A DNA stretch of 64,000 nucleotides from Candidatus Spongiisociaceae bacterium. Lineage in GTDB: Bacteria > Actinomycetota > Acidimicrobiia > Spongiisociales > Spongiisociaceae. The number at the start of each line of letters is the position of its first letter. Within the stretch, counting starts at the first letter, position 1. Under the pieces are notes generated by a model that had not been told where the DNA came from, ran no database searches, and saw nothing but the letters and a program-made list of their open reading frames with translations. Where the stretch lies: contig OZ253564.1 of the NCBI GenBank assembly GCA_965262915.1, positions 2,624,001 through 2,688,000 of the forward strand, given 5' to 3'. Shown one piece after another: positions 1-64,000 of this stretch. The position numbers and the translations under genes were made by a program.

Positions 1-76
1 GTACCACCTCCTCCTCGTAGGCCGGATCGTCGGCCTCCACCAGCCACCATTCGGTCAGTTCGTTCCAGTCGCCCAT
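1..76 (-). CDS. 5' end of a gene running off the window, possibly a class I SAM-dependent methyltransferase
   Basis: ATG at 76 gives MGDWNELTEWWLVEADDPAYEEEVV, open to the window edge; resembles N-termini of actinobacterial methyltransferases (from memory only). Confidence 0.4.
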   Translation of the reverse strand, partial: MGDWNELTEWWLVEADDPAYEEEVV

Positions 77-124
77 CGGTCGATCAGGAGCGGGTCGCCA
101 CACCCGCTCCTGGGGGCCCCAGGA

Positions 125-673
125 TCATGCTCCGGTCACCCAACTCTCCACCATCCGGTGCTGCGCCCCCGTCTGGGGCGTTGGCTTGTAGCCGCCCTTG
201 CGATCGCCCCGACGGCGAAGCGTGCGGAGCAGATCGATCACCTCATCCGGCGAGGCGTAGCCGTGTCTCCGGAGCCAGCAGCCCACCACCGTACCGGTCC
301 GCCCGCTTCCGCCCCAGCAATGCACGTAGACGTTGCACCCATGAGCGAGGTGGCGGTCGATCACGTCGAGGGTGGTAACCATCTCGGTCTCGGTCGTCAC
401 TCCGTTGTCCTCTATCTGGCGGCGTACCACGACCGCGTGACGATCGGTCGCGCGGATGTCGTAGCGGTCCATGTGTGCGTCGGTTCCGCCCGGATAGTCC
501 TGGGTCAGGTTGACGAACACGTTGATGTCGGCGTCCAGCAACTGGCCCGCCTTGTCGTTCCACGGAGCAGGGTTGGGATAGGCGCCCGCCGCCAAGCGTT
601 CGGGAATCACCCAGTAGGACCGATCGGTCGGGCCGCTCTCCGCGCTGCGCGCCAACGCGAGGTCCATGAACAT
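125..673 (-). CDS. protein-tyrosine/dual-specificity phosphatase family protein
   Basis: HCWGGSGRTG (CX5R) P-loop; C-terminal PQT..Q motif. Confidence 0.85.
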   Translation of the reverse strand: MFMDLALARSAESGPTDRSYWVIPERLAAGAYPNPAPWNDKAGQLLDADINVFVNLTQDYPGGTDAHMDRYDIRATDRHAVVVRRQIEDNGVTTETEMVTTLDVIDRHLAHGCNVYVHCWGGSGRTGTVVGCWLRRHGYASPDEVIDLLRTLRRRGDRKGGYKPTPQTGAQHRMVESWVTGA

Positions 674-713
674 CGTCCTCTGCCTCCATTCCGGCTGCCG
701 GTACGTTGCCAGG

Positions 714-1750
714 CTAGATGAGTAGTTCCAAGGGGTGTGGGTGGATAATCCACCGTTTTGGGGGTGGGGGTGTCCAGAATCCGGGGTGAAAAAACTTCCC
801 CGATCCCGGAGGACCTGGTATGAACCCGGACCTGGACACCCTCGCTACCACAGTATATGTGACGGTTGATGATCTGTTGATCCAGCATCCCGAGTGGGTG
901 CCCCAGCGACCCGCGGTGGGGATCGCTCCCAAGCTGTCCGACGCCGAGTTGGTCACCCTGGCGGTGATCCAGTCGCTGCTCAGATACACTTCCGAGGCCC
1001 GTTTCTTGCGCTACGCGCACGCCCATCTCAAACCATGGTTCCCGTATCTGCCTACCCGATCCGCCTACAACAGGCGGCTACGCCGCCTCGGCCTCACGAT
1101 GCAACACATCATCGCCTGGCTGGCCCGGGACTGCCCGTCGTGGCATGACGACCTGTGGTTGGTGGACTCCACGCCCGTCGAGTGCGGACGCAGCCGCACA
1201 ACCCAACAACGCTCTGACCTGGGGGGATGGGCCGAATACGGCTACTGCGCCTCCCACTCCCGCTACTTCTGGGGGCTGCGCTTCCACCTGGTGGCCACCC
1301 CATCGGGACTGCCGATAGCCTTCGCGTTGGCGCCGGCCAAAGCGGACGAACGCGACATCGCCACAGAAATGATCGCCCACGCCCGCCTAGCCCGAGCGGG
1401 CCAAACTCTCATGGCGGACAAAGGATACCGAAGCGCCAGCTTCGAGGAAGACCTCAACGAGGCCCACATGACCCTCATCCGCCCCGCCACAAAAACAGAA
1501 GCGCCCAGAAGCGGCCAGCGGTTCCTCCGACCCTTCCGCCACATCATCGAATCGATCTTCCAAACCTTCAAGGGCCAACTCGATCTCGAACGTCACGGCG
1601 GACGCACCAAACCGGGTGTTGTGGCACGTGTCCTCCAACCGATACTCGCCCTCACCACCGTCATCTGGCACAACGAAACCACCTAACGACCAGGCCCAGC
1701 ACGCTCCCTCATCGCATATGACCACTAAAACCTTGGAACTAACCATCTAG
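714..1750 (+). mobile_element. IS982-family insertion sequence
   Basis: Terminal inverted repeats CTAGATGAGTAGTTCCAAGG (714-733) vs revcomp of 1731-1750 CTAGATGGTTAGTTCCAAGG (18/20); CTAG at both ends; encloses a DDE transposase. Confidence 0.9.
820..1686 (+). CDS. IS982-family DDE transposase, slightly truncated by a premature TAA
   Basis: DLDTLAT..YV..DDLL start, VDSTP, ADKGY, R..IES motifs; frame continues after TAA as RPGPARSLIAYDH* to 1728. Confidence 0.88.
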   Translation: MNPDLDTLATTVYVTVDDLLIQHPEWVPQRPAVGIAPKLSDAELVTLAVIQSLLRYTSEARFLRYAHAHLKPWFPYLPTRSAYNRRLRRLGLTMQHIIAWLARDCPSWHDDLWLVDSTPVECGRSRTTQQRSDLGGWAEYGYCASHSRYFWGLRFHLVATPSGLPIAFALAPAKADERDIATEMIAHARLARAGQTLMADKGYRSASFEEDLNEAHMTLIRPATKTEAPRSGQRFLRPFRHIIESIFQTFKGQLDLERHGGRTKPGVVARVLQPILALTTVIWHNETT

Positions 1751-4563
1751 AGGACATCGCGGAGGAACTTGCCGGTGTAGGACTGCGGAACCTGCGCCAC
1801 CTGTTCGGGTGTTCCGATCGCGACTATGCGGCCTCCCTCGTCACCGCCTTCGGGTCCCATGTCGATGATCCAGTCGGCCGAGCGCACCACGTCGAGGTTG
1901 TGCTCGATGATGACCACGGTGTTGCCGCCGTCGACCAGGCGATGGAGGACCTCCAAGAGCTTGCGGGTGTCCTCGAAGTGGAGGCCGGTGGTGGGTTCGT
2001 CGAGGATGTACAGCGTGTTGCCCGTGGATCGTTTTCCCAGTTCGGATGAGAGTTTGACCCGCTGCGCCTCGCCGCCGGAGAGGGTGGGGGCCGGCTGGCC
2101 GAGGCGGATGTACCCGAGTCCCACGTCGTAGATGGTCTGGAGGATGCGGGCAATGGGCGGCTGCGCCTCGAAGAAGACCAAGGCCTCCGCAACGGACATG
2201 TCGAGTATGTCGGCGATCGATCGTCCCTTCCATCGCACCTCGAGCGTATCCCGGTTGTAGCGACGACCTTCGCATACTTCGCAGGGGACGTAGACATCGG
2301 GAAGGAAGTGCATCTCGATCTTGATGTTCCCGTCGCCCTTGCAGGCTTCGCAGCGGCCGCCGCGGACATTGAAGGAGAAGCGCCCCGGTAGGTAACCGCG
2401 GGCTCTGGACTCCGGAGTGGAGGCGAACAGCTTCCTGATCCGGTCGAACAGCTTCGTGTATGTGGCGGCATTCGACCGGGGAGTCCGACCGATCGGCGAC
2501 TGGTCGATATTGATCACCTTGTCCAGGTGCTCGGCGCCTTCGATACGGCGGTGATGCCCCGGGACCGCCCGCGAGCGGTACAGCCTGTGGTGGAGGGCCT
2601 TCGACAGGATCTCCTGCACCAGGGACGACTTGCCGCTCCCCGACACCCCGGTGACCGCGATGAACATGCCCAGCGGGAACTCGACATCGATCTGGCAGAG
2701 GTTGTTCGCGGCTGCGCCCACCACGGTCATTATGCGGCCGTCTCCCGGCCGGCGCCGGTCCGGTGTAGGGATCCTGCGGCGGCCGGCCAGGTAGTCGCCG
2801 GTGAAGGAGGTGGGTTCGGCGATGATCTCGGCAACACCTCCTTCCGCCACCACATGACCGCCTTGCTCGCCCGCCCCCGGTCCGAGATCCACGATGTAGT
2901 CCGCGGTACGGATGGTCTCCTCGTCGTGCTCGACCACGATCAGGGTGTTACCCAGATCCCGGAGGCGGAGCAGGGTCTCGAGGAGGCGGCGGTTGTCCCT
3001 CTGGTGCAGGCCGATCGACGGCTCGTCGAGCACGTACAGCACCCCGACCAGGCCCGAGCCGATCTGGGTGGCCAGACGGATTCGCTGGGCCTCTCCCCCC
3101 GACAGGGTGGCCGCTCCCCTGTACAGGGTCAGGTACTCGAGGCCCACATCGAGGAGGAACTGCAGCCGGGCCCGGATCTCCTTGAGCACCGGCGCCGCGA
3201 TCGTGGCATCCCGCCGGCCCATCTCAAGGGTGTCCAGGCTGTCGAGCGTGCCCCGGATGGAACGGCTGCACAACTCGAAGATGTTGAACTCCCCGACGGT
3301 CACCGACAGCGATACCGGATTCAGCCGCGCTCCCCCGCAGGTCGGGCACGGGATCTCCCGCATGTACTCCTCGTAGTAGCGCCGGGCCGATTCCGACTCG
3401 GTCTGGTCGTGGCGACGGCGCAGGACCCGGATCACCCCCTCGTAGGTCGCTTGGTACTGCCGCCTCCTGCCGAAACGGTTGGTGAACGACACCTGGATGG
3501 ACAGGTCCCCGGTCCCGTACAGCACCGCCCGGCGATGGTCCTCGGCCAGAGTGAAGAACGGTGCGTTCACATCGAAGCCGAGCTCGTTCGCCAGCCCTGC
3601 CAACAGGTGGTGGAAGTAACGGTTCCGGTTGCTCGACCAGGGGGCGACCGCGCCGGCGGCTATCGAGAGCTCGTCGTCGGGGATCACCAGCAGCGGATCG
3701 ACCTCGAACGTGGTGCCGATTCCCGAGCACGCCTTGCACGCTCCGTAGGGGCTGTTGAACGAGAAGGAGCGCGGCTCCAGCTCATCGAACGAGAGGCCGC
3801 ATTCGTTGCATGCCAGGTGCTGGCTGAAGGTCAGCTCGGGACCATCGATGATGTCCACCACCGCGATACCGCCGGTGAGGCCCAGTGCGGTCTCGAGCGA
3901 CTCGGTGAGCCGGCGGATGCCACCCCTACCGGCGACCAAGCGATCGACCACCACCTCGATGGTGTGGGTGTAGTAACGGTCGAGACGTATGCGGTCTGCC
4001 AGGTACATGATCTCGCCGTCCACCCTGGCCCGGCTGAAACCCTGGCGCGAGAGGTCCCGGAACAGTTCCTCGTACTCGCCCTTGCGTCCCCGGATCAGGG
4101 GAGCCAGCACCTGGAACCGGGTCCCCTCCTCCAACTCGGCGATCTGGTCGACGATCTGCTGGGGTGTCTGGCGCGCCACCATCCGCCCGCATTCGGGGCA
4201 GTGGGGCCGGCCGATGCGGGCGTAGAGCAGGCGCAGGTAGTCGTGGATCTCGGTGATGGTGCCGACTGTGGAGCGGGGGTTGCGGCTGGCCGTCTTCTGA
4301 TCGATGGAGATGGCGGGCGACAGCCCTTCGATGAAGTCCACATCGGGCTTGTGCATCTGGCCGAGAAACTGGCGGGCGTAGGCCGACAGGCTCTCCACGT
4401 ACCGGCGTTGCCCCTCCGCGTATATGGTGTCGAATGCGAGGCTGGACTTCCCGGAGCCGGACAGTCCGGTGAACACGATCAACCGGTCACGCGGGAGCTC
4501 GATGGAAATGTCCGCCAGGTTGTGCTCGCGCGCTCCGCGAACGGCCAGCTTGTCTCTCGTCAT
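1747..4563 (-). CDS. uvrA: excinuclease ABC subunit A
   Basis: Two ABC ATPase modules ([26 protein letters not shown] x2), CxxC zinc fingers; start at [16 protein letters not shown]. Confidence 0.98.
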
Positions 4564-4703
4564 AGTGCCCGGGTGTGTTGCTGTACGGGGAAGCAGGGGT
4601 GGTGGCACCATGGTAGTGGCGGTCGGCAGTTGCCAGTAGCCCGGTCACCCCGAGTCCCGACTTGCGGAAGCCGGATACGGGCTACCTGTACCATCGCCTG
4701 CTC

Positions 4704-7700
4704 ATGAGTCGGTTACCCGAGTACGTGGTCTTCGACCTGGAGACGAACGCCGACCGACCTGATCGGGCCGAGCACGAGATCATCCAGATCGGCGCCGTAG
4801 CCGCAGTCGGGAACGGCGAGGTGGATACGTTCGAGGCTCTGGTCCGGCCCCGGCGACCGCTGCCCGCCCGGATCACCGAGCTGACCGGGCTGGTGTACGG
4901 CGATCTGGCGGGCGCGCCGCCTCTCGGGCGCGTCCTGGGCGAGTTCTTCGAATGGCTCGGCGACCGGCCCCTGATCGCCCACAACGGGTTCGGCTACGAC
5001 TTCGTGGTTCTCGACGCTGCCGCGGCCGCGGAGGGGATCGTCGTGCCGGCCGGGGACCGGCTCGACACCTTGGAGTTGGCTCACCTCGTTCACCCCCGGG
5101 CCGGGTCCGGTATCCGCAGCGTGGACGGTGCCTCTCCTCCACCCGGACGCAGCCTCGACCACCTGGCGGCGGCCTACGATCTGGCCGGCCGGGACCGCCA
5201 CGACGCTCTGGTCGATTCCCGGATGACCCGGGCTGTCATGCTGGGCCTGCTCGAGGAACTGGATCGGGATTCGCCGGTGCGCCGCTTGCAGCGGTGGATC
5301 CTCGGCGTGTCCGCTCATCCGTGGGCGGGATTCGTGCAGCCGCAGTCCCGACCGCCGCCGCTCGCCGACGTGGTCCCCTCGGTTCCCGTTCCCGGACCGA
5401 TCGTCCCGACCGGCCGGTTCGACGCGGCTGCGATCGTGAGGGCATTCCGGTCGGGTGGTCGGTTGATGACCGGTGGCCGGACGCCCCGCGCCCAGCAGGC
5501 CGAGATGGCGATATCGGTGTGCAGAGCCTTCACCACCCGCGGTGGGCGTCGGATGATCGAAGCTCCCACCGGGACCGGCAAGACGCTGGCCTACCTGGTT
5601 CCCGCCATCGAGATGGCTCGGGCTTCGGGCCGCACCGCGGTGGTCACCCCACACTCGCGGGTACTGCAGGACCAGATCCTGACCACTCTGGAGCAACTCG
5701 AAACCGAGATCGGGCCCTTCACGAAGGTGGTGCTCAAGGGCAGGCAGAACTACATCAGCCTCAAGTCTCTCGATGCGGAACTCACCGGGATGGAGGAGGA
5801 ATCGGATCGCAGCCCGGTCCGCCATCCCACCGCCATGGCTCTGGCCATCCTGTGCGGATGGGTGGCCGAGACGCCCAGCGGCGACTGGGCGGACCTGCGA
5901 ACGAGGGCGCTGGAGGATCACCTGACTCCTCTGAGGTTCCTGCGGTGGAGGTTGCGAGTCGATACCCGGCCCGGGCCGGTGCGGGACCGCCTCGATGCGC
6001 TCGACTTCTACCGCCGCGCCTCGGGAACTCTGAGGACCGCCCACGTGGCCGTGCTGAACCATGCCCTCCTCGCCACGGGTCCGGAACTGGGGGAGGGATC
6101 CTTCAACCTGATCGTGGACGAGGCCCACGGGTTGGAGGACTCGGTCACCTCTGCGGCGACCCTCCAGGTGGAGGGAGAGCACCTAGAGAGGATATGCGAC
6201 GCTCTATGGGACCCGGAGACACGACGGGGTTTGGCGACGAGGCTGGCGGTTGCCATCGGGGTGGGTCTCCGGGACCGCAGGATCGATCGGATCCGCCGCG
6301 CCGGCGTCGAGGCCCGAGCGGCAATCAGGCGTTTCTCGGCGCCCCTGACGGAGTACGTGCGCGACCGGACCGGCGTGAGGCGGGAGGAAGCGGCGCGCTA
6401 CGGCTCCTCCTACCGGATCCGCCGGGGGGTCGACACCTACCACCCCTCGTACCGGACCGTTCTCGAAGCAGGCCGAGCCATGAGGCGCGCCCTCCGCGAG
6501 GTGACCGAGGCCCTTGACGCCATCAGCGTGCCGGAGCAACTCCACGGCCGGTACCGCCGCGACGCTCTGGAGGATGAATTGGCCCGGTTCGGCCGGGAGA
6601 TCTCCGACGCGGCCCTGCTGGTCCACTCCGTGCTCTCAGCCGCGGCCGACATGCGTCTCTTCGACGACGACCTGAGCGATCACCACTTGATCGACTGGAT
6701 CAACATCGCCGAGGTCTCCTTCGAAACGTTCGGGAGGGGACGCGACGGATTCGAGGCCGTTGGCGGGACCGCCGCGGAGGCCGGCCGCAGCGGGCAGGGA
6801 GAGTGGCGCTGGGCGCTACGGCGGGCTCCGCTGTCGGTGGCGGGCCTGCTGTCCGAACTGTGGGAAAGGAGCCACTCGGTGCTGCTCACCTCGGCCACGC
6901 TTCGGGCCGGTGACGACTTCGGTTACCTGGTCGGCCGCCTGGGACTCGGCTCGGTCGAGTCGAAGGTGATCGACACGCCGTTCGGGAATCTGCCCGAGAA
7001 CCATCTCCTCCTGCTGACCGACTACCTGCCCGCGCCACGGGGGCAGCTCATGGATCGGTTCACCGAGACCGAGGCCACCGAGATACCCAGGCTGTGCGTG
7101 GCGAGCGACGGCGGGGCACTTGTGCTCATGACGGCCCGGGCCCGGCTGGACTACGTGCGGGATCACGCCCGTGCCCATCTGGGGCCTCTCGAACTGGAGC
7201 TCATGGCCCAGGGAGACGGACCGTCGCCGGCTCTCGTGGAGCGGATGCGAAACGATCGGGACTCCTGCCTGCTCGGACTGCGGTCGTTCTGGGAGGGGAT
7301 CGATATCCCCGGCGACGCCCTGAGGTTGCTGGTGGTGGAGAAGGTTCCGTTCGATTCGATCGGCGATCCGGTGGTGGGTGCTCGCAGCGATCTGATCGAG
7401 ATGAGGGGACGGGACCCGTTTGCCGACTACATGGTCCCGCGGGCTGCCATCGCCTTCGCCCAAGGGGTGGGACGCCTGATCCGCACTGCCGACGACAAAG
7501 GCGTCACCGTCGTGCTGGACAGCCGCCTGCGCCGCCCCATCCCCTACCGCGACGTGCTGCTGCGCGGCCTGACCGGACCCCCATCCAAGCGGGAGATCGA
7601 CACTCCCGAGGCTGCCTACGACGCCATCACGGATCACCTGGGTCTCGACCTCGACCGGGTCCGGTGGGAGAGGATCCGCCGGATACCCGGGATCGAGACG

Positions 7701-9842
7701 TTGTCGCAGGCGGCCCTCGAGGTCGGTGACGATGGTTCCCCCGACCGCCCGGCCATCGCCCGGCGCTTGGAGAGGGCCCGGGAGTGGCTCGGTTTCGAGG
7801 AGTGGAGGCCGGGCCAGCACGAGGTGATGACCCGGTTCATGCGGGGCGAGGACGTGGTGGCGGTGCTGCCCACCGGGTTCGGCAAGTCGGTCACGTACCA
7901 GGTTCCGGCGCTGGTATCCCCCGGCGTGACGATGGTGGTGTCGCCGCTCATCGCCCTCATGCGGGATCAGGTCGACAACCTGCGGGCCCGAGGGGTCACC
8001 GAAGCGGCGGCCATCTACTCCGGAGTAGGCCAGGCGGAGCAGCAGGCGATCCTTGCCGGCGCGGCCGCCGGCCACATCAAGCTGTTGTACGTCAGCCCGG
8101 AGCGACTGTGGTCACCGGTGTTCCGCACCTGGTTGAAGGAGGTCGACGTGGCGCGGGTGGCGGTGGACGAGGCCCACTGCATCTCCCTGTGGGGCCACTC
8201 GTTCCGGCCGGAGTACGCCATGATCCCCCGTGCGGTTGCCGAGGTGACCGGCGCGAGGCTTCCCACCCTGGCGGTGACGGCCACCGCCACGAGCGAGGTT
8301 CTCGAGGACATCGCCGCCCTGCTCGACCTGCGGCCGTCGGGCCGACCGCTGGTCGGATCGGTCAACCGGCCCGAGATCCGCTACTACCTGGAGCGCTGCC
8401 GGAACCGCAAGGACCGTGATCTGCGCGTCATCCAGGTGGTGGAGGCCTTCCGCCGGCGGAGCGCCATCGTCTACGTGCCGACCCGCAGGGACACGACCCG
8501 CCTCTCCGGCCTGTTGCGCACCTTCGGCAACCGGGTGCGGCCCTACAACGGCGCTATGTGCTACACCGAGCGCCAGCACACCGAGGATGCGTTCCGCCAC
8601 GGCGAGATCGATGTGGTGGTGGCCACCAAGGCCTTCGGTCTGGGTATCGACAAACCGGACATCGCCCTGATCGTGCATCTGGAGATGCCCGCCTCCATCG
8701 AGGAGTACGTCCAGGAGACGGGACGGGTGGCCCGCGGTGCCCGCGACGGTACCGGACCGGACATCGGAACCGCCGTGCTGCTGGTGACTCCCAACGACTG
8801 CGGCATCCACGAGTTCTTCGCGCGCTCGGCGGTTCCCGAACTCGAGGACATCGAGCGAGAGTTGGCTCCGCTGGCGGTGGGGATGAACTACATCGACCCT
8901 GCCCGGCTCAGCCGCCGTCCCGGTACGGAGGACGCGGAGCCCGACCAGCTCCGGGTCCTGGCGCTGCACTATCTGGACCGGGTGGGGGTCCTGCGCCGGC
9001 ACCGAGACTTCGTGCTGCGGGGCCGCGTCGCGCCGGTGGAGGACACCGGGCGGCGCCTCGCGGATCTGCGGACCCGCGATCCCGAGTCGGCTCGGAAAGC
9101 CGACGATGTCCTACGCATCGTGGAAAGAGAGGGAGGCGAGTACCGCGGTCTCGACTGGAGTTCACGTCTCGGTATGTCGCCCGGCGAGATCGAGGCTGTC
9201 CTGTTCGACATGCAGAAACGTGACATCTGCTGGTTCAGTAGCTGGAAGTACGGGTGGGTCTTCGAGAGGATCGAGGGGGTCCGGCCCGACCGGCGCCATC
9301 TCGACCGCTTGATCCGGCGTCGCCGACGGTCGGTCGAGGACCGCGCCCGCCGGGCGCGGCGCCTGGCTCATGGGCGTCCCGACTGCCGTCGCCGGGAGAT
9401 GCTGCGGTACCTGGGCGAGTCCGATCCCTTCGAACGCGGCTACTCCTGCGGGGGTTGTGACGCCTGCACCCCGGAACTTCCCCGTCCCTGGGCGGGGACC
9501 GGGATCGGTGTCGAGCAGATGCGGGAGGCCGTCCACGAAGGAGCCGACGCCATCATCCTGGTGTTGATCGACGATGTCGAAGGTGGCCGGTGGTCGAGGC
9601 GCAACCTGGTGCGGACGCTGCGTGGGGAGGGCGGCGGTCTCCATCCCCTGCCCGAGCGCCTCCGGTTGCACAGCTGTTTCGACCGGCTGGGGCTGCTCGA
9701 CCCCGAAGAGGTGGAAGGGATGATCGACGGGATGATCAGGGACGGCTACCTCGAGGAGGTCCGGCCCGGGGGCCGGACCTACAAGACGCTCCGGCTCACC
9801 GATGACGGTCGTAGCCTCCTCCGGGGCCGCTACTCCCGGTAG
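4704..9842 (+). CDS. fusion protein: DEDDh 3'-5' exonuclease + DinG-family helicase + RecQ-family helicase with Zn-binding and RQC-like domain
   Basis: Exonuclease: FDLET, AHNGFGYD, HDALVD. DinG: EAPTGTGKT, KGRQNY, NHALL, DEAH, TSATL, FWEGID, QGVGRLIR. RecQ: LPTGFGKS, SPLIALMRDQV, DEAHCIS.WGHSFRPEY, QETGR, CRR..CGGCDAC. Confidence 0.9.
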   Translation: MSRLPEYVVFDLETNADRPDRAEHEIIQIGAVAAVGNGEVDTFEALVRPRRPLPARITELTGLVYGDLAGAPPLGRVLGEFFEWLGDRPLIAHNGFGYDFVVLDAAAAAEGIVVPAGDRLDTLELAHLVHPRAGSGIRSVDGASPPPGRSLDHLAAAYDLAGRDRHDALVDSRMTRAVMLGLLEELDRDSPVRRLQRWILGVSAHPWAGFVQPQSRPPPLADVVPSVPVPGPIVPTGRFDAAAIVRAFRSGGRLMTGGRTPRAQQAEMAISVCRAFTTRGGRRMIEAPTGTGKTLAYLVPAIEMARASGRTAVVTPHSRVLQDQILTTLEQLETEIGPFTKVVLKGRQNYISLKSLDAELTGMEEESDRSPVRHPTAMALAILCGWVAETPSGDWADLRTRALEDHLTPLRFLRWRLRVDTRPGPVRDRLDALDFYRRASGTLRTAHVAVLNHALLATGPELGEGSFNLIVDEAHGLEDSVTSAATLQVEGEHLERICDALWDPETRRGLATRLAVAIGVGLRDRRIDRIRRAGVEARAAIRRFSAPLTEYVRDRTGVRREEAARYGSSYRIRRGVDTYHPSYRTVLEAGRAMRRALREVTEALDAISVPEQLHGRYRRDALEDELARFGREISDAALLVHSVLSAAADMRLFDDDLSDHHLIDWINIAEVSFETFGRGRDGFEAVGGTAAEAGRSGQGEWRWALRRAPLSVAGLLSELWERSHSVLLTSATLRAGDDFGYLVGRLGLGSVESKVIDTPFGNLPENHLLLLTDYLPAPRGQLMDRFTETEATEIPRLCVASDGGALVLMTARARLDYVRDHARAHLGPLELELMAQGDGPSPALVERMRNDRDSCLLGLRSFWEGIDIPGDALRLLVVEKVPFDSIGDPVVGARSDLIEMRGRDPFADYMVPRAAIAFAQGVGRLIRTADDKGVTVVLDSRLRRPIPYRDVLLRGLTGPPSKREIDTPEAAYDAITDHLGLDLDRVRWERIRRIPGIETLSQAALEVGDDGSPDRPAIARRLERAREWLGFEEWRPGQHEVMTRFMRGEDVVAVLPTGFGKSVTYQVPALVSPGVTMVVSPLIALMRDQVDNLRARGVTEAAAIYSGVGQAEQQAILAGAAAGHIKLLYVSPERLWSPVFRTWLKEVDVARVAVDEAHCISLWGHSFRPEYAMIPRAVAEVTGARLPTLAVTATATSEVLEDIAALLDLRPSGRPLVGSVNRPEIRYYLERCRNRKDRDLRVIQVVEAFRRRSAIVYVPTRRDTTRLSGLLRTFGNRVRPYNGAMCYTERQHTEDAFRHGEIDVVVATKAFGLGIDKPDIALIVHLEMPASIEEYVQETGRVARGARDGTGPDIGTAVLLVTPNDCGIHEFFARSAVPELEDIERELAPLAVGMNYIDPARLSRRPGTEDAEPDQLRVLALHYLDRVGVLRRHRDFVLRGRVAPVEDTGRRLADLRTRDPESARKADDVLRIVEREGGEYRGLDWSSRLGMSPGEIEAVLFDMQKRDICWFSSWKYGWVFERIEGVRPDRRHLDRLIRRRRRSVEDRARRARRLAHGRPDCRRREMLRYLGESDPFERGYSCGGCDACTPELPRPWAGTGIGVEQMREAVHEGADAIILVLIDDVEGGRWSRRNLVRTLRGEGGGLHPLPERLRLHSCFDRLGLLDPEEVEGMIDGMIRDGYLEEVRPGGRTYKTLRLTDDGRSLLRGRYSR

Positions 9843-9855
9843 GAGCCGCCGCCTG

Positions 9856-10023
9856 TAGTGGTCTGTCTGCAAAACAACTTGCCGTGCTCTGGCAGCCATC
9901 GACGCCCCTCGCTGTGTTCCGCCTCCTCGATGTACCGCTGCGGGTACGCCTTCGTCGGCGGGCCTTGGGAGGAACGCCGCTGCCGGCGCATACCACCCCG
10001 CCGTCTCACGGACAGACCAGTAG
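9856..10023. mobile_element. MITE-like repeat, family A, copy 1 (168 bp)
   Basis: Terminal inverted repeats TAGTGGTCTGTCTG...CGGACAGACCAGTA; near-identical copy at 24995-25162; internal hairpin GTACC-GCTGCG-GGTAC. Confidence 0.85.
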
Positions 10024-10036
10024 TATTCGCAGGTCG

Positions 10037-11845
10037 ATGGCGTTCCTGACACCCGAGAACATCCCCAGCCGTTCCGGCGTGCCGGACCGGCTCCGACAGG
10101 TGGCACGGGCCTTGCGGGACTTCATGCCCTACGAGACGACGGTCTGGCTGGCGGAGAAGGAGGGGGGCGCCCCCTACCTGGAGGTGCTCGACCCCGCGGC
10201 GGGGATTGTCGTGATCGAGGCCCCGCCCATAAGGGTGGGTGGACGCCGGCGCCGCCGCCCGTGGCGCGCCTTCAGCGAGCAGGACATGGTCCGTATCCGG
10301 GATGACATGGCCGAGCGCGCCGAGGATCTGCGGAAGCGCATCGACCGGGCGCTGGTGAGGTCGCTACCCGTGAGGTGTGTCCTGGCTGCTCCGGACCATG
10401 ACGAGGTGCCTGTGAGCGCCCTCGATTCGGTGCAGGGCGATCTGCCGCTACTCACCCGGTCCGACATGACCGGGTCCCGTCTCCGGCCTGCCATCGGCCG
10501 CATCCTCGGCAGCCTGACGATGACCCCGCTGACCGAGCAGGAGGAGAACCGGGCCCGGGCGGTTATCAACCCCGAGATCGTTCTCGGCGCGACCGAGGGC
10601 TACGAGACCCTTCCACTGTTCCAGGATCCCGACATCGCGCCCGGGGACATCATCCGGGTGATGGACCGCGAACAGGAACGGGTGGCGGAGCATCTCGGGT
10701 GGGGGTACAGGATGTTGCGCGGCGTGGCAGGCAGCGGCAAGACGCTGGTGCTCACGCACCGGGTCCGCCATCTCCACCGGCTCTTCCCGAACTGGCGGAT
10801 CCTGTTGTTGTGTTACAACCGGTTGCTGGCGAACGCGCTGCAGATGATGGTGGACGAGAGCGACCGCGTGGATGTCACCAACATCGACCGCCTGGCCTAC
10901 CGGCTGGCCGGGCAGGAGAGCGGCCGTGGCCGGCCCGATTTCGAAGAGTTGAGAAAGCGGGCGGCGGTCAAGGCAGGCCGGCTGCCGGACTCCCGGCGCT
11001 ACGACGTGGTGCTGGTCGACGAGGCTCAGGATTTCGGCCGCCAAGGTCTCGAGCTCGCCTACGCGATGTTGAAGCCGTCGCGCCGGGATCTCGGTGCGGC
11101 CGGGCGTAACCTGCGGTCGTACCGGGCCGGACACTTCGTGATGGCCCTGGACAGCGCCCAGAACGTCTACAGGCGGAGCATGACGTGGAACCCCCCGGGA
11201 CTCACGGCTCGGGGACGCACGACGGTCTTCCGGCGCAACTACCGCAACACCCGGGAGATCCTGGAGCTCGCCTGGACCTTTCTCGAAGGATCGCCCGACC
11301 GCTCGCCGCCGGTCTCCGATGGGGGTGACTCCAAGGACCGTATCGAGCCGGAGGCGGCCCCCAGAAGCGGTCCGGTACCCCGACTGCTCGACTGCCGGGA
11401 CCTGCGGGGCGAGGCCGAAGCCATCGCCGCCGAGATCGGGCGCCTCACCACCGACGGAGTGGATGTCGGCGACATCGCCGTCATGTACGGCCACCGCGAG
11501 CTCGAGACGGAGCTGCAGAAGGCCTTCCGTCAGCGCCGTCTCCCCTACTTCCACATCCAGTACCAGGACCGTCGCGGCCGGAGGCCCAACCGGGACATAG
11601 CCATGGGTGTCCGGGACAAGGTGCGGGTCTCGACGCTCCAAGGTCTCAAGGGTCTCGAGTTCAGCCGGGTGTTCATCGGTGGGGTCAACCAGGCGTACGT
11701 CCACGACGTCGCCGAGGAGGACCAGCCGGTCGCCGTCAAGCAGCTTCTCTACGTGGCCATGACCAGGGCCATGGACAGACTCGTCATCACGATCTCGGGT
11801 GATGGGGAGTCGGGCCGGGCGCTCCGGAACGCCCAGTCGGGGTAG
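10037..11845 (+). CDS. SF1 (UvrD/Rep-like) helicase with degenerate N-terminal NERD-like domain
   Basis: GVAGSGKT, LVDEAQD, RNYRNT, KGLEF, LYVAMTRA; IIRVMDREQERVAEHLGWG typical of NERD-UvrD proteins. Confidence 0.85.
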   Translation: MAFLTPENIPSRSGVPDRLRQVARALRDFMPYETTVWLAEKEGGAPYLEVLDPAAGIVVIEAPPIRVGGRRRRRPWRAFSEQDMVRIRDDMAERAEDLRKRIDRALVRSLPVRCVLAAPDHDEVPVSALDSVQGDLPLLTRSDMTGSRLRPAIGRILGSLTMTPLTEQEENRARAVINPEIVLGATEGYETLPLFQDPDIAPGDIIRVMDREQERVAEHLGWGYRMLRGVAGSGKTLVLTHRVRHLHRLFPNWRILLLCYNRLLANALQMMVDESDRVDVTNIDRLAYRLAGQESGRGRPDFEELRKRAAVKAGRLPDSRRYDVVLVDEAQDFGRQGLELAYAMLKPSRRDLGAAGRNLRSYRAGHFVMALDSAQNVYRRSMTWNPPGLTARGRTTVFRRNYRNTREILELAWTFLEGSPDRSPPVSDGGDSKDRIEPEAAPRSGPVPRLLDCRDLRGEAEAIAAEIGRLTTDGVDVGDIAVMYGHRELETELQKAFRQRRLPYFHIQYQDRRGRRPNRDIAMGVRDKVRVSTLQGLKGLEFSRVFIGGVNQAYVHDVAEEDQPVAVKQLLYVAMTRAMDRLVITISGDGESGRALRNAQSG

Positions 11846-11929
11846 TGGTTGCTGGCTCGACTGCCGGGTTGGTGACATCGGCCTTCCCGGCTTGCAATTC
11901 TGTCAATAGTGGCTTATGTGAGATTGTGG

Positions 11930-11944
11930 TATACTGCGTGTATG
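11930..11944 (+). promoter_or_regulatory. -10 element of a probable leaderless TA operon promoter
   Basis: TATACT 6 nt before ATG at 11942, no Shine-Dalgarno. Confidence 0.55.
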
Positions 11945-12295
11945 GATAACTCGTCAAGTCTCGCTGCAACCCGCGCTCCGCCGGAGCGACCCAGCGAGCG
12001 GCCTCCGACTGATGATCGGGCCCCGGTAGATGCCGCGGAGGTCGCTGGAGGTGAGGACCGGGAGAGACCATTCCTCGTTATCGACATGTCCAAGATGGAT
12101 CCTGATATCAGGGCGTCGATCGTGGACGACTGCACGCCCCCGGAGGAGACACCCCAAGAGCGGGCGGAGCGCCTCGATCGGTGCAAGGCCGCCACCGCCG
12201 AGTACGACGCCGAGTTCGGTCCCCTGAAGCCCGAGGAGAAGGCTTGGGCGGACTCCGTCTTGGACGGGAGTGGCGACTGGATGGACGAGCCGTGA
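11942..12295 (+). CDS. putative antitoxin
   Basis: Acidic small protein, C-terminal AEYDAEFGPLKPEEKAWADSVL; GTGA overlap with the downstream PIN gene. Confidence 0.6.
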   Translation: MDNSSSLAATRAPPERPSERPPTDDRAPVDAAEVAGGEDRERPFLVIDMSKMDPDIRASIVDDCTPPEETPQERAERLDRCKAATAEYDAEFGPLKPEEKAWADSVLDGSGDWMDEP

Positions 12296-12672
12296 CATCG
12301 GGGATCACTTACGACACGGGCGCGCTGATCGCGGCCGAGCGAAAAGAGAAACGCGTCTGGCGGTTTCACAGGCGCCTGGTGGATCGGGGCATCGAACCGA
12401 CGGTACCCGCCGGTGTGCTCGCCCAGGCATGGCGGGGTGGATCCCGACAGTACTGGTTGACCAGGTTCCTTTCCGATTGCCGGATCGAAGCGCTGGACGA
12501 GTCCCTGGCTCGTGAGATAGGCGTCATCTGCCACCAGCACGGGGTGACCGACGTCGTGGACACATCCGTGGTGGCCGGCGCATCCCGCCGAGGGGATCAG
12601 GTCGTCACGCGTGACCGCCCGGATGTGGTCTCTCTCGCCAGGTCGATGGGAGTCTCGGTAAGTTACGGGTGA
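12292..12672 (+). CDS. PIN-domain (VapC-like) ribonuclease toxin
   Basis: YDTGALIAAER, VPAGVLAQAWR, DVVDTSVV, VVTRD motifs. Confidence 0.8.
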   Translation: MTSGITYDTGALIAAERKEKRVWRFHRRLVDRGIEPTVPAGVLAQAWRGGSRQYWLTRFLSDCRIEALDESLAREIGVICHQHGVTDVVDTSVVAGASRRGDQVVTRDRPDVVSLARSMGVSVSYG

Positions 12673-12932
12673 ACAATGGGCTGACCGGCGCGGCAAAACG
12701 GCCCACGCGGCTGCATTCCGAAGCGAGTGTTGATCAGAATCACCGTAGGCAGGCCTTCCATATCCCAGCCTGCCACCGCCACGATATCTTGTCTTCCATG
12801 GGTACCTTCTGTATCCACCCTGATGTTTGCGCGAAGCACTCGCTCGATGTCCTCTTCGGTTCTGTGTCTCAGGGTGGCGGGATGAGTATCCAGATATTGC
12901 CCTTGGAACCGGATAGGCAGGTAAAGCCCCGT

Positions 12933-13232
12933 TCAGGCACTTGCAACAGGCAACAGCGCTTCGATCCCGGACCGAACCTCCGGAGGCAGGCGAGACAGAA
13001 GAGACTCCTTATCGGGCCCTACTGCCATGGTGAGTATGTCAGCCGCCTCCTCCATTCCGACCTCGAGCAGATGGCTAACCTGCCGGTCGGTCTCCCACCG
13101 GGCGAAAATACCGAACGCCCATTCCCTTACCTGTTCCTCCAACTCAGGCCCGGCGGGAGTTCCCTTCCACCCCAGCCGCTGGTGAGGATCATCCAAGATC
13201 GCCACCATCTCATCAATACTCATATCTCTCAT
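12933..13232 (-). CDS. hypothetical protein
   Basis: 99-aa ORF MRDMSIDEMVAILDD..., protein-like composition; no family recognised. Confidence 0.45.
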   Translation of the reverse strand: MRDMSIDEMVAILDDPHQRLGWKGTPAGPELEEQVREWAFGIFARWETDRQVSHLLEVGMEEAADILTMAVGPDKESLLSRLPPEVRSGIEALLPVASA

Positions 13233-13423
13233 ACTCACGAGTCCACTTTCGTAGCCGCTCGTCCGGAGCGGAGGGTCGAAGGGCCGCGCCTGTCGTACAG
13301 CCCTTCCCGTGCCGGCACGGTTTTCTTGTCTCGACCGGATAGCCGAGTGACCGGTCGCGCGCCGGTGCGCCTCGGATCCGCCCCCGATCGGGATGGATCC
13401 CGCCGTGGATGCGGCGCAGGCTG

Positions 13424-13927
13424 ATGTCACCACGGCGGTGGTTGGTCGGGGTCGCCCTGGTCGTGGCCGGCTGTGCAACGTCGCTGCTCCCGAGTGACAC
13501 TTCCTCGGCCGACCCGACTACTCCCGGGCCGCTTCCGGCGACCGGCGCCGGGATGTCCGGAACGGGCCCGGCCTGGCCCGACTTCCGGTCGGCGGTAGAC
13601 GCTGTCGAGACCGAACTTGCTCGGCTCGGATACGAGAACCTCGGAGGCGATCACCCGGGTCCGACTTCCGTCGCCTTCCTGGTGGTCGGCTCGGACGGCG
13701 CGCCCGAGGTGGAGGTCGCGCTGGGTTGGTCCCAAGCTGCTCCCATGGGAGCCTTCAGCACCATCGTCAACACCGTCTCCGGGATGGACGGGATTCAGCG
13801 CGGGCCGGGCCGAGGCGGAGTGTGGTTCCTGTGCGGTCCGCTCTATGTCGAGATGCTCGCCGGGGACCTGCCGGACGCCGCGAGTCTCGCCGACCGGCTG
13901 ATAGACGAGATCTGCCGGCATGCCTGA
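13424..13927 (+). CDS. putative lipoprotein
   Basis: RRWLVGVALVVAG-C signal peptide and lipobox followed by a Pro/Thr linker. Confidence 0.6.
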   Translation: MSPRRWLVGVALVVAGCATSLLPSDTSSADPTTPGPLPATGAGMSGTGPAWPDFRSAVDAVETELARLGYENLGGDHPGPTSVAFLVVGSDGAPEVEVALGWSQAAPMGAFSTIVNTVSGMDGIQRGPGRGGVWFLCGPLYVEMLAGDLPDAASLADRLIDEICRHA

Positions 13928-14054
13928 CCGCCACCGGTCGTCATCGGACGCGGCGCCGGAACGGATGGAGACGCCCCGGCGGGAGACCGACGCGGCGTCG
14001 GCCATGGTCGTGAAGGCTGTCCGGGTAGGGAGGAGAGTCCGGGGAAATCCACCA

Positions 14055-14081
14055 GCGGCCTGTCGCTTGGCAACAGGCCGC
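14055..14081. terminator. GC-rich hairpin between convergent genes
   Basis: GCGGCCTGT...ACAGGCCGC 9-bp perfect stem; no U-tract. Confidence 0.4.
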
Positions 14082-14153
14082 CAGACAATCCGGCGAGGGA
14101 CTCGTGGCAATCGCCGTTGTCGAGCACCCTCCTGGCTGTCAGCTGGGCTGGAA

Positions 14154-14921
14154 TCAGCTGGGCTCGAAGATGGTGAAGGTTCCCTTCTGATCGTCGTTCA
14201 CCACCGCGAAGCGGCCGACCATGATGTCGGTCACCGGAACGCAGACATCCCCGCCCAGACTGGTCACCTTGGCGGCCGTCGCATCGGCGTCCTCCACCTG
14301 GATGTAGACCATCCAGTGGGGCGGTATCTCGCCCCAGTTCTCGTCCATCTCCAGCACCCCGCATACCAGGAAATCGCCGACGGAGGCTAGGTGGTAGTTG
14401 CCGCCCTGAGGCATCGGCATGCTGGTCCACTCCCAACCGAACAGGCTGGTGTAGAAGCTCTTGGTGGACTCCAGGTCACGGCTGTAGAGCTCGTTCCAGG
14501 CCAGGGCGCCGGGGCTGCGGATGATCTCCGCCCCACCGAATTCGAGGGCCTGCCAGAGGAACACCGAAGCGCCGCCCGGGTCCTGCATCAACGCGACCCG
14601 CCCGTTTCCCACATCGGCGGGTCCCATCATGAACGTCGCACCCAGACTCCTCGCCCGCTCCGCGGTCGCGTCCAGGTCGTCGGTGGCGACGTAGGAGAAC
14701 CAGTGTGGCGGGACCCCTTCAGGCAGCATCCCCGGCATTGCCGGTCCGAGAGCCCCGACGCTTTTTCCGTCCAGGTTGAACATGGTGTACGACATTCCCG
14801 AATCGCCCATGGGTACATCCGTCCAGTCCCAACCGAAGAGGTTGCCGTAGAAGGCCTTACCCCGATCCTGGTCAGGCAGGTAGATGTCCATCCAACAGAA
14901 AGTGCCCTGTGGGTGCTTCAC
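14154..14921 (-). CDS. VOC/glyoxalase family protein (two-domain, CFP32-like)
   Basis: GTFCWMD...FYGNLFGW and duplicated ALAWNEL...FYTSLFGW; RBS AAGGAG before GTG. Confidence 0.9.
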   Translation of the reverse strand: MKHPQGTFCWMDIYLPDQDRGKAFYGNLFGWDWTDVPMGDSGMSYTMFNLDGKSVGALGPAMPGMLPEGVPPHWFSYVATDDLDATAERARSLGATFMMGPADVGNGRVALMQDPGGASVFLWQALEFGGAEIIRSPGALAWNELYSRDLESTKSFYTSLFGWEWTSMPMPQGGNYHLASVGDFLVCGVLEMDENWGEIPPHWMVYIQVEDADATAAKVTSLGGDVCVPVTDIMVGRFAVVNDDQKGTFTIFEPS

Positions 14922-15117
14922 GCTTGCTCCTTGTCATTCGAGGATCACTGGAACTCCGGCGGTGAGAGGACCGGTCCAGATGGTGATCCTAGGAGAATCC
15001 GATGGTTGTGCGGCCAACACGCCGAACGCCTCGGGTTCGGTTCGGCCACTCTCGCGAACTACCGGAGCGGAGGTTGCAGTGCATGGACAGATCTTGCCCG
15101 AGCGACTCCGGCTGCCT

Positions 15118-15354
15118 TCACTCCTCGGTCGTCACCGGGACGCCGACGAAATCCCCCCGATGAGCCCAGAGACCCTGGCCCGGGTTGGAGACGAAGTAGA
15201 TCCTCTCACCGTCCACATCGTTCCAGCCCTCCACAGTTGGCGCCAGATCCACAGCGTCGAGCAGAAAGTTGTCGGGATGGATCACCTCGATGCTGTACGG
15301 CGCGAGGCTGAAAAGACGGGTAATTGGTTGGCCCTCCGTCCGCTGACGTGGCAT
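15118..15354 (-). pseudogene. chimeric remnant containing a PIN-protein C-terminal fragment
   Basis: LAPYSIEVIHPDNFLLDAVDLAP resembles the C-terminal motif of PIN_3-type proteins; flanks unrelated. Confidence 0.4.
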
Positions 15355-15433
15355 TTTGTCATCGACCGTCGGGCCAACGGGGGGTTTCTCAGCCCTCTTC
15401 TAGGTGCGGGTCGAGCCTTGAGGGCCGGCTCGG

Positions 15434-16348
15434 TCAGCGCCGCGCCTCGAGTTCGGCCTTCACCTGCGCGGCCGCTTTCATGTCCGAGACCCTGACCACT
15501 ATCGAACCGATTCCAAGTGCCGCCAGACGCTCGAACCCGGCTACCACCTCCGGTAGCGTGCCGACCTGGAGGAAGGGCGACTCCCGGACCTGGTCCGGGC
15601 CGACACCATGGTCGGCGGCCACGGACTCCACCAGTTGCCTCGATCGGCTCCCCACCGCGACGCGGTACAGCAGCACGTCGATGAGCGCGTTCCTGGTGCT
15701 CTCCGCCCGAGCGGTGCGGACCTTGCCCGACACTTCGTCGAATGTGGTCGAGGCGGCCACCGCCGGCATGTCGGCCCGTTTCCCGCTCGCGAGCGAGATG
15801 CCGATCGACACCACGTCGGCCACCTCGGCGGCGACCCGGAGAATCCTGGGGCCCCCACCTCCCACGATGATGGGAGGGTGGGGCTGCTGCACCGGTCGGG
15901 TCATCGGATCGAGGCGTGCCCGGTACCACCGCCCTTCGTGGTCCACCTCGCCGTCGGTCCAGCACCGGCGGATCAGGTGCACGGCCTCTGCCAGCCTCGA
16001 GATGCGGTCGGCGGGCCGGTCCATGCTCAGGCCCACCGCCCGGTAGTCGGCGGGCCACCAGCCGGCGCCGATCCCCAGCTCGACCCGGCCCTCGGAGAGT
16101 ACGTCCAGGGCCGCGAAATCTCTGGCCACCATGGCCGGGTGACGAAGATCGTTGGCCAGCATGTATGCGCCCACGCGGAGGGACGTGGCCGCCGCGACCG
16201 CGGCCAGGGTGGGCACGGGGGAGATCACCTCGTTGAAGTGGTCGGGGACGTAGAAGACGTCGAATCCCAACGATTCCGCCCGCCTGGCCACCTCGATCAC
16301 GGGCCCTTCCCCCACGGGAGGCGCGAACAGCACGCCGAACCTGGGCAT
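15434..16348 (-). CDS. LLM-class (probably F420-dependent) oxidoreductase
   Basis: AESLGFD..YVPDH, RHPAMVARDFAALDVLSEGRVELGIGAGW, PPIIVGGGG; start could be 16390. Confidence 0.88.
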   Translation of the reverse strand: MPRFGVLFAPPVGEGPVIEVARRAESLGFDVFYVPDHFNEVISPVPTLAAVAAATSLRVGAYMLANDLRHPAMVARDFAALDVLSEGRVELGIGAGWWPADYRAVGLSMDRPADRISRLAEAVHLIRRCWTDGEVDHEGRWYRARLDPMTRPVQQPHPPIIVGGGGPRILRVAAEVADVVSIGISLASGKRADMPAVAASTTFDEVSGKVRTARAESTRNALIDVLLYRVAVGSRSRQLVESVAADHGVGPDQVRESPFLQVGTLPEVVAGFERLAALGIGSIVVRVSDMKAAAQVKAELEARR

Positions 16349-16373
16349 CGGCGCTCGGCGGGACGGAACCACG

Positions 16374-16838
16374 CTACGGTCCGGCGCCATGCGAGGACGG
16401 GCCCAGGCCTCGACCGATTGCCCGGGACGCGGCGCGGGCGGTGGCCACGACCCTCGTAGCGACGCTCTCCTCGATCAGCCCCGCGGAGGGCAGGGTGGCT
16501 GAGACGGCGCCGACCAGTGCGCCGCCCAGGCCGAAGACGGGTGCCGCGACGCTCGCCCACCCGAGCACGCACTCCTCCCTCTCGGCGCCCCAACCGCGCC
16601 GGCGTATCTGATCGAACTGTTCCAAGAGCACGGAAGGTACCACGATGGTGTAGGGGGTCACGCTTTCTAGCTCTCGCCCTGCCATGTCCCGGGCGACATC
16701 GGGAGGTGAGAAGGCCACCAGCACCTTGCCGGTGGCGGTGACGGTGCCGCACAGAGGCAGCCGGCCCGCCAGGCGGCTGCCCAGCTCGAACAGCTTCAGG
16801 CCCAGACGGTATCTCCGGCCCTCCCGCTCGATCAGCCC
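16374..16838 (-). pseudogene. IclR-family regulator remnant (no start, internal deletion)
   Basis: GLIEREGRRYRLGLKLFELGS joined directly to RLPLCGTVTATGKVLVAF...EECVLGWASVAAPV. Confidence 0.75.
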
Positions 16839-17160
16839 GGCCCCTCGACCGTCATCGGGTTGATGGCCCGACCCACGTCGTGGGCGGCCCAGAGGCCGAG
16901 AAGTGTCACCTCTCCCGTGTCCGGATCGACCTCGACCTCGGCAACGTGCGCGCCGAAGCCGTAGGTAGCCGAGATGTTGCCGATGTACTCCTTGTTCCGG
17001 CGTTCGGTTGGCGGGTCGTAGAAGGCCGTGGTCATGATCACCGAGCCCTCTTCTTTGAGAAGGAGCCGGCGGATGGCGCGGGATAGTCCACCCTCCGCTC
17101 CGGATCGGATGCGGAACGGATGTTCCCGTTCTCGATCACCGGGTCGTCCGTCGCGGCGGG
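16832..17160 (-). pseudogene. fragment of a xanthine dehydrogenase-family Mo-binding subunit (4-hydroxybenzoyl-CoA reductase alpha-like)
   Basis: GNISATYGFGAHVAEVEVDPDTGEV...AHDVGRAINPMTVEG; frameshifted upstream piece VIENGNIRSASDPERRVDY. Confidence 0.75.
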
Positions 17161-17201
17161 GGATGCGGATTCTCTTCGAGAGCCGGCGACCGTACATGTC
17201 G

Positions 17202-19214
17202 TCAACGGGTGGCCTCGGCCACTTCTCGCATCTCCCTCCTCAATTCGGCTACCTCATCCCGGAGCCGGGCGGCGTACTCGAAACGGAGTTCCCGGGCGGC
17301 CTCTCGCATCTCGTCCTCGAGGCTCTGTATGAGGCGTCCCAGGTCCTCACCCGCCAGCTCGATGGGCGCCCGGACCTCCATGTCGGGACGGCGCCTCCTC
17401 CGGCCGGACGTCTTCCCCGAAGAGACCAGCTCGAGGATGTCGGCCACCTTCTTGCGGATCGTCTGGGGATCGATCCCGTGCGCTGCGTTGTGCTGAATCT
17501 GCCGGCTCCGGCGCCGGTTGGTCTCCCCGATGGCCGCTCCCATCGAGGCGGTCACCTCATCGGCGTACATGATCACCCGACCGGACACGTTGCGGGCGGC
17601 CCGGCCGATTATCTGGATGAGGCTGGTCTCGGACCGGAGGAATCCTTCCTTGTCGGCGTCGAGGATGGCCACCAGGGACACTTCCGGGAGGTCGAGGCCT
17701 TCCCGCAGCAGGTTGATGCCCACCAGCACGTCGTACTCCCCCAGGCGCAGGTCCCGCAGCAGCTCTATCCGCTCCAGGGTGTCGATCTCCGAGTGCAGGT
17801 ACCGGGCCCGCACCCCCATCTCCAGCAGGTAGTCAGTCAGGTCCTCCGACATCTTCTTGGTAAGGGTCGTGACCAGCACCCGCTCGTCGACAATGGCTTG
17901 GGCACGGATCTCCTCCAGGAGATCGTCGATCTGACCCTTGGCGGGACGCACCACCACCTCGGGATCCACCAGCCCGGTCGGCCGGACGATCTGCTCGACG
18001 ATGTTGGCGGATTGGCGGCGCTCGAACGGGCTGGGGGTGGCCGAGGAGAAGACGACCTGGCCGGTCTTCTCCAACCACTCGTCGAAGCGCAGGGGACGGT
18101 TGTCGACCGCCGACGGCAGGCGAAAACCGTGCTCGACCAGTACGTCCTTGCGGCTCCGGTCGGCCTCGTACTGCCCGTGGAGTTGCGGTATGGCCACATG
18201 GCTCTCGTCGATGATGGTGATGAAGTCGTCGGGGAAGTAGTCGAGCAGTGTGTAGGGGGCTTCTCCGGGGGCCCGACCGTCTATATGCCGGCTGTAGTTC
18301 TCGATCCCGGAACAGAAACCGATCTCTCGGATCATCTCCATATCGTAGGTGGTGCGCATCCGGAGGCGCTGGGCCTCGAGCAGTTTCCCCTGCCGCTCGA
18401 GCTCGGACAGCCGCTCTGCCAGCTCCAGCTCGATCTGCACCAAGGCCCGTTCCATCCGTTCCCGGGTGACGGCGTAATGGGAGGCGGGATAGACCCAGAG
18501 CTCCTTCAATTCCTCGATGATCTCGCCGGTTACCGGGTTCATGCGCACTATGCGCTCCACCTCGTCGCCGAAGTATTCCACCCGGGCGATGGTCTCCTCG
18601 TAGGCGGGGAAGACCTCCAGGGTGTCACCCCGAACCCGGAACCGACCCCGTACGAGGTTCACCTCGTTGCGTTCGTACTGGATGTTGACCAGCCGCCGGA
18701 TCGCTTCGTGGAGCGGGTACTCCACCCCTCTGACCAGCCGGAGGACCTGCCCGGCGTACTCCTCCGGACTGCCCAGCCCGTAGATGCAGGACACGCTGGC
18801 GACGATCACCACGTCGTCCCGGAACAGCAGCGACGACGTGGCGGCGTGCCGCAACCGATCGATCTCGTCGTTGATGGTGGCGTCCTTCTCGATATACGTG
18901 TCGGTGTGGGGGATGTACGCCTCGGGCTGGTAGTAGTCGTAGTAAGACACGAAGTACTCGACCCGGTTCTCGGGGAAGAACTGGCGGAACTCCGAGGCCA
19001 GCTGGGCGGCCAGGGCCTTGTTGGGGGCTATGACGAGGGCCGGACGCTGGGTGCCCTCGATCGCCCAGGCAATGGTGGCCGACTTTCCCGATCCGGTGAT
19101 GCCGAGCAGGGTCTGGAAGTGATCCCCTCGCTCCACCCCTTCCACCAGGGATTCGATTGCGGCAGGCTGGTCTCCCGCCGGCCGGAACTCGGAGTGCACA
19201 CGAAACTCGGCCAT
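17202..19214 (-). CDS. uvrB: excinuclease ABC subunit B
   Basis: [33 protein letters not shown]-terminal UVR domain. Confidence 0.98.
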
Positions 19215-19230
19215 CCGGCCGAGTCTAGGA

Positions 19231-19325
19231 GGTTGCCGGTTGCCGGTTGCCAGGTGCCAGGTGCCAGGTGCCAGGTGCCAGGTGCCAGGTGCCAGGTAGG
19301 TGCCGGCTACCGGTTACCGGCCATC
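19231..19325. repeat. heptamer tandem array (GGTTGCC)3(AGGTGCC)6 plus degenerate units
   Basis: Directly visible; includes the coaE stop codon and abuts the uvrB -10 element. Confidence 0.95.
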
Positions 19326-19891
19326 AGTCGCTTGACCAGCCGGTCGACTTCCGAGACGAGCGACTCTCCGGGTCCTCCGTTGTCCAGTACCAGATCGGCG
19401 GCCGAGCGCCAGTCGTCACGGCTCGGTTGGGCGGCCATCCGGGCATCGATGTCGTCCTCCGTCAGGCCGCGCCGGCGGAGCCGCTCCTTCCTCGTTTCGA
19501 TGGGAGCATCCACCGTGACCCGGACCCAGCTCGCGTCGGCCAGATCCGCGAGGACCGGGATCTCCACGGCTGCCGGACGGTTTCCCACCTCGCTTCCCCA
19601 CTGCTCGATCGCCTCACGGATCGCCGGGTGGGTGAGGGCTTCGAGTTCTTCCAGTTGCGACTCGTCGTCGAACACGATCCGTCCCAGCCTGCCACGATCG
19701 ATCCGCCTCTCGACCACCGCCTCCGGCCAGCGCAACGCAACCCGGGCGGCCACCGGATGGCCGGGTGCGAGTACCCGATGGCCTAACCGGTCGGCATCCA
19801 GTACGGAGAACCCCCGCTCGGCCAGCATCCGACCGACCTCCGATTTGCCCGAGCCGATACCGCCACCGATGACGATACGAACCGGTCTTAT
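19307..19891 (-). CDS. coaE: dephospho-CoA kinase (start uncertain, possibly ATA)
   Basis: [33 protein letters not shown]; conserved rpsA-coaE-uvrB order. Confidence 0.9.
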
Positions 19892-19949
19892 GGTTGGTCC
19901 CGAAGGTCGAGGGTGCGGTCGGGTCCGATCCGCACCACGGAGCCAGCGC

Positions 19950-21374
19950 TCAGCGCCGGCCGATGCCGCGCTCCTTGAGTTCCTGGAGGATCGCTTCGAG
20001 CGAGGCGTCCACATCGAAGGTCCGCTGCTCTTCCTTCTTCTCGGCCCGCTCGAACTCGGCGACGGCCGGTCGGCGGCGGCGGGGCGGGCGGTGACCGGAT
20101 GCCCCCCGGGCGCTGAACTCGGGGAGGGCCTGCTTGATGGAGAAACTCACTCGTCGCCGCGCCTCGTCCATCTCGGTCAGCTTGACCTTCACCATCTGGC
20201 CGATCGACAACTCCAACTCGGGTGACTCCACCCGGTGCATGGCGATCTCCGATACGTGCACGAGGCCCTCGACTCCGTTCCCTACCGCCACGAAAGCCCC
20301 GAACGGAACGGTCTTGATGACGGTGCCCTCGAGGACGGCGCCTACTTCGTGCTTGGTACTGAACGCCTGCCATGGGTCGGGGGTGGTCTGCTTGATGGAC
20401 AGCGAGATGCGTTCCCGGTTGAGGTCGATTTCGAGGACCTTGATCGAAACCTGCTGGCCGACCTTCACCACCTCCGAAGGGTGGTTGACGTGCTGCCAGC
20501 TCAACTCCGACACGTGTACCAGCCCGTCCATGCCCCCCAGATCCACGAAGGCGCCGAAGTTGACCACCGACGAGACCACGCCTGACCGGTCCTCGCCTTC
20601 CTCCAAGGCGTCAAGGAACGCGCTTCTCTGCTCGGCTTGAGCCTCCTCGAGGTAGGCGCGGCGGGAGAGCACCACGTTGTTGCGGTTACGGTCCAACTCG
20701 ATGACCTTCGCCTCGATGTCTTGCCCGATGAACGGTTCCAGATCGCGGACCCTGCGCAGATCGACCAGGGAGGCGGGCAGGAAGCCGCGCAGGCCGATGT
20801 CGACGATCAGCCCGCCCTTCACCACCTCGATCACGGTTCCTTTCACCGTGCCGCTCTGCTCTTTGACCGCTTCGATCTGTCCCCACACCCGCTCGTAGAG
20901 GGCCCGCTTCTTCGAAAGTATGAGGCGGCCCTCTTCGTCTTCCTTTTCGAGGACGAGGACTTCGATGTGCTGGCCGATCGATATGATATCGCCAGGCGCG
21001 ACGTTCTTGCGGATCGACAGTTCCTTGAGCGGCACGACACCCTCGGACTTGTATCCGATGTCCACCAGGACCTCGTCCTGCTCGATGTTCACCACCTGGC
21101 CCTCGATGATGTCGCCTTCCTTGAACTCGAGGACGGTCTCGGCTATGGCCGCTGCGAAGTCCTCCGGGCCTAGATCGTCGGGCAGCGAGGAGACGCTACG
21201 AGCCTTGATGGCCGGTGGTCCCATGATCGAACTGTTGTCGATGTCGGCGCTCAACGGGGCGGTGAATATGGCTGGGCGGCGGTCGGAGAGGCGGTCGGCG
21301 TCCGTAGTGGCCTCCGAGGCCGGGCGGTCACCGGCATCCTTCCGTACGTCGCGTGTAACTTGTGAATCTTGCAT
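19950..21374 (-). CDS. rpsA: 30S ribosomal protein S1
   Basis: Four S1 domains (DIGYKSEGV, VVKGGLIVDIGLRGFLPAS, FGAFVDLGG, FGAFV..GVEGLVHVSE). Confidence 0.97.
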   Translation of the reverse strand: MQDSQVTRDVRKDAGDRPASEATTDADRLSDRRPAIFTAPLSADIDNSSIMGPPAIKARSVSSLPDDLGPEDFAAAIAETVLEFKEGDIIEGQVVNIEQDEVLVDIGYKSEGVVPLKELSIRKNVAPGDIISIGQHIEVLVLEKEDEEGRLILSKKRALYERVWGQIEAVKEQSGTVKGTVIEVVKGGLIVDIGLRGFLPASLVDLRRVRDLEPFIGQDIEAKVIELDRNRNNVVLSRRAYLEEAQAEQRSAFLDALEEGEDRSGVVSSVVNFGAFVDLGGMDGLVHVSELSWQHVNHPSEVVKVGQQVSIKVLEIDLNRERISLSIKQTTPDPWQAFSTKHEVGAVLEGTVIKTVPFGAFVAVGNGVEGLVHVSEIAMHRVESPELELSIGQMVKVKLTEMDEARRRVSFSIKQALPEFSARGASGHRPPRRRRPAVAEFERAEKKEEQRTFDVDASLEAILQELKERGIGRR

Positions 21375-21608
21375 CTAGCCGGCTGTGCAGTGGGGGGCCG
21401 GGGTCTTGGTGCTGTGCGGCCCTTCGATGTGGGTAGGGGCCGGTTCAGCACTAGCTTTCGTATCGAACATGAGTGGGTATGGACCTCCGAGCAGCAAGAA
21501 ACGCTCCGCTCGACGCGGAGCCGGGGCACTAGTAGCTTACCACTTCCTGGGCACGTGTGTGCGCCTCATTTTGGGGCGCTTCCTTTGGGTATCGCAATTG
21601 AGCCGCTC

Positions 21609-24290
21609 TCAGCTCTTGACCGATTCGAGGTCCGATCCTATTGCGATGTCGACGGTGAGCGGCACATCCAGTTGGACCACTCCTTCCATGACCTCCTTGA
21701 CCAGGTGAGCCGTGTCCGCCACCGTCACCCGGGTCGCCTCCAGCACCAACTCGTCGTGGATCTGCAGGAGCATCCTGGCATCGCGTTCGGGCAGAAGCCG
21801 GTCAAGTTCGATCATCGCTATCTTGATTACATCGGCCGCCGATCCCTGGACGGGGGCGTTGAGCGCCATCCGCTCCCCCATCTGGCGTATCCGGAAGTTG
21901 TCGGATGACAGTTCGGGCAGGTACCGGCGCCGGCCGAACAAAGTGGTGGTGTAGCCGGTTCTCCGGGCCTCGGCGACCACCGACCGCAGATAGTCGCGGA
22001 CATCGGGGAATTGCCGGAAGTAAGTGTCCATGTGCTCTTGGGCCTCATCCCGACTGATCTTCAACCGGTCGGCCAACCCGAACGCCTCCATCCCGTAGAG
22101 CAGGCCGAAGTTGATGGCCTTGGCCCGGCGGCGCAGGTCGGGGGTGACCAGATCGGTCGGGCAGCCGAAGACACGGGCCGCGGTGGTGGTGTGGATGTCC
22201 TCCCCGGCTCCGAATGCCTTGAGCAACCCCGGGTCCCGCGACAGGTGGGCGAGGATGCGCAGCTCGATCTGTGAATAGTCCGCCACGACGAAGTCGTGCC
22301 CCTCCGGAGCGACGAACGCGCGGCGGAGGGTCCGGCCCGTGCGCGAACGCACCGGAATGTTCTGGAGGTTGGGACGATCGGACGACAGCCGGCCGGTGGC
22401 CGCGCCCGTCTGGTTGAAGTGGGCGTGGATGCGGCCGTCCTGCCCCACCAAGGGCAGGTAACCGTCAACGTAGGTGCTGCGAAGCTTCTCGATCTCCCGG
22501 TACCGGAGTAGCAGGGCCACGATCGGGTGGGCATCCTCGAGCTTGGCGAGGACCGAGGCGTCGGTGCTGGGGGCCCCTTTCGGCGTCTTCTTGAGAACGG
22601 GGAGCCCCAGCCCATCGAACAGCACCTTGCGCAGCTGCAACGTCGAGTTGATGTTGAAAGCCTCCTCCGCCCAGCCGTGGATCTCGGCCTCGAGTCCTGC
22701 GAGTTCCTCGCGCAGCGAGGCGCCCATGGCCTCGAGATAGGTCCGGTCCACGAGTATTCCCGCCAACTCCATGCGGGCTAGGACCTGTACCAGCGGCAGT
22801 TCCATATCGCGGAACAGCGATATCTGGGCACGTTCCTCGAGCTTCGCCTCCATGACCGGGCGCAGCTGCCTGACCGCCACCGCCCGGGATCCGACGGCCT
22901 CGAGGTCCGGGCCGTCCCCGAAGTCCAGCATTCCCTGGCTCGATCCGTTGCCGTCCCCGTCCCCGCTCGTCAGGTCGATACCCAGGTACCGGGATGCCAG
23001 GTCCTCCAGCGTGTCGGATCGGGCGGCCGGGTCGATGATGTAGCCCGCCAGAACGGGATCGAACGCCGGACCGTCCAGGTCGTATCCGAGCTGGATCAGG
23101 CTGCGGAACAGTTCCTTGGACTCGTAGACCGAGATCGGCGTTCCCGGATCGGCTAGGGCACGCGCCAGGTGTGGGAGATGATCGATGGGAACGAAGAACA
23201 CCTCCTCCGCCGTTCCGTCGTCGCCGACCGGGCTATCCGGGTCCTCGCCCTCGCCGTCGGGCCGGAGGTCGTCGGGTATGGCCATCAGCCCTACCAGGTC
23301 GTCCCCGTCGTAGACCGGCTCGATCACCAGGCTCGGAGACCCGCCGAGTCTCGCCACCCGTTCAGCCGTCTGGAGCACCAGGACATCGACCTCGATGGGT
23401 GTGCCGGACATCTCCGATACCCCTTCCTCCAACTCCACCAGCCGGGTCCACAGCGACGAGAACTCCAGGCGGTCGAAGACCGCCCTGGTGGCGTCCCTGT
23501 CCGGGACGGCGCGCTGCATACGCCGGTTGTCGAGGCCGAGATCGAGATCGTCCACCAGAGCCATCAAGGAGCGGTTGCGGAAAACCTGCTCTCGGTGAGC
23601 GGCCAGGTTCTGCCGCAGCCGGGGGGTGTGATCGTCGATGTGTTCGAAGACGCCCTCCAAGTTTTCGAAGGTGGATACGAGACGGGCGGCCGTCTTGACA
23701 CCCACGCCGGGTACGCCGGGGAGGTTGTCCGAGGTGTCGCCCCGCAGGGAGGCGTAATCGACGTATTGATCGGGCCGGACTCCGTATTTGGTCTCTACCC
23801 AGGCCGGGTCGACCAGCACGATGTCGGTGATCCCGCGCCGCGTGTACACGACCTTCACCTTGGGGGTGACCAACTGGAAACTGTCCCGGTCGCCTGTCAC
23901 CACCAGCACGTCCCAGCCGTCCTTCCCTGCCTGGCGTACCAGGCTGGCGATCACATCGTCCGCCTCGTAGCCCGGCAACTCGACCTGGGTGATCTCCATC
24001 GCATCCAGCACTTCGCGGATCAGGGGCAGCTGGCTGCGGAATCGGTCCGGGGCGGATGCCCGATGGGCCTTGTACTGGGGGAAGAGTTCGGTCCGGAAGG
24101 TGGAACGCCCCACATCCCAGGCCACCACCAGCCCCTCCGGTGAATGATCGCCCAGCAGCTTGATCAGCATCGACGTGAAGCCGTACACCGCGTTGGTCAC
24201 CTCTCCGGAGCGGGTGGCCAGGTCGGGAGGAAGGGCGTAGAAAGCGCGGTAGGCCAGGCTGTGACCGTCGAGGAGTGCCAGGGTGGGCAT
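21609..24290 (-). CDS. polA: DNA polymerase I
   Basis: DGHSLAYRAF 5'-nuclease start, ADYSQIELR, AKAINFGLLYG, LQIHDEL. Confidence 0.98.
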   Translation of the reverse strand: MPTLALLDGHSLAYRAFYALPPDLATRSGEVTNAVYGFTSMLIKLLGDHSPEGLVVAWDVGRSTFRTELFPQYKAHRASAPDRFRSQLPLIREVLDAMEITQVELPGYEADDVIASLVRQAGKDGWDVLVVTGDRDSFQLVTPKVKVVYTRRGITDIVLVDPAWVETKYGVRPDQYVDYASLRGDTSDNLPGVPGVGVKTAARLVSTFENLEGVFEHIDDHTPRLRQNLAAHREQVFRNRSLMALVDDLDLGLDNRRMQRAVPDRDATRAVFDRLEFSSLWTRLVELEEGVSEMSGTPIEVDVLVLQTAERVARLGGSPSLVIEPVYDGDDLVGLMAIPDDLRPDGEGEDPDSPVGDDGTAEEVFFVPIDHLPHLARALADPGTPISVYESKELFRSLIQLGYDLDGPAFDPVLAGYIIDPAARSDTLEDLASRYLGIDLTSGDGDGNGSSQGMLDFGDGPDLEAVGSRAVAVRQLRPVMEAKLEERAQISLFRDMELPLVQVLARMELAGILVDRTYLEAMGASLREELAGLEAEIHGWAEEAFNINSTLQLRKVLFDGLGLPVLKKTPKGAPSTDASVLAKLEDAHPIVALLLRYREIEKLRSTYVDGYLPLVGQDGRIHAHFNQTGAATGRLSSDRPNLQNIPVRSRTGRTLRRAFVAPEGHDFVVADYSQIELRILAHLSRDPGLLKAFGAGEDIHTTTAARVFGCPTDLVTPDLRRRAKAINFGLLYGMEAFGLADRLKISRDEAQEHMDTYFRQFPDVRDYLRSVVAEARRTGYTTTLFGRRRYLPELSSDNFRIRQMGERMALNAPVQGSAADVIKIAMIELDRLLPERDARMLLQIHDELVLEATRVTVADTAHLVKEVMEGVVQLDVPLTVDIAIGSDLESVKS

Positions 24291-24309
24291 ACGAGGATCG
24301 TAGCCCTTG

Positions 24310-24462
24310 GTCGGTTGCCAGTTGCCAGTTTCCGGTTGCCGGTGGTCGGTGGTCGGAGATCCGAGGTACTCAACTGCCGAGATAGGCCTTGCTAACGATG
24401 GGCAGGGGTGGTAGCCATTTACTGGCAACTGGCACCCTGCAACAGGTGCTAGGTGCCAGGTG
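24310..24462. repeat. degenerate heptamer arrays upstream of polA, in both orientations
   Basis: GGTTGCC/AGTTGCC/GGTGGTC units at 24310-24356; ACTGGCA and AGGTGCY units at 24421-24462. Confidence 0.75.
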
Positions 24463-24668
24463 CTAGCCCTGATTCTTCAGACACACGGGCCGATGTTCCA
24501 CTACCGGCCGGGTGAAGTCGACAAGTGCGCTCAGTCGCCGCTCACCCTGCGGGTGAAACGCCTGTACGGGACACCGGAGCTCGCCAGCCCTCAATAATCC
24601 CAGGTCAGAGGTCCCTGTGCCACCACCTTCGAGGACGTAGCCGTTCATGCCTGAAGAATTGGGGCTAG
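24463..24668. mobile_element. MITE-like element, family B (198 bp plus CTAG at each end)
   Basis: TIRs CTAGCCCTGATTCTTCAGACA vs revcomp CTAGCCCCAATTCTTCAGGCA (18/21); removing it restores the array AGGTGCT-AGGTGCC-AGGTGCT-AGGTGCC. Confidence 0.8.
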
Positions 24669-24769
24669 GTGCCAGTCCTCGATGATGGGTTCTGTGGCCA
24701 CCGACGGGACGGACAGGTCACCAACCTAGCTCAAAGACACCGAGAATCCTCCAGTCCCGCCACTCACCA

Positions 24770-24807
24770 CTGACACCTGGCACCTGGCAACTGGCAACTG
24801 GCAACTG
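24770..24807. repeat. heptamer tandem array CTGGCAC/CTGGCAA
   Basis: ctgacac ctggcac ctggcaa ctggcaa ctggcaa ctg, directly 3' of the tRNA. Confidence 0.85.
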
Positions 24808-24809
24808 AT

Positions 24810-24893
24810 TCCTAGGAATGGGACTCGAACCCATACGCCCTCGCGGGCACCGGATTTTGAGTCCGGCGCGTCTACCAATTCCGCCATCCCGGC
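24810..24893 (-). tRNA. tRNA-Leu(CAA) with mismatched acceptor stem
   Basis: GCCGGGA-TGGCGGAATTGGTAGACGC; anticodon arm CCGGA-CTCAAAA-TCCGG; long variable arm; T arm ATGGG-TTCGAGT-CCCAT; discriminator A. Confidence 0.9.
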
Positions 24894-24994
24894 CGGGAAC
24901 GTCGATGTTAATCGGATGGGCGGCCGGTGCCCTAGGCGGTCTCGGCTACGGCGTCGGGGTGGGAGGAGTTGTCAGGATGCTCGACAGCCCGCGT

Positions 24995-25162
24995 TGGTAG
25001 TCTGTCTGCAAAATAACCTGGCGTGTTCTGCTTGCCATCGACGCTCCTCGCGGTGTTCCGCCTCCTCGACGTACCGCTGCGGGTACGCCTTCGTCGGCGG
25101 GCCTTGCGAGCAACGCCGCTGCCGGCGCATACCACGCGGCCGTCTCACAGACAGACCACTAG
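24995..25162. mobile_element. MITE-like repeat, family A, copy 2 (168 bp)
   Basis: Same length as and closely similar to 9856-10023; ends TGGTAGTCTGTCTG...CAGACAGACCACTAG. Confidence 0.85.
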
Positions 25163-25266
25163 CATCGCGGGCAGTTGTCCTTTGCTTACCCGCCGGTCGC
25201 GGCGAACGACGTGTCCGGCCTACGCGCAGGAACCTGTACCCCCACGATCCGGCGGTTATCAAGTTC

Positions 25267-27060
25267 ATGGATCAGTCCCGCATACGCAACGTCGCCATCA
25301 TCGCCCACATCGACCACGGCAAGTCAACGCTGGCCGACCGTTTCCTGGAGTTGTGCAGGGCGGTGGCGCCGCGGGAGATGCGGGCGCAGTACCTCGACTC
25401 GATGGACCTCGAGCGGGAGCGCGGTATCACCATCAAGCTGCAGAGCGTGCGCCTTTCCTACGGCCCGTGGTGTATCAACCTGATCGACACTCCCGGTCAT
25501 GTGGACTTCGGATACGAGGTGTCCCGCTCCCTGGCGGCGTGCGAGGGCGTGATCCTGCTCGTGGATGCGGCCCAAGGCATCGAGGCCCAGACCCTGGCCA
25601 ACTGCACCATGGCGCTCGAGCACGATCTGACCATCGTGGCGGCCCTCAACAAGGTCGACCTGCCCGCCGCGGACCCCGATCGGGTCGCGGGGGAGATCGA
25701 GCAGGTGCTGGGGATTCCCGCCGAAGAGGTGCTTCGCATCTCCGCCAAGACCGGCGAGGGCGTGACGGACCTGCTCGACGCGGTCACCGAACGGGTTCCC
25801 GCCCCCTGCGCCGACCCGGATGCCGAGTTGCAGGCCCTGATCTTCGACTCCCACTTCGACAACTACCGGGGAGTGATCAGCTCGGTACGGATCGTGCAGG
25901 GCACGCTGCGGGCCGCCTCGCAGGTGCGGTTCATACAGACCGGGGCCGTCCACGGCGTGCAGGAGTTGGGGGTGCGGACCCCGACGGCGACCGGGGTGGG
26001 TGAACTGGGCCCGGGTGAGGTGGGATACCTCATCGCCGGGGTGAAGAACACCGCCGCGGCGCGCCCCGGCGAGACCGTGACCGACGCCCGCCATCCCTCC
26101 GGAGCGCCCCTGCCCGGATACCGCGAGCCCAAGGCGATGGTGTTCTGCGGTCTCTACCCGATCGACGGCGACGAGTACCCGGACCTGCGGGACGCCCTCG
26201 ACAGGCTGCGACTCAACGATTCGAGCTTCAGCTACTTTCCCGAGAGTTCCGCTGCCCTCGGCTTCGGATACCGGTGCGGATTCCTCGGCCTCCTGCATAT
26301 GGAGATCATCACCCAGCGCCTCAAGCGGGAGTTCGATCTGGACATCATCGCCACCAAACCGTCGGTCGAGTACCTGGTGCGTACCACCGCGGGCGAGGAA
26401 CTGGCGGTGGACAATCCCAGCCGCCTGCCGCCGCCCGGCGAGGTGGCCGCCATCGCCGAGCCGATCCTGCTGCTGAGCATCATCACCCCGGCCGCCTACA
26501 CGGGGCGGCTCATGGAGTTGTGCCAGCGGCGACGAGGCCGCCTGATCGGCATGGACTACCTGTCGCCGGAGCGGGTCGAGCTGCGTTACCGCCTACCCCT
26601 GGCAGAGGTCGTCACCGACTTCTACGACCAGCTGAAGAGCCGCACCCGGGGCTACGCCAGCCTCGACTACGAGCCCGACGGTTACGACGACGCCGACCTG
26701 GTCAGGGTCGATCTTCTGCTCCAGAGCGATCCGGTGGACGCGTTCAGCGCCATCGTCCATCGCAGCGAGGCCTACGCCTACGGCCGGACTATGACCGCCA
26801 AGCTTCACGAGCTGATACCCCGCCAGCAGTTCGACGTGCCCATCCAGGCCGCCATCGGCAGCCGGATCATCGCCCGCGAGACGGTGAAGGCCTACCGGAA
26901 GGACGTGACGGCCAAGCTCTACGGCGGCGACGTGACCCGCAAGCGCAAACTGCTGCAACGCCAGAAGGCCGGCAAGAAACGGATGAAGGCGATAGGTAGC
27001 GTCGAGGTGCCACCCGAGGCCTTCGTGTCGGTGATGAAAATCACGTCCGGACGCGGTTGA
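25267..27060 (+). CDS. lepA: translation elongation factor 4
   Basis: [51 protein letters not shown]. Confidence 0.97.
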
Positions 27061-27338
27061 GAGCCGTCAACCTCCAGCATTCGGGGCTGTCTCCGTCTCG
27101 ACGGGCTGCAGCCGCGGTATCTATATATCCGGTCGATACGAGAGGTTCGGTTGTGAAAACGGAAAGTGAAGGGGCTGTGGGGACCAGCCCCGTGTTCGGG
27201 AATCTCCTCCTGCGATAGTCCGAGGAGTTCTACTCCGAATTCCGTCTGCTACTCGCCTTCCTGCCGGCGCTGCGGGGAGCCCAGAAGGATTGGTGGATCG
27301 GCTGGGGCGGTTCCCCGGGCGGGGAGCAACTTGTCTGG

Positions 27339-28151
27339 TCAGGTGGCCTGGCGTCGAGTTGGCGAGATGGCATCCGCGAGCGCTCGGGTGGCGGTGGCGA
27401 TGCCCGAGATCGGGTCGTCCGACTCGAGTGCTCTACGGACTAGTGCAGAGCCTACGATGATGCCATCCACATGGGGGGTCAGGGCAGCCGCCTGCTCGGG
27501 TGTTCCGATTCCCACCCCCATCACCAGCGGAACGTCGGTTGCGGCCCTGATCCGGATGGCCAATTGTCGTGGTACATCGGAGACCGTGTCCCGTTCCCCG
27601 GTCACTCCCATTGCGGCCACCCCGTAGATGAACACCGGATCTCGGGCGGCGATGCGCAACAGGCGCTCGTCATGGGTGGTGGGGGCCGCGAACAGGACCA
27701 AGCCGATACCCGCTCGTTCGGTCGCCTCGATCACCGGCGATGCCTCTTCCAAGGGCAGGTCGGCCACGATCAGCCCGGATGCCCCCGCGTCGGCCGCCCG
27801 GCGGGAGAACTCCCCCGGACCCAGCCGGAAGACCGGATTCGCATACGACATGGCCAGCGAGGGGCGACCGGTCGCGTCCACCACCCGTCGGAGTATCTCC
27901 AACCCGCCCCGCAGGGTCATGCCCTGCTCGATGGCCCTGGCACTCGCCAGCTGGATGGTGGGTCCGTCCATGAGCGGATCGCTGTACGGGATGCCCACTT
28001 CGAAGGCGTCCGCCCCCGCCTCGGCCATCGCCACGAACGCCTCCACCGTCTGTTCCGGACTCGGTAAACCAGCGGTCATGAACGGCAGGAAGGCGGTGTG
28101 TCCCTCCTGCCTGACCCGTGCGAAAAGCCTGTCCAGATCCTTGCGACTCAT
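27339..28151 (-). CDS. trpA: tryptophan synthase alpha chain
   Basis: EVGIPYSDPLMDGPTIQ, GVTGER, DGIIVGSA. Confidence 0.97.
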   Translation of the reverse strand: MSRKDLDRLFARVRQEGHTAFLPFMTAGLPSPEQTVEAFVAMAEAGADAFEVGIPYSDPLMDGPTIQLASARAIEQGMTLRGGLEILRRVVDATGRPSLAMSYANPVFRLGPGEFSRRAADAGASGLIVADLPLEEASPVIEATERAGIGLVLFAAPTTHDERLLRIAARDPVFIYGVAAMGVTGERDTVSDVPRQLAIRIRAATDVPLVMGVGIGTPEQAAALTPHVDGIIVGSALVRRALESDDPISGIATATRALADAISPTRRQAT

Positions 28152-28155
28152 CCGC

Positions 28156-29364
28156 TCACCTCATCCCGGTCTTGGTGGCGATCATCTCGACGTCCTTGTC
28201 CCCACGCCCCGAGAGGTTGAGCAGGACCGTGCTGTCCCGCAATCTGTCCGCCTCCTTCGCAACCCAGGCCACGGCATGGGCCGACTCGAGCGCGGGGATG
28301 ATCCCCTCGGTACGGGACAGCAGATCGACGCCACCCAACGCCTCATCGTCGGTGATGGATACGTACCGGGCCAGTCCTACGTCGGCGAAGTAGGCGTGTT
28401 CGGGTCCCACCCCCGGATAGTCAAGCCCGGCTGAGATGGAGTGCGCCTCCAGGACCTGGCCCTCCTCATCCTGGAGCATGTAGGTGCGGGCCCCGTGGAG
28501 GATGCCGGGCGACCCGGCCCCGATCGAGGCGCCGTGCCGGCCCGTCTCTATGCCGTGACCGGCCGCCTCCACACCGATGAGTTCAACTCCCTCATGCCCG
28601 GCGAACGGGTAGAACATTCCGATGGCGTTCGAGCCACCTCCGACGCACGCCACCACCACATCGGGTATCTCCCCTCGCAGTTGGGTGATGCTCTCCTCCC
28701 CTATCACCTTCTGGAACTCTCGCACGATCCACGGGAAAGGGTGGGGACCCACCACCGACCCGATTATGTAATGGGTGGTCTCGACGGTGCGAACCCAGTC
28801 GCGCATGGCCTCGTTGACCGCGTCCTTGAGCGTGCCGGCCCCGGAGGTCACGGGGATCACCTCCGTTCCCAACATGCGCATCCGCGCCACGTTGAGCGCT
28901 TGGCGCTCGATGTCCTTCTCCCCCATGTAGACCAGGCACTCGAGACCTGCGTAAGCGGCGGCGGTGGCGGTGGCCACCCCGTGCTGGCCGGCGCCGGTCT
29001 CTGCAATCAGGCGGCTCTTGCCCATACGGGTGGTGAGTAGCGCCTGGCCCAGCGCGTTGTTGATCTTGTGGGCGCCCGTGTGTGCTAGGTCCTCCCGCTT
29101 GAGGAGCACTCGTACGCCTATCTCCCGGGAGAGGCGATCGGCGCCGTGCAGCGGTGTGGGTCGCCCCGTGTATGTGTTCAACAGATCGTGGAACTCGCTC
29201 ACGAAGTTCCGGTCGGACCACGCCTGGGCGAACTCGGTAGCCAGTTCCCCCAAGGCCGGCATCAGGGTCTCGGGAGCGAACATGCCGCCGTACTCTCCGA
29301 AGCGGCCCCGTTCGTCGGGGCGGTCCAGCCGGAGTCCCTGACCTGTCCTCGCAGTTGCCGTCAT
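28156..29364 (-). CDS. trpB: tryptophan synthase beta chain
   Basis: [46 protein letters not shown]. Confidence 0.98.
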
Positions 29365-29975
29365 GGCCCTTCCTCCAGCTGTTTGGCGTTCTTTACGAAG
29401 TCCCGGATCCTGGCCGGATCCTTCACCCCCGGCGCCGACTCTAGGCCGGACGAGGCATCCACACCCCAGGGACGGTACCGCGACACCGCGTCCGCCACGT
29501 TGGACGGCTTCAGACCGCCCGCCAGGACGTAGCGGCTCCCGGGAGGAGGGAGCCATTCGGGCGCCACCTGCTCGCCGGTTCCGCCCAGACCGTCGGGCGA
29601 GTAGGCGTCGAGGAGGGCGGTATGTCCGGGAGGGAGCGCTCCGAGATCCACGGGACCCCGCACCCTGACGGGCCGGAGCACGAAAGCCCCGGCCTCGGCG
29701 GCCGCGTGGGCGGCTTCGGGTACGTGGTCGCCGTACGGCTGGACGCCGGCCGCCCCCACCCGGTCCACCAGGTCGACCAGGTCGCCGGGGGTGGCGTCGA
29801 GGGTGAGGATGACTGCGGGAAGGCGGGATGCGGAGGCGAGTCGGGCCGCGTCGTCGACCTCCAGGTACCTGGGCGTTCCCGGGACGAGCACCAGACCCAC
29901 CACGTCGGCGCCTGCCTCCGCGGCTGCCTCGAGATCGGACGCGGTGCGCATCCCGCACACCTTGACCCAGGTCAC
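29361..29975 (-). CDS. trpF: phosphoribosylanthranilate isomerase
   Basis: VKVCG, LLDA...[18 protein letters not shown]; overlaps trpC and trpB by 4 nt. Confidence 0.95.
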
Positions 29976-30745
29976 GTCGCTCCCCGGAGCCCCGAGATGG
30001 CCACGGCGGGATCCGGCGATCTGGACAGGTACTCGCCCACGAGGAGAGCATCGTATCCCGCGGCCCGCAACCGGGCTGCATCCCGGGGGCCTGTGACTCC
30101 GCTCTCGGCCACCCGCACATCGACACCGTCCAGCAGGAGGGAGATATCTTCGGAGGTGGCCAGGTCCACATCGAAGGTGCGCAGGTCGCGGTTGTTGACC
30201 CCCACTATCCTGGCGCCGGCGTCCAGCGCCCGCGCCGTCTCCTCGCGGCTGTGAACCTCCACGAGGGCGGCCAGACCCGCTTGCGCGGCGGTACCCAGCA
30301 ACTCCGCGAGCAGCGCATCGTCCAGTATCGCCACGATCAGGAGCACCGCGTCGGCACCCATCACCCGCGCCTCCCAGATGTGCGCGGTATCCAAGGTGAA
30401 GTCCTTTCGCAGCGCCGGAAGGGACGTGGCGGCCCTCGCCGCTCGCAGATCGTCGGGGCTGCCCATGAAATGATCGGGCTCGGTGAGCACCGACATGGCG
30501 GCGGCGCCGCCCGTCTCGAAGGCTACCGCCCGCTCGGCAGGCTCCATACCGGCGTTGATCACGCCTTTCGACGGTGAGGCCCTCTTGAACTCGGCGATGA
30601 CTGACAGTCCGGGTGCGGCCAGCGCGCCGGCAAAGTCCCGGGCTGGAGGAAGACTCGCGGCCGCATCGCGGAGTTCGCCCTCACGTGACTTCAACGGGGC
30701 GAGGCGGTTGCGGACCGAGCCGATGATGTTGTCCAGCATGGGCAT
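29972..30745 (-). CDS. trpC: indole-3-glycerol phosphate synthase
   Basis: [33 protein letters not shown]; start may be the second ATG at 30739. Confidence 0.96.
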
Positions 30746-30902
30746 GAAGGCTAATCGGTGCTGGGGGAATCGTTGAACGATCACCGGAGTCCGGAGGCGC
30801 TGGGAGGGTGGTGTGAGATCCCCTCACGGCCTGTCGACCGATGACGTAAGGCCTGTTAAGAGGAAGGCGGGCCATTGCTCCCCATCGTCTTGCAGCACCC
30901 TC

Positions 30903-31838
30903 CTACGAACCGATGAGGGGCAGTAGCTCGATCACTGCTCGCGCACTTCCCCGATCCCATGACACCGTCACATGGGTTCCCGGCGGCGCCTCGCGGCGGA
31001 TCAGGGCCAGGGCTACCGGCGCCCGCACCGCCAGGCTCTCCCCCACCGATGTGAGGGTTCCCACCACCTTGCCGGCGTGGGTCACCTGCGCCCCCACCGG
31101 AGGGATGACCGCATCGAGAAGTCTCACCCCTCTCAGGTTCCTGTTCACCCGTCCGCGGCTGTCGATGCGCGCCACCAGTTCCTGGCCGAGGAAGCAGCCC
31201 TTGGTGAGCGAGACCGCCTCGGGAACCAGTCCGGACTCCTGGGGGATGGTCTTGTGGTCCACGTCTATCCCGATGCGGGGTTCACCCGTTTCGATCCGGA
31301 GCGTCGTGTCCACCTGCCGTCCGACGGGCCGCAGGCCTCGCTTCCCGAGATCGGTCGAGTCCAGCCCGGCCACCAGGCGGTGCCTGATCGGTGCGTTCCG
31401 GACCTCCGCCACCAGGATCCCGTCCTCCTCCCGCCAACCGCCCCTAACCTCCAGGGAGGCGGGTGCGGGGCCCCAGACCTCGAAGACCTCCCTCGGGTCG
31501 GGCGCCAGCTCCACATCGACCCGCAGGCGCCAGCGTGACAGGTACCGGATTGTCTCCTCCTGACGGGAGGTTTCGCAGACGAGCCCCACCCGGTCCTCGC
31601 CGCGCAGCATCCACAGCAGCGCCTCCAGCTTCCCCCGCGGCTGCAGCAGCAAGGACCGGGCGATCTCCCCCGGAGCGAGGGCTTCCACGTCCTGGCTCAG
31701 CACCCCCTGCAGGAACGTGACGGTGTCAGGACCAACCGCCCAGAACAGGCTGCTGATCCCCCCGACGAACCCGGCGCCGTCATGGGCGGCGGCGTACTCC
31801 CCGGTCACGTCGCCGAACGAGTCGGGCCACCGGTTCAC
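30903..31838 (-). CDS. ygfZ: folate-binding YgfZ/GcvT-family protein
   Basis: FLQGVLSQDV and the KGCFLGQE signature. Confidence 0.88.
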   Translation of the reverse strand: MNRWPDSFGDVTGEYAAAHDGAGFVGGISSLFWAVGPDTVTFLQGVLSQDVEALAPGEIARSLLLQPRGKLEALLWMLRGEDRVGLVCETSRQEETIRYLSRWRLRVDVELAPDPREVFEVWGPAPASLEVRGGWREEDGILVAEVRNAPIRHRLVAGLDSTDLGKRGLRPVGRQVDTTLRIETGEPRIGIDVDHKTIPQESGLVPEAVSLTKGCFLGQELVARIDSRGRVNRNLRGVRLLDAVIPPVGAQVTHAGKVVGTLTSVGESLAVRAPVALALIRREAPPGTHVTVSWDRGSARAVIELLPLIGS

Positions 31839-33313
31839 ACCATCTCCGCGCCGACGATGGCGGCCAGAGCCGCGGCCGCCTTGGCCTCGGTCTCCCGGTA
31901 CTCGGTCGTGGGGTCGGAATCGGTCACCAGGCCCGCCCCGGCCTGGACCCAGGCGGTTCCGTCGGCGATCACCACCGTCCGCAGGCAGATGGCGGTGTCG
32001 ACGTTGCCGCTGAAGTCCAGGTAGCCGGCCGCCCCCGCGTAGGGGCCTCGCGCCACCGGCTCCAGCTCGTCGATGATCTCCATGGCCCGCACCTTCGGGG
32101 CGCCCGACACGGTGCCGTGCGGGAACACCGCCCGCACCACATCGACCGGACCGTACCCCTCCCTCAGCTGTCCCGATACGCCCGAGACGATGTGCATCAC
32201 GTGCGAGTAACGCTCCACCACCATCAGGTCGTCCACCTTAACCGAGCCGAAGTCGCACACCCTGCCCAGGTCGTTGCGGGCCAGGTCGATGAGCATCACG
32301 TGCTCGGCCCGCTCCTTGGGGTCGGCCAGCATCTCCTTCTCCAGAGCCAGATCCTCCTCCTCCGTGGCGCCACGGGGCCGGGTCCCCGCTATAGGGCGGG
32401 AATAGACCGTCCCATCCCGCACCCGTGTCATGAGTTCCGGCGACGAACCCGCCACGGTCACTTCGGGATGGTGCAGGTAGAAGAGGAAGGGGGACGGGTT
32501 CACGAGGCGCAGGGCTCGGTACAGGCCGAACGGATCGGTCTCGAACGGGGTCGCCAGGCGCTGGCTCAACACCACCTGGTAGGCGTCACCGGCCCGTATG
32601 TAGTCCTTTACCTTCCGCACCGATTCCTCGAAGACCTCCCGGGTCATGGTCGAGGTGACCGGCGGGCGGGCGGTGCGGTTGAAGTGGAAGGGTCCGGCCG
32701 GTTCGTACCGCAGGGCCATGCCCAGGCGGTCGGCGGCGGCACGGAGCCGGCTCACCGCATCCCGGTAGGCGGAGTCGAGATCCTCCTCGAGATCCGTGAA
32801 CACGTTCCGGACCAGTGTGAGCGTCTGGCCGAAGCGGTCGAGCGCCGCCAGGCTCCCCACGAACTGCCACATCATTTCGGGGAGACCCCGGTCGTCGGCC
32901 GGCCGGTCGGGAAGGTGCTCGACGTAGCGGACCGTGTCGTAGGAGAGGTAACCCACCGCCCCCGAGTGCAAGGGCGGCAGCCCCTCGATCGGTCCGGTGG
33001 CGTAGCGTTCCAGCAGTCGCTCCATCACCGTGAGCGGATCCCCCTCGGGCAGTTCCAGCCGCGGATCGTCGACCCGGGTCACCCCGTCGTAGCTGGTGAC
33101 CGTGAACACCGGGTCCCAGCCCAGGAACGACCACTGCGCCCATCGCTCGCCCCCCTCCAGGGACTCGAGCAGGAAACCGGGTGCGTCGCCGACCAGCTTG
33201 CCGTAAGCGCTCACCGGCGTCTCCCGATCAGCCAGAACCGTCATGGTCACCGGCACCACCGGGAACGACCCTGCCAACCGGCGGAACTCCTCGGGTCCGG
33301 GTACTACCTCCAT
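31835..33313 (-). CDS. trpE: anthranilate synthase component I
   Basis: ETPVSAY, FLLES, NPSPF, PIAGTRPRG, KERAEHVMLIDLARND, GTVSGAPK. Confidence 0.95.
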   Translation of the reverse strand: MEVVPGPEEFRRLAGSFPVVPVTMTVLADRETPVSAYGKLVGDAPGFLLESLEGGERWAQWSFLGWDPVFTVTSYDGVTRVDDPRLELPEGDPLTVMERLLERYATGPIEGLPPLHSGAVGYLSYDTVRYVEHLPDRPADDRGLPEMMWQFVGSLAALDRFGQTLTLVRNVFTDLEEDLDSAYRDAVSRLRAAADRLGMALRYEPAGPFHFNRTARPPVTSTMTREVFEESVRKVKDYIRAGDAYQVVLSQRLATPFETDPFGLYRALRLVNPSPFLFYLHHPEVTVAGSSPELMTRVRDGTVYSRPIAGTRPRGATEEEDLALEKEMLADPKERAEHVMLIDLARNDLGRVCDFGSVKVDDLMVVERYSHVMHIVSGVSGQLREGYGPVDVVRAVFPHGTVSGAPKVRAMEIIDELEPVARGPYAGAAGYLDFSGNVDTAICLRTVVIADGTAWVQAGAGLVTDSDPTTEYRETEAKAAAALAAIVGAEMV

Positions 33314-33410
33314 GGATCCCACGTTACCGACCACCCGAGCCGATCCCGAACCGGACGGTTCTCCGGCGAGTGTCACTCCGCGCCTGTCGCTACGGCCCGT
33401 TGCTGCGTCC

Positions 33411-33845
33411 CTATTCGTGCCGATCCAACCAGGTTTGCAGGGTCTGGGTGGTCCAGGTGGGAACGCCGGCGCCCAGGAAGTCGTTGTCGTTGGTCCATAC
33501 CCCGGCGTCGAGGGCGAGGGCGCAGGCTACGGCGGGCCAGTCGGACGGGTCGCGTTGCGATCGGGCCAGAGCCTCGTCCTCGAACGGGGAGTACACATCG
33601 GCAACGACGATGGCCAGGTTGTTGTCCACGGCGTCGAGGCACACGACGACCAGGGCGTCTCGTTCGGCCGTGCTAAGCCCGACAGAGGTGGCGAATGCGC
33701 CGATGCGGCGGGGTAGTTCCACGTGCACCTCGGCAAGGGTGTGCTCGGGCAGGAACAGGTCCAACCGGTGGTCACTCAGCCGTTGCCTTCCCTTTGCCCG
33801 CAGCAGGTCACCTACCAGCACGCTCGCGTCGACCACCAGCAGCAT
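33411..33845 (-). CDS. PIN-domain toxin
   Basis: LVVDASVL, RDPSDWP.VACAL, VWTNDNDF. Confidence 0.85.
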   Translation of the reverse strand: MLLVVDASVLVGDLLRAKGRQRLSDHRLDLFLPEHTLAEVHVELPRRIGAFATSVGLSTAERDALVVVCLDAVDNNLAIVVADVYSPFEDEALARSQRDPSDWPAVACALALDAGVWTNDNDFLGAGVPTWTTQTLQTWLDRHE

Positions 33846-34099
33846 CAGCCTTTCCGGCCCTCGGGTGCCAGAGCTTCAACGAGGTCCTCCTCGCCCAGAC
33901 CGGTCCGCTCCAGGATCTTTCCGACGACCTCGCCGACCCGTTCGAGCGATTCGAGAACCTCCGCCCGGTCCCGCTCGGGTGTCGGAACCGGCACGAAGAA
34001 ACCTACCGGTTTGCCGTTCCGCTCGATCCGGATGGTCTCCCCCAGCTTCATCAGAGTGGTTGCCTGATCCCTGAATTGCCTGATCCCGACTGCTTGCAT
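33845..34099 (-). CDS. Phd/YefM-like antitoxin
   Basis: VGIRQFRDQAT...IRIERNGKPVG; AGGAGG RBS; 1-nt overlap with the PIN gene. Confidence 0.82.
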   Translation of the reverse strand: MQAVGIRQFRDQATTLMKLGETIRIERNGKPVGFFVPVPTPERDRAEVLESLERVGEVVGKILERTGLGEEDLVEALAPEGRKG

Positions 34100-34113
34100 G
34101 AACAAGACCTCCT

Positions 34114-34139
34114 ATTGTGGCCACCACTGTAGCCACAAT
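34114..34139. promoter_or_regulatory. palindromic operator overlapping the -10 of the Phd-PIN operon
   Basis: ATTGTGGC-N10-GCCACAAT enclosing TACAGT on the minus strand. Confidence 0.65.
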
Positions 34140-34194
34140 TTGATCCAAGTCGTGGGAGTGTCCGCCAAGCGGGTCAACCTCACCAACGACCACA

Positions 34195-34307
34195 CCCACA
34201 TCGATGCCCGGCTTCGTATAGATGTGATGGCTGCCCCGCACCCGTACGAGCCGCCAGCCGTGAATTTCGAGCAGCCGGCAGAGCCTCTTGCCGCTGACCG
34301 CCTTCAT
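34195..34307 (-). pseudogene. hicA: HicA toxin, C-terminally truncated
   Basis: MKAVSGKRLCRLLEIHGWRLVRVRGSHHIYTKPG, then similarity is lost (no VPxH/helix). Confidence 0.75.
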
Positions 34308-34507
34308 ACGGCGATTTCGATGACCCTGCCTTTGTCGGAAACCGAAGCCGTGCTCACGTCGACCGAGAGGCAACCTTCGACCGCTTCGTACAAGTTGGTC
34401 AGCAACTCTTCGAATAAGTCTCCCTGCGTGGCGCATCCGAGTATGGTCGGTACCTCTGCCCAGAAGCCACCCTCTTCTGCTTCATGGACGACAACCGACA
34501 GCTTCAT
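34304..34507 (-). CDS. hicB: short HicB-family antitoxin
   Basis: VHEAEEGGFWAEVP..GCATQG...NLYEAVEGCL; AGGAGG RBS. Confidence 0.88.
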   Translation of the reverse strand: MKLSVVVHEAEEGGFWAEVPTILGCATQGDLFEELLTNLYEAVEGCLSVDVSTASVSDKGRVIEIAV

Positions 34508-34577
34508 CCGGACCTCCTATCCGACTCGTTCACTCGGCTGGTTCGAGCGGAGACCGGAGAAGTCTACTGCCGGGCCC

Positions 34578-37500
34578 CTACCGGAAGTTGCGGCTTTGCA
34601 GTCGGTCGGTTCGGAGGGGGACGAAGCCTCTGGCCACCAGGTTGGTCACGCCGTAGCGGTATTCGAGGGTGCCTCGGATGATCAGGCCGGGGTTGCGGCG
34701 GGCGACTTTGCGGTGCTCGTTCCAGATCTCCGGCAGCACGACCACGTTGAGCAGCCCGGTCTCGTCCTCGAGGTTGAAGAAGACGATCCCCCTGGAGGTG
34801 GCGGGGCGCTGGCGGTGGGTGACGACGCCCCCCACCTGGACGCGAGCCCCGTTGCGGCGCATCTCGAGCGCTTCGGCGATCGGGAGGCATCCGAGCGCGG
34901 CCAGCCGGCGGCGGGCGAAGTGGATGGGATGGCGTACCGACACCCCCGTCGCCCACAGCGACGCCTGATGGGCCTCCCGGTCGTCCATCGGCGCCAGCGA
35001 GGGCGGATCCAGTCCGGGTACGAGCGGCAGCCGTTCGGGGCCGGCGCCGGCCAGGGCGCCGGCCATCCACATAACCTGGCGGGGGGTGACCCCGAGGGAT
35101 CCGAAGGCGCCGGCGGCGGCCAGACCCTCCAGGGTGTCCACCGGCAGCCCGGTGCGGTGGGCGAATTCGGCGGGATCGGTGAACGCTCCCCCGATCTGGC
35201 GGGCTGCCAGGACCCGTCTCGCCTCGGCCTCCCCCAGGTTGCGGACGTATCCCATCCCGAGCCGGGCCGCCACCGATCTCCGAGGGGGGTCCCCGACCGG
35301 TCCCCTCCCGCGCCGCCACCGCATACCGCAGTGCTCCACGATGTCGTCCTCGTCGCTCGGGTGCGGTTCGATGGTGCACTCCTCGATGGAGCGGTTCACG
35401 TCCGGGTCGAGCACCACCACCCCGTGGCGGAGAGCATCCTGCACCAGGGTGTTCGGGGAGTAGAAGCCCATCGGCTGGGCGTTTAGCAGGCCGACGAGGA
35501 ACTCGGCCGGGTAGTGGTAGCGCAGCCAGGCCGACATGTAGACGATGTAGGCGAACGACACCGAATGGCTCTCGGGGAAGCCGAACGAGGCGAAACCCTG
35601 CAGCTTCTCCCAGATCTCCACGGCGGCGGCGCCGGTCACTCCCTTGGATCGCATCCCCTCGAACACTTCCTCTTTGAGTTGCACCATCGCCTTGTCCGAC
35701 CGCTTGTGGGTCATGGCAGAGCGGAGCCGGTCCGACTGCCCCCCGTCGAAACCGGCGCACACGCGGGCCAGCTCCATGAGCTGTTCCTGGAAGACCGGCA
35801 CCCCCAGGGTGCGCGCCAGGACCGGTTCGGCCAGCGGATGGGGGTAGCGGACCCGCTCCTCCCCGTTGCGCCGGCGCAGGTAGGGATGGACCGAGGCGCC
35901 CTGGATGGGGCCGGGTCGGATGAGCGCCACCTCCACGGCGAGGTCGTAGAAGGTTTCGGGTTTGAGGCGCGGCAGGGTGGCCATCTGCGCCCTGGATTCG
36001 ACCTGGAAGAGCCCCACGGTGTCGGCCTTGGTCAGCATCTCGTACACGGCCGGTTCCTGGGGTACGGTGGCCAGGTCGATACTCCTGCCGTGGACCTCCT
36101 CGATGGTGTCCACCGTGAGGTGGAGGGCAGCCAGCATGCCGAGACCCAGCAGGTCGAACTTGACGATGCCCATGGCGGCGCAGTCGTCCTTGTCCCATTG
36201 CAGCACCGTGCGGCCCTCCATGCGGCCCCATTCGATGGGTACCACCTGCCACAGCGGGCGGTCGGCGATCACCATGCCTCCCGAGTGGATGCCCAGATGG
36301 CGGGGGAACCCGTCGAGGCGGCGGCAGATGTCGTAGACCAACTCGGTGGTCAGCCCGGCCGGGAGCGGGTCTTCGAGGCACAACTCGGCCGGGGCATGGG
36401 TGTCCACGTACCGGGTCATGCCGTCGGCCTGCGCCTGGGTGAAGCCGAAGGCCTTGGCCACGTCCTTGAGCACCGAGCGGGCCCGGTAGGTGATCACGTT
36501 GGCCACCATGGCCGCCCGCTCCCGGCCGTACCGGCGGTAGCAGTACTGGATGACCTCCTCGCGCCGCTCCGCCTCGAGGTCCAGGTCGATGTCGGGCGGG
36601 CGGCCGCGCTCCTCGGAGAGGAACCGCTCGAATGGCAGACCGAGGCGGATGGGGTCGACCCGGGTGAGGCCGAGGCAGCGGCACACCGCCGAGTCGGCGC
36701 CCGAACCCCGGATCTGGCACATGATGTCCTGGTCGCGGGCGAAGTTCACGATATCCCACACCACGAGGAAGTAACCGGGAAAGCCCAACCGCTGTATCAC
36801 ATCGAGTTCGTGGGCCAGCCGGGCGGTCGCCCGCTCATCGATCCCTCCTCCCCCGCCCCGGTACACCTTCCGGGCACCCTCGAAGGTGAGGTGGCGCAGG
36901 TAGTCCATCTCGTTGCGGAAGCGGTCGGGCATCGGGAAGTCGGGCAGCCGGGGTGCCACCAGCCGCAGGTCGAAGGCCATCTCCCTGCCCAGGGAGGCGG
37001 CCCGCTCCACCGCCCCCGGATACCTGCGGAACCGGGCCGCCATCTCCCCCGGTGACTTCAGGTAGCGCTCGTCGGTGGCGGGCCGGAACCCGTCGTGCTC
37101 GGTGAGAGAACGGCGCCCCCCCACCGCCGCCAGTACCTCGGACAGGTCGGCGTCCCGGCGGTCGGCGTAGTGGACGTTGTTGGTGGCCACCACGGGCAGG
37201 CCCAGCCGGTCCGCTACCTCCCACAGCAGGTCGTTGCGGTGGTCGTCCTCCGGCATCCGGTAGTCCCAGAGCTCGATGTGGAGACGCCGCCCGAAGATCT
37301 CCCGCAGGCGGGACGCCGCCCGGAGGGCCTCCACCTCGTCGCCCTGCTGGGCCGCGTGCGGGACCGCCCCCCGCCCGCACCCGCTGAGAGCCACCAGCTC
37401 GCCCCGGGTGGCTGCCTCCGCCAGGTTCTCCCACCGGTAGAGGGGGCGGCCCTTCTCCCCGCGCAGCTGGGCCCGGGAGACCAGGCGGCTCAGCTGGGCG

Positions 37501-37922
37501 TACCCCTCCGGGGAGGGCGCCAGCACCACCAGGTGCTCGAATTCACCATGATCGGCCGACGGCTTGGTCCGGTGACTGCGACGGGTTCTTCGACCCTTAC
37601 TCCGGGTAGGGTCATCCGACGATGCCCGGGCCGTTGGCGCGGCATCGCGCTGAGCCGCCTCCTCGAAGGGCGACGTGATCCCTTCATCGGGCGAGCTCGC
37701 GGGATGGAGCGAGAGTTCCACCCCGTACACGGACGGCAACCCGGTCTCCCTCGCCGCCTGCCAGAACCGCACCAACCCGTAGAAACCGTCATGGTCGGTG
37801 ATCGCCAGAGCCTCGTACCCGAGCTTCGCGGCCCGCTCCACCAGCCGCTCGGGATGCGAGGCCCCATCGAGGAACGAGAAGTTGGAATGGGCGTGCAGTT
37901 CGGCGTAGCGGGGGCCCCTCAT
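34578..37922 (-). CDS. dnaE2: error-prone DNA polymerase DnaE2 (ImuC)
   Basis: YAELHAHSNFSFLDGAS, RGSGA, PPDIDLD, KFDLLGLGML, QPMGFY, C-terminal SRNFR. Confidence 0.97.
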   Translation of the reverse strand: MRGPRYAELHAHSNFSFLDGASHPERLVERAAKLGYEALAITDHDGFYGLVRFWQAARETGLPSVYGVELSLHPASSPDEGITSPFEEAAQRDAAPTARASSDDPTRSKGRRTRRSHRTKPSADHGEFEHLVVLAPSPEGYAQLSRLVSRAQLRGEKGRPLYRWENLAEAATRGELVALSGCGRGAVPHAAQQGDEVEALRAASRLREIFGRRLHIELWDYRMPEDDHRNDLLWEVADRLGLPVVATNNVHYADRRDADLSEVLAAVGGRRSLTEHDGFRPATDERYLKSPGEMAARFRRYPGAVERAASLGREMAFDLRLVAPRLPDFPMPDRFRNEMDYLRHLTFEGARKVYRGGGGGIDERATARLAHELDVIQRLGFPGYFLVVWDIVNFARDQDIMCQIRGSGADSAVCRCLGLTRVDPIRLGLPFERFLSEERGRPPDIDLDLEAERREEVIQYCYRRYGRERAAMVANVITYRARSVLKDVAKAFGFTQAQADGMTRYVDTHAPAELCLEDPLPAGLTTELVYDICRRLDGFPRHLGIHSGGMVIADRPLWQVVPIEWGRMEGRTVLQWDKDDCAAMGIVKFDLLGLGMLAALHLTVDTIEEVHGRSIDLATVPQEPAVYEMLTKADTVGLFQVESRAQMATLPRLKPETFYDLAVEVALIRPGPIQGASVHPYLRRRNGEERVRYPHPLAEPVLARTLGVPVFQEQLMELARVCAGFDGGQSDRLRSAMTHKRSDKAMVQLKEEVFEGMRSKGVTGAAAVEIWEKLQGFASFGFPESHSVSFAYIVYMSAWLRYHYPAEFLVGLLNAQPMGFYSPNTLVQDALRHGVVVLDPDVNRSIEECTIEPHPSDEDDIVEHCGMRWRRGRGPVGDPPRRSVAARLGMGYVRNLGEAEARRVLAARQIGGAFTDPAEFAHRTGLPVDTLEGLAAAGAFGSLGVTPRQVMWMAGALAGAGPERLPLVPGLDPPSLAPMDDREAHQASLWATGVSVRHPIHFARRRLAALGCLPIAEALEMRRNGARVQVGGVVTHRQRPATSRGIVFFNLEDETGLLNVVVLPEIWNEHRKVARRNPGLIIRGTLEYRYGVTNLVARGFVPLRTDRLQSRNFR

Positions 37923-37944
37923 TCCCCCAGGCTAGCCAAGTGAG

Positions 37945-37958
37945 CGAACGCATGTTCG
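37945..37958. promoter_or_regulatory. LexA (SOS) box upstream of dnaE2
   Basis: CGAAC-GCAT-GTTCG, next to -10 TAGCCT (37929-37934, minus strand). Confidence 0.9.
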
Positions 37959-38094
37959 CTCCAGCCGGACTTCCATAACGAGAGGGGTGCAAAAATATCC
38001 ATACCTGTAACCCTCGCCTTAGGGTGATTATTTGGGTTAATTCCGCTATAAGCCTCGTCAGCTATATGTTACTATGGAAGTAAGCCTCAAATAG

Positions 38095-39543
38095 GTGGAG
38101 GAGCTGAAGCCTGTGTGGGAACCGAAACCGGAAGATCTGGTCAGGGTCATCCTCGAGCAGAACCCTTGGCATATGCTGGGCCGCGTACCATCGTCACTGG
38201 CTCCCCCGACAGAACGACCACTGGCATCCGCTTTGTGGCAGAGGCTCGTGAGAGACCAGCCGAGACGCTACCAGTTGATATTGGGGCCGCGCCGCGTTGG
38301 CAAGACTACGGTTCTCTACCAGACGGTGCGTCACCTCCTCAGCAAGGGAATCGACCCACGGCACATAGGGTGGCTCCGGATGGACCACCCGTTGTTGATG
38401 CAGTTCGACCTCGGCTCGCTGGTTCGAAAAGCGATGGATGTCCTGGATGCAGACCACGCGTCGCCGCTGTACCTGATGCTCGACGAGTTGGTATACGCGA
38501 GCGACTGGGATCTGTGGCTGAAGACGTTCTACGACGAAGGATGGCCGGTGCGGATCGCCGCTACTTCCAGTGCTACCGCCGCGTTGCGCGAACGCCGATT
38601 GGAGAGCGGTGTGGGCAGATGGTCCGAACAGCACCTCACCCCCTACCAGTTCCGCGAATACCTCGACCTGGTCGACCACCCTTACGAGATGCACGCCTGC
38701 CGGACGCTGGCCGAGACACTCCGATCCCTACCCCAGGGCCGGTACGCCGATGCCGACCTGGTTGCGGCACGCCGCAGGTTCATGCTGGTGGGGGGATTCC
38801 CCGAGCTGCTCGCCGCCGACCGTGGTAGGGAACGTCCCGATGAGGACCTCGTCCTCGAATCCCAACAGATCCTGCGTAGCGACGCCGTAGAACGCTCCAT
38901 CTACAAGGACATTCCCCAATCGTTCGGGGTCGGCAACCCGATCCTGCTGGAACGGTTGCTGTACGTACTCGCAGGACAGACCGCCGGGATCCTCTCTCCC
39001 TCCAAGATCAGCCGCGAGCTGGCCATGTCGCAGCCCACCTTCGACCGGTACCTCTCCTACCTGGAACGCACGTTCCTGGTGTTCACCCTCCCCAACTACT
39101 CGGGCCGAGAGGCCACCATCCAGAAGAGGGGACGCAAGCTGTACTTCTTCGACGGCGCAGTCCGTAACGCTGCTCTCCAGCGCGGTCTGGCCCTGCTCGA
39201 CAACCCCACCGAACTCGGTCTCCTGATCGAGAACCTCGTCGCCGCATCACTACAAGGACACGCCCTACGTTCGGGAATCCGTCTCCACCATTGGCGAGAC
39301 GGCAACAACGAGGTCGATCTGATCTACGCTCACCCGACGCAACCCCTCGCGTTCGAGATCGCATCCTCTCCCAACCACAGCCGCTCGGGGCTCCGTCAGC
39401 TCATCCGAAGACACCACCGATTCCGGGGAGGCTGCTACCTGGTCGCACCCCAAGCACCCATCATCCACCCGGACGCCACAGGAATCGGCACCCTACCCCT
39501 GGACATCCTCCTGCTCGCCGTAGGCACCCAGACCGACCCGTAA
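38095..39543 (+). CDS. AAA_14 ATPase with DUF4143-type C-terminal nuclease-like domain
   Basis: GPRRVGKTT, LDEL, GGFPE, KLYFFD, ENLVA, EVDLI...FEI. Confidence 0.88.
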   Translation: MEELKPVWEPKPEDLVRVILEQNPWHMLGRVPSSLAPPTERPLASALWQRLVRDQPRRYQLILGPRRVGKTTVLYQTVRHLLSKGIDPRHIGWLRMDHPLLMQFDLGSLVRKAMDVLDADHASPLYLMLDELVYASDWDLWLKTFYDEGWPVRIAATSSATAALRERRLESGVGRWSEQHLTPYQFREYLDLVDHPYEMHACRTLAETLRSLPQGRYADADLVAARRRFMLVGGFPELLAADRGRERPDEDLVLESQQILRSDAVERSIYKDIPQSFGVGNPILLERLLYVLAGQTAGILSPSKISRELAMSQPTFDRYLSYLERTFLVFTLPNYSGREATIQKRGRKLYFFDGAVRNAALQRGLALLDNPTELGLLIENLVAASLQGHALRSGIRLHHWRDGNNEVDLIYAHPTQPLAFEIASSPNHSRSGLRQLIRRHHRFRGGCYLVAPQAPIIHPDATGIGTLPLDILLLAVGTQTDP

Positions 39544-39566
39544 CGTGGTTGGTGGTGCGCGGTTCA

Positions 39567-39599
39567 CTGGCACCTGGCACCTGGCACCTGGCACCTGGC
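39567..39599. repeat. heptamer tandem array (CTGGCAC)4+
   Basis: Directly visible between the convergent ATPase and imuB stop codons. Confidence 0.9.
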
Positions 39600-39600
39600 C

Positions 39601-41067
39601 TCAGTCGTAGACGCCGACCACCGATGCGCGGCCGTCGGTCACCCGGCACAGCATGGCCCCCGCCGAGGTGACGATCTGGTAGAGGTCGCTCGGCTCCTCC
39701 TCGGCCCACCACCGGCCCAGCCTTCTCCACGGTCCCGCCCAGGCCACCACGGGTTCCCACCGGCTGGCCAGGCGCACCCTGGTCGGGATGCCGGCGTCCC
39801 ATTCCACGTCCAGGTGCCGGGGGCGGGGTGGTACCAGGCTCGGGGACGGCTCCGGAACCTTCCCCGGCCACGGGGACCCGAGAGAGCGTACCGGCTCGGG
39901 GAACTCCTCCCCCCAGCGGGTCCACTGCACCCGCTCGGCCGGGTCTCGCCCCCCTTGGGGGCGGGCTTCGAGGACCGAGTCGGGGCCCACGATGGTCCGG
40001 GTCCTCTCCAGCGCACGCTCGGCCTCGATGCGCGCCGCCGTTGCCTCGAACAGTCCCGGCTGGTGACCCTCATCGGACAGGTCGGCCGGTGACAGCTTGA
40101 GGCGGGCCAGACCGCCCGGTATCCCGCCGGTCTCGGTCCATGCCCGGAGCTGCCACCAGATCCTTTCGGCCAGTGCCCGGTCGTCGAAGGGTTCGGCTCT
40201 CCGCCATACCCGCGATCGCGTGGTTCCCTCGGCTGCTTCCGCCTCCACCTCCACCCGGTGAGGAGCGATTCGGTGTTGATCCAGCAAGCTCATGAGGGTC
40301 CCGGCCAGGTTGCGGGCGGCGAACCCCACCTGCTCGAGGAGTCGGAGCGGCTCCTCGAAGGTCCGCTCGACTACCAGGTCGGGAGGGATACGGCGCGGTG
40401 CGACCATCCGGTCCTCACCGCTCGCCAGCCGGTGGGCCTCCAGACCACGGGCGCCGAACCGGGACGCCACCGTGCCGCGGGGAAGGGCCGCCAGCCCCCC
40501 GAGGGTGGTCACCCCGAGCCACCGGAAGGTGGCGATCAGCTCGTCGGTCGCCAAGGCCGAGATATCCAGCCCGGCCAGGAAGGCCCTGTCGTCCTCCACC
40601 ATCAGCGCAGGGCGGGCCGAACGGGCTGCCCAGTACGCCGCGAACGGGCCGCCCGCCACCCCGAAACGGCCCCCTTCCGCCAGAGGATCAACCGCCCCGG
40701 CCACCCGGTCCACGACAGCCTCCTCCCCGCCGTAGTAGTGGATCGCCCCGTCGATAGGGACGAGCACCCAACCCGGCTCGACCACCTCGACCCGGGGAAT
40801 CAGGTCCTCGATCACGTCCAGCACCGGTTCGAAGCGCCGGGTCTCGCCGACCGGGTCACGGTCCAGGGACAGGGCCGATGGGCATAGAGCCTCGGCGGCG
40901 CGACACGCCATGCCGGTCTTCACTCCCGCTTCCCGCGCCGGATGGTTGACGGCCGCCACCAGCGGACGGCCGTCCCGGGTCCCTACGACGAAGACCGCCC
41001 TATCCGGCGGCGCGTCCGGTCTGCGGAGTAACCAATCGGGAAACCACACGCACAGGATGCGCGCCAT
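39601..41067 (-). CDS. imuB: Y-family polymerase-like protein ImuB
   Basis: RILCVWFPDW, A..AGV..GM...A.ALCP, LGVTTLG.LA.L, AGPWR...WW. Confidence 0.88.
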   Translation of the reverse strand: MARILCVWFPDWLLRRPDAPPDRAVFVVGTRDGRPLVAAVNHPAREAGVKTGMACRAAEALCPSALSLDRDPVGETRRFEPVLDVIEDLIPRVEVVEPGWVLVPIDGAIHYYGGEEAVVDRVAGAVDPLAEGGRFGVAGGPFAAYWAARSARPALMVEDDRAFLAGLDISALATDELIATFRWLGVTTLGGLAALPRGTVASRFGARGLEAHRLASGEDRMVAPRRIPPDLVVERTFEEPLRLLEQVGFAARNLAGTLMSLLDQHRIAPHRVEVEAEAAEGTTRSRVWRRAEPFDDRALAERIWWQLRAWTETGGIPGGLARLKLSPADLSDEGHQPGLFEATAARIEAERALERTRTIVGPDSVLEARPQGGRDPAERVQWTRWGEEFPEPVRSLGSPWPGKVPEPSPSLVPPRPRHLDVEWDAGIPTRVRLASRWEPVVAWAGPWRRLGRWWAEEEPSDLYQIVTSAGAMLCRVTDGRASVVGVYD

Positions 41068-41635
41068 CGTCCTCCACCTCCACCATCTGCCTCCGGCCCG
41101 CTGCGCCCTTCCCGGACAGTTCGAGGACGAGGGTGCGACGGTCCAGACGCCCGTGCCCCTCTCCGGCACCCGCCCACACGACTTGGTGGATCTGCACTCG
41201 TAGGTAAGCCAAACCGGAAGGGAGCCGACCATCGAGCGGGCGTAGGATCATGCCGGCGTCCCGTGCCCGCGCCTTGGCGCCGAGCCGTCGTAACACCGAT
41301 TCCCGTATGCCGGGAGGAACCTCGGCGTAGATCGCCTTCACCCCATCGAGCAGGGCGGCGACGACGCGCGGCCATCGAGCCGGATCACCGCAACGGACAA
41401 CCGCCAACTGATCAGGACGGATCCCCACCTCCCACACCGCCAGTGGGCATACCCATCCCCGAACGTCCACCACCACCCGGTAGGGATGCGACACCCCGGC
41501 CAGCATCGAGAACCCGACCCGGGTAAGCCCCAGCCCGGTGGGGCCTTCCAACCCGATCACATGTCCGGGACGCAACCCCAACGGGTCGGCGGCTACCCAC
41601 GCAGTCATGTCGGACACCGAAACGATCGTGGCCAT
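41000..41635 (-). CDS. imuA: ImuA'-like (RecA/SulA-like) protein
   Basis: AALLDG, RRLGAKARARDA, W.G...GHGRL; overlaps imuB; LexA box upstream. Confidence 0.75.
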   Translation of the reverse strand: MATIVSVSDMTAWVAADPLGLRPGHVIGLEGPTGLGLTRVGFSMLAGVSHPYRVVVDVRGWVCPLAVWEVGIRPDQLAVVRCGDPARWPRVVAALLDGVKAIYAEVPPGIRESVLRRLGAKARARDAGMILRPLDGRLPSGLAYLRVQIHQVVWAGAGEGHGRLDRRTLVLELSGKGAAGRRQMVEVEDDGAHPVRVVSRLVTPQTGRAAG

Positions 41636-41711
41636 TCCCTTCCCTACCCGTTCCTTCCTGTATCCGGGTGGTGTTCACTCCCTCGTCATCGACAAGGGCC
41701 ATACAGTATAC

Positions 41712-41725
41712 CGAACGTCTGTTCG
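41712..41725. promoter_or_regulatory. LexA (SOS) box upstream of imuA'
   Basis: CGAAC-GTCT-GTTCG next to -10 TATACT (41705-41710, minus strand). Confidence 0.9.
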
Positions 41726-41893
41726 ATTGAAAGTCCGAACGCCAAGAGAATGCGCGGATAGTGAGAGAGCATGGCCGGTGGGCGAACTGGAGCGAACCAG
41801 GCGGCGGCCACCGCCACCGCCACCGAACTCAGGTCCTGGGTCTCGGCACGGACGATCTCATCGGTTGAGACGCCGTCGATGTGGGCACACCGC

Positions 41894-43450
41894 TCATGTG
41901 CCTGGCGCCGAGCGTGTGTTCATGATCAACGCGGGCCGCTCTACGGGGATCCTGTACCAGCGGCGGCACAACTCCTCGATGTGCGGGTTCATGAGGTCTG
42001 CCAGCTCTCGCCGGCGCCGGGCTTCTGGTGTGGGCTTGTATAACTCGTCGGATAGTTCGGTGATACGGTCGGCGAGACGGTCCTCGTCGACCAGCAGCGC
42101 CTCGCCGTTCTCCACCACCTTGGTGCCGCCGACCATGACGAAGTCGATGTCGGTTGCGTCGGCCCGTTCCACCACCAGGTCCAACTCGGGTGTGGTGGTG
42201 TATCGGGCGGGCGGGAATCCGATGCGGTCCTTGCGGACGCTTATCAGGTCAGCCTGATAACCCGGGGCCAGGGTTCCGACGACACCCCCGAAGCCCGCGG
42301 GAACCGCTCCCGATTCGGTGGCCGATCGCAGCAGGGTCTCCGAGGGGATGCGGTAGCCGGCAACATCGTTGGGCTCGCGCTGGAGGTAGCCGGCGAGGCG
42401 CACCTCTCCGATGAAGTCCTCACGATCGCCCGAGGAGATGCCGTCGGTCCCGATGCTGACCGTGCTCCCGGCGTCGAGGATGTCCCGGACCCGGCAGATG
42501 CCTGCGGACGAGCGTAGGTTCGAGCCGGGACAGTGGACCGGCACTGCCCCGGTGTCGGCGACGATGGCGATGTCCTCGTCGGTCGCCCACACGAAATGCG
42601 ACAAAGTGACGTCCTCGCCGAGGACACCCAGGTCGGCAAGGCGGCGCATACCCGACGGGCCGATATTCTCGACGGTCCACATCAGCTCCGAGCGGGTCTC
42701 GAGTGCATGGGTGGAGATGGTCGTTTCGTACTCGTCGGCCGCTCGTCGGCATCGCCGGTACAGCTCATCCGAGCATGCCGGCGTCCAGTCGGGAGCAAGG
42801 ATGATCCGGGATCGGCCGTTCCGCCTGTCCCACTTCTCGTAGAGTTCGTCGAAGACCCTGAACTGGTCGTCGATCGGCCAGGCGTATCCCAGCGGGGAGT
42901 TCCGTACTTCGGCCACGATCTCCGGCGGCAGCCGGGCCAGGAACACCTCGTCGTCTTCGTGCGTATAGGTGTTCTGGTCCCGCATCGTGATCCCGAGAGC
43001 GACCCGGATTCCAACGGATTCGTACGCCCGCAGCACGGCCTCGGCACCGAGCAAGGGCAGCCAGGGACGGCCGTAGAACGTGTCGATGAGGGTGGTTTGG
43101 CCTCCCTTTGCGGCGTGGATCAGCCCGTAGGTGGCCAGCAACTCGATGATCTCCTCGGTGGTGTCGATGAGCCCCGAGCCCATGTAGAGGTTGTCGAGCT
43201 CGAAGATTCGGCCGCCGATGAGCCCCGGCGCCGTCCAGCATTCGGTGTGGTAGTGCCCGTTAACGAAGCCCGGGACGATGATCCGGTCGGGGCCGCCTAG
43301 TTCGTCGTCGAAGGGACCTTTGGCTTCGATACGCTGACGGGGGCCTACATCGGTGATGATCCCGTCTTCGATTATCAGAGCACCGTCCGTGATGGTCCCC
43401 AGATCGCCGTTCGCCAGGACGGTGCTACCCCGTACCACCATCCGCACCAT
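41894..43450 (-). CDS. amidohydrolase family protein (deaminase/chlorohydrolase-like)
   Basis: PGFVNGHYH, THALE, LSHFVW, HCPGSN, IGTD, G.LAPG.QAD. Confidence 0.88.
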   Translation of the reverse strand: MVRMVVRGSTVLANGDLGTITDGALIIEDGIITDVGPRQRIEAKGPFDDELGGPDRIIVPGFVNGHYHTECWTAPGLIGGRIFELDNLYMGSGLIDTTEEIIELLATYGLIHAAKGGQTTLIDTFYGRPWLPLLGAEAVLRAYESVGIRVALGITMRDQNTYTHEDDEVFLARLPPEIVAEVRNSPLGYAWPIDDQFRVFDELYEKWDRRNGRSRIILAPDWTPACSDELYRRCRRAADEYETTISTHALETRSELMWTVENIGPSGMRRLADLGVLGEDVTLSHFVWATDEDIAIVADTGAVPVHCPGSNLRSSAGICRVRDILDAGSTVSIGTDGISSGDREDFIGEVRLAGYLQREPNDVAGYRIPSETLLRSATESGAVPAGFGGVVGTLAPGYQADLISVRKDRIGFPPARYTTTPELDLVVERADATDIDFVMVGGTKVVENGEALLVDEDRLADRITELSDELYKPTPEARRRRELADLMNPHIEELCRRWYRIPVERPALIMNTRSAPGT

Positions 43451-43578
43451 GTCACTCCAAAGTGGATCTCCAGATACAATACACCGACCGGGTTCCGGCC
43501 ACCGCGGCTCCCTGCTCGATACAGGAAGCGGCCCCGACGCCGTCAAAGCCCGCACATGACGGGAGCGAGCGGACTGCG

Positions 43579-45972
43579 ATGAGTGCCCTGATCGGCATGC
43601 CCAGCACACGACGCGAGGATGCGAGGCTCCTATCCGGTCGGGCCGCATACCTCGCCGACATACGCGTCCCCGGTGCGCTCGAGGCCGCGTTCGTGCGCTC
43701 CCCCATCGCCCACGGCACGATCACCGAGATCGATTCGACGCGGGCGCTCGCGCTCGACGGAGTGGCCGCGGTGTTCACCGGCGAAACCCTCCCGGAGCAT
43801 GCGCCGCTCGTGGACGCAGTGGGAATCGACGGCCTCGTCAAGACGCCCCAGGCGCCGCTCGCTTCGAGCCGGGTCCGCTTCGTGGGAGAGCCGGTCGCCG
43901 TGGTCGTCGCCCGGGATCGGTACGTTGCCGAGGACGGCGCCGCCCTCGTTTTCGTCGACTACGAGACGCTCCCGGCGGTGACCGATTGCCGCGCCGCTGC
44001 TCACCCGGATGCTCCGCTGCTGTTCCCCGCTCTCGGCACCAACGTCGTCTACCGGACCATCAAGACCTTCGGTGACCCCGGTGGGGTGCTGGCGACTGCG
44101 CACCGGGTGTACCGATCAGAGTTCCACGGAGGCCGGCTGACGGCTGCCCCGATGGAGTGCCGGGGATGTGTAGCAGACTACGACGCCGGACGGGGACGAT
44201 TGACGGTGTGGGCGTCGACCCAGGGGCATCATCTTCTGCGCCGACGGCTGGCGACGACCACCGGCCTTCCGGAAAACCGGATTCGGGTCATCGTCCCGGA
44301 CGTGGGGGGCGGCTTCGGCCAGAAGATCCCCGCCGCGCCGGAGGAGATCGCCGTGGCTCTCGCCTCGATCGCGCTGGGCCGGCCGGTGCGATGGGTGGAA
44401 GATCGCCGCGAGAATCTGGTCGCCGCTCCCCAGGCCAAGGAGCAGGTGGTGATCACCGATCTGGGCGTGGATGAACGTGGACGCTTTCTGGCGATGAAGG
44501 CCACCGTCATCGGGGACGCAGGCGCTTTCTCGTTCAACAGCGCCAGCGCCCTCATCGAGCCGTACCTGTCGGCTCTACTGATGCCCAGCGTCTACGCGAT
44601 CGACCATTTCGAATGCGAGATCATCGCCACGCTCACCAACAAGTCGCCGGTCTCGCCATACCGGGGTGTCGGGTGGACGGCTTCGCACACCGCCCGGGAG
44701 TTGCTCATCGACCGTATCGCCCACGGAGAAGGGTGGGATCCGGCCGAGTTGCGCCGGATGAACATGATCCGAACCGCGGACTTCCCATATACGAACGTTA
44801 CGGGAATGGTCTACGACAGCGGCTCGTTCCGCGAGTCGCTCGACGAGGCCCTCCGGATGGCCGACTACGCCGGGTTCCGGGCACAGGCCGACCCGGCGAC
44901 CACCCCTCGCCGACGCGGTATCGGTATCAGCCCCTACGTCGAACCGAACGGCTGGGGCAGCGAGGGAGCAGCCCAATCACAGTGGGTCTTTGCCTCCCAC
45001 GACGCAGCCCGGGTCACGATGGACTCGACCGGCCACGTCACTGTTGCGGTGGGCACACCCTCCCAGGGCCAGGGCCACGAGACCACGCTGGCCCAAGTCG
45101 CGGCGGCGACACTGGGCGTGCCGCCGGAGACGATCGAGGTCCGCAACGACGACACCGACGCGACGCCGCCCAGCATGGCCGGGACCCGCGCCTCTCGCAC
45201 CGCAGTAGTGACCGGCGGCGCAGTCGTGCTGGCGTCGGAGGACGTGAGGGACAAGCTGGTCCGGGTTGCCGCCCATCTGCTCGAGGCGGCCGAACACGAT
45301 GTGGTGATCACGAACGGGACCGCGTGCGTCGTCGGCCACGAGACGGCCGGTCTGCCAGTTGCAGAGGTCGCCGCCGCGGCGTATTTCGACCCCGCCGTGC
45401 GGGCCGCGGAGCCCGAACCGCTGCTCAGCTCACAGCGCTTCCACGATCCGGGCGCCACCTATTCCAACGGCTGCATGGTGGCGGTGGTCGAGGTCGACCT
45501 CGAGACAGGGGGTGTCGAAGTCCTCGACCTGGTTGCGGTCGAGGACTGCGGCCGAATGATCAACCCGCTGATCGTCGAAGGTCAACTGCGCGGGGCCGCC
45601 GTTCAGGGTCTCGGGTGTGCATTGCTCGAGAAGGTTGTCCACGACGCAGAGGGACAGTTGCTCACGAGCACGTTCATGGATTATCTGCTCCCCACGTCCG
45701 CCGACTCGCCGCGGATCCGTATCGGTCATCTCGAGTCGCCGTCCCCGAACACCGTCGGCGGGGTCAAGGGTATGGGTGAGTCGGGGATGATCGCGGTGCC
45801 GGCCGCCATCGCCAACGCGGTGGCGGACGCCCTCCCCTGCCATGCCGCTATCGACCGTCTTCCGGTTACGCCCGAACTGGTCGTCGCCCTTTCGTCGCGG
45901 CCGGCCGGCAGAAAGCACCGGTGCTCGATGCATCAGGTACGACACGACCACCGATCAAGGAGTGAGAGATGA
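43579..45972 (+). CDS. xanthine dehydrogenase-family molybdopterin-binding subunit
   Basis: RREDARLL.G, DVGGGFGQK, SPYRGVG, GQGHET, INPLIVEGQ, KGMGE. Confidence 0.92.
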   Translation: MSALIGMPSTRREDARLLSGRAAYLADIRVPGALEAAFVRSPIAHGTITEIDSTRALALDGVAAVFTGETLPEHAPLVDAVGIDGLVKTPQAPLASSRVRFVGEPVAVVVARDRYVAEDGAALVFVDYETLPAVTDCRAAAHPDAPLLFPALGTNVVYRTIKTFGDPGGVLATAHRVYRSEFHGGRLTAAPMECRGCVADYDAGRGRLTVWASTQGHHLLRRRLATTTGLPENRIRVIVPDVGGGFGQKIPAAPEEIAVALASIALGRPVRWVEDRRENLVAAPQAKEQVVITDLGVDERGRFLAMKATVIGDAGAFSFNSASALIEPYLSALLMPSVYAIDHFECEIIATLTNKSPVSPYRGVGWTASHTARELLIDRIAHGEGWDPAELRRMNMIRTADFPYTNVTGMVYDSGSFRESLDEALRMADYAGFRAQADPATTPRRRGIGISPYVEPNGWGSEGAAQSQWVFASHDAARVTMDSTGHVTVAVGTPSQGQGHETTLAQVAAATLGVPPETIEVRNDDTDATPPSMAGTRASRTAVVTGGAVVLASEDVRDKLVRVAAHLLEAAEHDVVITNGTACVVGHETAGLPVAEVAAAAYFDPAVRAAEPEPLLSSQRFHDPGATYSNGCMVAVVEVDLETGGVEVLDLVAVEDCGRMINPLIVEGQLRGAAVQGLGCALLEKVVHDAEGQLLTSTFMDYLLPTSADSPRIRIGHLESPSPNTVGGVKGMGESGMIAVPAAIANAVADALPCHAAIDRLPVTPELVVALSSRPAGRKHRCSMHQVRHDHRSRSER

Positions 45973-47045
45973 AGGCGGCGATGCTGCGATCCATCCCCGG
46001 CGAATTGCAGATCGAGGATATCGAGATCGGTCAGGCCGGTCCGCACGAAGTCCTGGTCCGGACGGTTGCCGCCGGCGTCTGCCGCTCCGACCACCATTAC
46101 CTCGTCGGTAAGTACACGACGCCGCTGCCGACCGTGATGGGCCACGAGGGTTCCGGGATCGTCGAAGCCGTCGGCGACCTGGTTACCCACGTGAAGCCGG
46201 GAGACCACATCGTGGCTTGCCTGTCGGTTTTCTGCGGACGGTGCGAATTCTGCCTTACCGGGCGGATGGTCCTGTGCGCCCAGGAGGGCACGATGCGCGA
46301 CATGGAACCGCCGCGCCTATCCAAGGACGGCGAGTTGATCCACCCATACAGCGCCATCGGGGCGTTCGCGGAGCAGATGCTCCTCCACGAACACGCCGTG
46401 GTGAAGATCGACGACGATATCCCCCTGCTAAGCGCCGCCACGGTGGGATGCGCCGTGGTCACCGGGCTGGGATCCGTCTTCAACACCGCGGCGGTGAAGC
46501 CGGGGACCACCGTCGCCGTCATCGGGGCCGGCGGCGTGGGCCTCAACGTGATCCAGGGCAGCATCCTTGCCGGAGCGAGCCGGGTCGTCGCCGTCGACAT
46601 CACCCCCCGTAAGCTCGTCACGGCGCGGGGGTTTGGGGCTACGGACGGGATAGGGTCCGAGGACCCGGTAGACGAGTTGCTCGATCTCACCGGGGGCGGC
46701 GTCGACTACGCCTTCGACGCAGTAGGTATCAAGGCCACGGCCGAGCAGGCGTTCGCCATGCTGCGCCCCGGGGGTACCGCCACCCTCATCGGCATGATTC
46801 CCCTCGGGGTGGATATCTCTCTCCCGGGCGTCGATTTCCTCTACGAGAAGACGGTCAAGGGCTCGAACATGGGATCGACCCGGTCCCGGGTTGACATCCC
46901 CCGATACCTCGACCTCTACCGCAGGGGACGAATCAAACTCGACGAGTTGATCGGCCGTACCCGTCCGCTCGAAGAGATCGGCGCCGCGATGGCCGACCTC
47001 GACGGGGGAACGTTGGCCCGGACCGTAATTACGTTCGGCGACTGA
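45969..47045 (+). CDS. Zn-dependent alcohol dehydrogenase
   Basis: GVCRSD, GHEG, CGRCEFC, GCAVVTG, GAGGVG. Confidence 0.93.
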   Translation: MKAAMLRSIPGELQIEDIEIGQAGPHEVLVRTVAAGVCRSDHHYLVGKYTTPLPTVMGHEGSGIVEAVGDLVTHVKPGDHIVACLSVFCGRCEFCLTGRMVLCAQEGTMRDMEPPRLSKDGELIHPYSAIGAFAEQMLLHEHAVVKIDDDIPLLSAATVGCAVVTGLGSVFNTAAVKPGTTVAVIGAGGVGLNVIQGSILAGASRVVAVDITPRKLVTARGFGATDGIGSEDPVDELLDLTGGGVDYAFDAVGIKATAEQAFAMLRPGGTATLIGMIPLGVDISLPGVDFLYEKTVKGSNMGSTRSRVDIPRYLDLYRRGRIKLDELIGRTRPLEEIGAAMADLDGGTLARTVITFGD

Positions 47046-47129
47046 GGTGGCATTCTGTGGCGCATCAGCAGGAGGGTGCCGAGCAATCCACCGCCGGTCC
47101 AAGAGGAATCGTCATTGCTCAGCACCTTC

Positions 47130-48122
47130 CTAGGGCTGGACGGCGAAGGCCGCTTCGAGGTCCACCCCGAGGCGGAGTTCGTCCCCGGCTTCCGGCACCG
47201 GCCGCCAGCGCACGACTACTTCGAGGACGATATCCTCGGCGGCCTCCAGCTTCACCAGGAAGTGGTCGCCGCGGTAGGTCCGGCTCTGCACGACGCCGAT
47301 GAACGGACCCGCCCGGTCGATCTCGAATCCGTCGGGTCGATACACGACGTACCCGCCGGCGGGGCCGTCCGGGACCGGCCATCCCAGTTCCCTGGCCCGC
47401 TGCGGGTCGATCAGGTTGTTGAAACCGAGGAATCGAGCGGCGAATTCGTTACGCGGACGGGACCAGATGTCGAGCGGGCTTCCGATCTGCTCGAGGCGGC
47501 CGGTGTTCATTACCATGACCCGGTCTGCCAGCGCCAAGGCCTCCTCCTGATCGTGGGTCACGTATAGCGCGGTGGTGCCCAGGCTGGAGAGCACTTCGCT
47601 GAGCTCGAGCACCAGGCGCTCCCGCAGGCTTCGGTCCAGGGATCCCAGCGGCTCGTCGAACATGAGCAGCCTCGGGGACGGTGCGATGGCCCGGGCCAGG
47701 GCGACCCGCTGCTGCTGGCCACCGGAAAGCTGGCCGACCCCTCGTTCCCCGAGGCCCGCCAAGCCGACCTGATCGAGGACCTCCTCGACCCGTTTGTGGA
47801 TCTCGACCTTCGGCATCGACTGCATCCGGAGACCAAAGGCCACGTTGTCAGCCACCGATCGGTGAGGAAACAGGGCATAGTCCTGGAACATCAAGCCGAA
47901 CCCGCGCTTATGCACCGGCAGCTTCGTCACATCCTGCCCGTCCCAGGAGACCCTTCCTGCAGCTGGTTCTTCGAGTCCGGCGATAACCCGCAACAAGGTG
48001 CTCTTGCCGCAGCCGCTGGGGCCGAGGACGCACACCACCTCTCCGGATTCCACCTGGATGCTCAGGTTGTCCACAGCGGTGATGTCGCCGAAACGAACCG
48101 TGAGATCATCGACCTTCAGCAC
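47130..48122 (-). CDS. ABC transporter ATP-binding protein (ThiQ/PotA-like)
   Basis: [33 protein letters not shown]. Confidence 0.92.
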
Positions 48123-48135
48123 ATCGGCGCCCCTC

Positions 48136-49839
48136 TCAGAAGTTCCCTACATCGCCGGCGCGGAATCGCTCCACCAGCAACATGACTACTCCGGTCACCG
48201 CCATCAGTATGACGCTCATCGCCATCGCCATGCCGAAGTTCAGCTCTCCGGGACGGCCGATGAGCCGGAATATCGCTACTGGAAGCGTGAGGATGTTGGG
48301 GCGGACGATGAACGCCGTAGCTCCGAACTCTCCGAGGGAGATGGCCGCGGCGAACCCGGCGCCGACCAGCCCCGCTTTGGCAACGATGGGTAAGTCGATC
48401 TCGCGTCCCACCCTGGCCGGGCTGGCGCCGAGCACGGCCGCCGCCTCACGTAATCGGTTGTCGATGGAGCGGATCATCGGCGCCATGACGCGAATCACGA
48501 ACGGGGCGGCCACCAGCGCGTGTGCCAGCGGGATGAGGAACCGGTTGGTGCGCAGATCGAGGATGCCCTTGTCGAGCGATATGAGGAAGCCGAAACCGAT
48601 GGTGACCGCCGAGGTCCCCAACGGCAGCATCAACAGCGAATCGAACCATCGTGACCAGCGGCTGCGACCGTAGGCCACGACGATCGAGGCCAGCCCGCCG
48701 ACTGTGAGGGCGATCAGTGACGCCACCAAGGCGAACAGCAACGAGTTGACGATGGCCTCCGTCGGAGGCACCGCCAACGTGGTGCGTCCCCCTGATTGGT
48801 TGAGATTGCGGTAATAATCGAGGCCGATACCGGTCGACGTGGTGATTGATCGCTTTACCAGGACCCCCAAGGGGACGAACAGCAACGCTCCCATCACCGT
48901 GAGATTCCCCGCGATTGTCGCCCGCGCCTTCCATGTAGTGGCGCGGCGCTCCACCTCGCTCGCAGGTCGCAGATTCAGTTCGATCGCCCGCCGCTCCTGG
49001 TAGCGCGAGTAGACGCTGAGGATCAGGAAAACACCGATGAGCTGCACGATGGCGAGGGATGCCGCGACGGGAAGGTTGAGGAACTGGGCGGTCTGGCGGA
49101 ATATCTCCACCTCGAGCGTGGCGCGGCGCGGCGCCCCGAGAATCAAGATCACCCCGAAAGAGGTAAAAGAGAAGAGGAACACGATCGAGGCCGCGGCAGC
49201 TATGGCAGGACGAAGCAACGGGAGCGTGACCTCGAAGAAGGTTCTGATTCGACCGGCGCCGAGCACGCGCGCCACCTGTTCCATACGGGGGTCGAGGTGG
49301 GCCCACATGCCACCCACCGTGCGCACCACTACTGCGTAGTTGTAGAAACTGTGGGCCAGGAGGATGATCCATATCGAGCCCTTGAGATCGATGCCGAGCG
49401 AGCCATTGGGCCCGGCGAGGGTCAGGAACGCCACACCGACCACGACCGTCGGAAGGATCAGTGGCACCGTGATCGCCGCCCGCAGGATCGACCGCCCCCA
49501 GAACCGGTATCGCGACATGATGTACGCGCCGGGGAGAGCGATGAGGACGGTCAAGATCGTCGATACCGCGGCCTGCCAGAGGGTGAACCACGCCACCTTG
49601 CGTAGATCGCGGTCCGTGAAGACGTCGGCTAACGCCTCAAGGCTGAAGACGTTGTCCGGCGTCAGGCCGCGCCATATGATCGACGCCACCGGATAGACGA
49701 AGAAGATCAGGATGAACCCGAGGGGCACCCCCACGAGGACCACCCTCAAGGCGACGCGCCTGAGGGAGTCGACCCTCGCGGAGGTGTTCCCCCGGTTAGC
49801 GATCAGCGCAGAACGGTGCTGTCCCACTCGCCGATCCAA
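48136..49839 (-). CDS. ABC transporter permease, two TM domains (ThiP-like)
   Basis: Two EAA-like loops (EQVARVLGA, EAAAVLGA), FTLWQA, SLGEFGA. Confidence 0.88.
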   Translation of the reverse strand: MDRRVGQHRSALIANRGNTSARVDSLRRVALRVVLVGVPLGFILIFFVYPVASIIWRGLTPDNVFSLEALADVFTDRDLRKVAWFTLWQAAVSTILTVLIALPGAYIMSRYRFWGRSILRAAITVPLILPTVVVGVAFLTLAGPNGSLGIDLKGSIWIILLAHSFYNYAVVVRTVGGMWAHLDPRMEQVARVLGAGRIRTFFEVTLPLLRPAIAAAASIVFLFSFTSFGVILILGAPRRATLEVEIFRQTAQFLNLPVAASLAIVQLIGVFLILSVYSRYQERRAIELNLRPASEVERRATTWKARATIAGNLTVMGALLFVPLGVLVKRSITTSTGIGLDYYRNLNQSGGRTTLAVPPTEAIVNSLLFALVASLIALTVGGLASIVVAYGRSRWSRWFDSLLMLPLGTSAVTIGFGFLISLDKGILDLRTNRFLIPLAHALVAAPFVIRVMAPMIRSIDNRLREAAAVLGASPARVGREIDLPIVAKAGLVGAGFAAAISLGEFGATAFIVRPNILTLPVAIFRLIGRPGELNFGMAMAMSVILMAVTGVVMLLVERFRAGDVGNF

Positions 49840-50963
49840 CGCTCACGATTGGCCGCGATCACGCCGGGGTCGAGAATGTGGGGGTTGGCCGGGATGGCGG
49901 TGTGCTCAACGAACGCGTCCGGCAGCGGAGTGTTCGGGTTTGCCGGGAAGACGAAGTAGTTGAGCGGCAATTCCGCCTGCAGCGCATCGGTGAGCCACCA
50001 GTCGACCAAGGCCTGAGCGGCCGGCAGGTTGTCAGTGCCCTTGAGGATACCGATGAACTCGATCTGGCGGAAGCAACTCGCCTCCATAACACCGCTCGGT
50101 GCTACCTCAGGCTGGGGATCGGCGAAGATCACCTCGGCCGGAGGGCTCGACGCATAGGAGACAACGAGCGGCTGACCGCCCCCGTAGAGTGACCAACTCG
50201 TGTAGTAAGCCTCTTCCCAGCCGGCGACGATCTGAACGTCGTTGGCGCGCATGTCCGCCCAGAAGTCGAGCCAGCCCTCCTCGCCGTACTCGGCAATCGT
50301 TGCCAGCATGAAAGCCAGGCCCGGCGACGACGTGGCCGGGTTCTGGACGACGAGCAGGCCGGAGTACTCGGGCTTGCGAAGATCGTCCATCGTCTCCGGC
50401 ACGGCCAGTCCGGAACTCTCGAAGAATGCCTTGTCGTAGTTGATGCACACGTCGCCGAAGTCGACGACCGTCACCCGGTTCTCCGGATCCACTTGGAACT
50501 CGGCCGGGAGCTGGTCCGCCAGCGGCGACCGGTACGGGATGAACACGTCCTCGGCGAGCAACCGGCTGAGGAACGTGTTGTCGAAGCCGTAGAGCACGTC
50601 TCCGAGTGGATTGTCCTTCGTGAGGATCGCCTGGTTGACCATGCTGCCGACATCGCCGCCTGCAATAAGCTCGAGATCGACTCCGGTCTCCGTTCGGAAC
50701 GGTTCGAGGAGGTACTCCACCGTCGAGAAGGCGTTGTTGGTCACCAGGGTCAGTTCGCCCTCGACCATCGGGGGTGCGGCTGTGGTTGGTGCGGCTGTGG
50801 TTGGTGGAGCTGTGGTTGGTGCGGCCGTTGTCGGCTCGTCGTCTCCGCATGCAGCGGCCAGGACAGCCAACACAACGAGCACCAGCGTCAGACGGCGCAA
50901 GGTTCGCAACGTGGGACTACGCAGCCAGGCCACGCTTCCTCTCGATCCGGTATCCGGGTTCAT
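49803..50963 (-). CDS. thiamine ABC transporter substrate-binding lipoprotein (ThiB-like)
   Basis: LAAAC lipobox, TTAAP repeats, NPATSSPGLAF, VVSYASSP, CFRQIEF. Confidence 0.85.
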   Translation of the reverse strand: MNPDTGSRGSVAWLRSPTLRTLRRLTLVLVVLAVLAAACGDDEPTTAAPTTAPPTTAAPTTAAPPMVEGELTLVTNNAFSTVEYLLEPFRTETGVDLELIAGGDVGSMVNQAILTKDNPLGDVLYGFDNTFLSRLLAEDVFIPYRSPLADQLPAEFQVDPENRVTVVDFGDVCINYDKAFFESSGLAVPETMDDLRKPEYSGLLVVQNPATSSPGLAFMLATIAEYGEEGWLDFWADMRANDVQIVAGWEEAYYTSWSLYGGGQPLVVSYASSPPAEVIFADPQPEVAPSGVMEASCFRQIEFIGILKGTDNLPAAQALVDWWLTDALQAELPLNYFVFPANPNTPLPDAFVEHTAIPANPHILDPGVIAANRERWIGEWDSTVLR

Positions 50964-51295
50964 TTCGCATCCGTCCTGACTCTCGTTGTGATCGGCCTCC
51001 CGGCCCGGGCCTTCTCCGATCATTGTCGCTGGGCGATAGTACCCGACTACCGAAGTCGTTGTCTCTATGTACTCGACGGCTCAAAGCTGTCAAAAAAATA
51101 CCAATACCGCGCCCCTGGGCAATGGGAGGCTCACGGGAGGGAACGGTGTCCTGCCGGTGAGGAAAGGGACGATGGCGGCAACAGAACCGGTTGACGTGTG
51201 GTCCGTTCCGGGCGAGTTGGTGGGCCTTGAGCCGGGTAGCTTTCACGCGTGCTCAGGCCGAAGCCGGATCTCCATATCCGGACCGGTCCGCGATC

Positions 51296-52048
51296 CTAGA
51301 TCTCGGCCAGGCGCTCCAGCCCGAGGCGGATCATCCAGTCGCTGATCAGGCTCGACAGGTCCGTGATCCTCCCGGTGATGAACAGCCATCCGAACACCAC
51401 CATCAGGAGGCCCGACGCCACATTGATCTTCCGGAGGTGGCGCTGGAGGAGCCTGATTCCCGAGTAGACCTTGGTCACCCCTATGCCTGCCGCGATGAAC
51501 GGTATCCCCATACCCATCGAGAAGAGGAACAGCAGGAACATCCCCCTCCCCACCGTTTCCTGGGTGGCGGCCTGGGTGAGGATGGCGGCCAGGACCGGTC
51601 CGATACACGGTGTCCATCCGAACCCGAACGCCATGCCCATCAAGGGAGGCGCCCACCCGCCCAGGCGGGAAGGTCGTACTTCTAGCCGCCGTTCCCTCGC
51701 CAGGAAGGCCAGGCGCGGCGAGTTGCCGAGCGCCATAACCAGGATGACCACCCCGAACAGCACGATGAGCCACCCGGCCACCTGCGTGATGATGGTCTTG
51801 TTACGGATCAGCAGGCCGGCTATCGAGGTGGCGCCGGCCCCGAGCGCTACGAACACCACGGTCAACCCTGCTACGAACAGCACGGTCACCCGGAGCATCC
51901 GGAGGGTCGACGCCTTCCCCTGCTGCAGATCGGCTACGGAATACCCGGACATCAGCGCCAGGTAGCCCGGGAGCAGGGGGAGGACGCAGGGCGATACGAA
52001 CGAGAGGACCCCGAACACGAAGGCGCTCAGGTAACTGGCGGGTTCCAT
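51296..52048 (-). CDS. ccdA: cytochrome c biogenesis protein CcdA
   Basis: SFVSPCVLPLLPGY and FGFGWTPCIGPVL. Confidence 0.92.
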   Translation of the reverse strand: MEPASYLSAFVFGVLSFVSPCVLPLLPGYLALMSGYSVADLQQGKASTLRMLRVTVLFVAGLTVVFVALGAGATSIAGLLIRNKTIITQVAGWLIVLFGVVILVMALGNSPRLAFLARERRLEVRPSRLGGWAPPLMGMAFGFGWTPCIGPVLAAILTQAATQETVGRGMFLLFLFSMGMGIPFIAAGIGVTKVYSGIRLLQRHLRKINVASGLLMVVFGWLFITGRITDLSSLISDWMIRLGLERLAEI

Positions 52049-52302
52049 GTTCCTCCGCGCTCGCCGGTGGGAATCGCCCTCACGGTTCTATCTTCGCACG
52101 AACGCCGCCCGAGACAAATGCGGCGTCCGTGGATGCCGGATGGTCTACCGGTCGAGACCGCCGGAGTCCGATATGCCGGTATGACAGTCTTTTCTCGCTC
52201 TTGGGTAGTCTGTGGGGCGATGGCCCATGCGATACCGACGTGCTTCGGAACCCCGGGCCGATCCCGCACCCGCTATCCGCCGGTACCGCCAGGATCGAGA
52301 CC

Positions 52303-53535
52303 ATGATCGGCCGCCTGATCCGGTTGTTCGGGCCGGCCTCGGGGTATCGGCGCCAGGATCGCCTCCTGCTCGGGCTCATGTATGTGGCCGGTTTCTTCCA
52401 GGGGTACGCGCAGACCCAGGCCGTCAACACCCTCCCTTTCGTCCGGATCGCCTTCGGGTTGACCGAAGCCGACATGAGCCGCCTGTTCGCCATCGCCCGC
52501 ATCGGGGCTCTGGTGGCGGTGGTGTATGCTGTCCTCGGTGACCGGTGGGGGCGCAGGGGTCCGTTTCTCATCGCTTACCTGATGCTGCTCGCTGCCAACG
52601 GGTTCACCGCGCTGGCGATCTCGCCCACCCTCTACACAGCCTTCCAGGTCATGGCCCGGATGGGGGCGGCGGCCATGGCGATGCTGGTCACCGTCCTGCT
52701 GGCGGAGCAGGTCCGCTGGGACAACCGGGCCTGGGCGATCAGTTTCTATGCCACCGCGGTGGCGCTCGGATCGGGCACCGGTCTGCTGGCGCTCCCGATC
52801 GCGCAGATCAACGAGCAGGGCTGGAGGGTGCTCTTCGCCGCGTCGGTCGTGGGGCTGCCGTTCTACCTGGTGCTGCGGATCAAGGTCCGGGAAAGCCGGG
52901 TGTTCCGCTACACGGAGAGCCGCACCAACCCCGTATACCCCCTGGTCGGTCACTATGCGGGACGGTTCTGGCTGGTGGCCGTCTACAGCCTGTCGATCAG
53001 CGCCTTCTCGGCGGTGGCCGTGACCTTCTCTCTTGAGCGCCTGGTCAACCATCTCGGCTACTCGAGCGCCGATGCGGCGAGGACCCTGCTGATCGGCGGT
53101 ACGGTCGGCGGGATAGGGTTCTTCCTGGGCGGGCGGATAGCCGACTCGCTCGGTCGCAAGCCGGTCATCATCTTCTCGCTGGTGGTGGGTCTGGTGGGCG
53201 GGGTCGGGTACTACTGGTGGTCCACCCCTGAACTGCTCCTGGTCGCCACGACCCTCTCCGCCTTCGGGAGTTCGGCGGCCCTTCCGGTCAGCGCCGCCCA
53301 GCGCACCGAGCTCTTCCCCACCGAGATCCGGGCCACCGCCGGCCAGTGGCTCCACTCGGTTGCCGTGCTGGGATCGATACTGGGCCTGTCCGTGGCCGGA
53401 TACACCATCGAGCTCTGGGGACTGCCCTTGACGGTGGCCGCGCTGGGGTCGGGAGTGCTCCTGGCCATCCTCGTGCAGACCGCGATCCCCGAGACGCTGG
53501 GCAACGAGATGGGTCAGATAACCACCCGGACGTAA
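52303..53535 (+). CDS. MFS transporter
   Basis: About 12 hydrophobic segments, GDRWGRR, ADSLGRK, ELFPTEIRATA. Confidence 0.9.
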   Translation: MIGRLIRLFGPASGYRRQDRLLLGLMYVAGFFQGYAQTQAVNTLPFVRIAFGLTEADMSRLFAIARIGALVAVVYAVLGDRWGRRGPFLIAYLMLLAANGFTALAISPTLYTAFQVMARMGAAAMAMLVTVLLAEQVRWDNRAWAISFYATAVALGSGTGLLALPIAQINEQGWRVLFAASVVGLPFYLVLRIKVRESRVFRYTESRTNPVYPLVGHYAGRFWLVAVYSLSISAFSAVAVTFSLERLVNHLGYSSADAARTLLIGGTVGGIGFFLGGRIADSLGRKPVIIFSLVVGLVGGVGYYWWSTPELLLVATTLSAFGSSAALPVSAAQRTELFPTEIRATAGQWLHSVAVLGSILGLSVAGYTIELWGLPLTVAALGSGVLLAILVQTAIPETLGNEMGQITTRT

Positions 53536-54794
53536 CGCCAGGTGATCGGCCCCACCCGGGCCAGCATCAGGATCACCAGCACCCACCAGATACCGCTGAT
53601 CGAGCCGGCGGTGAGCAGCAGGGTACAGGCGAGCCCGTTCGCCCCGACCATGGCCGCGGCCAGGAACGTGAAATCGGCGGCGCCGATCATGATCCCGTCG
53701 AGGACGAAGACCACGCTGTTGAGCGGCTGGGTGATGGCTACGAACGGCATCAGGGAGGCTGCCATCGCTATGACGGCCGGATCGGGTGTGAACCAGCCCG
53801 GCAGGGCGTTGCGCAGCACCCAGAACACCACCGCCATGAGTACACCCCAGGAGAAACTCCACGCCAGCATGCGGTTGGACAGCCTCCTCGCCCGGCTCGG
53901 GTCGGTTCGCAGATGGGCGGCTACGAGGTTCTGGGCGGCGATGGCGATCGAGTCCACCACCAGTGAGAGGAAGAACCAAACCTGTATGGCCACCTGGTGA
54001 GCGGCTACCTCGGTCACTCCCAGGCGGGCCGCGGAGGCGGTGGCCACCGTGAATGTGGTGACCAGGGCCAGGGTGCGCACGAAGAGAGCCGATCCGGCGC
54101 CGATCAGCTCTCTCATGTTGACCCAGCTAGGGGCGGTCCATCGAATCTCCAGGCCGGTGCGACCCGTGAAGAGCAGGTACATGAACGCCGCCGCTCCGGC
54201 GGACTGGGCGATCACCGTCGCGATGCCTGCCCCCGCCAGGCCCCAGCCGAATCCGAATATCAGGACGGGATCGAGGACCACGTTGATCAGGCTCAAGCCC
54301 AGGCTGATGAACATGGGGGTTCGGGTGTCTCCCAATCCCCTGTATACGGCGTGCCCCACGGTGATGGCGAGCAACGCGGGGAGACCGAGTCCCCGGAGGC
54401 GCAGGTAACCGACCGCGAGGTGCTCGACTTCGGGCGCCGAGCCCATGAGGCGCACCAGCTGCGGGGCGGCCGTTTCGAATACCACCAGGCCGATCACCAC
54501 GAGAACGACCGCGATCAGCATCGACTGGCCAGCCAGCACCGCCGCTCGGTCGCGGTCACCGGCGCCCATCGCACGGGCTATCAGAGGGGTGCTGGCGTAG
54601 GCGAGAGCGATGAACACGAAGAAAACCAGACCGAGCAGCCCCGTCACCACGCCGAGGGCGGCCAGGGGCGCTCCGCCCAGGCGACCTACGAACGCGGTGT
54701 CCACCAGAGCCACGAGGGGCTCGGCCGCCAGCGCGCCGAGAGCCGGGATGGCCAGCCGGAAGATCTCTCGGTCGTCGGAGGTGATTGAGAGCAT
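53514..54794 (-). CDS. MATE-family efflux transporter (DinF-like)
   Basis: DREIFRLAIPALGALAAEPL..LVDTAFVGRLG, RGLGDTRTP, AAHQV. Confidence 0.92.
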   Translation of the reverse strand: MLSITSDDREIFRLAIPALGALAAEPLVALVDTAFVGRLGGAPLAALGVVTGLLGLVFFVFIALAYASTPLIARAMGAGDRDRAAVLAGQSMLIAVVLVVIGLVVFETAAPQLVRLMGSAPEVEHLAVGYLRLRGLGLPALLAITVGHAVYRGLGDTRTPMFISLGLSLINVVLDPVLIFGFGWGLAGAGIATVIAQSAGAAAFMYLLFTGRTGLEIRWTAPSWVNMRELIGAGSALFVRTLALVTTFTVATASAARLGVTEVAAHQVAIQVWFFLSLVVDSIAIAAQNLVAAHLRTDPSRARRLSNRMLAWSFSWGVLMAVVFWVLRNALPGWFTPDPAVIAMAASLMPFVAITQPLNSVVFVLDGIMIGAADFTFLAAAMVGANGLACTLLLTAGSISGIWWVLVILMLARVGPITWRYVRVVI

Positions 54795-54963
54795 GTGTAC
54801 CGGGGAGCTTATGAGGTGGCACGGGCGTCGGGGACACCGGCCCGGCCCGGCGAGCCGCTGGCCGGGACTCCGGAACGGGTCGGGATCGCCCGGCGGCTTC
54901 GGCATGCGGTAGGATCGCATGACGGCGGAAAGTCGTCGGCGGGCCATCTAACCTGCTCCACCT

Positions 54964-55647
54964 ATGGCGGCAGGCGAGAAACGAGCGGATGGCACCGTAC
55001 CCACCCCGAAAGAGCGGGGATTCGCCCGGCGTATCGTCAACCGCCTGGCGATACGCTATCCGGAGATCGGTACCGCGCTCCGGTACGCCAATCCGTTCGA
55101 GTTGCTGGTGTCCACGGTGATCTCCGCCCAGACCACAGACGAGAACGTGAACCGGGCCACCCCGGAGTTGTTCGCCCGGTGGCCGGCAGCCGAGGACCTG
55201 GCCGTGGCCAACCCCGAGCAGGTGGAGCGGGTGATCTTCTCGACCGGCTTCTACCGCCAGAAGACCCGTTCGATCATCGCCCTGTCCCAGGATGTGGTCG
55301 ACCGCTACGAGGGGGTGGTTCCCGACGACATCGATGAGCTGGTGACTCTGAGGGGGGTGGGCCGCAAGACCGCTTCGGTGGTCCTGGCGGAGGCCTTCGG
55401 TCAGCCGGCCATCGCGGTCGACACCCATGTGAGGAGGATCACGAACCGGACCCGGCTGACCCGCGAGCACGATCCCGCCAAGATCGAGCAGGACCTCAAG
55501 TCCCTGGTCCCCAAGCATGAATGGCAGCGTCTGTCGATGCGGATCATCCAGTTCGGCCGGGACGTGTGCGAGGCCCGCCGCCCCCGCTGCTGGGAGTGCG
55601 ACCTACGCAGGCTATGCCCCTACGAGTCGAAGACGCCCGGGCCGTAA
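54964..55647 (+). CDS. nth: endonuclease III
   Basis: SAQTTD, L.GVGRKTA HhH motif, AVDTHV, C-X6-C-X2-C-X5-C Fe-S motif. Confidence 0.96.
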   Translation: MAAGEKRADGTVPTPKERGFARRIVNRLAIRYPEIGTALRYANPFELLVSTVISAQTTDENVNRATPELFARWPAAEDLAVANPEQVERVIFSTGFYRQKTRSIIALSQDVVDRYEGVVPDDIDELVTLRGVGRKTASVVLAEAFGQPAIAVDTHVRRITNRTRLTREHDPAKIEQDLKSLVPKHEWQRLSMRIIQFGRDVCEARRPRCWECDLRRLCPYESKTPGP

Positions 55648-55678
55648 GCACGTTCATGGGCGGTAACCTCCCTGTGTC

Positions 55679-56239
55679 ATGAACCTTGAGCGCTACATAT
55701 CCGAGCGAGCGAGCGTGACCGGTGACATCGTCAACGTCGACAGCTTCATCAACCACCGCGTGGACGCGGCGGTGATGTCCGAGATCGGACGGCGGATCGC
55801 CGGATTAGCCGCTCCGCTCCGCCCGGACGTGATCGTCACCGCCGAGGCGAGCGGCATCCCTCCTGCCCTCCTGGCCGCGGTGGAACTGCGGCTACCGATG
55901 ATCTACGCCAAGAAGTACGTGCTGCCCGGACCCCGCCAGGCCGTGAGCCGGGAGGTGGCATCGGCCACCAAAGGGTTCGAGTACACCATCGAGATCCGGC
56001 GGCGGGTGCTCGATCCCGGATTGCGGGCTCTGGTGGTCGACGACTTCCTAGCCCAGGGGCGTACCGCGGTGGCGCTGGCCGAGATCATCGAGGAGATCGG
56101 CTGCCACATGCTGGGAGCGGTGTTCGCCATCGAGAAGGGGTGGGTCGGCGGCCGCAGGCTGCTCGAGGAGCGGGGATGGCCGGTGTGGTCGGTGATCAAC
56201 ATCGCGTCGGTCGAGGGAGGGATCGTCCGGTTTGCCTGA
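55679..56239 (+). CDS. xpt: xanthine phosphoribosyltransferase
   Basis: VDSFINH, TAEASGI, VVDDFLAQG. Confidence 0.85.
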   Translation: MNLERYISERASVTGDIVNVDSFINHRVDAAVMSEIGRRIAGLAAPLRPDVIVTAEASGIPPALLAAVELRLPMIYAKKYVLPGPRQAVSREVASATKGFEYTIEIRRRVLDPGLRALVVDDFLAQGRTAVALAEIIEEIGCHMLGAVFAIEKGWVGGRRLLEERGWPVWSVINIASVEGGIVRFA

Positions 56240-56702
56240 GACGGCGATACCGATCGCCCGGATCGTGGATCAGCTGAGGGACCACACGGGCAACGGTTGT
56301 TTCGCCTGCGGGCTTGCCAACCCGATCGGCCTGCACATCGACGGTTTCACCCGCGACGGCGGCGACATAGTGGCCCGGTTCCCGGCCCGCCCCGACTTTC
56401 AGGGGATCATCGGGAGCCTGCACGGCGGCATCGCGGCCACCGCTCTGGACGAGATACTGGTGTGGGCGGGGATCCTTCAGGAGAAGGTGCTGACCGTGAC
56501 CGCCAAGCTGGAACTCCGCTACCGCCGGCCCGTGGGGAATCTGGGTAGCTACATCTTGTTGCGGGGCCGGGTCGACGAGCGCCGGGGCAGGCGGCTCAAC
56601 ATCAGCGGCGAGCTCGATGCCGGCGACGGTGCGGTCTCGGTTTCCGCCTCGGGCCTCTACCTGGTCAGCCACACGGTTGCCGAGTTGATGGGGGCGGGAT
56701 GA
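56232..56702 (+). CDS. PaaI-family thioesterase
   Basis: CFACG..NPIGL, HGGIAATALDE, TAKLELRYRRP. Confidence 0.88.
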   Translation: MPETAIPIARIVDQLRDHTGNGCFACGLANPIGLHIDGFTRDGGDIVARFPARPDFQGIIGSLHGGIAATALDEILVWAGILQEKVLTVTAKLELRYRRPVGNLGSYILLRGRVDERRGRRLNISGELDAGDGAVSVSASGLYLVSHTVAELMGAG

Positions 56703-56727
56703 TCCGATCGCACGCGGGCAATACAGG

Positions 56728-56783
56728 CCGACCACCGACCACCGACCACCGACCACCGACCACCGACCACCGACCACCGACCA
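56728..56783. repeat. perfect heptamer array (CCGACCA)8
   Basis: Eight exact copies counted. Confidence 0.97.
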
Positions 56784-56925
56784 CCCGATCCTACAAGTGA
56801 CGTGTCTGGTGGCGTGGCGCCGGTCCCGGCCGGTCTAGGCGAGAGTCGAGTAAGGCTGGTTGGTCGACGTTCCCCGCGGTGGCCAAGGGCGCGCGTAGGA
56901 AGGACAAGCTGCTCGGGTGCCTGGA

Positions 56926-57030
56926 ATGATCAAGGCGCCGTGCCGGGCTGACGCCGAGCGGGCGGCGGCTGTGCTGGTGTCGGCAGGGGGTGAGCAGGGT
57001 GGTGCTGTTCGAGTCGGTAGCGCGTGCCGA
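56926..57030 (+). pseudogene. minimal nucleotidyltransferase (MNT-like) remnant
   Basis: ADAERAAAVLVSAG, frameshift in a G-run, then VSRVVLFESVAR (cf. the LFGS.ARG motif). Confidence 0.55.
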
Positions 57031-57144
57031 AAAGCGTTATCGTTGCTCCGCCGTGACCTGCGGCCTGTCGAGGAAGAGATCAGCAAACGGTCGGATGGCG
57101 ACCCGGATGAAGCTCTGTACATGTTCGTCCTAATGGGTCGATAG

Positions 57145-57540
57145 ACAAGAGTCTGCCACATCGATGAGGGGTTCGACCCTTGTGGGCTGGCGTATCCAAT
57201 CCCGCGCCAGGCGGAGCCGAACCAACAAACAGGCCGTTCACAACATCGCAAGCTCACATACCCGGGTCGCCGACCAAGACCCGGTGCTGGGGGGCTGGTG
57301 CACGAATATCCGTCGCGGAGTATCCAAACGGACCTTCAGATCCCTCGACCATTTCGCCCACTGGTGTGTGGTGCGATGGCTGAGGAAACGATACCTCGGA
57401 CTGAGTGTGCACACCCTGGTCCGTCGCTACATCCCCCGATGGGAGATCAGAGACGGCCAGATGTGAAATGGTCCGACCCCAGGCGGTTCGCCGTTGTGCG
57501 CTACTGATATTGAGGCACCAAAATCCCCACACCTTCGGAG
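57145..57540 (+). pseudogene. group II intron reverse transcriptase/maturase C-terminal remnant
   Basis: TRVCHIDEGFD/GWRIQ, PVLGGWC...GVSKRTF..LDHF...RWLRKR, then VVRY*Y*GTKIPTP; several frameshifts and stops. Confidence 0.8.
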
Positions 57541-57786
57541 GGCCGGTCACAGAAACCCACCAGCTGATTAGCAGTCAGGGCGCCTCCGATCCGACTCTAC
57601 ACCTATGTTCCTACCCGAGAGGACAGGTTCCTCTACCTCGTGGTAGTGCCTGATGTCTGGGCCCGGAGGGTGGCGGGATGGTTCCATATAATTGTCCACA
57701 ACAGCGGGGCAACTCCACCCTTCCACTGTTAGAGTCGGATTCCCTGGAGCGGGGAGACGCTCCAGGAGCGGAGGGAAGGATCTGCT

Positions 57787-59529
57787 ATGTACCGGAGAGG
57801 TTTGACTTATCTAGGACTGTTGGTGACGTTCGCGCTCATCGTAGCTGCCTGCGGTGACGACTCGGCTGAGCCGGCCACACCTGCCCCGACTACCGCGGCA
57901 CCCACTGAAACAACCGCCGCGCCGACAGCAACAACCGCGGCACCCACCGAGACAACCGCCGCGCCGACAGCAACAACCGCGGCACCCACTGAAACAACCG
58001 CGGCGCCGGGCCCGGTAGTAGGGGACCTCTTCACGATGGCGATCCCGTCTGTGCCCAACAGCCTCGATCCCCAGGTTCCCCAAGGAAATGCGAGTAACGA
58101 TACTTATTCGATTTGGGTCAGCACCCTCATCCAGTACGCCAACATAGGAGCCGATCCGGCTGGATTGCAGGGCCCTACTGATATCGTCGGCGAACTTGCC
58201 GAGTCGTGGGTACGCAACGATGACGGAAGCTACACGATAACTCTGCGTTCGGCCCGAAGCACGGCCGGGAATGAGGTCACGTCAGAGGACGTAAGGTGGT
58301 CATTTGAGCGGGCAAAAGAACTGGATCCGATCGCGGCCTTCTTATACGACGCAGGAAACTTCGATACCGACAACCTAATCACGGTTATCAACGACAAGAC
58401 TTTCACGATCAACGTCACCGCTCCGAGCATCGTAACACTGCGTACTCTCATTCCGGAGAATCTGCCGGTACTCGACAGCACAGAAGCGTTGAAGTACGCG
58501 ACGGACGAAGATCCGTGGGCTTCTGAGTGGCTGGCTGGCAACATCGCCACCTTTGGCCCATATACTCTCGATTCGTTTACGCCGGGGGAAGAGATTCGGC
58601 TTCGGGCGAATGAGAACTACTGGGGCGGACCTCCGGCCTTTACTGAGGTTCTGATTCGAGCCATCCCGGACTCGAGTACGAGGCTACAGCTGTTGGCTGC
58701 TGGTGAGATTGACTTCGCCGGTCGCCTGTCGGCACGCCATTTCACCGACCTCCAAAGTAACCCTGATGTGAATACGATCATTTCACCCACAGCTAAGAGC
58801 GACGTCATTTTCTTGAGGCACGGTGTCGCGCCGTTCACCGACCCCCGGGTAAGGAAGGCAATTGCCCTGGCAATTGACAGAGGTGCTCTGGTCCAAGCCG
58901 CGTATGAGAATCTAGGAACGCCATCGCTCTTCCAAATCGATTCCCGGATGCCATACCCTGGTCTTCCACCGTCCACGCCGTACTCTTATGATCCAGACGC
59001 GGCGCGGGCACTCCTGGCCGACGCCGGGTTAGCGGATGGTTTCTCCTTCGAACTGGTAGGGTTCAACGGCCGGCCCGGTCCTCAGGCGGAACCCATAGCC
59101 ATACTTGTCAAGTCCCAACTCGCGGAGATTGGCATTGACGTGACCATCAACATGGTTGCTTCGTCGGCCGATTACAACGCGGGCAGGGCAAAAGACGGTC
59201 CTTACGTAGCGTGGATAGACCAGTATCTGTCACTGGTTCCGGATCCGTCCTATCACGTAGGACTGTTCCTGGAATCGACCAGCATTTACAACCTGGCCGG
59301 TTATGCCAATGCGCGGGTGGATGAACTAGTCGAGTTGACGACGGCGCTGGAACCGGGAGCTGAGCGCGACGAACTCCTCATCGAGATGGTTCTCATTCTC
59401 CAGGACGAGGCGGTGGTAATTCCGCTGGTAGAAGATGTCCTGCTGGTCGCGCTCGGCAGTGACATCGGGGGATACTATCCCGTAGCGAATCTGCGGCTTT
59501 ACCCGCACCGTCTCCAGCGACAGGGCTAG
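57787..59529 (+). CDS. ABC transporter substrate-binding lipoprotein, family 5 (Opp/Dpp-like)
   Basis: VAAC lipobox, TTAAP linker, SLDP, LAESW, GPY, DPRVRKAIALAIDR. Confidence 0.92.
   Translation: MYRRGLTYLGLLVTFALIVAACGDDSAEPATPAPTTAAPTETTAAPTATTAAPTETTAAPTATTAAPTETTAAPGPVVGDLFTMAIPSVPNSLDPQVPQGNASNDTYSIWVSTLIQYANIGADPAGLQGPTDIVGELAESWVRNDDGSYTITLRSARSTAGNEVTSEDVRWSFERAKELDPIAAFLYDAGNFDTDNLITVINDKTFTINVTAPSIVTLRTLIPENLPVLDSTEALKYATDEDPWASEWLAGNIATFGPYTLDSFTPGEEIRLRANENYWGGPPAFTEVLIRAIPDSSTRLQLLAAGEIDFAGRLSARHFTDLQSNPDVNTIISPTAKSDVIFLRHGVAPFTDPRVRKAIALAIDRGALVQAAYENLGTPSLFQIDSRMPYPGLPPSTPYSYDPDAARALLADAGLADGFSFELVGFNGRPGPQAEPIAILVKSQLAEIGIDVTINMVASSADYNAGRAKDGPYVAWIDQYLSLVPDPSYHVGLFLESTSIYNLAGYANARVDELVELTTALEPGAERDELLIEMVLILQDEAVVIPLVEDVLLVALGSDIGGYYPVANLRLYPHRLQRQG
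57889..58006 (+). repeat. intragenic tandem repeat encoding (TTAAPTET/TTAAPTAT)n linker
   Basis: Visible in both DNA and protein. Confidence 0.8.
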
Positions 59530-59551
59530 CAGTCCCCTTGAGGGGACTGCT
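59528..59551 (+). terminator. perfect hairpin directly after the SBP stop codon
   Basis: AGCAGTCCCC-TTGA-GGGGACTGCT; no U-tract, so it may be a stabiliser rather than a terminator. Confidence 0.6.
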
Positions 59552-59697
59552 GACGTGAAGGAGTCCGGCCGGGGACCCGAACGGTGCGTGCCGATACCGC
59601 CTGAACATACCTGGGATTTCGCGACCCGGCCGGTCCCGGCCCGTATGGCCCCGCAAGGAACGTCACGGGGAGGAAGTGTCACGCGCATCGGGGCTAC

Positions 59698-60750
59698 GTG
59701 GCTCTCGGCCGCTTCCATGAGTCCGTACCCGCATCTTCTGGACGAACCTTGAGTGCCAGCGTCTTGCGCGTTCGCTCCGTGGCCAAGAGCTTCGGGGAGG
59801 AGGGTACAGGCGATCACATCCTCGCTGTGGATACCGTATCGTTCCAGATTCGGCCGGCTGAGACCGTGGGGCTCATTGGGGAAAGCGGCTCCGGAAAGTC
59901 CACCGTCGGGAAGCTTGCGTTGGGCCTACTCGCGCCCGATAAAGGAACCGTCGAGTTTCTCGGTCGAGATATCGCCGGGTTGTCGCGGGAGCAGTTCCGC
60001 TCGACACGATCTGAGGCGTCGGTGGTTTTCCAAGAACCGGAAGAATCACTCAATCCCCGCATGAAGGTGTTTCGAATCGTGGAGGAGCCCTTGGTGATTC
60101 ATGAGCCGCATCTCAGCAGCGGCGAGAGACACGCTCGGGTAGAGACGGCATTCGCCGACGTGAACATCGGCTCAGAGTTGTGGCAGCGACGACCGAGATC
60201 TCTCAGCGGCGGCCAGCAGCAGAGGATCGGCGTAGCTCGTGCGATCGTGACGCGCCCACAGCTTATCGTCCTTGATGAGCCGACCTCGTCGCTCGACCTG
60301 TCCGTCCAAGCGCAGATCATGAACCTGCTGTTGCGACTGCAGCAGGAACACGGTTTCTCCTACCTATTCATATCTCACGATCTCCGTGTCGTAAGTTACA
60401 TGAGCCACCGAATATTGGTGATGTACTCGGGTCGTATCGTGGAGTCCGGCCCGAGGATAGAAGTCGTCAACCGCCCGCTCCACCCTTACACACTCGTCCT
60501 GCTGTCCTCCGCTCTTTCACCTGATCCGCAGCAGTCTCCTGTTCCCGTTCTGGAGAGAGAAGATACGTCGAGTGGACGTGTGAACTCTACGGCGGGATGT
60601 GCTTTCCGGGGGAGATGCCCTTTTGCCAGTGACAACCGCTGTGCGACTGAGATCCCCGATCTCGAGGAGAAGACCCCGGGCCATGCGGCGGCAACGTTCT
60701 GTGAGGTTACGGCGGATGATTGGGATTCCATAGCAGGAGCCATCGTATGA
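59698..60750 (+). CDS. oligopeptide/dipeptide ABC transporter ATP-binding protein
   Basis: [39 protein letters not shown]; start uncertain. Confidence 0.92.
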   Translation: MALGRFHESVPASSGRTLSASVLRVRSVAKSFGEEGTGDHILAVDTVSFQIRPAETVGLIGESGSGKSTVGKLALGLLAPDKGTVEFLGRDIAGLSREQFRSTRSEASVVFQEPEESLNPRMKVFRIVEEPLVIHEPHLSSGERHARVETAFADVNIGSELWQRRPRSLSGGQQQRIGVARAIVTRPQLIVLDEPTSSLDLSVQAQIMNLLLRLQQEHGFSYLFISHDLRVVSYMSHRILVMYSGRIVESGPRIEVVNRPLHPYTLVLLSSALSPDPQQSPVPVLEREDTSSGRVNSTAGCAFRGRCPFASDNRCATEIPDLEEKTPGHAAATFCEVTADDWDSIAGAIV

Positions 60751-60772
60751 GAGATAGTACAGAGGTGATCGA

Positions 60773-61618
60773 ATGAACGGCTATTCGTACGAAGAGTGGG
60801 TCCGATGCGGCGAGTACGCAAACCTGGAGGGCGGCCGGGTCTACTTCGTTAAGAGAGGCGAAGGTTTCCCCGTGCTGCTCATGCACTTCTACGGAGGAGA
60901 GTCGTGGTGGCTCTCACCTGTCCTGGATGCATTTGCCGAGCATTTCACGACCTACGCGATCGACATCCCCGGCTGCGGGCAGTCTGGCGAGCCCGCACTT
61001 CCTTACGGACCGCCGCAGTACGCGGCCGCACTGATCGAGTTCATGAACCGGCAGGGTATCGATCAAGCCCACCTCGTGGGTGTCCACGGCAGTGGGCTCA
61101 ACGCGGTTCATCTGGCGGCTACAAGGCCGACCCGCGTCGGTCGCTTGGTTCTCGATGGATATCCTCCCTGGAACTCATCGGAAGGTGTTGCTCTCTTTCG
61201 CGACATGATACGTCCCGTCTGGATGGACGAGAACGAATTCATGAAGTCCTACGACATGGCCGAATGGACTGGGGACCCATTTCCCAGTTTGGCGGGAGAC
61301 GAGCGAGATATCGCGATGGAAAGGGTCAAAGCCGGGTTCTTGCGCCACCGGCGATGGATCCCAGGCAGCATCAAGGAGGCCATGGGGTATGACGGATTCG
61401 TACTGCTGCCGTCCGTTCAAGCCTCCACGCTGGTTGTGTACGGTGAGTCAGACTGGAGCATCAAGCCTGTTGGGCATGGGGAGGCACCCATCCGAAGGCT
61501 ACTCCATGGGCTCACCGGCGCCCGCGCCGAAGTCATTCCGAATGCGGGCCTCGTGCCTTCCTTCGAGCAACCGGAGGCGTACACTCGCGTGGTGCTCGAG
61601 GAGTTCTTGCTCAAGTGA
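60773..61618 (+). CDS. alpha/beta-hydrolase fold protein with non-canonical active site
   Basis: G.G.PVLLMH, AIDIPGCGQS, HLVGVHGSG, TLVVYGESD, IPNAGLVPSFEQPE. Confidence 0.82.
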   Translation: MNGYSYEEWVRCGEYANLEGGRVYFVKRGEGFPVLLMHFYGGESWWLSPVLDAFAEHFTTYAIDIPGCGQSGEPALPYGPPQYAAALIEFMNRQGIDQAHLVGVHGSGLNAVHLAATRPTRVGRLVLDGYPPWNSSEGVALFRDMIRPVWMDENEFMKSYDMAEWTGDPFPSLAGDERDIAMERVKAGFLRHRRWIPGSIKEAMGYDGFVLLPSVQASTLVVYGESDWSIKPVGHGEAPIRRLLHGLTGARAEVIPNAGLVPSFEQPEAYTRVVLEEFLLK

Positions 61619-61682
61619 CGGATTCAAGAGTAGAAACTCGCTTCGGCCGGCATCAGGGGCCACGAAAGCACGTTGGGGAGTG

Positions 61683-63794
61683 ATGAGGGTGCGAAGTCAG
61701 GCCGGATGGGCGCTCGGGATCGATGTCGGTGGGACGTTTACGGATCTGGTGGCGACACAAGAAGGGCGCGTCCGAGCCACGAGCAAGGTACTCACCAGTT
61801 ATCCAGATCCCGGCGCTGGTGTAATGAGGGGTCTCGGCCGGCTTCTGGTCGAGACAGACCTCGAGTCGGCTGGCTGCGCCTTCCTCGTACACGCGACAAC
61901 CCTGGCGAGCAATGCGGTCATCGAGGGCAAGACAGCACCCATCGGGTTTATCACGACGAAGGGGTTCAGGGACGTACTCTGGCTGAGGCGGGAAGACAGG
62001 TATTACATCTATGACCCGGCAAATCGTTTCCCTGAGGTCCTCGTTCGCAAGGAGGATTGTATAGAGGCCGATGAGCGGGTGAAGCATGACGGGGACGTCG
62101 TGTCGCCCGTGCCCGTCGAGGACACGCTGGCTCATATACACGGACTGGTTGAGCGAGGGGTCAGAGCCGTTGCGGTGGGGTTCCTCCATTCCTATGTGAA
62201 TCCCGTTAACGAACGGAGGATGGCGGCTGCGATCCGCGAGAGATGGCCGCAGTTGGGCGTCGTCGCGTCCCACGAAGTCTCGGGAGAGGGACGGGAATAT
62301 GAGCGCTTTGTCACGACCGTAATAGACGCCGCGCTCATGCCGATCATGTCCGAGTATCTCCGGACACTCAGCCTCGGCCTGAAAGAGCATGGATTCCATT
62401 GTCCTCATTACGTCCTGACATCGGCAGGCGATGCCGTGACCTTCGAGCAGGGCAGCGCTCATCCGGTCACCCTTCTCGAGTCCGGTCCAGCGGCGGGCCA
62501 TGTGGCGGCCTGCAGAATCGGCAGGGCTGTGAACTCGGAGGTCCTTGCTTTCGATATGGGAGGGACGACCGCAAAGGTCGGGGTGTCTGTTGACGGGAGG
62601 CCCATCCTCACCAAGAACCTCGAGGTCGGCCGAGTGGCGCGAGAGCAGCCGGGCAGCGGATACCCGGTGGTGCTGCGCAGCATCGACCTGCGAGAGATCA
62701 GCGCAGGCGGTGGCTCGATCGCCCGGATCGACCCGACGGGACTGCTCGATGTAGGTCCGGACTCGGCCGGATCGGTTCCAGGTCCGGCATGTTATGGCCG
62801 GGGGGGGACAGAGCCGACCATCACGGATGCGAACGTGCATCTCAGGTGGATAGACCCTGAGGGCAAGCTGGGTGACGAGATCGAGATCGATGAGAACCTT
62901 GCCTCCGAGGCTCTGGGGCGCTTGGGGCTGGGTGGGCCGGACGGAGCCGCATCGGGGATTCGAGCGCTCATCGACGAGAAGATGTCGGAGGCGACGCGAC
63001 TGTACTTGACCGAGTCCCAGGTTCGGCAGCACGGCCGTACGCTCATCGCATTCGGCGGCGCGGGTGGCCTTCATGCCGCGGCGATAGCGACCAAGATCGG
63101 TGTTTCCGAGATCCTTTGTCCCCGCGAAGCGGGGGTGTTGTCGGCTTGGGGCCTGGCTCTGGCCCGGTTGAGCCGGCGCGGAGGGCTGAGCTGCACGCTT
63201 CGGGTATGGAGGGAGTCATTCGCCTCTGAGTGGAGCGCGGCATGGTTGACGGTGGAGGAGCGTGTGGGGCTGACTGAGGGAGAGTCGCCGCTGTACTACG
63301 ACCGTGTGGTCGAGATGTCGTATGTGGGGCAGCCCTTCAGCATCGACGTCGCCCTCGGAAAAGCGCCTCATCCGGATGAACCGATCGACACCGAGGAACT
63401 GAGCAGTATCTTCGCTGAAACGTATCGTGCGCGCTTTGGTAAGACCGTCAAGGGGGGACGCTTGATGGTCACTGCGGTTCATTTGTCGGCCGTCATGCGG
63501 CCCGAAGCCGAGCTCGACGGATTACAGCCTCACGACAGCCTCGATCAAGGCCGACGCCGGGATAGTTCACGCAATAGGGGACCAATTTCAAGGACGAGAA
63601 GCGTCCTGACCAACAAGGGCACGAGAGTCGGCCATAGCGTCATCAGGTGGCCCCAAGAAGGGGAGATGTGGAGCGTGCACGGTCCCTCGATCATCCAGGC
63701 GCCGCACACAGCCGCGGTGGTTCCCGACGGATGGCGAGCCCTCAGCGATCAAAATGGCAATGTCTGGATCTTGGAAGGTGCTGGCGATGGTTGA
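61683..63794 (+). CDS. hydantoinase/oxoprolinase family protein (A subunit)
   Basis: GIDVGGTFTD, HATTLASNA, ESGPAAG, DMGGTT, AGGGS, FGGAG. Confidence 0.93.
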   Translation: MRVRSQAGWALGIDVGGTFTDLVATQEGRVRATSKVLTSYPDPGAGVMRGLGRLLVETDLESAGCAFLVHATTLASNAVIEGKTAPIGFITTKGFRDVLWLRREDRYYIYDPANRFPEVLVRKEDCIEADERVKHDGDVVSPVPVEDTLAHIHGLVERGVRAVAVGFLHSYVNPVNERRMAAAIRERWPQLGVVASHEVSGEGREYERFVTTVIDAALMPIMSEYLRTLSLGLKEHGFHCPHYVLTSAGDAVTFEQGSAHPVTLLESGPAAGHVAACRIGRAVNSEVLAFDMGGTTAKVGVSVDGRPILTKNLEVGRVAREQPGSGYPVVLRSIDLREISAGGGSIARIDPTGLLDVGPDSAGSVPGPACYGRGGTEPTITDANVHLRWIDPEGKLGDEIEIDENLASEALGRLGLGGPDGAASGIRALIDEKMSEATRLYLTESQVRQHGRTLIAFGGAGGLHAAAIATKIGVSEILCPREAGVLSAWGLALARLSRRGGLSCTLRVWRESFASEWSAAWLTVEERVGLTEGESPLYYDRVVEMSYVGQPFSIDVALGKAPHPDEPIDTEELSSIFAETYRARFGKTVKGGRLMVTAVHLSAVMRPEAELDGLQPHDSLDQGRRRDSSRNRGPISRTRSVLTNKGTRVGHSVIRWPQEGEMWSVHGPSIIQAPHTAAVVPDGWRALSDQNGNVWILEGAGDG

Positions 63795-64000
63795 CGTCGT
63801 CGATGTCAAGATAGTTTGGGAGCGCCTGAGCGGAGCGATCAACCTCGCCACTATTGCTCAGAAACAGTCTGCATTTTCGACTGCAGTCACCGAGGCTAAC
63901 GATTTCGCCTGTGGGCTGATGACCAAACGCGGCGATCTGATAGTCAACTCCGATATTTCTCTGCCCTCCTTTTCCCTCATGATGCCCAATGCTGTGCGGC
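63787..64000 (+). CDS. hydantoinase B/oxoprolinase family protein (5' part, runs off the window)
   Basis: MVDVVDVKIVWERL...SAFSTAVTEANDFACGL; overlaps the A-subunit stop. Confidence 0.82.
   Translation, partial: MVDVVDVKIVWERLSGAINLATIAQKQSAFSTAVTEANDFACGLMTKRGDLIVNSDISLPSFSLMMPNAVR

What the first reader, a model, noticed from the sequence alone, without database searches (positions are those of the whole stretch)
4704..9842. Single polypeptide fusing a DEDDh exonuclease, a DinG helicase and a RecQ helicase
Seen: one uninterrupted 1712-aa frame with intact ExoI/II/III residues (~4704-5270), a full DinG motif set (~5480-7650) and a full RecQ core with Zn-binding Cys cluster and RQC-like tail (~7780-9842), so two Walker A/DEAH pairs. 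Known: exonuclease-DinG fusions occur (Firmicutes DinG); DinG translocates 5'-3' and RecQ 3'-5'. Inference: two opposite-polarity motors plus a nuclease in one chain is functionally reminiscent of RecBCD-type bipolar end processing, and could be an undescribed repair or anti-phage machine. I do not know of a characterised protein with this architecture.
Basis: partly seen in the sequence, partly recalled or inferred. Interest (0 to 1): 0.88.

Follow-up and report, generated by a model that had tools for sequence, protein, structure and literature searches.

The report
Exonuclease-DinG-RecQ fusion with helicase partner
One real, conserved bacterial gene joins a DNA-trimming enzyme and two different DNA-unwinding motors in a single protein. 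In this lineage a third motor gene follows it. Nobody has studied this pair, which probably repairs or polices DNA.

Summary
Window 4704-9842 (+) is an uninterrupted 1712-aa frame holding a DEDDh exonuclease, a DinG-type SF2 helicase and a RecQ-type SF2 helicase. All catalytic motifs are invariant or nearly so in 112 full-length homologs. It is not a misassembly. Contigs of four runs bridge the DinG/RecQ junction without indels. The same genome carries a 50%-identical paralog. The fusion is present in 17 of 24 same-family genomes and in at least 80 long 50%-identity clusters.

- The DinG module has no Fe-S cysteines.
- The RecQ module carries a 150-aa winged-helix-like insert.
- A degenerate-NERD/SF1 helicase gene (10037-11845) follows directly in all 17 cassettes examined, and the pair duplicated as a unit.
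- The genome already encodes AdnAB-like and RecC genes.

In this family the neighbours are metabolic genes. Distant homologs in another phylum sit beside restriction-modification genes or giant Tiamat-like genes.

Best reading (0.5): a genome-maintenance helicase-exonuclease. Main rival (0.3): a defence module. I found no description in print. Verdict: new variant of a known kind, interest 0.62.

The parts
4704..9842 (+). Fused gene, 1712 aa (an alternative TTG start at 4662 gives 1726 aa)
   Evidence: A database gene call of 1726 aa is 99% identical (P0002).
4725..5237 (+). DEDDh 3'-5' exonuclease domain (residues 8-178): D11, E13, D99, H166, D171
   Evidence: Pfam RNase_T, E 7.9e-20. The catalytic residues are kept in 111-112 of 112 homologs.
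5469..7583 (+). DinG-type SF2 helicase module (residues 256-960). Walker A 288-294, DEAH 472-475, Helicase_C_2 796-945. No Fe-S cysteine cluster.
   Evidence: The PADLOC typeIV_DinG profile matches residues 260-956 at E 5.3e-94.
7584..7769 (+). Inter-helicase linker (residues 961-1022), poorly conserved
   Evidence: No Pfam match for residues 946-1029. Bridged by contigs of 4 runs.
7770..8834 (+). RecQ-type SF2 helicase core (residues 1023-1377). Walker A 1056-1062, DEAH 1155-1158.
   Evidence: Pfam DEAD and Helicase_C. TIGR00614 scores 289.7 bits against a cut-off of 219.8. PDB RecQ cores match at 1e-74 and 1e-70. Foldseek 6crm, E 5e-33.
8835..9287 (+). Insert of about 150 aa between the helicase lobe and the zinc module (residues 1378-1528). 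The model shows helices plus two long beta-hairpins; I read it as winged-helix-like.
   Evidence: No Pfam family above threshold. The AF2 model is confident here: pLDDT blocks mostly 90+, except residues about 1400-1420.
9288..9470 (+). RecQ zinc-binding module (residues 1529-1589): C1561, C1582, C1585, C1588
   Evidence: Pfam RecQ_Zn_bind, E 2.5e-6. All four Cys are kept in 112/112 homologs.
9471..9839 (+). C-terminal winged-helix-like (RQC-like) tail (residues 1590-1712)
   Evidence: Pfam RQC E 0.0018, below cut-off. Secondary structure in the model.
9856..10024 (.). MITE-like dispersed repeat with terminal inverted repeats, inserted between the two genes of the cassette in this genome
   Evidence: Depth spike of 935-1751 against roughly 7-110 in the other bins. 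43 near-full copies at 87-96% identity, besides this one, in the own genome. Terminal arms pair in the fold.
10037..11845 (+). Partner gene, 602 aa: degenerate NERD-like N-domain (about residues 1-200) plus SF1 UvrD/Schlafen-like helicase core (about residues 210-602)
   Evidence: The start was fixed by alignment and by an identical 602-aa database gene call (P0270). Pfam UvrD_C, AAA_19 and UvrD-helicase. AF2 pLDDT 76.8. Foldseek SLFN11, UvrD and PcrA at about 1e-17. It lies directly downstream in 17 of 17 cassettes.

Best explanation
What it is (about 0.95 sure). A genuine, selected two-gene cassette.
- Gene 1 is an Fe-S-less ExoDinG (DEDDh 3'-5' exonuclease plus DinG-type SF2 motor) fused covalently to a RecQ-type SF2 helicase. 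The RecQ part has the helicase core, a 150-aa insert, a 4-Cys zinc module and a winged-helix-like tail.
- Gene 2, placed so close that translational coupling is likely, is an SF1 UvrD/Schlafen-like helicase. Its N-terminal NERD-like nuclease fold has lost catalytic residues.

How it most likely works (inferred, about 0.5).
- It is this lineage's DinG-family genome-maintenance enzyme, upgraded by fusion.
- The RecQ module engages 3'-tailed or branched DNA (stalled forks, G-quadruplexes, R-loops in a very GC-rich genome) and unwinds 3'-5'.
- The DinG module holds or tracks the other strand, or an RNA:DNA hybrid.
- The N-terminal exonuclease then degrades the freed 3' end of DNA or RNA, as B. subtilis DinG does.
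- The SF1 partner supplies a third motor on the same substrate. Its dead NERD fold would serve as a DNA- or protein-docking domain.

Shown here: domain identity, motif conservation, gene pairing, co-duplication, gene context and distribution.
Inferred only: polarity, substrates, a physical complex and the cellular role.
For: Reality and selection
- The frame is intact and the domains are present.
- Catalytic motifs of all three modules are kept in 111-112 of 112 homologs.
- The junction is bridged in 4 runs.
- An intact paralog of 1673 aa lies in the same genome.

The pair behaves as a unit
- The partner lies directly downstream in 8/8 clade-A cassettes (the window included), 8/8 clade-B cassettes (one of them frameshifted) and in the distant genome G336. 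A metagenome locus, L215, shows the same.
- In 15 other loci the two genes lie 29 nt overlapping to 98 nt apart.
- A-versus-B identity is 51% for the fused gene and 44% for the partner. Pairwise identities of the two genes correlate at r = 0.97 over 120 pairs.

Housekeeping-like behaviour in this family
- Among 149 flanking ORFs of 17 cassettes, the commonest families are SDR (13), 2-hydroxyacid dehydrogenase (5), luciferase-like (5) and ABC transporter (5).
- PADLOC gives only generic ATPase or helicase hits plus 2 SoFic hits.
- Clade B sits beside the same 2-hydroxyacid dehydrogenase gene in genomes of 4 genera. Clade A shares downstream synteny across two genera.
- GC3 is 0.86, the same as uvrA.

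It is the lineage's DinG
- Helicase_C_2 matches occur only in the two fused paralogs of this genome.
- Of the 7 family genomes without the fusion, 4 carry a standalone DinG of about 660-700 aa.
- A DEAD-box helicase gene neighbours a standalone dinG in G035 and G008, and neighbours the fused gene in G019 and G021.

Other points
- In this genome and two close kin the cassette lies between uvrA and uvrB.
- Known activities: B. subtilis ExoDinG degrades ssDNA 3'-5' and the RNA of R-loops (abstract). RqlH-type RecQ-like helicases translocate 3'-5' (abstract).
Against: - Distant homologs (29-40% identity) sit in defence-like places. L210 and L211 lie beside type I HsdR/HsdM genes. L212, L213 and L020 are followed by giant SACS/DUF3684 (Tiamat-like) genes. 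L122 lies between ResIII plus a methylase and a giant SNF2 gene.
- A 2026 preprint reports NERD-helicases as enriched in defence islands and as partners of Tiamat.
- PADLOC profiles for DpdF, CasDinG, PsyrT and 'NERD+UvrD' match at domain level.
- The distribution is patchy. 3 of 8 genomes of one genus have neither the fusion nor any DinG. The fusion was found in only 2 families besides this one among 401 genomes of the class. No further fused form appeared among 401 genomes of the phylum.
- The clade-A cassette occupies different loci within one genus. A transposase and a MITE lie at this locus.
- No consistent LexA or PafBC-type motif lies upstream of the 17 fused genes (motifs recalled from memory).
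- The uvrA/uvrB neighbourhood is not conserved beyond 2 close kin.
- S. aureus ExoDinG lacks helicase activity (review), so the DinG motor may not unwind.
Confidence: 0.5

Rival explanations
1. An anti-phage or anti-plasmid helicase-nuclease module. The motors survey or unwind foreign DNA, which has free ends or is replicating. The DEDDh exonuclease destroys the exposed 3' strands. The NERD-like SF1 helicase acts as sensor or loader. The family-f1 copies would be a defence system that happens to be stably inherited.
For: - 6 of the 7 distant loci I opened are defence-like: type I R-M beside L210 and L211; Tiamat-like giants after L212, L213 and L020; ResIII plus methylase plus SNF2 giant around L122. 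The seventh, L214, was ORF-listed but not annotated.
- The Tiamat preprint says helicases, often fused to nucleases, are the commonest Tiamat neighbours, and that a NERD-helicase is the predicted partner of one type (passages).
- PADLOC matches: DpdF 3.9e-114, typeIV_DinG 5.3e-94, PsyrT 3.5e-87, and for the partner 'NERD+UvrD' 4.9e-44.
- Presence is patchy and some genomes hold two divergent copies.
- In a bipolar arrangement, 3'-5' degradation of the 3' strand would destroy rather than prepare a recombination substrate (inference).
Against: - No methylase, restriction, toxin-antitoxin or Tiamat-like gene lies within about 6.5 kb of any of the 17 family cassettes.
- The own genome has no SACS match above cut-off.
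- Synteny is stable across 4 genera and the composition is native.
- 0 of the 80 best viral-contig hits carry the fusion.
- The PADLOC hits are to generic helicase cores, not to a whole system.
Confidence: 0.3
2. A RecBCD-like bipolar double-strand-break end-resection machine. RecQ (3'-5') and DinG (5'-3') run on opposite strands of a DNA end while a nuclease trims it.
For: - Two SF2 cores of families with opposite canonical polarity plus a nuclease sit in one chain, and both ATP sites are conserved.
- A third, SF1, motor is encoded next door.
- RecJ was not found in the genome (TIGR00644, 0 matches).
Against: - The genome encodes an AdnAB-like pair: two adjacent large frames, each with a PDDEXK_1 domain. 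It also has a RecC-like gene.
- There is no RecB-type nuclease. The NERD-like fold lacks the Asp and Lys of D..ExK.
- A 3'-5' exonuclease would remove the 3' tail that RecA needs (inference).
- The polarity of Fe-S-less ExoDinG is unproven.
Confidence: 0.1
3. An RNA-directed role. The exonuclease and helicases act in quality control of ribosomal or other structured RNA, or purely in R-loop RNA removal.
For: - A Listeria study reports DinG exonuclease removing unprocessed rRNA and interacting genetically with a DEAD-box helicase (search listing only).
- B. subtilis DinG degrades the RNA of hybrids (abstract).
- DEAD-box helicase genes neighbour dinG or the fused gene in G035, G008, G019 and G021.
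Against: - RecQ-family cores and the zinc and winged-helix modules are DNA-helicase features.
- The DEAD-box neighbour is absent from most cassettes.
- No RNA-binding domain was found.
Confidence: 0.08
4. An artefact: a misassembly, or a frameshift-joined pair of genes.
For: One weak joint skipping 7353-10317 appears in one contig each of 3 runs, with only 20 letters on the shorter side.
Against: - Contigs of 4 runs from 4 studies bridge the junction and no indels are listed.
- More than 100 independent full-length homologs from complete genomes and metagenome assemblies show the same architecture.
- The paralog in the same genome is also fused.
Confidence: 0.01

Closest known systems
ExoDinG (B. 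subtilis and S. aureus DinG; 'ExoDinG' subgroup of the 2025 DinG review, PMC11981726)
   Same: An N-terminal DEDDh exonuclease joined to a DinG/XPD-type SF2 core. The Fe-S site is replaced by a cysteine-poor region, as in Bacillales ExoDinG. NCBIfam PRK08074 scores 369 bits and TIGR01407 327 bits. PDB entry 8zef, '3'-5' exonuclease DinG', matches at 2.8e-29.
   Different: The scores fall below both equivalog cut-offs of 789 and 548 bits. The chain runs on for 750 residues into a complete RecQ-type helicase. An SF1 helicase gene is coupled to it. None of the review's ten subgroups or its 'others' has a second helicase (its supplementary tables were not visible).
Bacterial RecQ and the long-linker relatives RqlH (M. 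smegmatis, PMC3378886) and INS-bearing actinobacterial RecQ
   Same: The RecQ ATPase core matches E. coli and C. sakazakii RecQ at 1e-70 and 1e-74. It has a tetracysteine zinc module. A linker separates the ATPase from the zinc module, as in RqlH (abstract). Standalone RecQ of 709-726 aa in 3 other Actinomycetota genomes align across residues 1023-1619; the one I scanned (718 aa) has a similar spacing and an HRDC domain.
   Different: It has no HRDC domain and no ComF/PRTase-like domain. The linker is about 150 aa against 88 in RqlH. The equivalog TIGR01389 scores 356 bits against a cut-off of 640. It is fused downstream of ExoDinG.
Human WRN (3'-5' exonuclease plus RecQ helicase) and the FANCJ-BLM partnership
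   Same: WRN also carries a 3'-5' exonuclease and a RecQ core in one chain; PDB names it 'Bifunctional 3'-5' exonuclease/ATP-dependent helicase WRN', with core match E 2.8e-45. FANCJ is a DinG/XPD-family helicase that cooperates with the RecQ helicase BLM (recalled, no call).
   Different: This is analogy only. Here a whole DinG motor lies between the exonuclease and RecQ. No orthology with the eukaryotic proteins is implied, and those proteins have other accessory domains.
RecBCD, AddAB and AdnAB helicase-nucleases
   Same: They combine several motors with a nuclease. RecBCD uses two motors of opposite polarity (established knowledge).
   Different: Those machines use SF1 motors and RecB-family nucleases. 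Here there are two SF2 motors, a DEDDh exonuclease and a catalytically degenerate NERD fold. The genome has its own AdnAB-like and RecC-like genes.
Tiamat-associated helicases, NERD-helicases and CasDinG (defence)
   Same: The partner's N-domain resembles NERD: 29 of 30 Atlas hits are NERD clusters at score 0.92, and it aligns with a Pfam-positive NERD-UvrD gene of G336. Distant homologs of the fused gene are followed by SACS/DUF3684 giants. A CasDinG profile matches residues 260-956.
   Different: No Tiamat-like, CRISPR or R-M gene lies at this locus or beside any of the 17 family cassettes. Whether the preprint's 'Hrq1'-type nuclease-helicase neighbours are this family I could not tell, because its figures and data files were not visible.

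Membership tests
ExoDinG (DinG-like subgroup) | N-terminal DEDDh 3'-5' exonuclease with catalytic D, E, D, D and H | tested here: met
   RNase_T, E 7.9e-20. D11, E13, D99, H166 and D171 are kept in 111-112 of 112 homologs.
ExoDinG (DinG-like subgroup) | DinG/XPD-type SF2 core (Walker A, DEAH, Helicase_C_2) | tested here: met
ExoDinG (DinG-like subgroup) | Fe-S or pseudo-Fe-S region between Walker A and DEAH | tested here: met
   Pseudo-Fe-S state: only C384 lies in residues 295-471. This matches the Bacillales type described in the review. There is no 4-Cys cluster.
ExoDinG (DinG-like subgroup) | Protein ends after motor domain 2 (about 900 aa); reaches the NCBIfam equivalog cut-off | tested here: not met
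   The chain continues into a RecQ module. PRK08074 scores 369 against 789; TIGR01407 scores 327.5 against 547.7.
RecQ family | Score above the TIGR00614 (recQ_fam subfamily) cut-off | tested here: met
   289.7 bits against 219.8
RecQ family | RecQ equivalog (TIGR01389) cut-off; HRDC domain | tested here: not met
   356.1 bits against 640.2. No HRDC match in the Pfam scan.
RecQ family | Four-cysteine zinc-binding module | tested here: met
   RecQ_Zn_bind, E 2.5e-6. All four Cys are kept in 112/112 homologs.
RecQ family | RQC winged-helix after the zinc module | tested here: inconclusive
   Pfam RQC E 0.0018, below cut-off. The model shows a helix/strand C-terminus. Foldseek aligns it with RecQ catalytic cores at TMt 0.66-0.70.
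RqlH clade | RecQ-like ATPase, clade-specific linker, tetracysteine zinc domain | tested here: inconclusive
   The order of parts is the same, but the linker is about 150 aa against 88. I did not compare it with the RqlH sequence itself, because none was held.
RqlH clade | ComF/phosphoribosyltransferase-like C-domain | tested here: not met
   No such Pfam match
RecBCD/AddAB/AdnAB | SF1 motor(s) joined to a RecB-family PD-(D/E)xK nuclease | tested here: not met
   The fused protein has SF2 cores and a DEDDh nuclease. The partner's NERD-like fold has Tyr and Pro at the Asp and Lys positions.
RecBCD/AddAB/AdnAB | Bipolar translocation on a duplex end | not testable with these tools
   Needs polarity assays
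Known anti-phage systems (PADLOC; Tiamat-associated) | Whole-system gene set or defence-island context at the locus | tested here: not met
   Only domain-level HMM hits. The flanks are metabolic. No SACS match above cut-off in the genome. The feature is met only for distant homologs in other lineages.
Known anti-phage systems (PADLOC; Tiamat-associated) | Protection against phage | not testable with these tools
   Needs a challenge assay in a laboratory host
NERD-SF1 helicases (partner gene) | NERD domain with catalytic D..ExK | tested here: not met
   No Pfam NERD hit even at E 10. Fold pattern and alignment are NERD-like, but Lys is replaced by a nearly invariant Pro (P63) and Asp by Tyr.
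NERD-SF1 helicases (partner gene) | SF1 UvrD-like core motifs | tested here: met
   GSGKT, VDEAQD, NYRNT, KGLE and MTRA are invariant or nearly so in 76 sequences. Pfam UvrD_C and AAA_19. Foldseek UvrD and PcrA at about 1e-17.

The most novel reading that the evidence does not exclude
The cassette encodes a three-motor nucleic-acid machine of a kind not yet described. A single chain would carry a 5'-3' DinG motor and a 3'-5' RecQ motor running on opposite strands and feeding a built-in 3'-5' exonuclease. A dedicated SF1 helicase with a dead nuclease fold would dock onto it. This would be a covalent bacterial counterpart of the FANCJ/BLM/WRN division of labour. Relatives of this machine would have been recruited repeatedly as the unwinding arm of Tiamat-like and restriction-type immunity.
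Probability: 0.3. Interest if true: 0.85.

Novelty: new variant of a known kind. Interest (0 to 1): 0.62.

Why it matters
All the parts are textbook families, but the combination is not described.
- Two different SF2 helicase families with opposite canonical polarity sit in one chain with an exonuclease.
- A third, SF1, helicase gene is locked to it.

If both motors are active, this is a compact natural model of how 5'-3' and 3'-5' helicases cooperate on forks, G-quadruplexes, R-loops or DNA ends. In eukaryotes that question is studied with separate proteins: FANCJ, BLM and WRN.

It also bears on an open issue named in the 2025 DinG review: what the ATPase of Fe-S-less ExoDinG proteins is for.

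The family is large, with at least 80 long clusters at 50% identity among the best 150 hits. It spans two phyla and is annotated only as 'RecQ family helicase'. Its distant members sit beside Tiamat-like and restriction genes, so it may also link repair helicases to immunity.

Tried and rejected
Misassembly. Rejected. A weak joint skipping 7353-10317 (one contig each in 3 runs, only 20 letters on the short side) was set aside as unreliable under the tool's own caution.

uvrA as a functional neighbour. The adjacency holds only in G002 and G007.

SOS or PafBC control. I scanned 300 nt upstream of 17 fused genes for recalled LexA, Cheo-box and PafBC-type motifs. Only scattered 2-3-mismatch matches appeared.

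Phage origin. 0 of the 80 best viral-contig hits (of 146 relatives) span both helicases. One short contig, L170, holds a RecQ-module-like piece at its edge.

Rosetta stone for the partner.
- A partner HMM found 0 hits in the 150 representatives and 0 in the 112 close homologs.
- The third giant protein of this genome (RecQ-like plus UvrD-like, 1787 aa) matches only the partner's generic SF1 core, not its N-domain.

Is the partner family always coupled to the fusion? No. I ran the metagenome scan with the partner alignment.
- Only L215 has the fused gene upstream.
- At least 7 full-length partner-like homologs (25-34% identity), each with 2-7 kb of upstream sequence, lack it.

Complex prediction (RecQ module 1000-1712 with partner residues 1-215). 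The tool gave no verdict: score 0.00, controls not run. I do not use it either way.

Scans flooded by ordinary RecQ genes.
Only 3 of the 80 kept loci (L018, L019, L020) were fused forms.
- That scan therefore gives no usable count of taxa.

Pre-fusion neighbours. In G035 a DinG gene is followed in the same frame by a 408-aa helicase. Judged by Pfam scores and length, that helicase looks like a DEAD-box type rather than a RecQ.

Closed or limited tools.
- Supplementary files of papers are closed. Table S1 of the DinG review and the data files and figures of the Tiamat preprint may list this family.

Unpublished genomes. G028 and G039 and G834 and G969 enter only the tallies, as genomes without a fused form. 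No other claim rests on them.

Full report
OBSERVATION

Window 4704-9842 (+) is one open frame of 1712 codons. The longest frame starts at TTG 4662. A database gene call of 1726 aa is 99% identical.

Pfam finds these domains:
- RNase_T, residues 8-178
- ResIII, residues 261-336
- Helicase_C_2, residues 796-945
- DEAD, residues 1035-1201
- Helicase_C, residues 1245-1344
- RecQ_Zn_bind, residues 1529-1589

NCBIfam gives:
- ExoDinG-type models below their cut-offs: PRK08074 369 bits against 789; TIGR01407 327 against 548.
- The RecQ subfamily model above its cut-off: TIGR00614 290 against 220.
- The RecQ equivalog below its cut-off: 356 against 640.

I aligned 112 full-length homologs, after dropping 9 of the 121 held sequences as shorter than 1640 aa. 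Every catalytic motif of the exonuclease, of both helicase cores and of the zinc site is kept in 111-112 of 112.

- Only one cysteine lies between the DinG Walker A and DEAH motifs. There is therefore no Fe-S cluster, the state the 2025 DinG review describes for Bacillales ExoDinG.
- About 150 residues (1378-1528) are inserted between the RecQ helicase lobe and its zinc module.

An AlphaFold2 model of residues 1000-1712 is confident (pLDDT 89.5, pTM 0.88).
- It shows the insert as helices with two long beta-hairpins. I read these as winged-helix-like.
- It shows a winged-helix-like C-terminus.
- Foldseek places the module with RecQ catalytic cores (6crm, E 5e-33) and with human RECQL4 (TMq 0.58).

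IT IS REAL

- Contigs of four runs from four studies cross the DinG/RecQ junction, and no insertions or deletions are listed. One of these runs may be the source sample.
- The complete 5.06-Mb genome holds a second, intact copy of 1673 aa with the same Pfam set. It is 50-54% identical.
- 17 of 24 other genomes of the same family carry a full-length fused gene. None of 16 genomes from other families of the order does.
- A word-indexed search listed 120 clusters. Most of them are 1650-1860 aa with the same domain set. Where named, they are called 'RecQ family ATP-dependent DNA helicase'; one comes from a Candidatus Poriferisocius, an Acidimicrobiia genus.
- An exhaustive search with residues 241-1440 gave the best 150 representatives of 50%-identity clusters. 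In 106 of them a DinG C-lobe is followed by a RecQ core.
  - 80 of those are at least 1500 aa long.
  - 64 of the 80 have a recognisable exonuclease domain.
  - 77 of the 80 have two Walker A motifs.
  - The list is cut at 150, so these counts are a floor.

Sampling by taxon:
- Class: 401 genomes. The fusion occurs in this family and in two other families (G336 at 42% identity, G217 at 34%). One genus has ExoDinG alone, at about 1000 aa.
- Phylum: 401 genomes. No further fused forms.
- Phylum of a Chloroflexaceae metagenome-assembled genome: 301 genomes. 6 have a junction-spanning match; 4 of these lie in frames of 1809-1869 aa.
- Both long-query scans (class and phylum) used a stricter first look, so they too are floors.

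THE PARTNER GENE

Directly downstream lies a 602-aa gene, window 10037-11845. I set its start by alignment and by an identical database gene call.

Its C-terminal two-thirds are an SF1 UvrD/Schlafen-like helicase.
- All core motifs are conserved in 76 sequences.
- The fold model has pLDDT 76.8. Foldseek gives SLFN11, UvrD and PcrA at about 1e-17.

Its N-terminal 200 residues have no Pfam match, but three results point to a NERD-like fold:
- They fold as alpha-beta-beta-beta-alpha-beta.
- They align with a Pfam-positive NERD-UvrD gene of G336.
- 29 of 30 language-model hits are NERD clusters, at score 0.92 (this is a lead only).
At the D..ExK positions the partner has Tyr and a nearly invariant Pro. 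The nuclease is therefore probably dead.

The partner follows the fused gene in all 8 clade-A cassettes (the window included), in all 8 clade-B cassettes (one partner is frameshifted) and in G336. A metagenome contig shows the same arrangement.
- In 15 other loci the two genes overlap by up to 29 nt or lie at most 98 nt apart.
- The A/B split appears in both genes: 51% and 44% identity. Pairwise identities correlate at r = 0.97 over 120 pairs. Related genomes are not independent. What counts is that the paralogs duplicated as a pair.

The coupling is specific to this subfamily.
- More distant NERD-like/SF1 homologs occur without the fusion.
- More distant fused genes have other downstream genes.
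- The partner is never fused to gene 1 in the proteins I hold.

In this genome the gap between the two genes is 194 nt, because a MITE-like repeat sits between them.

CONTEXT: REPAIR OR DEFENCE?

For a maintenance role:
- The flanks of the 17 family cassettes (149 ORFs) are dominated by dehydrogenases, monooxygenases, transporters and peptidases. No restriction, methylase or toxin-antitoxin families appear among the leading hits.
- Clade B sits beside the same 2-hydroxyacid dehydrogenase gene in four genera. Clade A shares downstream genes across two genera.
- Codon composition is native.
- The two fused genes are the only Helicase_C_2 (DinG/XPD) matches in the genome.
- Four of the seven family genomes without the fusion have a plain DinG of about 660-700 aa.
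- A DEAD-box helicase gene neighbours a plain dinG in G035 and G008. It also neighbours the fused gene in G019 and G021, which hints that the fusion arose at the old dinG locus.
- Here and in two close kin the cassette lies between uvrA and uvrB.

For defence:
- 6 of the 7 distant loci I opened are defence-like; the seventh, L214, was ORF-listed but not annotated.
  - L210 and L211 have type I HsdR/HsdM upstream.
  - L212, L213 and L020 have a giant SACS/DUF3684 protein immediately downstream.
  - L122 has ResIII plus a methylase upstream and a giant SNF2 protein downstream.
- A 2026 preprint identifies SACS/DUF3684 giants as relatives of the antiphage protein Tiamat. It reports helicases, often nuclease-fused, as their commonest neighbours. 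It reports a NERD-helicase as the predicted partner of one type (passages read; figures and data files not visible).
- Presence is patchy: three genomes of one genus have no DinG-family gene at all.
- The clade-A cassette has moved within a genus.
- PADLOC profiles match at domain level.

Against a RecBCD-like role:
- An AdnAB-like pair and a RecC-like gene are present.
- There is no RecB-type nuclease.

I weigh the long, syntenic, vertical inheritance and the DinG-replacement pattern slightly above the evidence from distant relatives. My odds are maintenance 0.5, defence 0.3, end resection 0.1, RNA quality control 0.08 and artefact 0.01.

MECHANISM (INFERRED)

- RecQ-type cores translocate 3'-5' (RqlH abstract).
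- DinG is described as a 5'-3' helicase (abstract start in the search listing).
- The Fe-S-less S. aureus ExoDinG showed no unwinding, while Fe-S-less CasDinG does unwind (review).
- B. subtilis ExoDinG degrades ssDNA 3'-5' and the RNA strand of R-loops (abstract).

Both ATP sites and the exonuclease site are invariant, so I expect all three activities to be used:
- RecQ opens a 3'-tailed or branched structure.
- DinG holds or tracks the complementary strand or hybrid.
- The exonuclease removes the freed 3' end.
- The SF1 partner acts on the same substrate.

A complex prediction gave no verdict, and I use it for nothing.

KNOWN OR NEW?

- The 2025 classification of bacterial DinG-like proteins lists ten subgroups plus 'others'. 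None has a second helicase, and the main text never mentions RecQ.
- Three full-text searches found no paper on such a fusion among the papers listed: 15 listed of 226, 10 of 127 and 10 of 32.
- The parts are known families and the combination is undescribed. I file it as a new variant of a known kind.

The unpublished genomes G028, G039, G834 and G969 enter only the tallies.

Noticed in passing
window 9856-10024; a second copy at window 24997-25124: A MITE-like element of about 170 nt with terminal inverted repeats of about 12 nt. The own genome holds 43 near-full copies at 87-96% identity besides this one (only 40 of 145 candidates were scored). Depth spikes to 935-1751 in four runs. Some contigs carry 36 other letters in place of 9873-9978. 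It splits the otherwise tightly coupled gene pair.
   Followed up: partly
G000:C1:4727649-4733012 (L205:2650-8013, minus strand): A third giant multi-helicase protein of 1787 aa in the same genome. A RecQ-like SF2 core (residues 313-638, 34% identical to the RecQ module here) is fused to a UvrD-like SF1 helicase (residues 1126-1605). There may be a degenerate exonuclease-like N-terminus. Frames of 1784-1841 aa with the same RecQ match occur in G005, G006, G019, G021 and G022.
   Followed up: partly
L212:12142-18669, L213:1058-7906 (minus strand), L020:6418-12114: In the phylum of the Chloroflexaceae genome, distant fused homologs are immediately followed by giant proteins of 2175-2282 aa or more with SACS (and in one case DUF3684) domains. 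These are Tiamat-like. In L210 and L211 a type I HsdR/HsdM pair lies upstream and unknown 511-aa and 389-aa genes follow.
   Followed up: partly
L122 (G217:C36), 104-19499: In another family of the same class the order is: ResIII helicase (896 aa), N6_N4 methylase (887 aa), two small ORFs, the fused gene (1759 aa), then a SNF2-domain giant of more than 2589 aa that overlaps its stop codon. This looks like a defence island.
   Followed up: partly
window 1747-4611 (minus strand), 17202-19214 (minus strand), 820-1686 (plus strand), 125-673 (minus strand): uvrA and uvrB flank the cassette, with a DDE transposase and a PTP-SAK-type phosphatase gene upstream. The uvrA-to-uvrB arrangement is shared only with G002 and G007.
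   Followed up: yes
window about 11900-14150: A 2.2-kb stretch between the partner gene and the next conserved gene. It is absent from the syntenic locus of the closest relative (L106). Its ORFs have low GC3 (0.67-0.80) and no Pfam or PADLOC match.
   Followed up: no
L121:12811-14535 (G336): A second UvrD-like gene, with an intact Pfam NERD domain (E 1.6e-11), lies divergently upstream of the fused gene. That cassette is therefore flanked by two NERD/SF1 genes.
   Followed up: partly
L114 (G004); G001:C133:25708-30682; L020:1171-6524: Broken copies. The partner of G004 is in two frames. The clade-B fused gene of G001 is split into frames of 516 and 1225 aa. The Chloroflexaceae gene is split inside the DinG module (822 plus 941 aa). 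These are either frameshifts or draft-assembly errors; I could not tell which.
   Followed up: no
L207, L208, L209 (G770, G605, G710): Standalone RecQ of 709-726 aa in another Actinomycetota family align with residues 1023-1619. The one I scanned (L208, 718 aa) has about 175 aa between Helicase_C and the zinc module, and an HRDC domain. This is a likely source type for the RecQ module.
   Followed up: partly
L295:6154-9408 (G035); L296 (G008): A plain DinG (656 and 660 aa, no exonuclease domain) lies next to a probable DEAD-box helicase gene. In G035 the two genes are in the same frame, 57 nt apart.
   Followed up: partly

Follow-up and report, generated by a model that had tools for sequence, protein, structure and literature searches.

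HelA and HelB, as we label two adjacent helicase genes of this genome, make up a self-contained two-gene cassette that is inherited as a unit and occasionally transferred, a conclusion that is strongly supported by the comparative data below. The two genes, conserved in sponge-associated Acidimicrobiia, are gained, lost and diverge together, and all three ATPase motors and the DEDDh exonuclease that they encode are conserved, as judged from their sequence motifs. As for what the pair does, we consider its likeliest role to be that of an accessory system attacking or restricting mobile DNA that is foreign or replicating, be it phage, plasmid or transforming DNA, and not core repair, with a confidence that stays a little below even; accessory genome maintenance is the competing role and is rated lower.

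Layout of the locus and later insertions

The window, i.e. the whole 64,000-nucleotide stretch analysed, contains, as the first-pass annotation had described, four co-oriented genes between uvrA and uvrB; all are on the plus strand. The features of the locus are:

1747-4611, minus strand: uvrA (Pfam UvrA_inter, UvrA_DNA-bind, ABC_tran), diverging from HelA across a 92-bp spacer
4689-4694, plus strand: candidate -10 hexamer TACCAT (TANNNT type), with 9 nt between its end and the HelA ATG
4704-9842, plus strand: HelA, 1712 aa, DEDDh exonuclease, DinG-type helicase and RecQ-type helicase in one chain
9856-10022, no strand assigned: MITE-like repeat, 167 bp, inside the HelA-HelB spacer, with 12-nt inverted ends (11/12 complementary)
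10037-11845, plus strand: HelB, 602 aa, NERD-like domain (aa 1-120), linker and compact UvrD-type SF1 core (aa 206-602)
11846-14153, no strand assigned: genome-specific islet of about 2.3 kb, with no counterpart in G001, G002 and G007
11942-12295, plus strand: candidate antitoxin, 117 aa, no family match, its stop overlapping the PIN start (GTGA)
12292-12672, plus strand: VapC-like PIN toxin candidate, 126 aa (Pfam PIN, E=5e-4)
12669-13424 and 13409-13927, plus strand: two ORFs of the islet with no Pfam, NCBIfam or meaningful PADLOC match
17202-19214, minus strand: uvrB (Pfam UvrB_inter, UvrB, UVR)

Besides this genome, HelA adjoins uvrA only in the closest relatives G001, G002 and G007, so that a special tie of the cassette to uvrA/uvrB is not borne out. 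The block ACCTGTA-NN-(A/C)TCGCC is kept in all four aligned uvrA-HelA spacers, and the TACCAT hexamer would give a leaderless or near-leaderless HelA mRNA. A promoter and terminator consensus scan of 4400-12800 found nothing above chance, and inspection of 4612-4703 by eye revealed no RecA-NDp motif of the TGTC/GACA type. The earlier statement that no LexA box precedes the helicase genes while two clear ones lie elsewhere was confirmed: the window has two perfect CGAAC-N4-GTTCG sites, at 37945 ahead of dnaE2 and at 41712 ahead of the imuB operon, and no others, and the 400 bp preceding HelA lack even the GAAC-N4-GTTC core in all of 30 loci (28 distinct).

Both the MITE and the toxin-antitoxin pair entered the locus later, by insertion. 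The repeat at 9856-10022 has the hallmarks of a MITE, being short, non-coding and bounded by terminal inverted repeats, with at least 42 other near-full-length genomic copies at 85-94% identity (40 of 136 candidates were scored for this count), and the corresponding spacers of G001, G002 and G007 do not contain it. The HelA-HelB spacer measures 194 bp (9843-10036). Removal of the repeat, given as 168 bp in the first-pass annotation with 26-30 bp remaining, leaves 27 bp, which compares with 26 bp for the orthologous spacer of G001 and 24-98 bp for those of other relatives. The ancestral tight operon proposed on this basis also fits the wider sample, in which 27 of 30 distinct pairs have spacers of 0-98 bp, several with abutting stop and start codons. 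In contigs from four sequencing runs, near-identical copies bridge HelB, the islet and the downstream DNA, and short-read contigs end at the MITE; no joint skipping the cassette was seen among the 15 of 91 contig joints listed from these runs.

The islet is lower in G+C (0.63-0.64) than the helicase genes (0.68-0.70), and in G001, G002 and G007 a glyoxalase gene follows HelB after about 40-110 bp with nothing between. Its PIN candidate scores 21.1 bits in Pfam, under the 23.6 cut-off; the small sizes of the two genes and their GTGA overlap would fit a VapBC type. That this pair works as part of the helicase system, as in the four-gene module first proposed, could be argued from its position on the same strand directly downstream of HelB, and from the unrelated toxin-antitoxin pairs located right downstream of HelB in two other loci (MazF in L018 and FitA/PIN in L044). 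But neither gene has a homologue in 19 relative loci, and where other loci have toxin-antitoxin pairs, these are of different families and encoded on the opposite strand. Together with the arrangement in the closest relatives and the lower G+C, this makes a functional part for the PIN pair highly improbable, and the four-gene module is close to refuted.

Domain architecture of HelA and HelB

HelA comprises a DEDDh exonuclease (aa 1-195), a DinG-type SF2 helicase without Fe-S cysteines (aa 260-960), a RecQ-type core (aa 1020-1390), a 150-aa insert, a RecQ zinc-binding module (aa 1543-1603) and a C-terminal domain (aa 1606-1712) that we guess to be winged-helix-like. The corresponding Pfam matches are RNase_T (residues 22-192, 8.1e-20), Helicase_C_2 (810-959), DEAD and Helicase_C (1049-1358) and RecQ_Zn_bind (1543-1603), with no HRDC among the matches listed. 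The DEDDh, Walker A, DEAH and zinc-cysteine motifs can all be read in the translation, and 27 of 27 aligned homologues keep D11, E13, D99, H166 and D171 as well as Walker A, DEAH and the four zinc cysteines without change. HelA exceeds the cut-off of the RecQ subfamily model TIGR00614 (289.7 against 219.8) but not that of the NCBIfam RecQ equivalog TIGR01389 (356.1 bits against 640.2), and it is therefore not a canonical RecQ. PADLOC matches to DpdF, typeIV_DinG and PsyrT each covered a single domain only, and none of the Dpd, type IV CRISPR (Csf4) or PsyrTA partner genes were found among the window neighbours of HelA.

By its motifs and Pfam domains (UvrD_C, 67.8 bits, and UvrD-helicase, 26.1 bits, both above cut-offs; AAA_19), HelB is a UvrD/Rep/PcrA SF1A helicase. 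Its Walker A and DEAQD motifs are invariant in 28 aligned HelB sequences, and Foldseek and PDB profile searches returned UvrD, PcrA and Rep; orthology to any of these was rejected, the equivalog models giving 43-50 bits against cut-offs above 900. The PADLOC model C3a187 ('NERD+UvrD') matches HelB at 3.5e-44, with residues 165-595 only aligned. HelB itself has no match to Pfam NERD (PF08378), whereas its Rokubacteria homologues do (3.8e-12), and because HelB aligns end to end with these proteins and with the L043 protein (34%), we take its N-terminal domain to be homologous to NERD. Compared with the Rokubacteria homologues, a Tyr replaces the catalytic Asp and E-A-P replaces E-V-K, removing the Lys, and the domain is accordingly predicted to be catalytically dead. 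Folded alone, it reached a pLDDT of 63.7, and a low-Z structure search (best Z 6.6) listed the restriction-endonuclease-like HamA, SdaI, TnsA, Hjc and Can2 amid unrelated entries. HelB also gave weak and partial PADLOC matches to GajB; membership in Gabija was rejected because these matches are weak and no GajA-like ATPase/TOPRIM partner is found among its neighbours (HelA and the islet). The RecB-family nuclease PF12705 is absent from the Pfam matches of both proteins. The first-pass reading, in which two genes make up a dedicated system with three motors and a single active nuclease, agrees with these motifs, where the motors and the DEDDh site appear intact and the NERD site dead.

Co-inheritance, transfer and loss

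A gene-neighbourhood comparison, proposed as a check on the original annotation, came out in its favour, in that the two genes co-occur strictly. HelA lies directly upstream of HelB, and in the same orientation, wherever HelB occurs in the 41 related genomes (21 copies in 18 of them), and it also lies upstream at all 12 other Acidimicrobiia loci whose HelB has at least 40% identity. Both genes are present in the same 17 of 24 family genomes, and no genome has one gene only. Supported clades are the same in the HelA and HelB trees, and the pairwise identities of the two proteins are correlated with r=0.97 over 300 pairs, which are non-independent.

The distribution is patchy, as the first-pass annotation had asked to be checked. 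The pair is missing from 7 of the 24 family genomes and from all 16 genomes of other families of the order, only one other family has it among 300 class genomes, and it is present in 0 of 400 phylum genomes sampled. This genome has a second, divergent pair as a 7.4-kb insertion flanked by 507-bp direct repeats (99% identity), at a site that is empty in five of five same-genus genomes. Its nearest relatives are copies in other MAGs (66% and 60%) and not the same-genus second copies (52% and 48%), and no integrase was found near it. Loss is also visible: G020 retains a clean deletion scar with the last 36 bp of HelB, and one gene is interrupted in 5 of 31 pairs. In 50,697 phage records there was no HelB homologue and no full HelA fusion, the HelA matches there being partial and RecQ-only.

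These data bear on the view that there is no joint machine, i.e. that HelA and HelB are independent helicases on one transcript, or selfish cargo aiding its own spread, for example by promoting recombination or integration. The direct repeats around the second copy, as after single-crossover integration, and the quite different partners of HelA-like fusions elsewhere would suit it. Against it stand the 31 pairs, in which the two genes strictly co-occur, diverge together and often have abutting start and stop codons, as well as the phage records and the fusion of RecQ and UvrD modules in one 1787-aa chain encoded in this genome, and we consider it improbable. A complex prediction with HelA 1380-1712 (333 of 1712 residues) and full HelB gave 0.00 in two runs, which were made without controls.

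Comparison with known systems

The architecture of HelA has been known since 2005 from Thermus thermophilus HB27, in which a DnaQ-DinG-RecQ fusion was noted (Omelchenko et al. 2005, BMC Evol Biol 5:57, PMC1274311). The fusion gene is reported to be present in HB27 and absent in HB8, and is also reported to be a dispensable 'shell' gene; like HelA, it is accessory and strain-variable. The HB27 protein (TT_RS10770 / WP_011174436, 1649 aa) is encoded on the megaplasmid pTT27. HelA shares with it the DEDDh exonuclease, the domain order and a collinear alignment, running through the DinG core, RecQ core, zinc module and C-terminal domain (BLASTP segments 8-510 at 28%, 703-1368 at 33% and 1582-1707 at 26% identity; E values 2e-26, 4e-75 and 1e-5). 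Unlike HelA, the Thermus and Meiothermus fusion genes are plasmid-borne and are followed not by a NERD-UvrD helicase but by three small proteins, which in Thermaceae are unknown or have sub-threshold coiled-coil-type Pfam matches only. A UvrD-domain gene on pTT27 was rejected as a HelB relative, sharing motifs only, and the VapC gene beside it is unrelated to the PIN candidate of the window. To our knowledge, the Thermus fusion is still uncharacterised, and our literature search found no biochemical, genetic or other functional study of an exonuclease-DinG-RecQ fusion or of the NERD-UvrD helicase family.

Exonuclease-DinG of Firmicutes (S. aureus, PDB 8zef/9ii8; B. subtilis DinG; NF005981, TIGR01407) is the best NCBIfam match of HelA residues 1-960 and likewise combines an N-terminal DEDDh 3'-5' exonuclease with a DinG core without the four Fe-S cysteines. 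HelA differs in that it scores below the cut-offs of both models (369 against 789 and 327.5 against 547.7 bits) and adds a whole RecQ helicase. Eukaryotic WRN likewise joins a DEDD exonuclease to a RecQ motor within a single protein, and its helicase core matches HelA 1026-1349 at about 3e-45, but it has no DinG module or UvrD partner; the likeness is one of convergent architecture, not orthology. With RecBCD, AddAB and AdnAB the analogy is in the manner of working only, several motors (of opposite polarities in RecBCD) and a nuclease acting on DNA ends, and HelA-HelB, unlike these, has no RecB-family PD-(D/E)xK nuclease domain.

HelB resembles the NERD+UvrD helicases (C3a187) and Nhi in its NERD plus SF1 architecture, but the catalytic Asp and Lys of NERD are lost in HelB; Nhi depends on its active nuclease. 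GajB of Gabija is a distant SF1 relative of HelB. The 1787-aa RecQ-UvrD protein of this genome has in one chain the RecQ and UvrD motors that HelA and HelB split over two genes, but it has no DinG module or NERD-like domain. No match of the HelB UvrD core to this protein was found at E<=0.001, and its first 300 residues gave no Pfam exonuclease match.

Defence or genome maintenance

By our reading, HelA and HelB would act as one DNA-processing machine. The two HelA motors would have opposite polarities, 5'-3' for the DinG type and 3'-5' for the RecQ type, and could, like RecB and RecD in RecBCD, travel together on the two strands of a DNA end or fork; the 3' strand would meanwhile be degraded by the DEDDh domain. 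HelB would contribute a UvrD-type 3'-5' motor, and its dead NERD fold may serve as a DNA- or partner-binding module. We tentatively picture the pair as an unrecognised stand-alone anti-mobile-DNA system, a bipolar three-motor helicase-exonuclease that would load on the ends or forks of invaders and shred them, and as part of a wider exonuclease-DinG-RecQ group with differing partner sets, namely a NERD-UvrD helicase here, a methylase and SNF2 helicase in G217, a PcrA/UvrD-type helicase with an 886-aa protein on a Deinococcus plasmid and the three small proteins in Thermaceae. By a hand count, about 71 of the 150 best clusters at 50% identity are fusions of this kind with a length of 1500 aa or more.

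Several observations argue for defence. In G217, a HelA homologue of 34% identity shares an operon with a type III methyltransferase (PADLOC 7.7e-273) and with a 2624-aa SNF2/DrmD/BrxHI-like helicase, and collinear homologues are found on Thermus, Meiothermus and Deinococcus megaplasmids, the HB27 gene about 7 kb from Cmr genes. NERD+UvrD (C3a187) is a type III CRISPR accessory candidate (Shah et al. 2019), a patchy family that includes HelB, and the NERD+UvrD-type protein of L043 is paired with a BrxHI/SngC-like helicase. The patchy, mobile distribution with interrupted and deleted copies and the missing LexA box are further counted for this role, and sponge-symbiont Acidimicrobiia are reportedly enriched in defence systems.

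Other observations count against it. The proposed PADLOC check did not turn up any known defence system for HelA-HelB as a system, the matches to DpdF, type IV DinG, PsyrT and GajB being at domain level only. Around the pair itself, the 147 neighbour proteins at 27 loci are mostly metabolic or unknown, and a recognised restriction gene occurs at one locus only (GmrSD_N, L030), with toxin-antitoxin genes at five loci and transposases at four. No methylase or other self/non-self module is found with the pair. Type-1 pairs keep their downstream synteny (two SDR genes and an amidohydrolase) in two genera, which looks like vertical inheritance, and all HelA and HelB domains come from classical repair-helicase families.

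The DinG, RecQ and UvrD activities cooperate in E. coli, and a pair combining them could alternatively serve accessory genome maintenance (R-loops, replication-transcription conflicts, gaps, stalled forks) in place of a standalone DinG, a possibility that we take seriously and yet hold less firmly than a role in defence. It draws support from HelA domains being closest to Bacillus/Staphylococcus-type exonuclease-DinG and to RecQ, and from the occurrence of DinG: in 18 of 18 HelA-bearing genomes the only DinG-type domain is the one inside HelA, and four of the seven family genomes without HelA have a standalone DinG (frames of 669-698 aa). The neighbours are mainly housekeeping genes and include some for repair, namely Tag (L022, L041), Ogt (L023), NucS (L027) and a PafC/WYL regulator (L042), the pair is divergent from uvrA in four genomes, and the fusion on the Deinococcus plasmid is paired with a PcrA/UvrD-type helicase. 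Publications on Thermus place the fusion, under the name recQ, among the repair genes, and B. subtilis DinG is reported to mitigate replication stress.

This role is weakened by the fact that three of the seven family genomes missing the pair are also without DinG. DinG is missing in 11 of 16 neighbouring-family genomes as well, and the HelA-DinG complementarity reflects very few independent events. The narrow distribution outside the family, the divergent copies, several per genus at different sites and one freshly inserted, and the lack of a LexA box also speak against it. AdnAB-like (PF12705) pairs are present in 41 of 41 genomes, with or without HelA-HelB, and coexist with the pair in 18 of 18 genomes that have it, ruling out a replacement of AdnAB/RecBCD; since this genome also has a canonical RecQ, there is no pathway gap that would need HelA-HelB.

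Implications

Overall, the 'defence/repair' module of the first-pass annotation stands as regards its two-gene system, motors and co-occurrence, and no support was found for the PIN pair as a member or for a special tie to uvrA or uvrB. Exonuclease, RecQ and UvrD modules come together as the operon described here and beside a UvrD/PcrA-type helicase on the Deinococcus plasmid, and RecQ and UvrD in a single chain in this genome; this recurrent joining points to functional coupling, whichever role holds. If the defence role is true, HelA-HelB would be a new system made purely of repair-type helicases, without a dedicated toxin or sensor, and would supply a function for the HB27 fusion, which has been unexplained since 2005. 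If the repair role is true, this lineage would have swapped a standalone DinG for a DinG-RecQ-UvrD super-helicase. T. thermophilus HB27 is a genetically tractable relative that carries the fusion, which makes testing practical.

HelA and HelB occur as a pair

The first-pass annotation had joined two helicase genes and a PIN toxin-antitoxin pair into one candidate four-gene defence or repair module between uvrA and uvrB. Four plus-strand genes do lie in this interval, flanked by the minus-strand uvr genes, in a genome (G000) consisting of one contig of 5.05 Mb with ~67% G+C (window G000:C1:2624001-2688000).

Features of the window used in the analysis
820-1686: IS transposase gene (DDE_Tnp_1), between a phosphatase gene (125-673) and uvrA
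1747-4611, minus: uvrA, bounding the four-gene interval
4704-9842, plus: HelA, exonuclease-DinG-RecQ fusion, 1712 aa
10037-11845, plus: HelB, UvrD-type helicase with NERD-like N-terminal domain, 602 aa
11846-14153: islet with antitoxin candidate, PIN gene and two ORFs without known function
16374-16724 and 16832-17197: IclR C-terminal fragment and molybdopterin-binding MoCoBD_2 fragment, between a luciferase-like gene and uvrB
17202-19214, minus: uvrB, bounding the four-gene interval
34578-41725: region containing dnaE2 and imuB-like genes, with perfect LexA boxes at 37945 and 41712, one per gene
38095-39543: DUF4143/AAA_14 ATPase gene, opposite strand, between dnaE2 and the imuB-like gene

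Occurrence was scored in 41 genomes: this one plus 40 relatives, of which 24 belong to its family and 16 to eleven further families in the order (G028 and G039, flagged as unpublished, were counted only in the HelA/HelB occurrence, AdnAB and DinG tallies). HelB was found in 18 of the 41, namely this genome and 17/24 same-family genomes, and in 0/16 genomes from the other families; full-length HelA occupies the identical set of 18. For 21/21 HelB copies, HelA is directly upstream on the same strand. The proposed co-occurrence also held in a species-representative collection, where HelA lies upstream at 12/12 Acidimicrobiia loci with HelB of at least 40% identity (two duplicate G017 and G018, leaving 10 additional loci). 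The spacer is 0-98 bp in 27/30 distinct pairs, with stop and start codons abutting in several; the two trees have supported clades in common, and pairwise identities of the two proteins correlate with r=0.97 (300 non-independent pairs from 25 loci). One gene is interrupted in 5/31 pairs (HelB in G004 and G013, HelA in G001-C133, L035 and L037), which may reflect decay or assembly error. The relatives are mostly metagenome-assembled genomes (MAGs), in which frameshifts may be errors, and kin are not independent. With this degree of coupling on record, it is improbable that the two genes form no joint machine or are selfish cargo.

Later insertions and genomic position

The HelA-HelB spacer of the window measures 194 bp and contains a 167-bp MITE with 12-nt inverted ends, which has at least 42 other copies in the genome and is not present in the orthologous spacers of G001, G002 and G007. 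Its removal leaves 27 bp versus 26 bp in the relative G001, consistent with the tight ancestral spacing suggested at first pass. Another copy in the window lies between polA and lepA (24997-25165), and copies stand in tandem or adjacent at G000:C1:2947885-2948213 and 567185-567513.

The islet behind HelB has no counterpart in the relatives G001, G002 and G007, where a glyoxalase gene directly follows HelB, and no homologue of the antitoxin or PIN gene was found at any relative locus; the toxin-antitoxin pair is therefore placed outside the module. Co-oriented as the four genes are, a module including this pair is very improbable. Unrelated toxin-antitoxin pairs sit directly behind HelB elsewhere (MazF at L018, FitA/PIN at L044).

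Relatives bearing names are 'Candidatus Poriferisodalis/Poriferisocius', sponge-associated Acidimicrobiia, and one paper gives the family name Poriferisodalaceae. Among relatives, the HelA pair adjoins uvrA only in G001, G002 and G007, in which the phosphatase gene-uvrA gap, here holding the IS transposase gene, is ~35-190 bp. The IclR and MoCoBD_2 fragments look like rearrangement remnants within the uvrA-uvrB interval. Since uvrB and uvrA are neighbours with no gene between them in G019 and G022 and are >1 Mb apart in G005 and G006, and the position beside uvrA is restricted to three relatives, the link of the pair to nucleotide excision repair is accidental. A run of ~25 copies of the heptamer GGTGAAT occupies the uvrA-HelA spacer of G002 (L014:6164-6474) and is not present in the window or in G001. 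DUF4143 genes, one of which lies between dnaE2 and the imuB-like gene of the window, are also neighbours of the HelAB pairs at L035 and L039.

Mobility and loss

The genome carries a second pair, HelA'-HelB', with ~50% identity to that of the window.

Second pair and its flanks
G000:C1:2020991-2027792 (= L013:8971-15808), minus: HelA'-HelB', between rseP and ispG
L013:8419-8925 and 16323-16829: flanking direct repeats of 507 bp, 99% identity, duplicating the rseP 3' end

The rseP-ispG site is empty in 5/5 same-genus genomes, and no integrase was found among the ORFs scanned near the pair; the arrangement suggests recent integration by a single crossover. HelA'-HelB' is most similar to copies in other MAGs (66% identity for HelA, 60% for HelB), versus 52% and 48% for second copies of the same genus; the latter lie at other sites beside HipA and, in G001, GmrSD. 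In G020 (genus g7), 400 bp separate the flanking DEAD-box and SDR genes, and homology with G021 picks up again 36 bp before the HelB stop, a deletion scar of the pair. To judge from these junctions, HelA and HelB are transferred and deleted together.

HelA and HelB proteins

HelA is a single chain in which a DEDDh exonuclease is joined to two helicases, one of DinG type (SF2) and one of RecQ type with its zinc module. From the Walker A to the DEAH motif of the DinG part there is only one cysteine, so the DinG-type Fe-S cluster is absent. HelB consists of a 120-residue N-terminal domain followed by a compact UvrD-type SF1 helicase. All catalytic residues of the exonuclease and the three motors are invariant in alignments of 27 HelA and 28 HelB homologues.

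HelB aligns over its whole length with proteins from other phyla bearing a Pfam NERD domain with intact D...E-x-K; a homologue at the Rokubacteria locus L046 matches PF08378 at 3.8e-12. In HelB, Tyr replaces the catalytic Asp and E-A-P replaces E-x-K, where even the Glu varies among homologues. The predicted topology (helix, three strands, helix, strand) resembles restriction-endonuclease-like folds. A structure search with the isolated domain reached no more than Z 6.6, with such folds scattered among unrelated ones. The domain appears to be a NERD domain whose nuclease site is dead, in agreement with the earlier reading of three motors and one active nuclease. Its conservation matches that of the helicase core (70-76% versus 76% identity to closest orthologues), so it has probably been retained for a non-catalytic role.

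Distribution and partners of the two families

Among 300 sampled genomes of the class, only one other family has a HelA-type fusion (G217, 34% identity), and 0/400 sampled genomes of the phylum have one. Collinear homologues of 1649-1759 aa are carried on Thermus, Meiothermus and Deinococcus megaplasmids, so the family is not confined to Acidimicrobiia; by hand count, the best 150 clusters (50% identity) with a match to the DinG-RecQ junction include ~71 proteins of at least 1500 aa in which this match spans the junction. A 2026 Tn-seq paper enters the fusion of T. thermophilus HB27 as a dispensable 'shell' recQ of the megaplasmid pTT27. No functional study of a HelA-type fusion was found in the literature on DinG/RecQ/exonuclease fusions and Thermus pTT27. 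The NERD+UvrD architecture of HelB is widespread and patchy, and one source counts it among candidate accessories of type III CRISPR, in three loci.

Partner sets of both families vary by lineage. In G217 (L093, G217:C36:205500-225400; genes 39-19107), the 1759-aa exonuclease-DinG-RecQ fusion belongs to an operon of overlapping genes. Its other members are a 751-aa protein with a weak REase_III match, a type III methyltransferase (7.7e-273), two small ORFs and an SNF2/DrmD/BrxHI-like helicase of 2624 aa. We regard the set as a candidate composite restriction/DISARM-like system and know of no earlier description. On the HB27 (L094:7096-14962) and Meiothermus taiwanensis (L096:7120-15103) megaplasmids, three shared genes of ~270, 178 and 512 aa lie behind the fusion and form a conserved four-gene operon with it; the first two have sub-threshold coiled-coil-type Pfam matches and the third is without family. 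Cmr genes lie ~7 kb from the HB27 fusion, and on a Deinococcus actinosclerus plasmid a PcrA/UvrD-type helicase is directly upstream. In another Acidimicrobiales MAG (L043:6968-10800), the gene of a BrxHI/SngC-like SF2 helicase (681 aa, 1.1e-132) runs 13 bp into that of a 599-aa NERD+UvrD protein whose NERD is likewise dead (motif E-I-L), giving another kind of 'SF2 helicase + NERD-UvrD' pair. The genome of the window has, in addition, a single-chain RecQ-UvrD fusion of 1787 aa (L092:5650-11013, = G000:C1:4727649-4733012, minus), with no Pfam match in its N-terminal 300 residues and with a DUF4143 ATPase and a DUF222/HNH gene as neighbours. Given these differing partner sets, exonuclease, RecQ and UvrD modules have been combined repeatedly and independently.

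Defence or repair

Our leading reading, held tentatively and somewhat short of an even chance, is a role against foreign DNA. It is favoured by the patchy distribution of the pair, the presence of several divergent copies within a genus, its recent insertion and clean loss and, in some genomes, its decay. Further points are the restriction-modification/DISARM-like operon around the G217 homologue, the megaplasmid location of homologues and the naming of HelB-type proteins as candidate CRISPR accessories. The host group of Acidimicrobiia is also described as rich in defence systems in a published report. The lack of a LexA box before the helicase genes, noted at first pass and likewise in favour of defence, extends to all 30 loci examined (28 distinct; 400 bp upstream of HelA), whereas the dnaE2 and imuB operons of the same window have perfect ones.

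Against defence, a PADLOC search matched no known system whole, and type-1 pairs hold downstream synteny in two genera. The majority of the 147 neighbour proteins at 27 loci are metabolic or of unknown function; the set includes one GmrSD, toxin-antitoxin genes at 5 loci, transposases at 4 and a few repair genes. Accessory genome maintenance is a serious, if less probable, alternative. The sole DinG-type domain lies inside HelA in 18/18 HelA genomes, and standalone DinG and HelA never occur together among the 41; the family genomes lacking HelA number 7, with a standalone DinG in 4 and neither gene in 3. This complementarity is weak support for repair, because it involves few genera and three genomes with neither, and DinG is absent in 11/16 neighbouring-family genomes anyway. 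Replacement of AdnAB by HelAB was ruled out, as AdnAB is present in 41/41 genomes.

Proposed mechanism

The DinG, RecQ and UvrD families have known strand polarities, those of DinG and RecQ being opposite, and DinG, Rep and UvrD cooperate in E. coli. We take HelA and HelB to be a joint machine. The analysis shows intact domains, genetic coupling and mobility, while complex formation, substrate and biological target are inferred. With polarities assigned from family names, the two motors of HelA would pull both strands of a DNA end or fork while its DEDDh domain would degrade the 3' strand. HelB would contribute a further motor, of UvrD type, and would use its dead nuclease fold to bind DNA or HelA.
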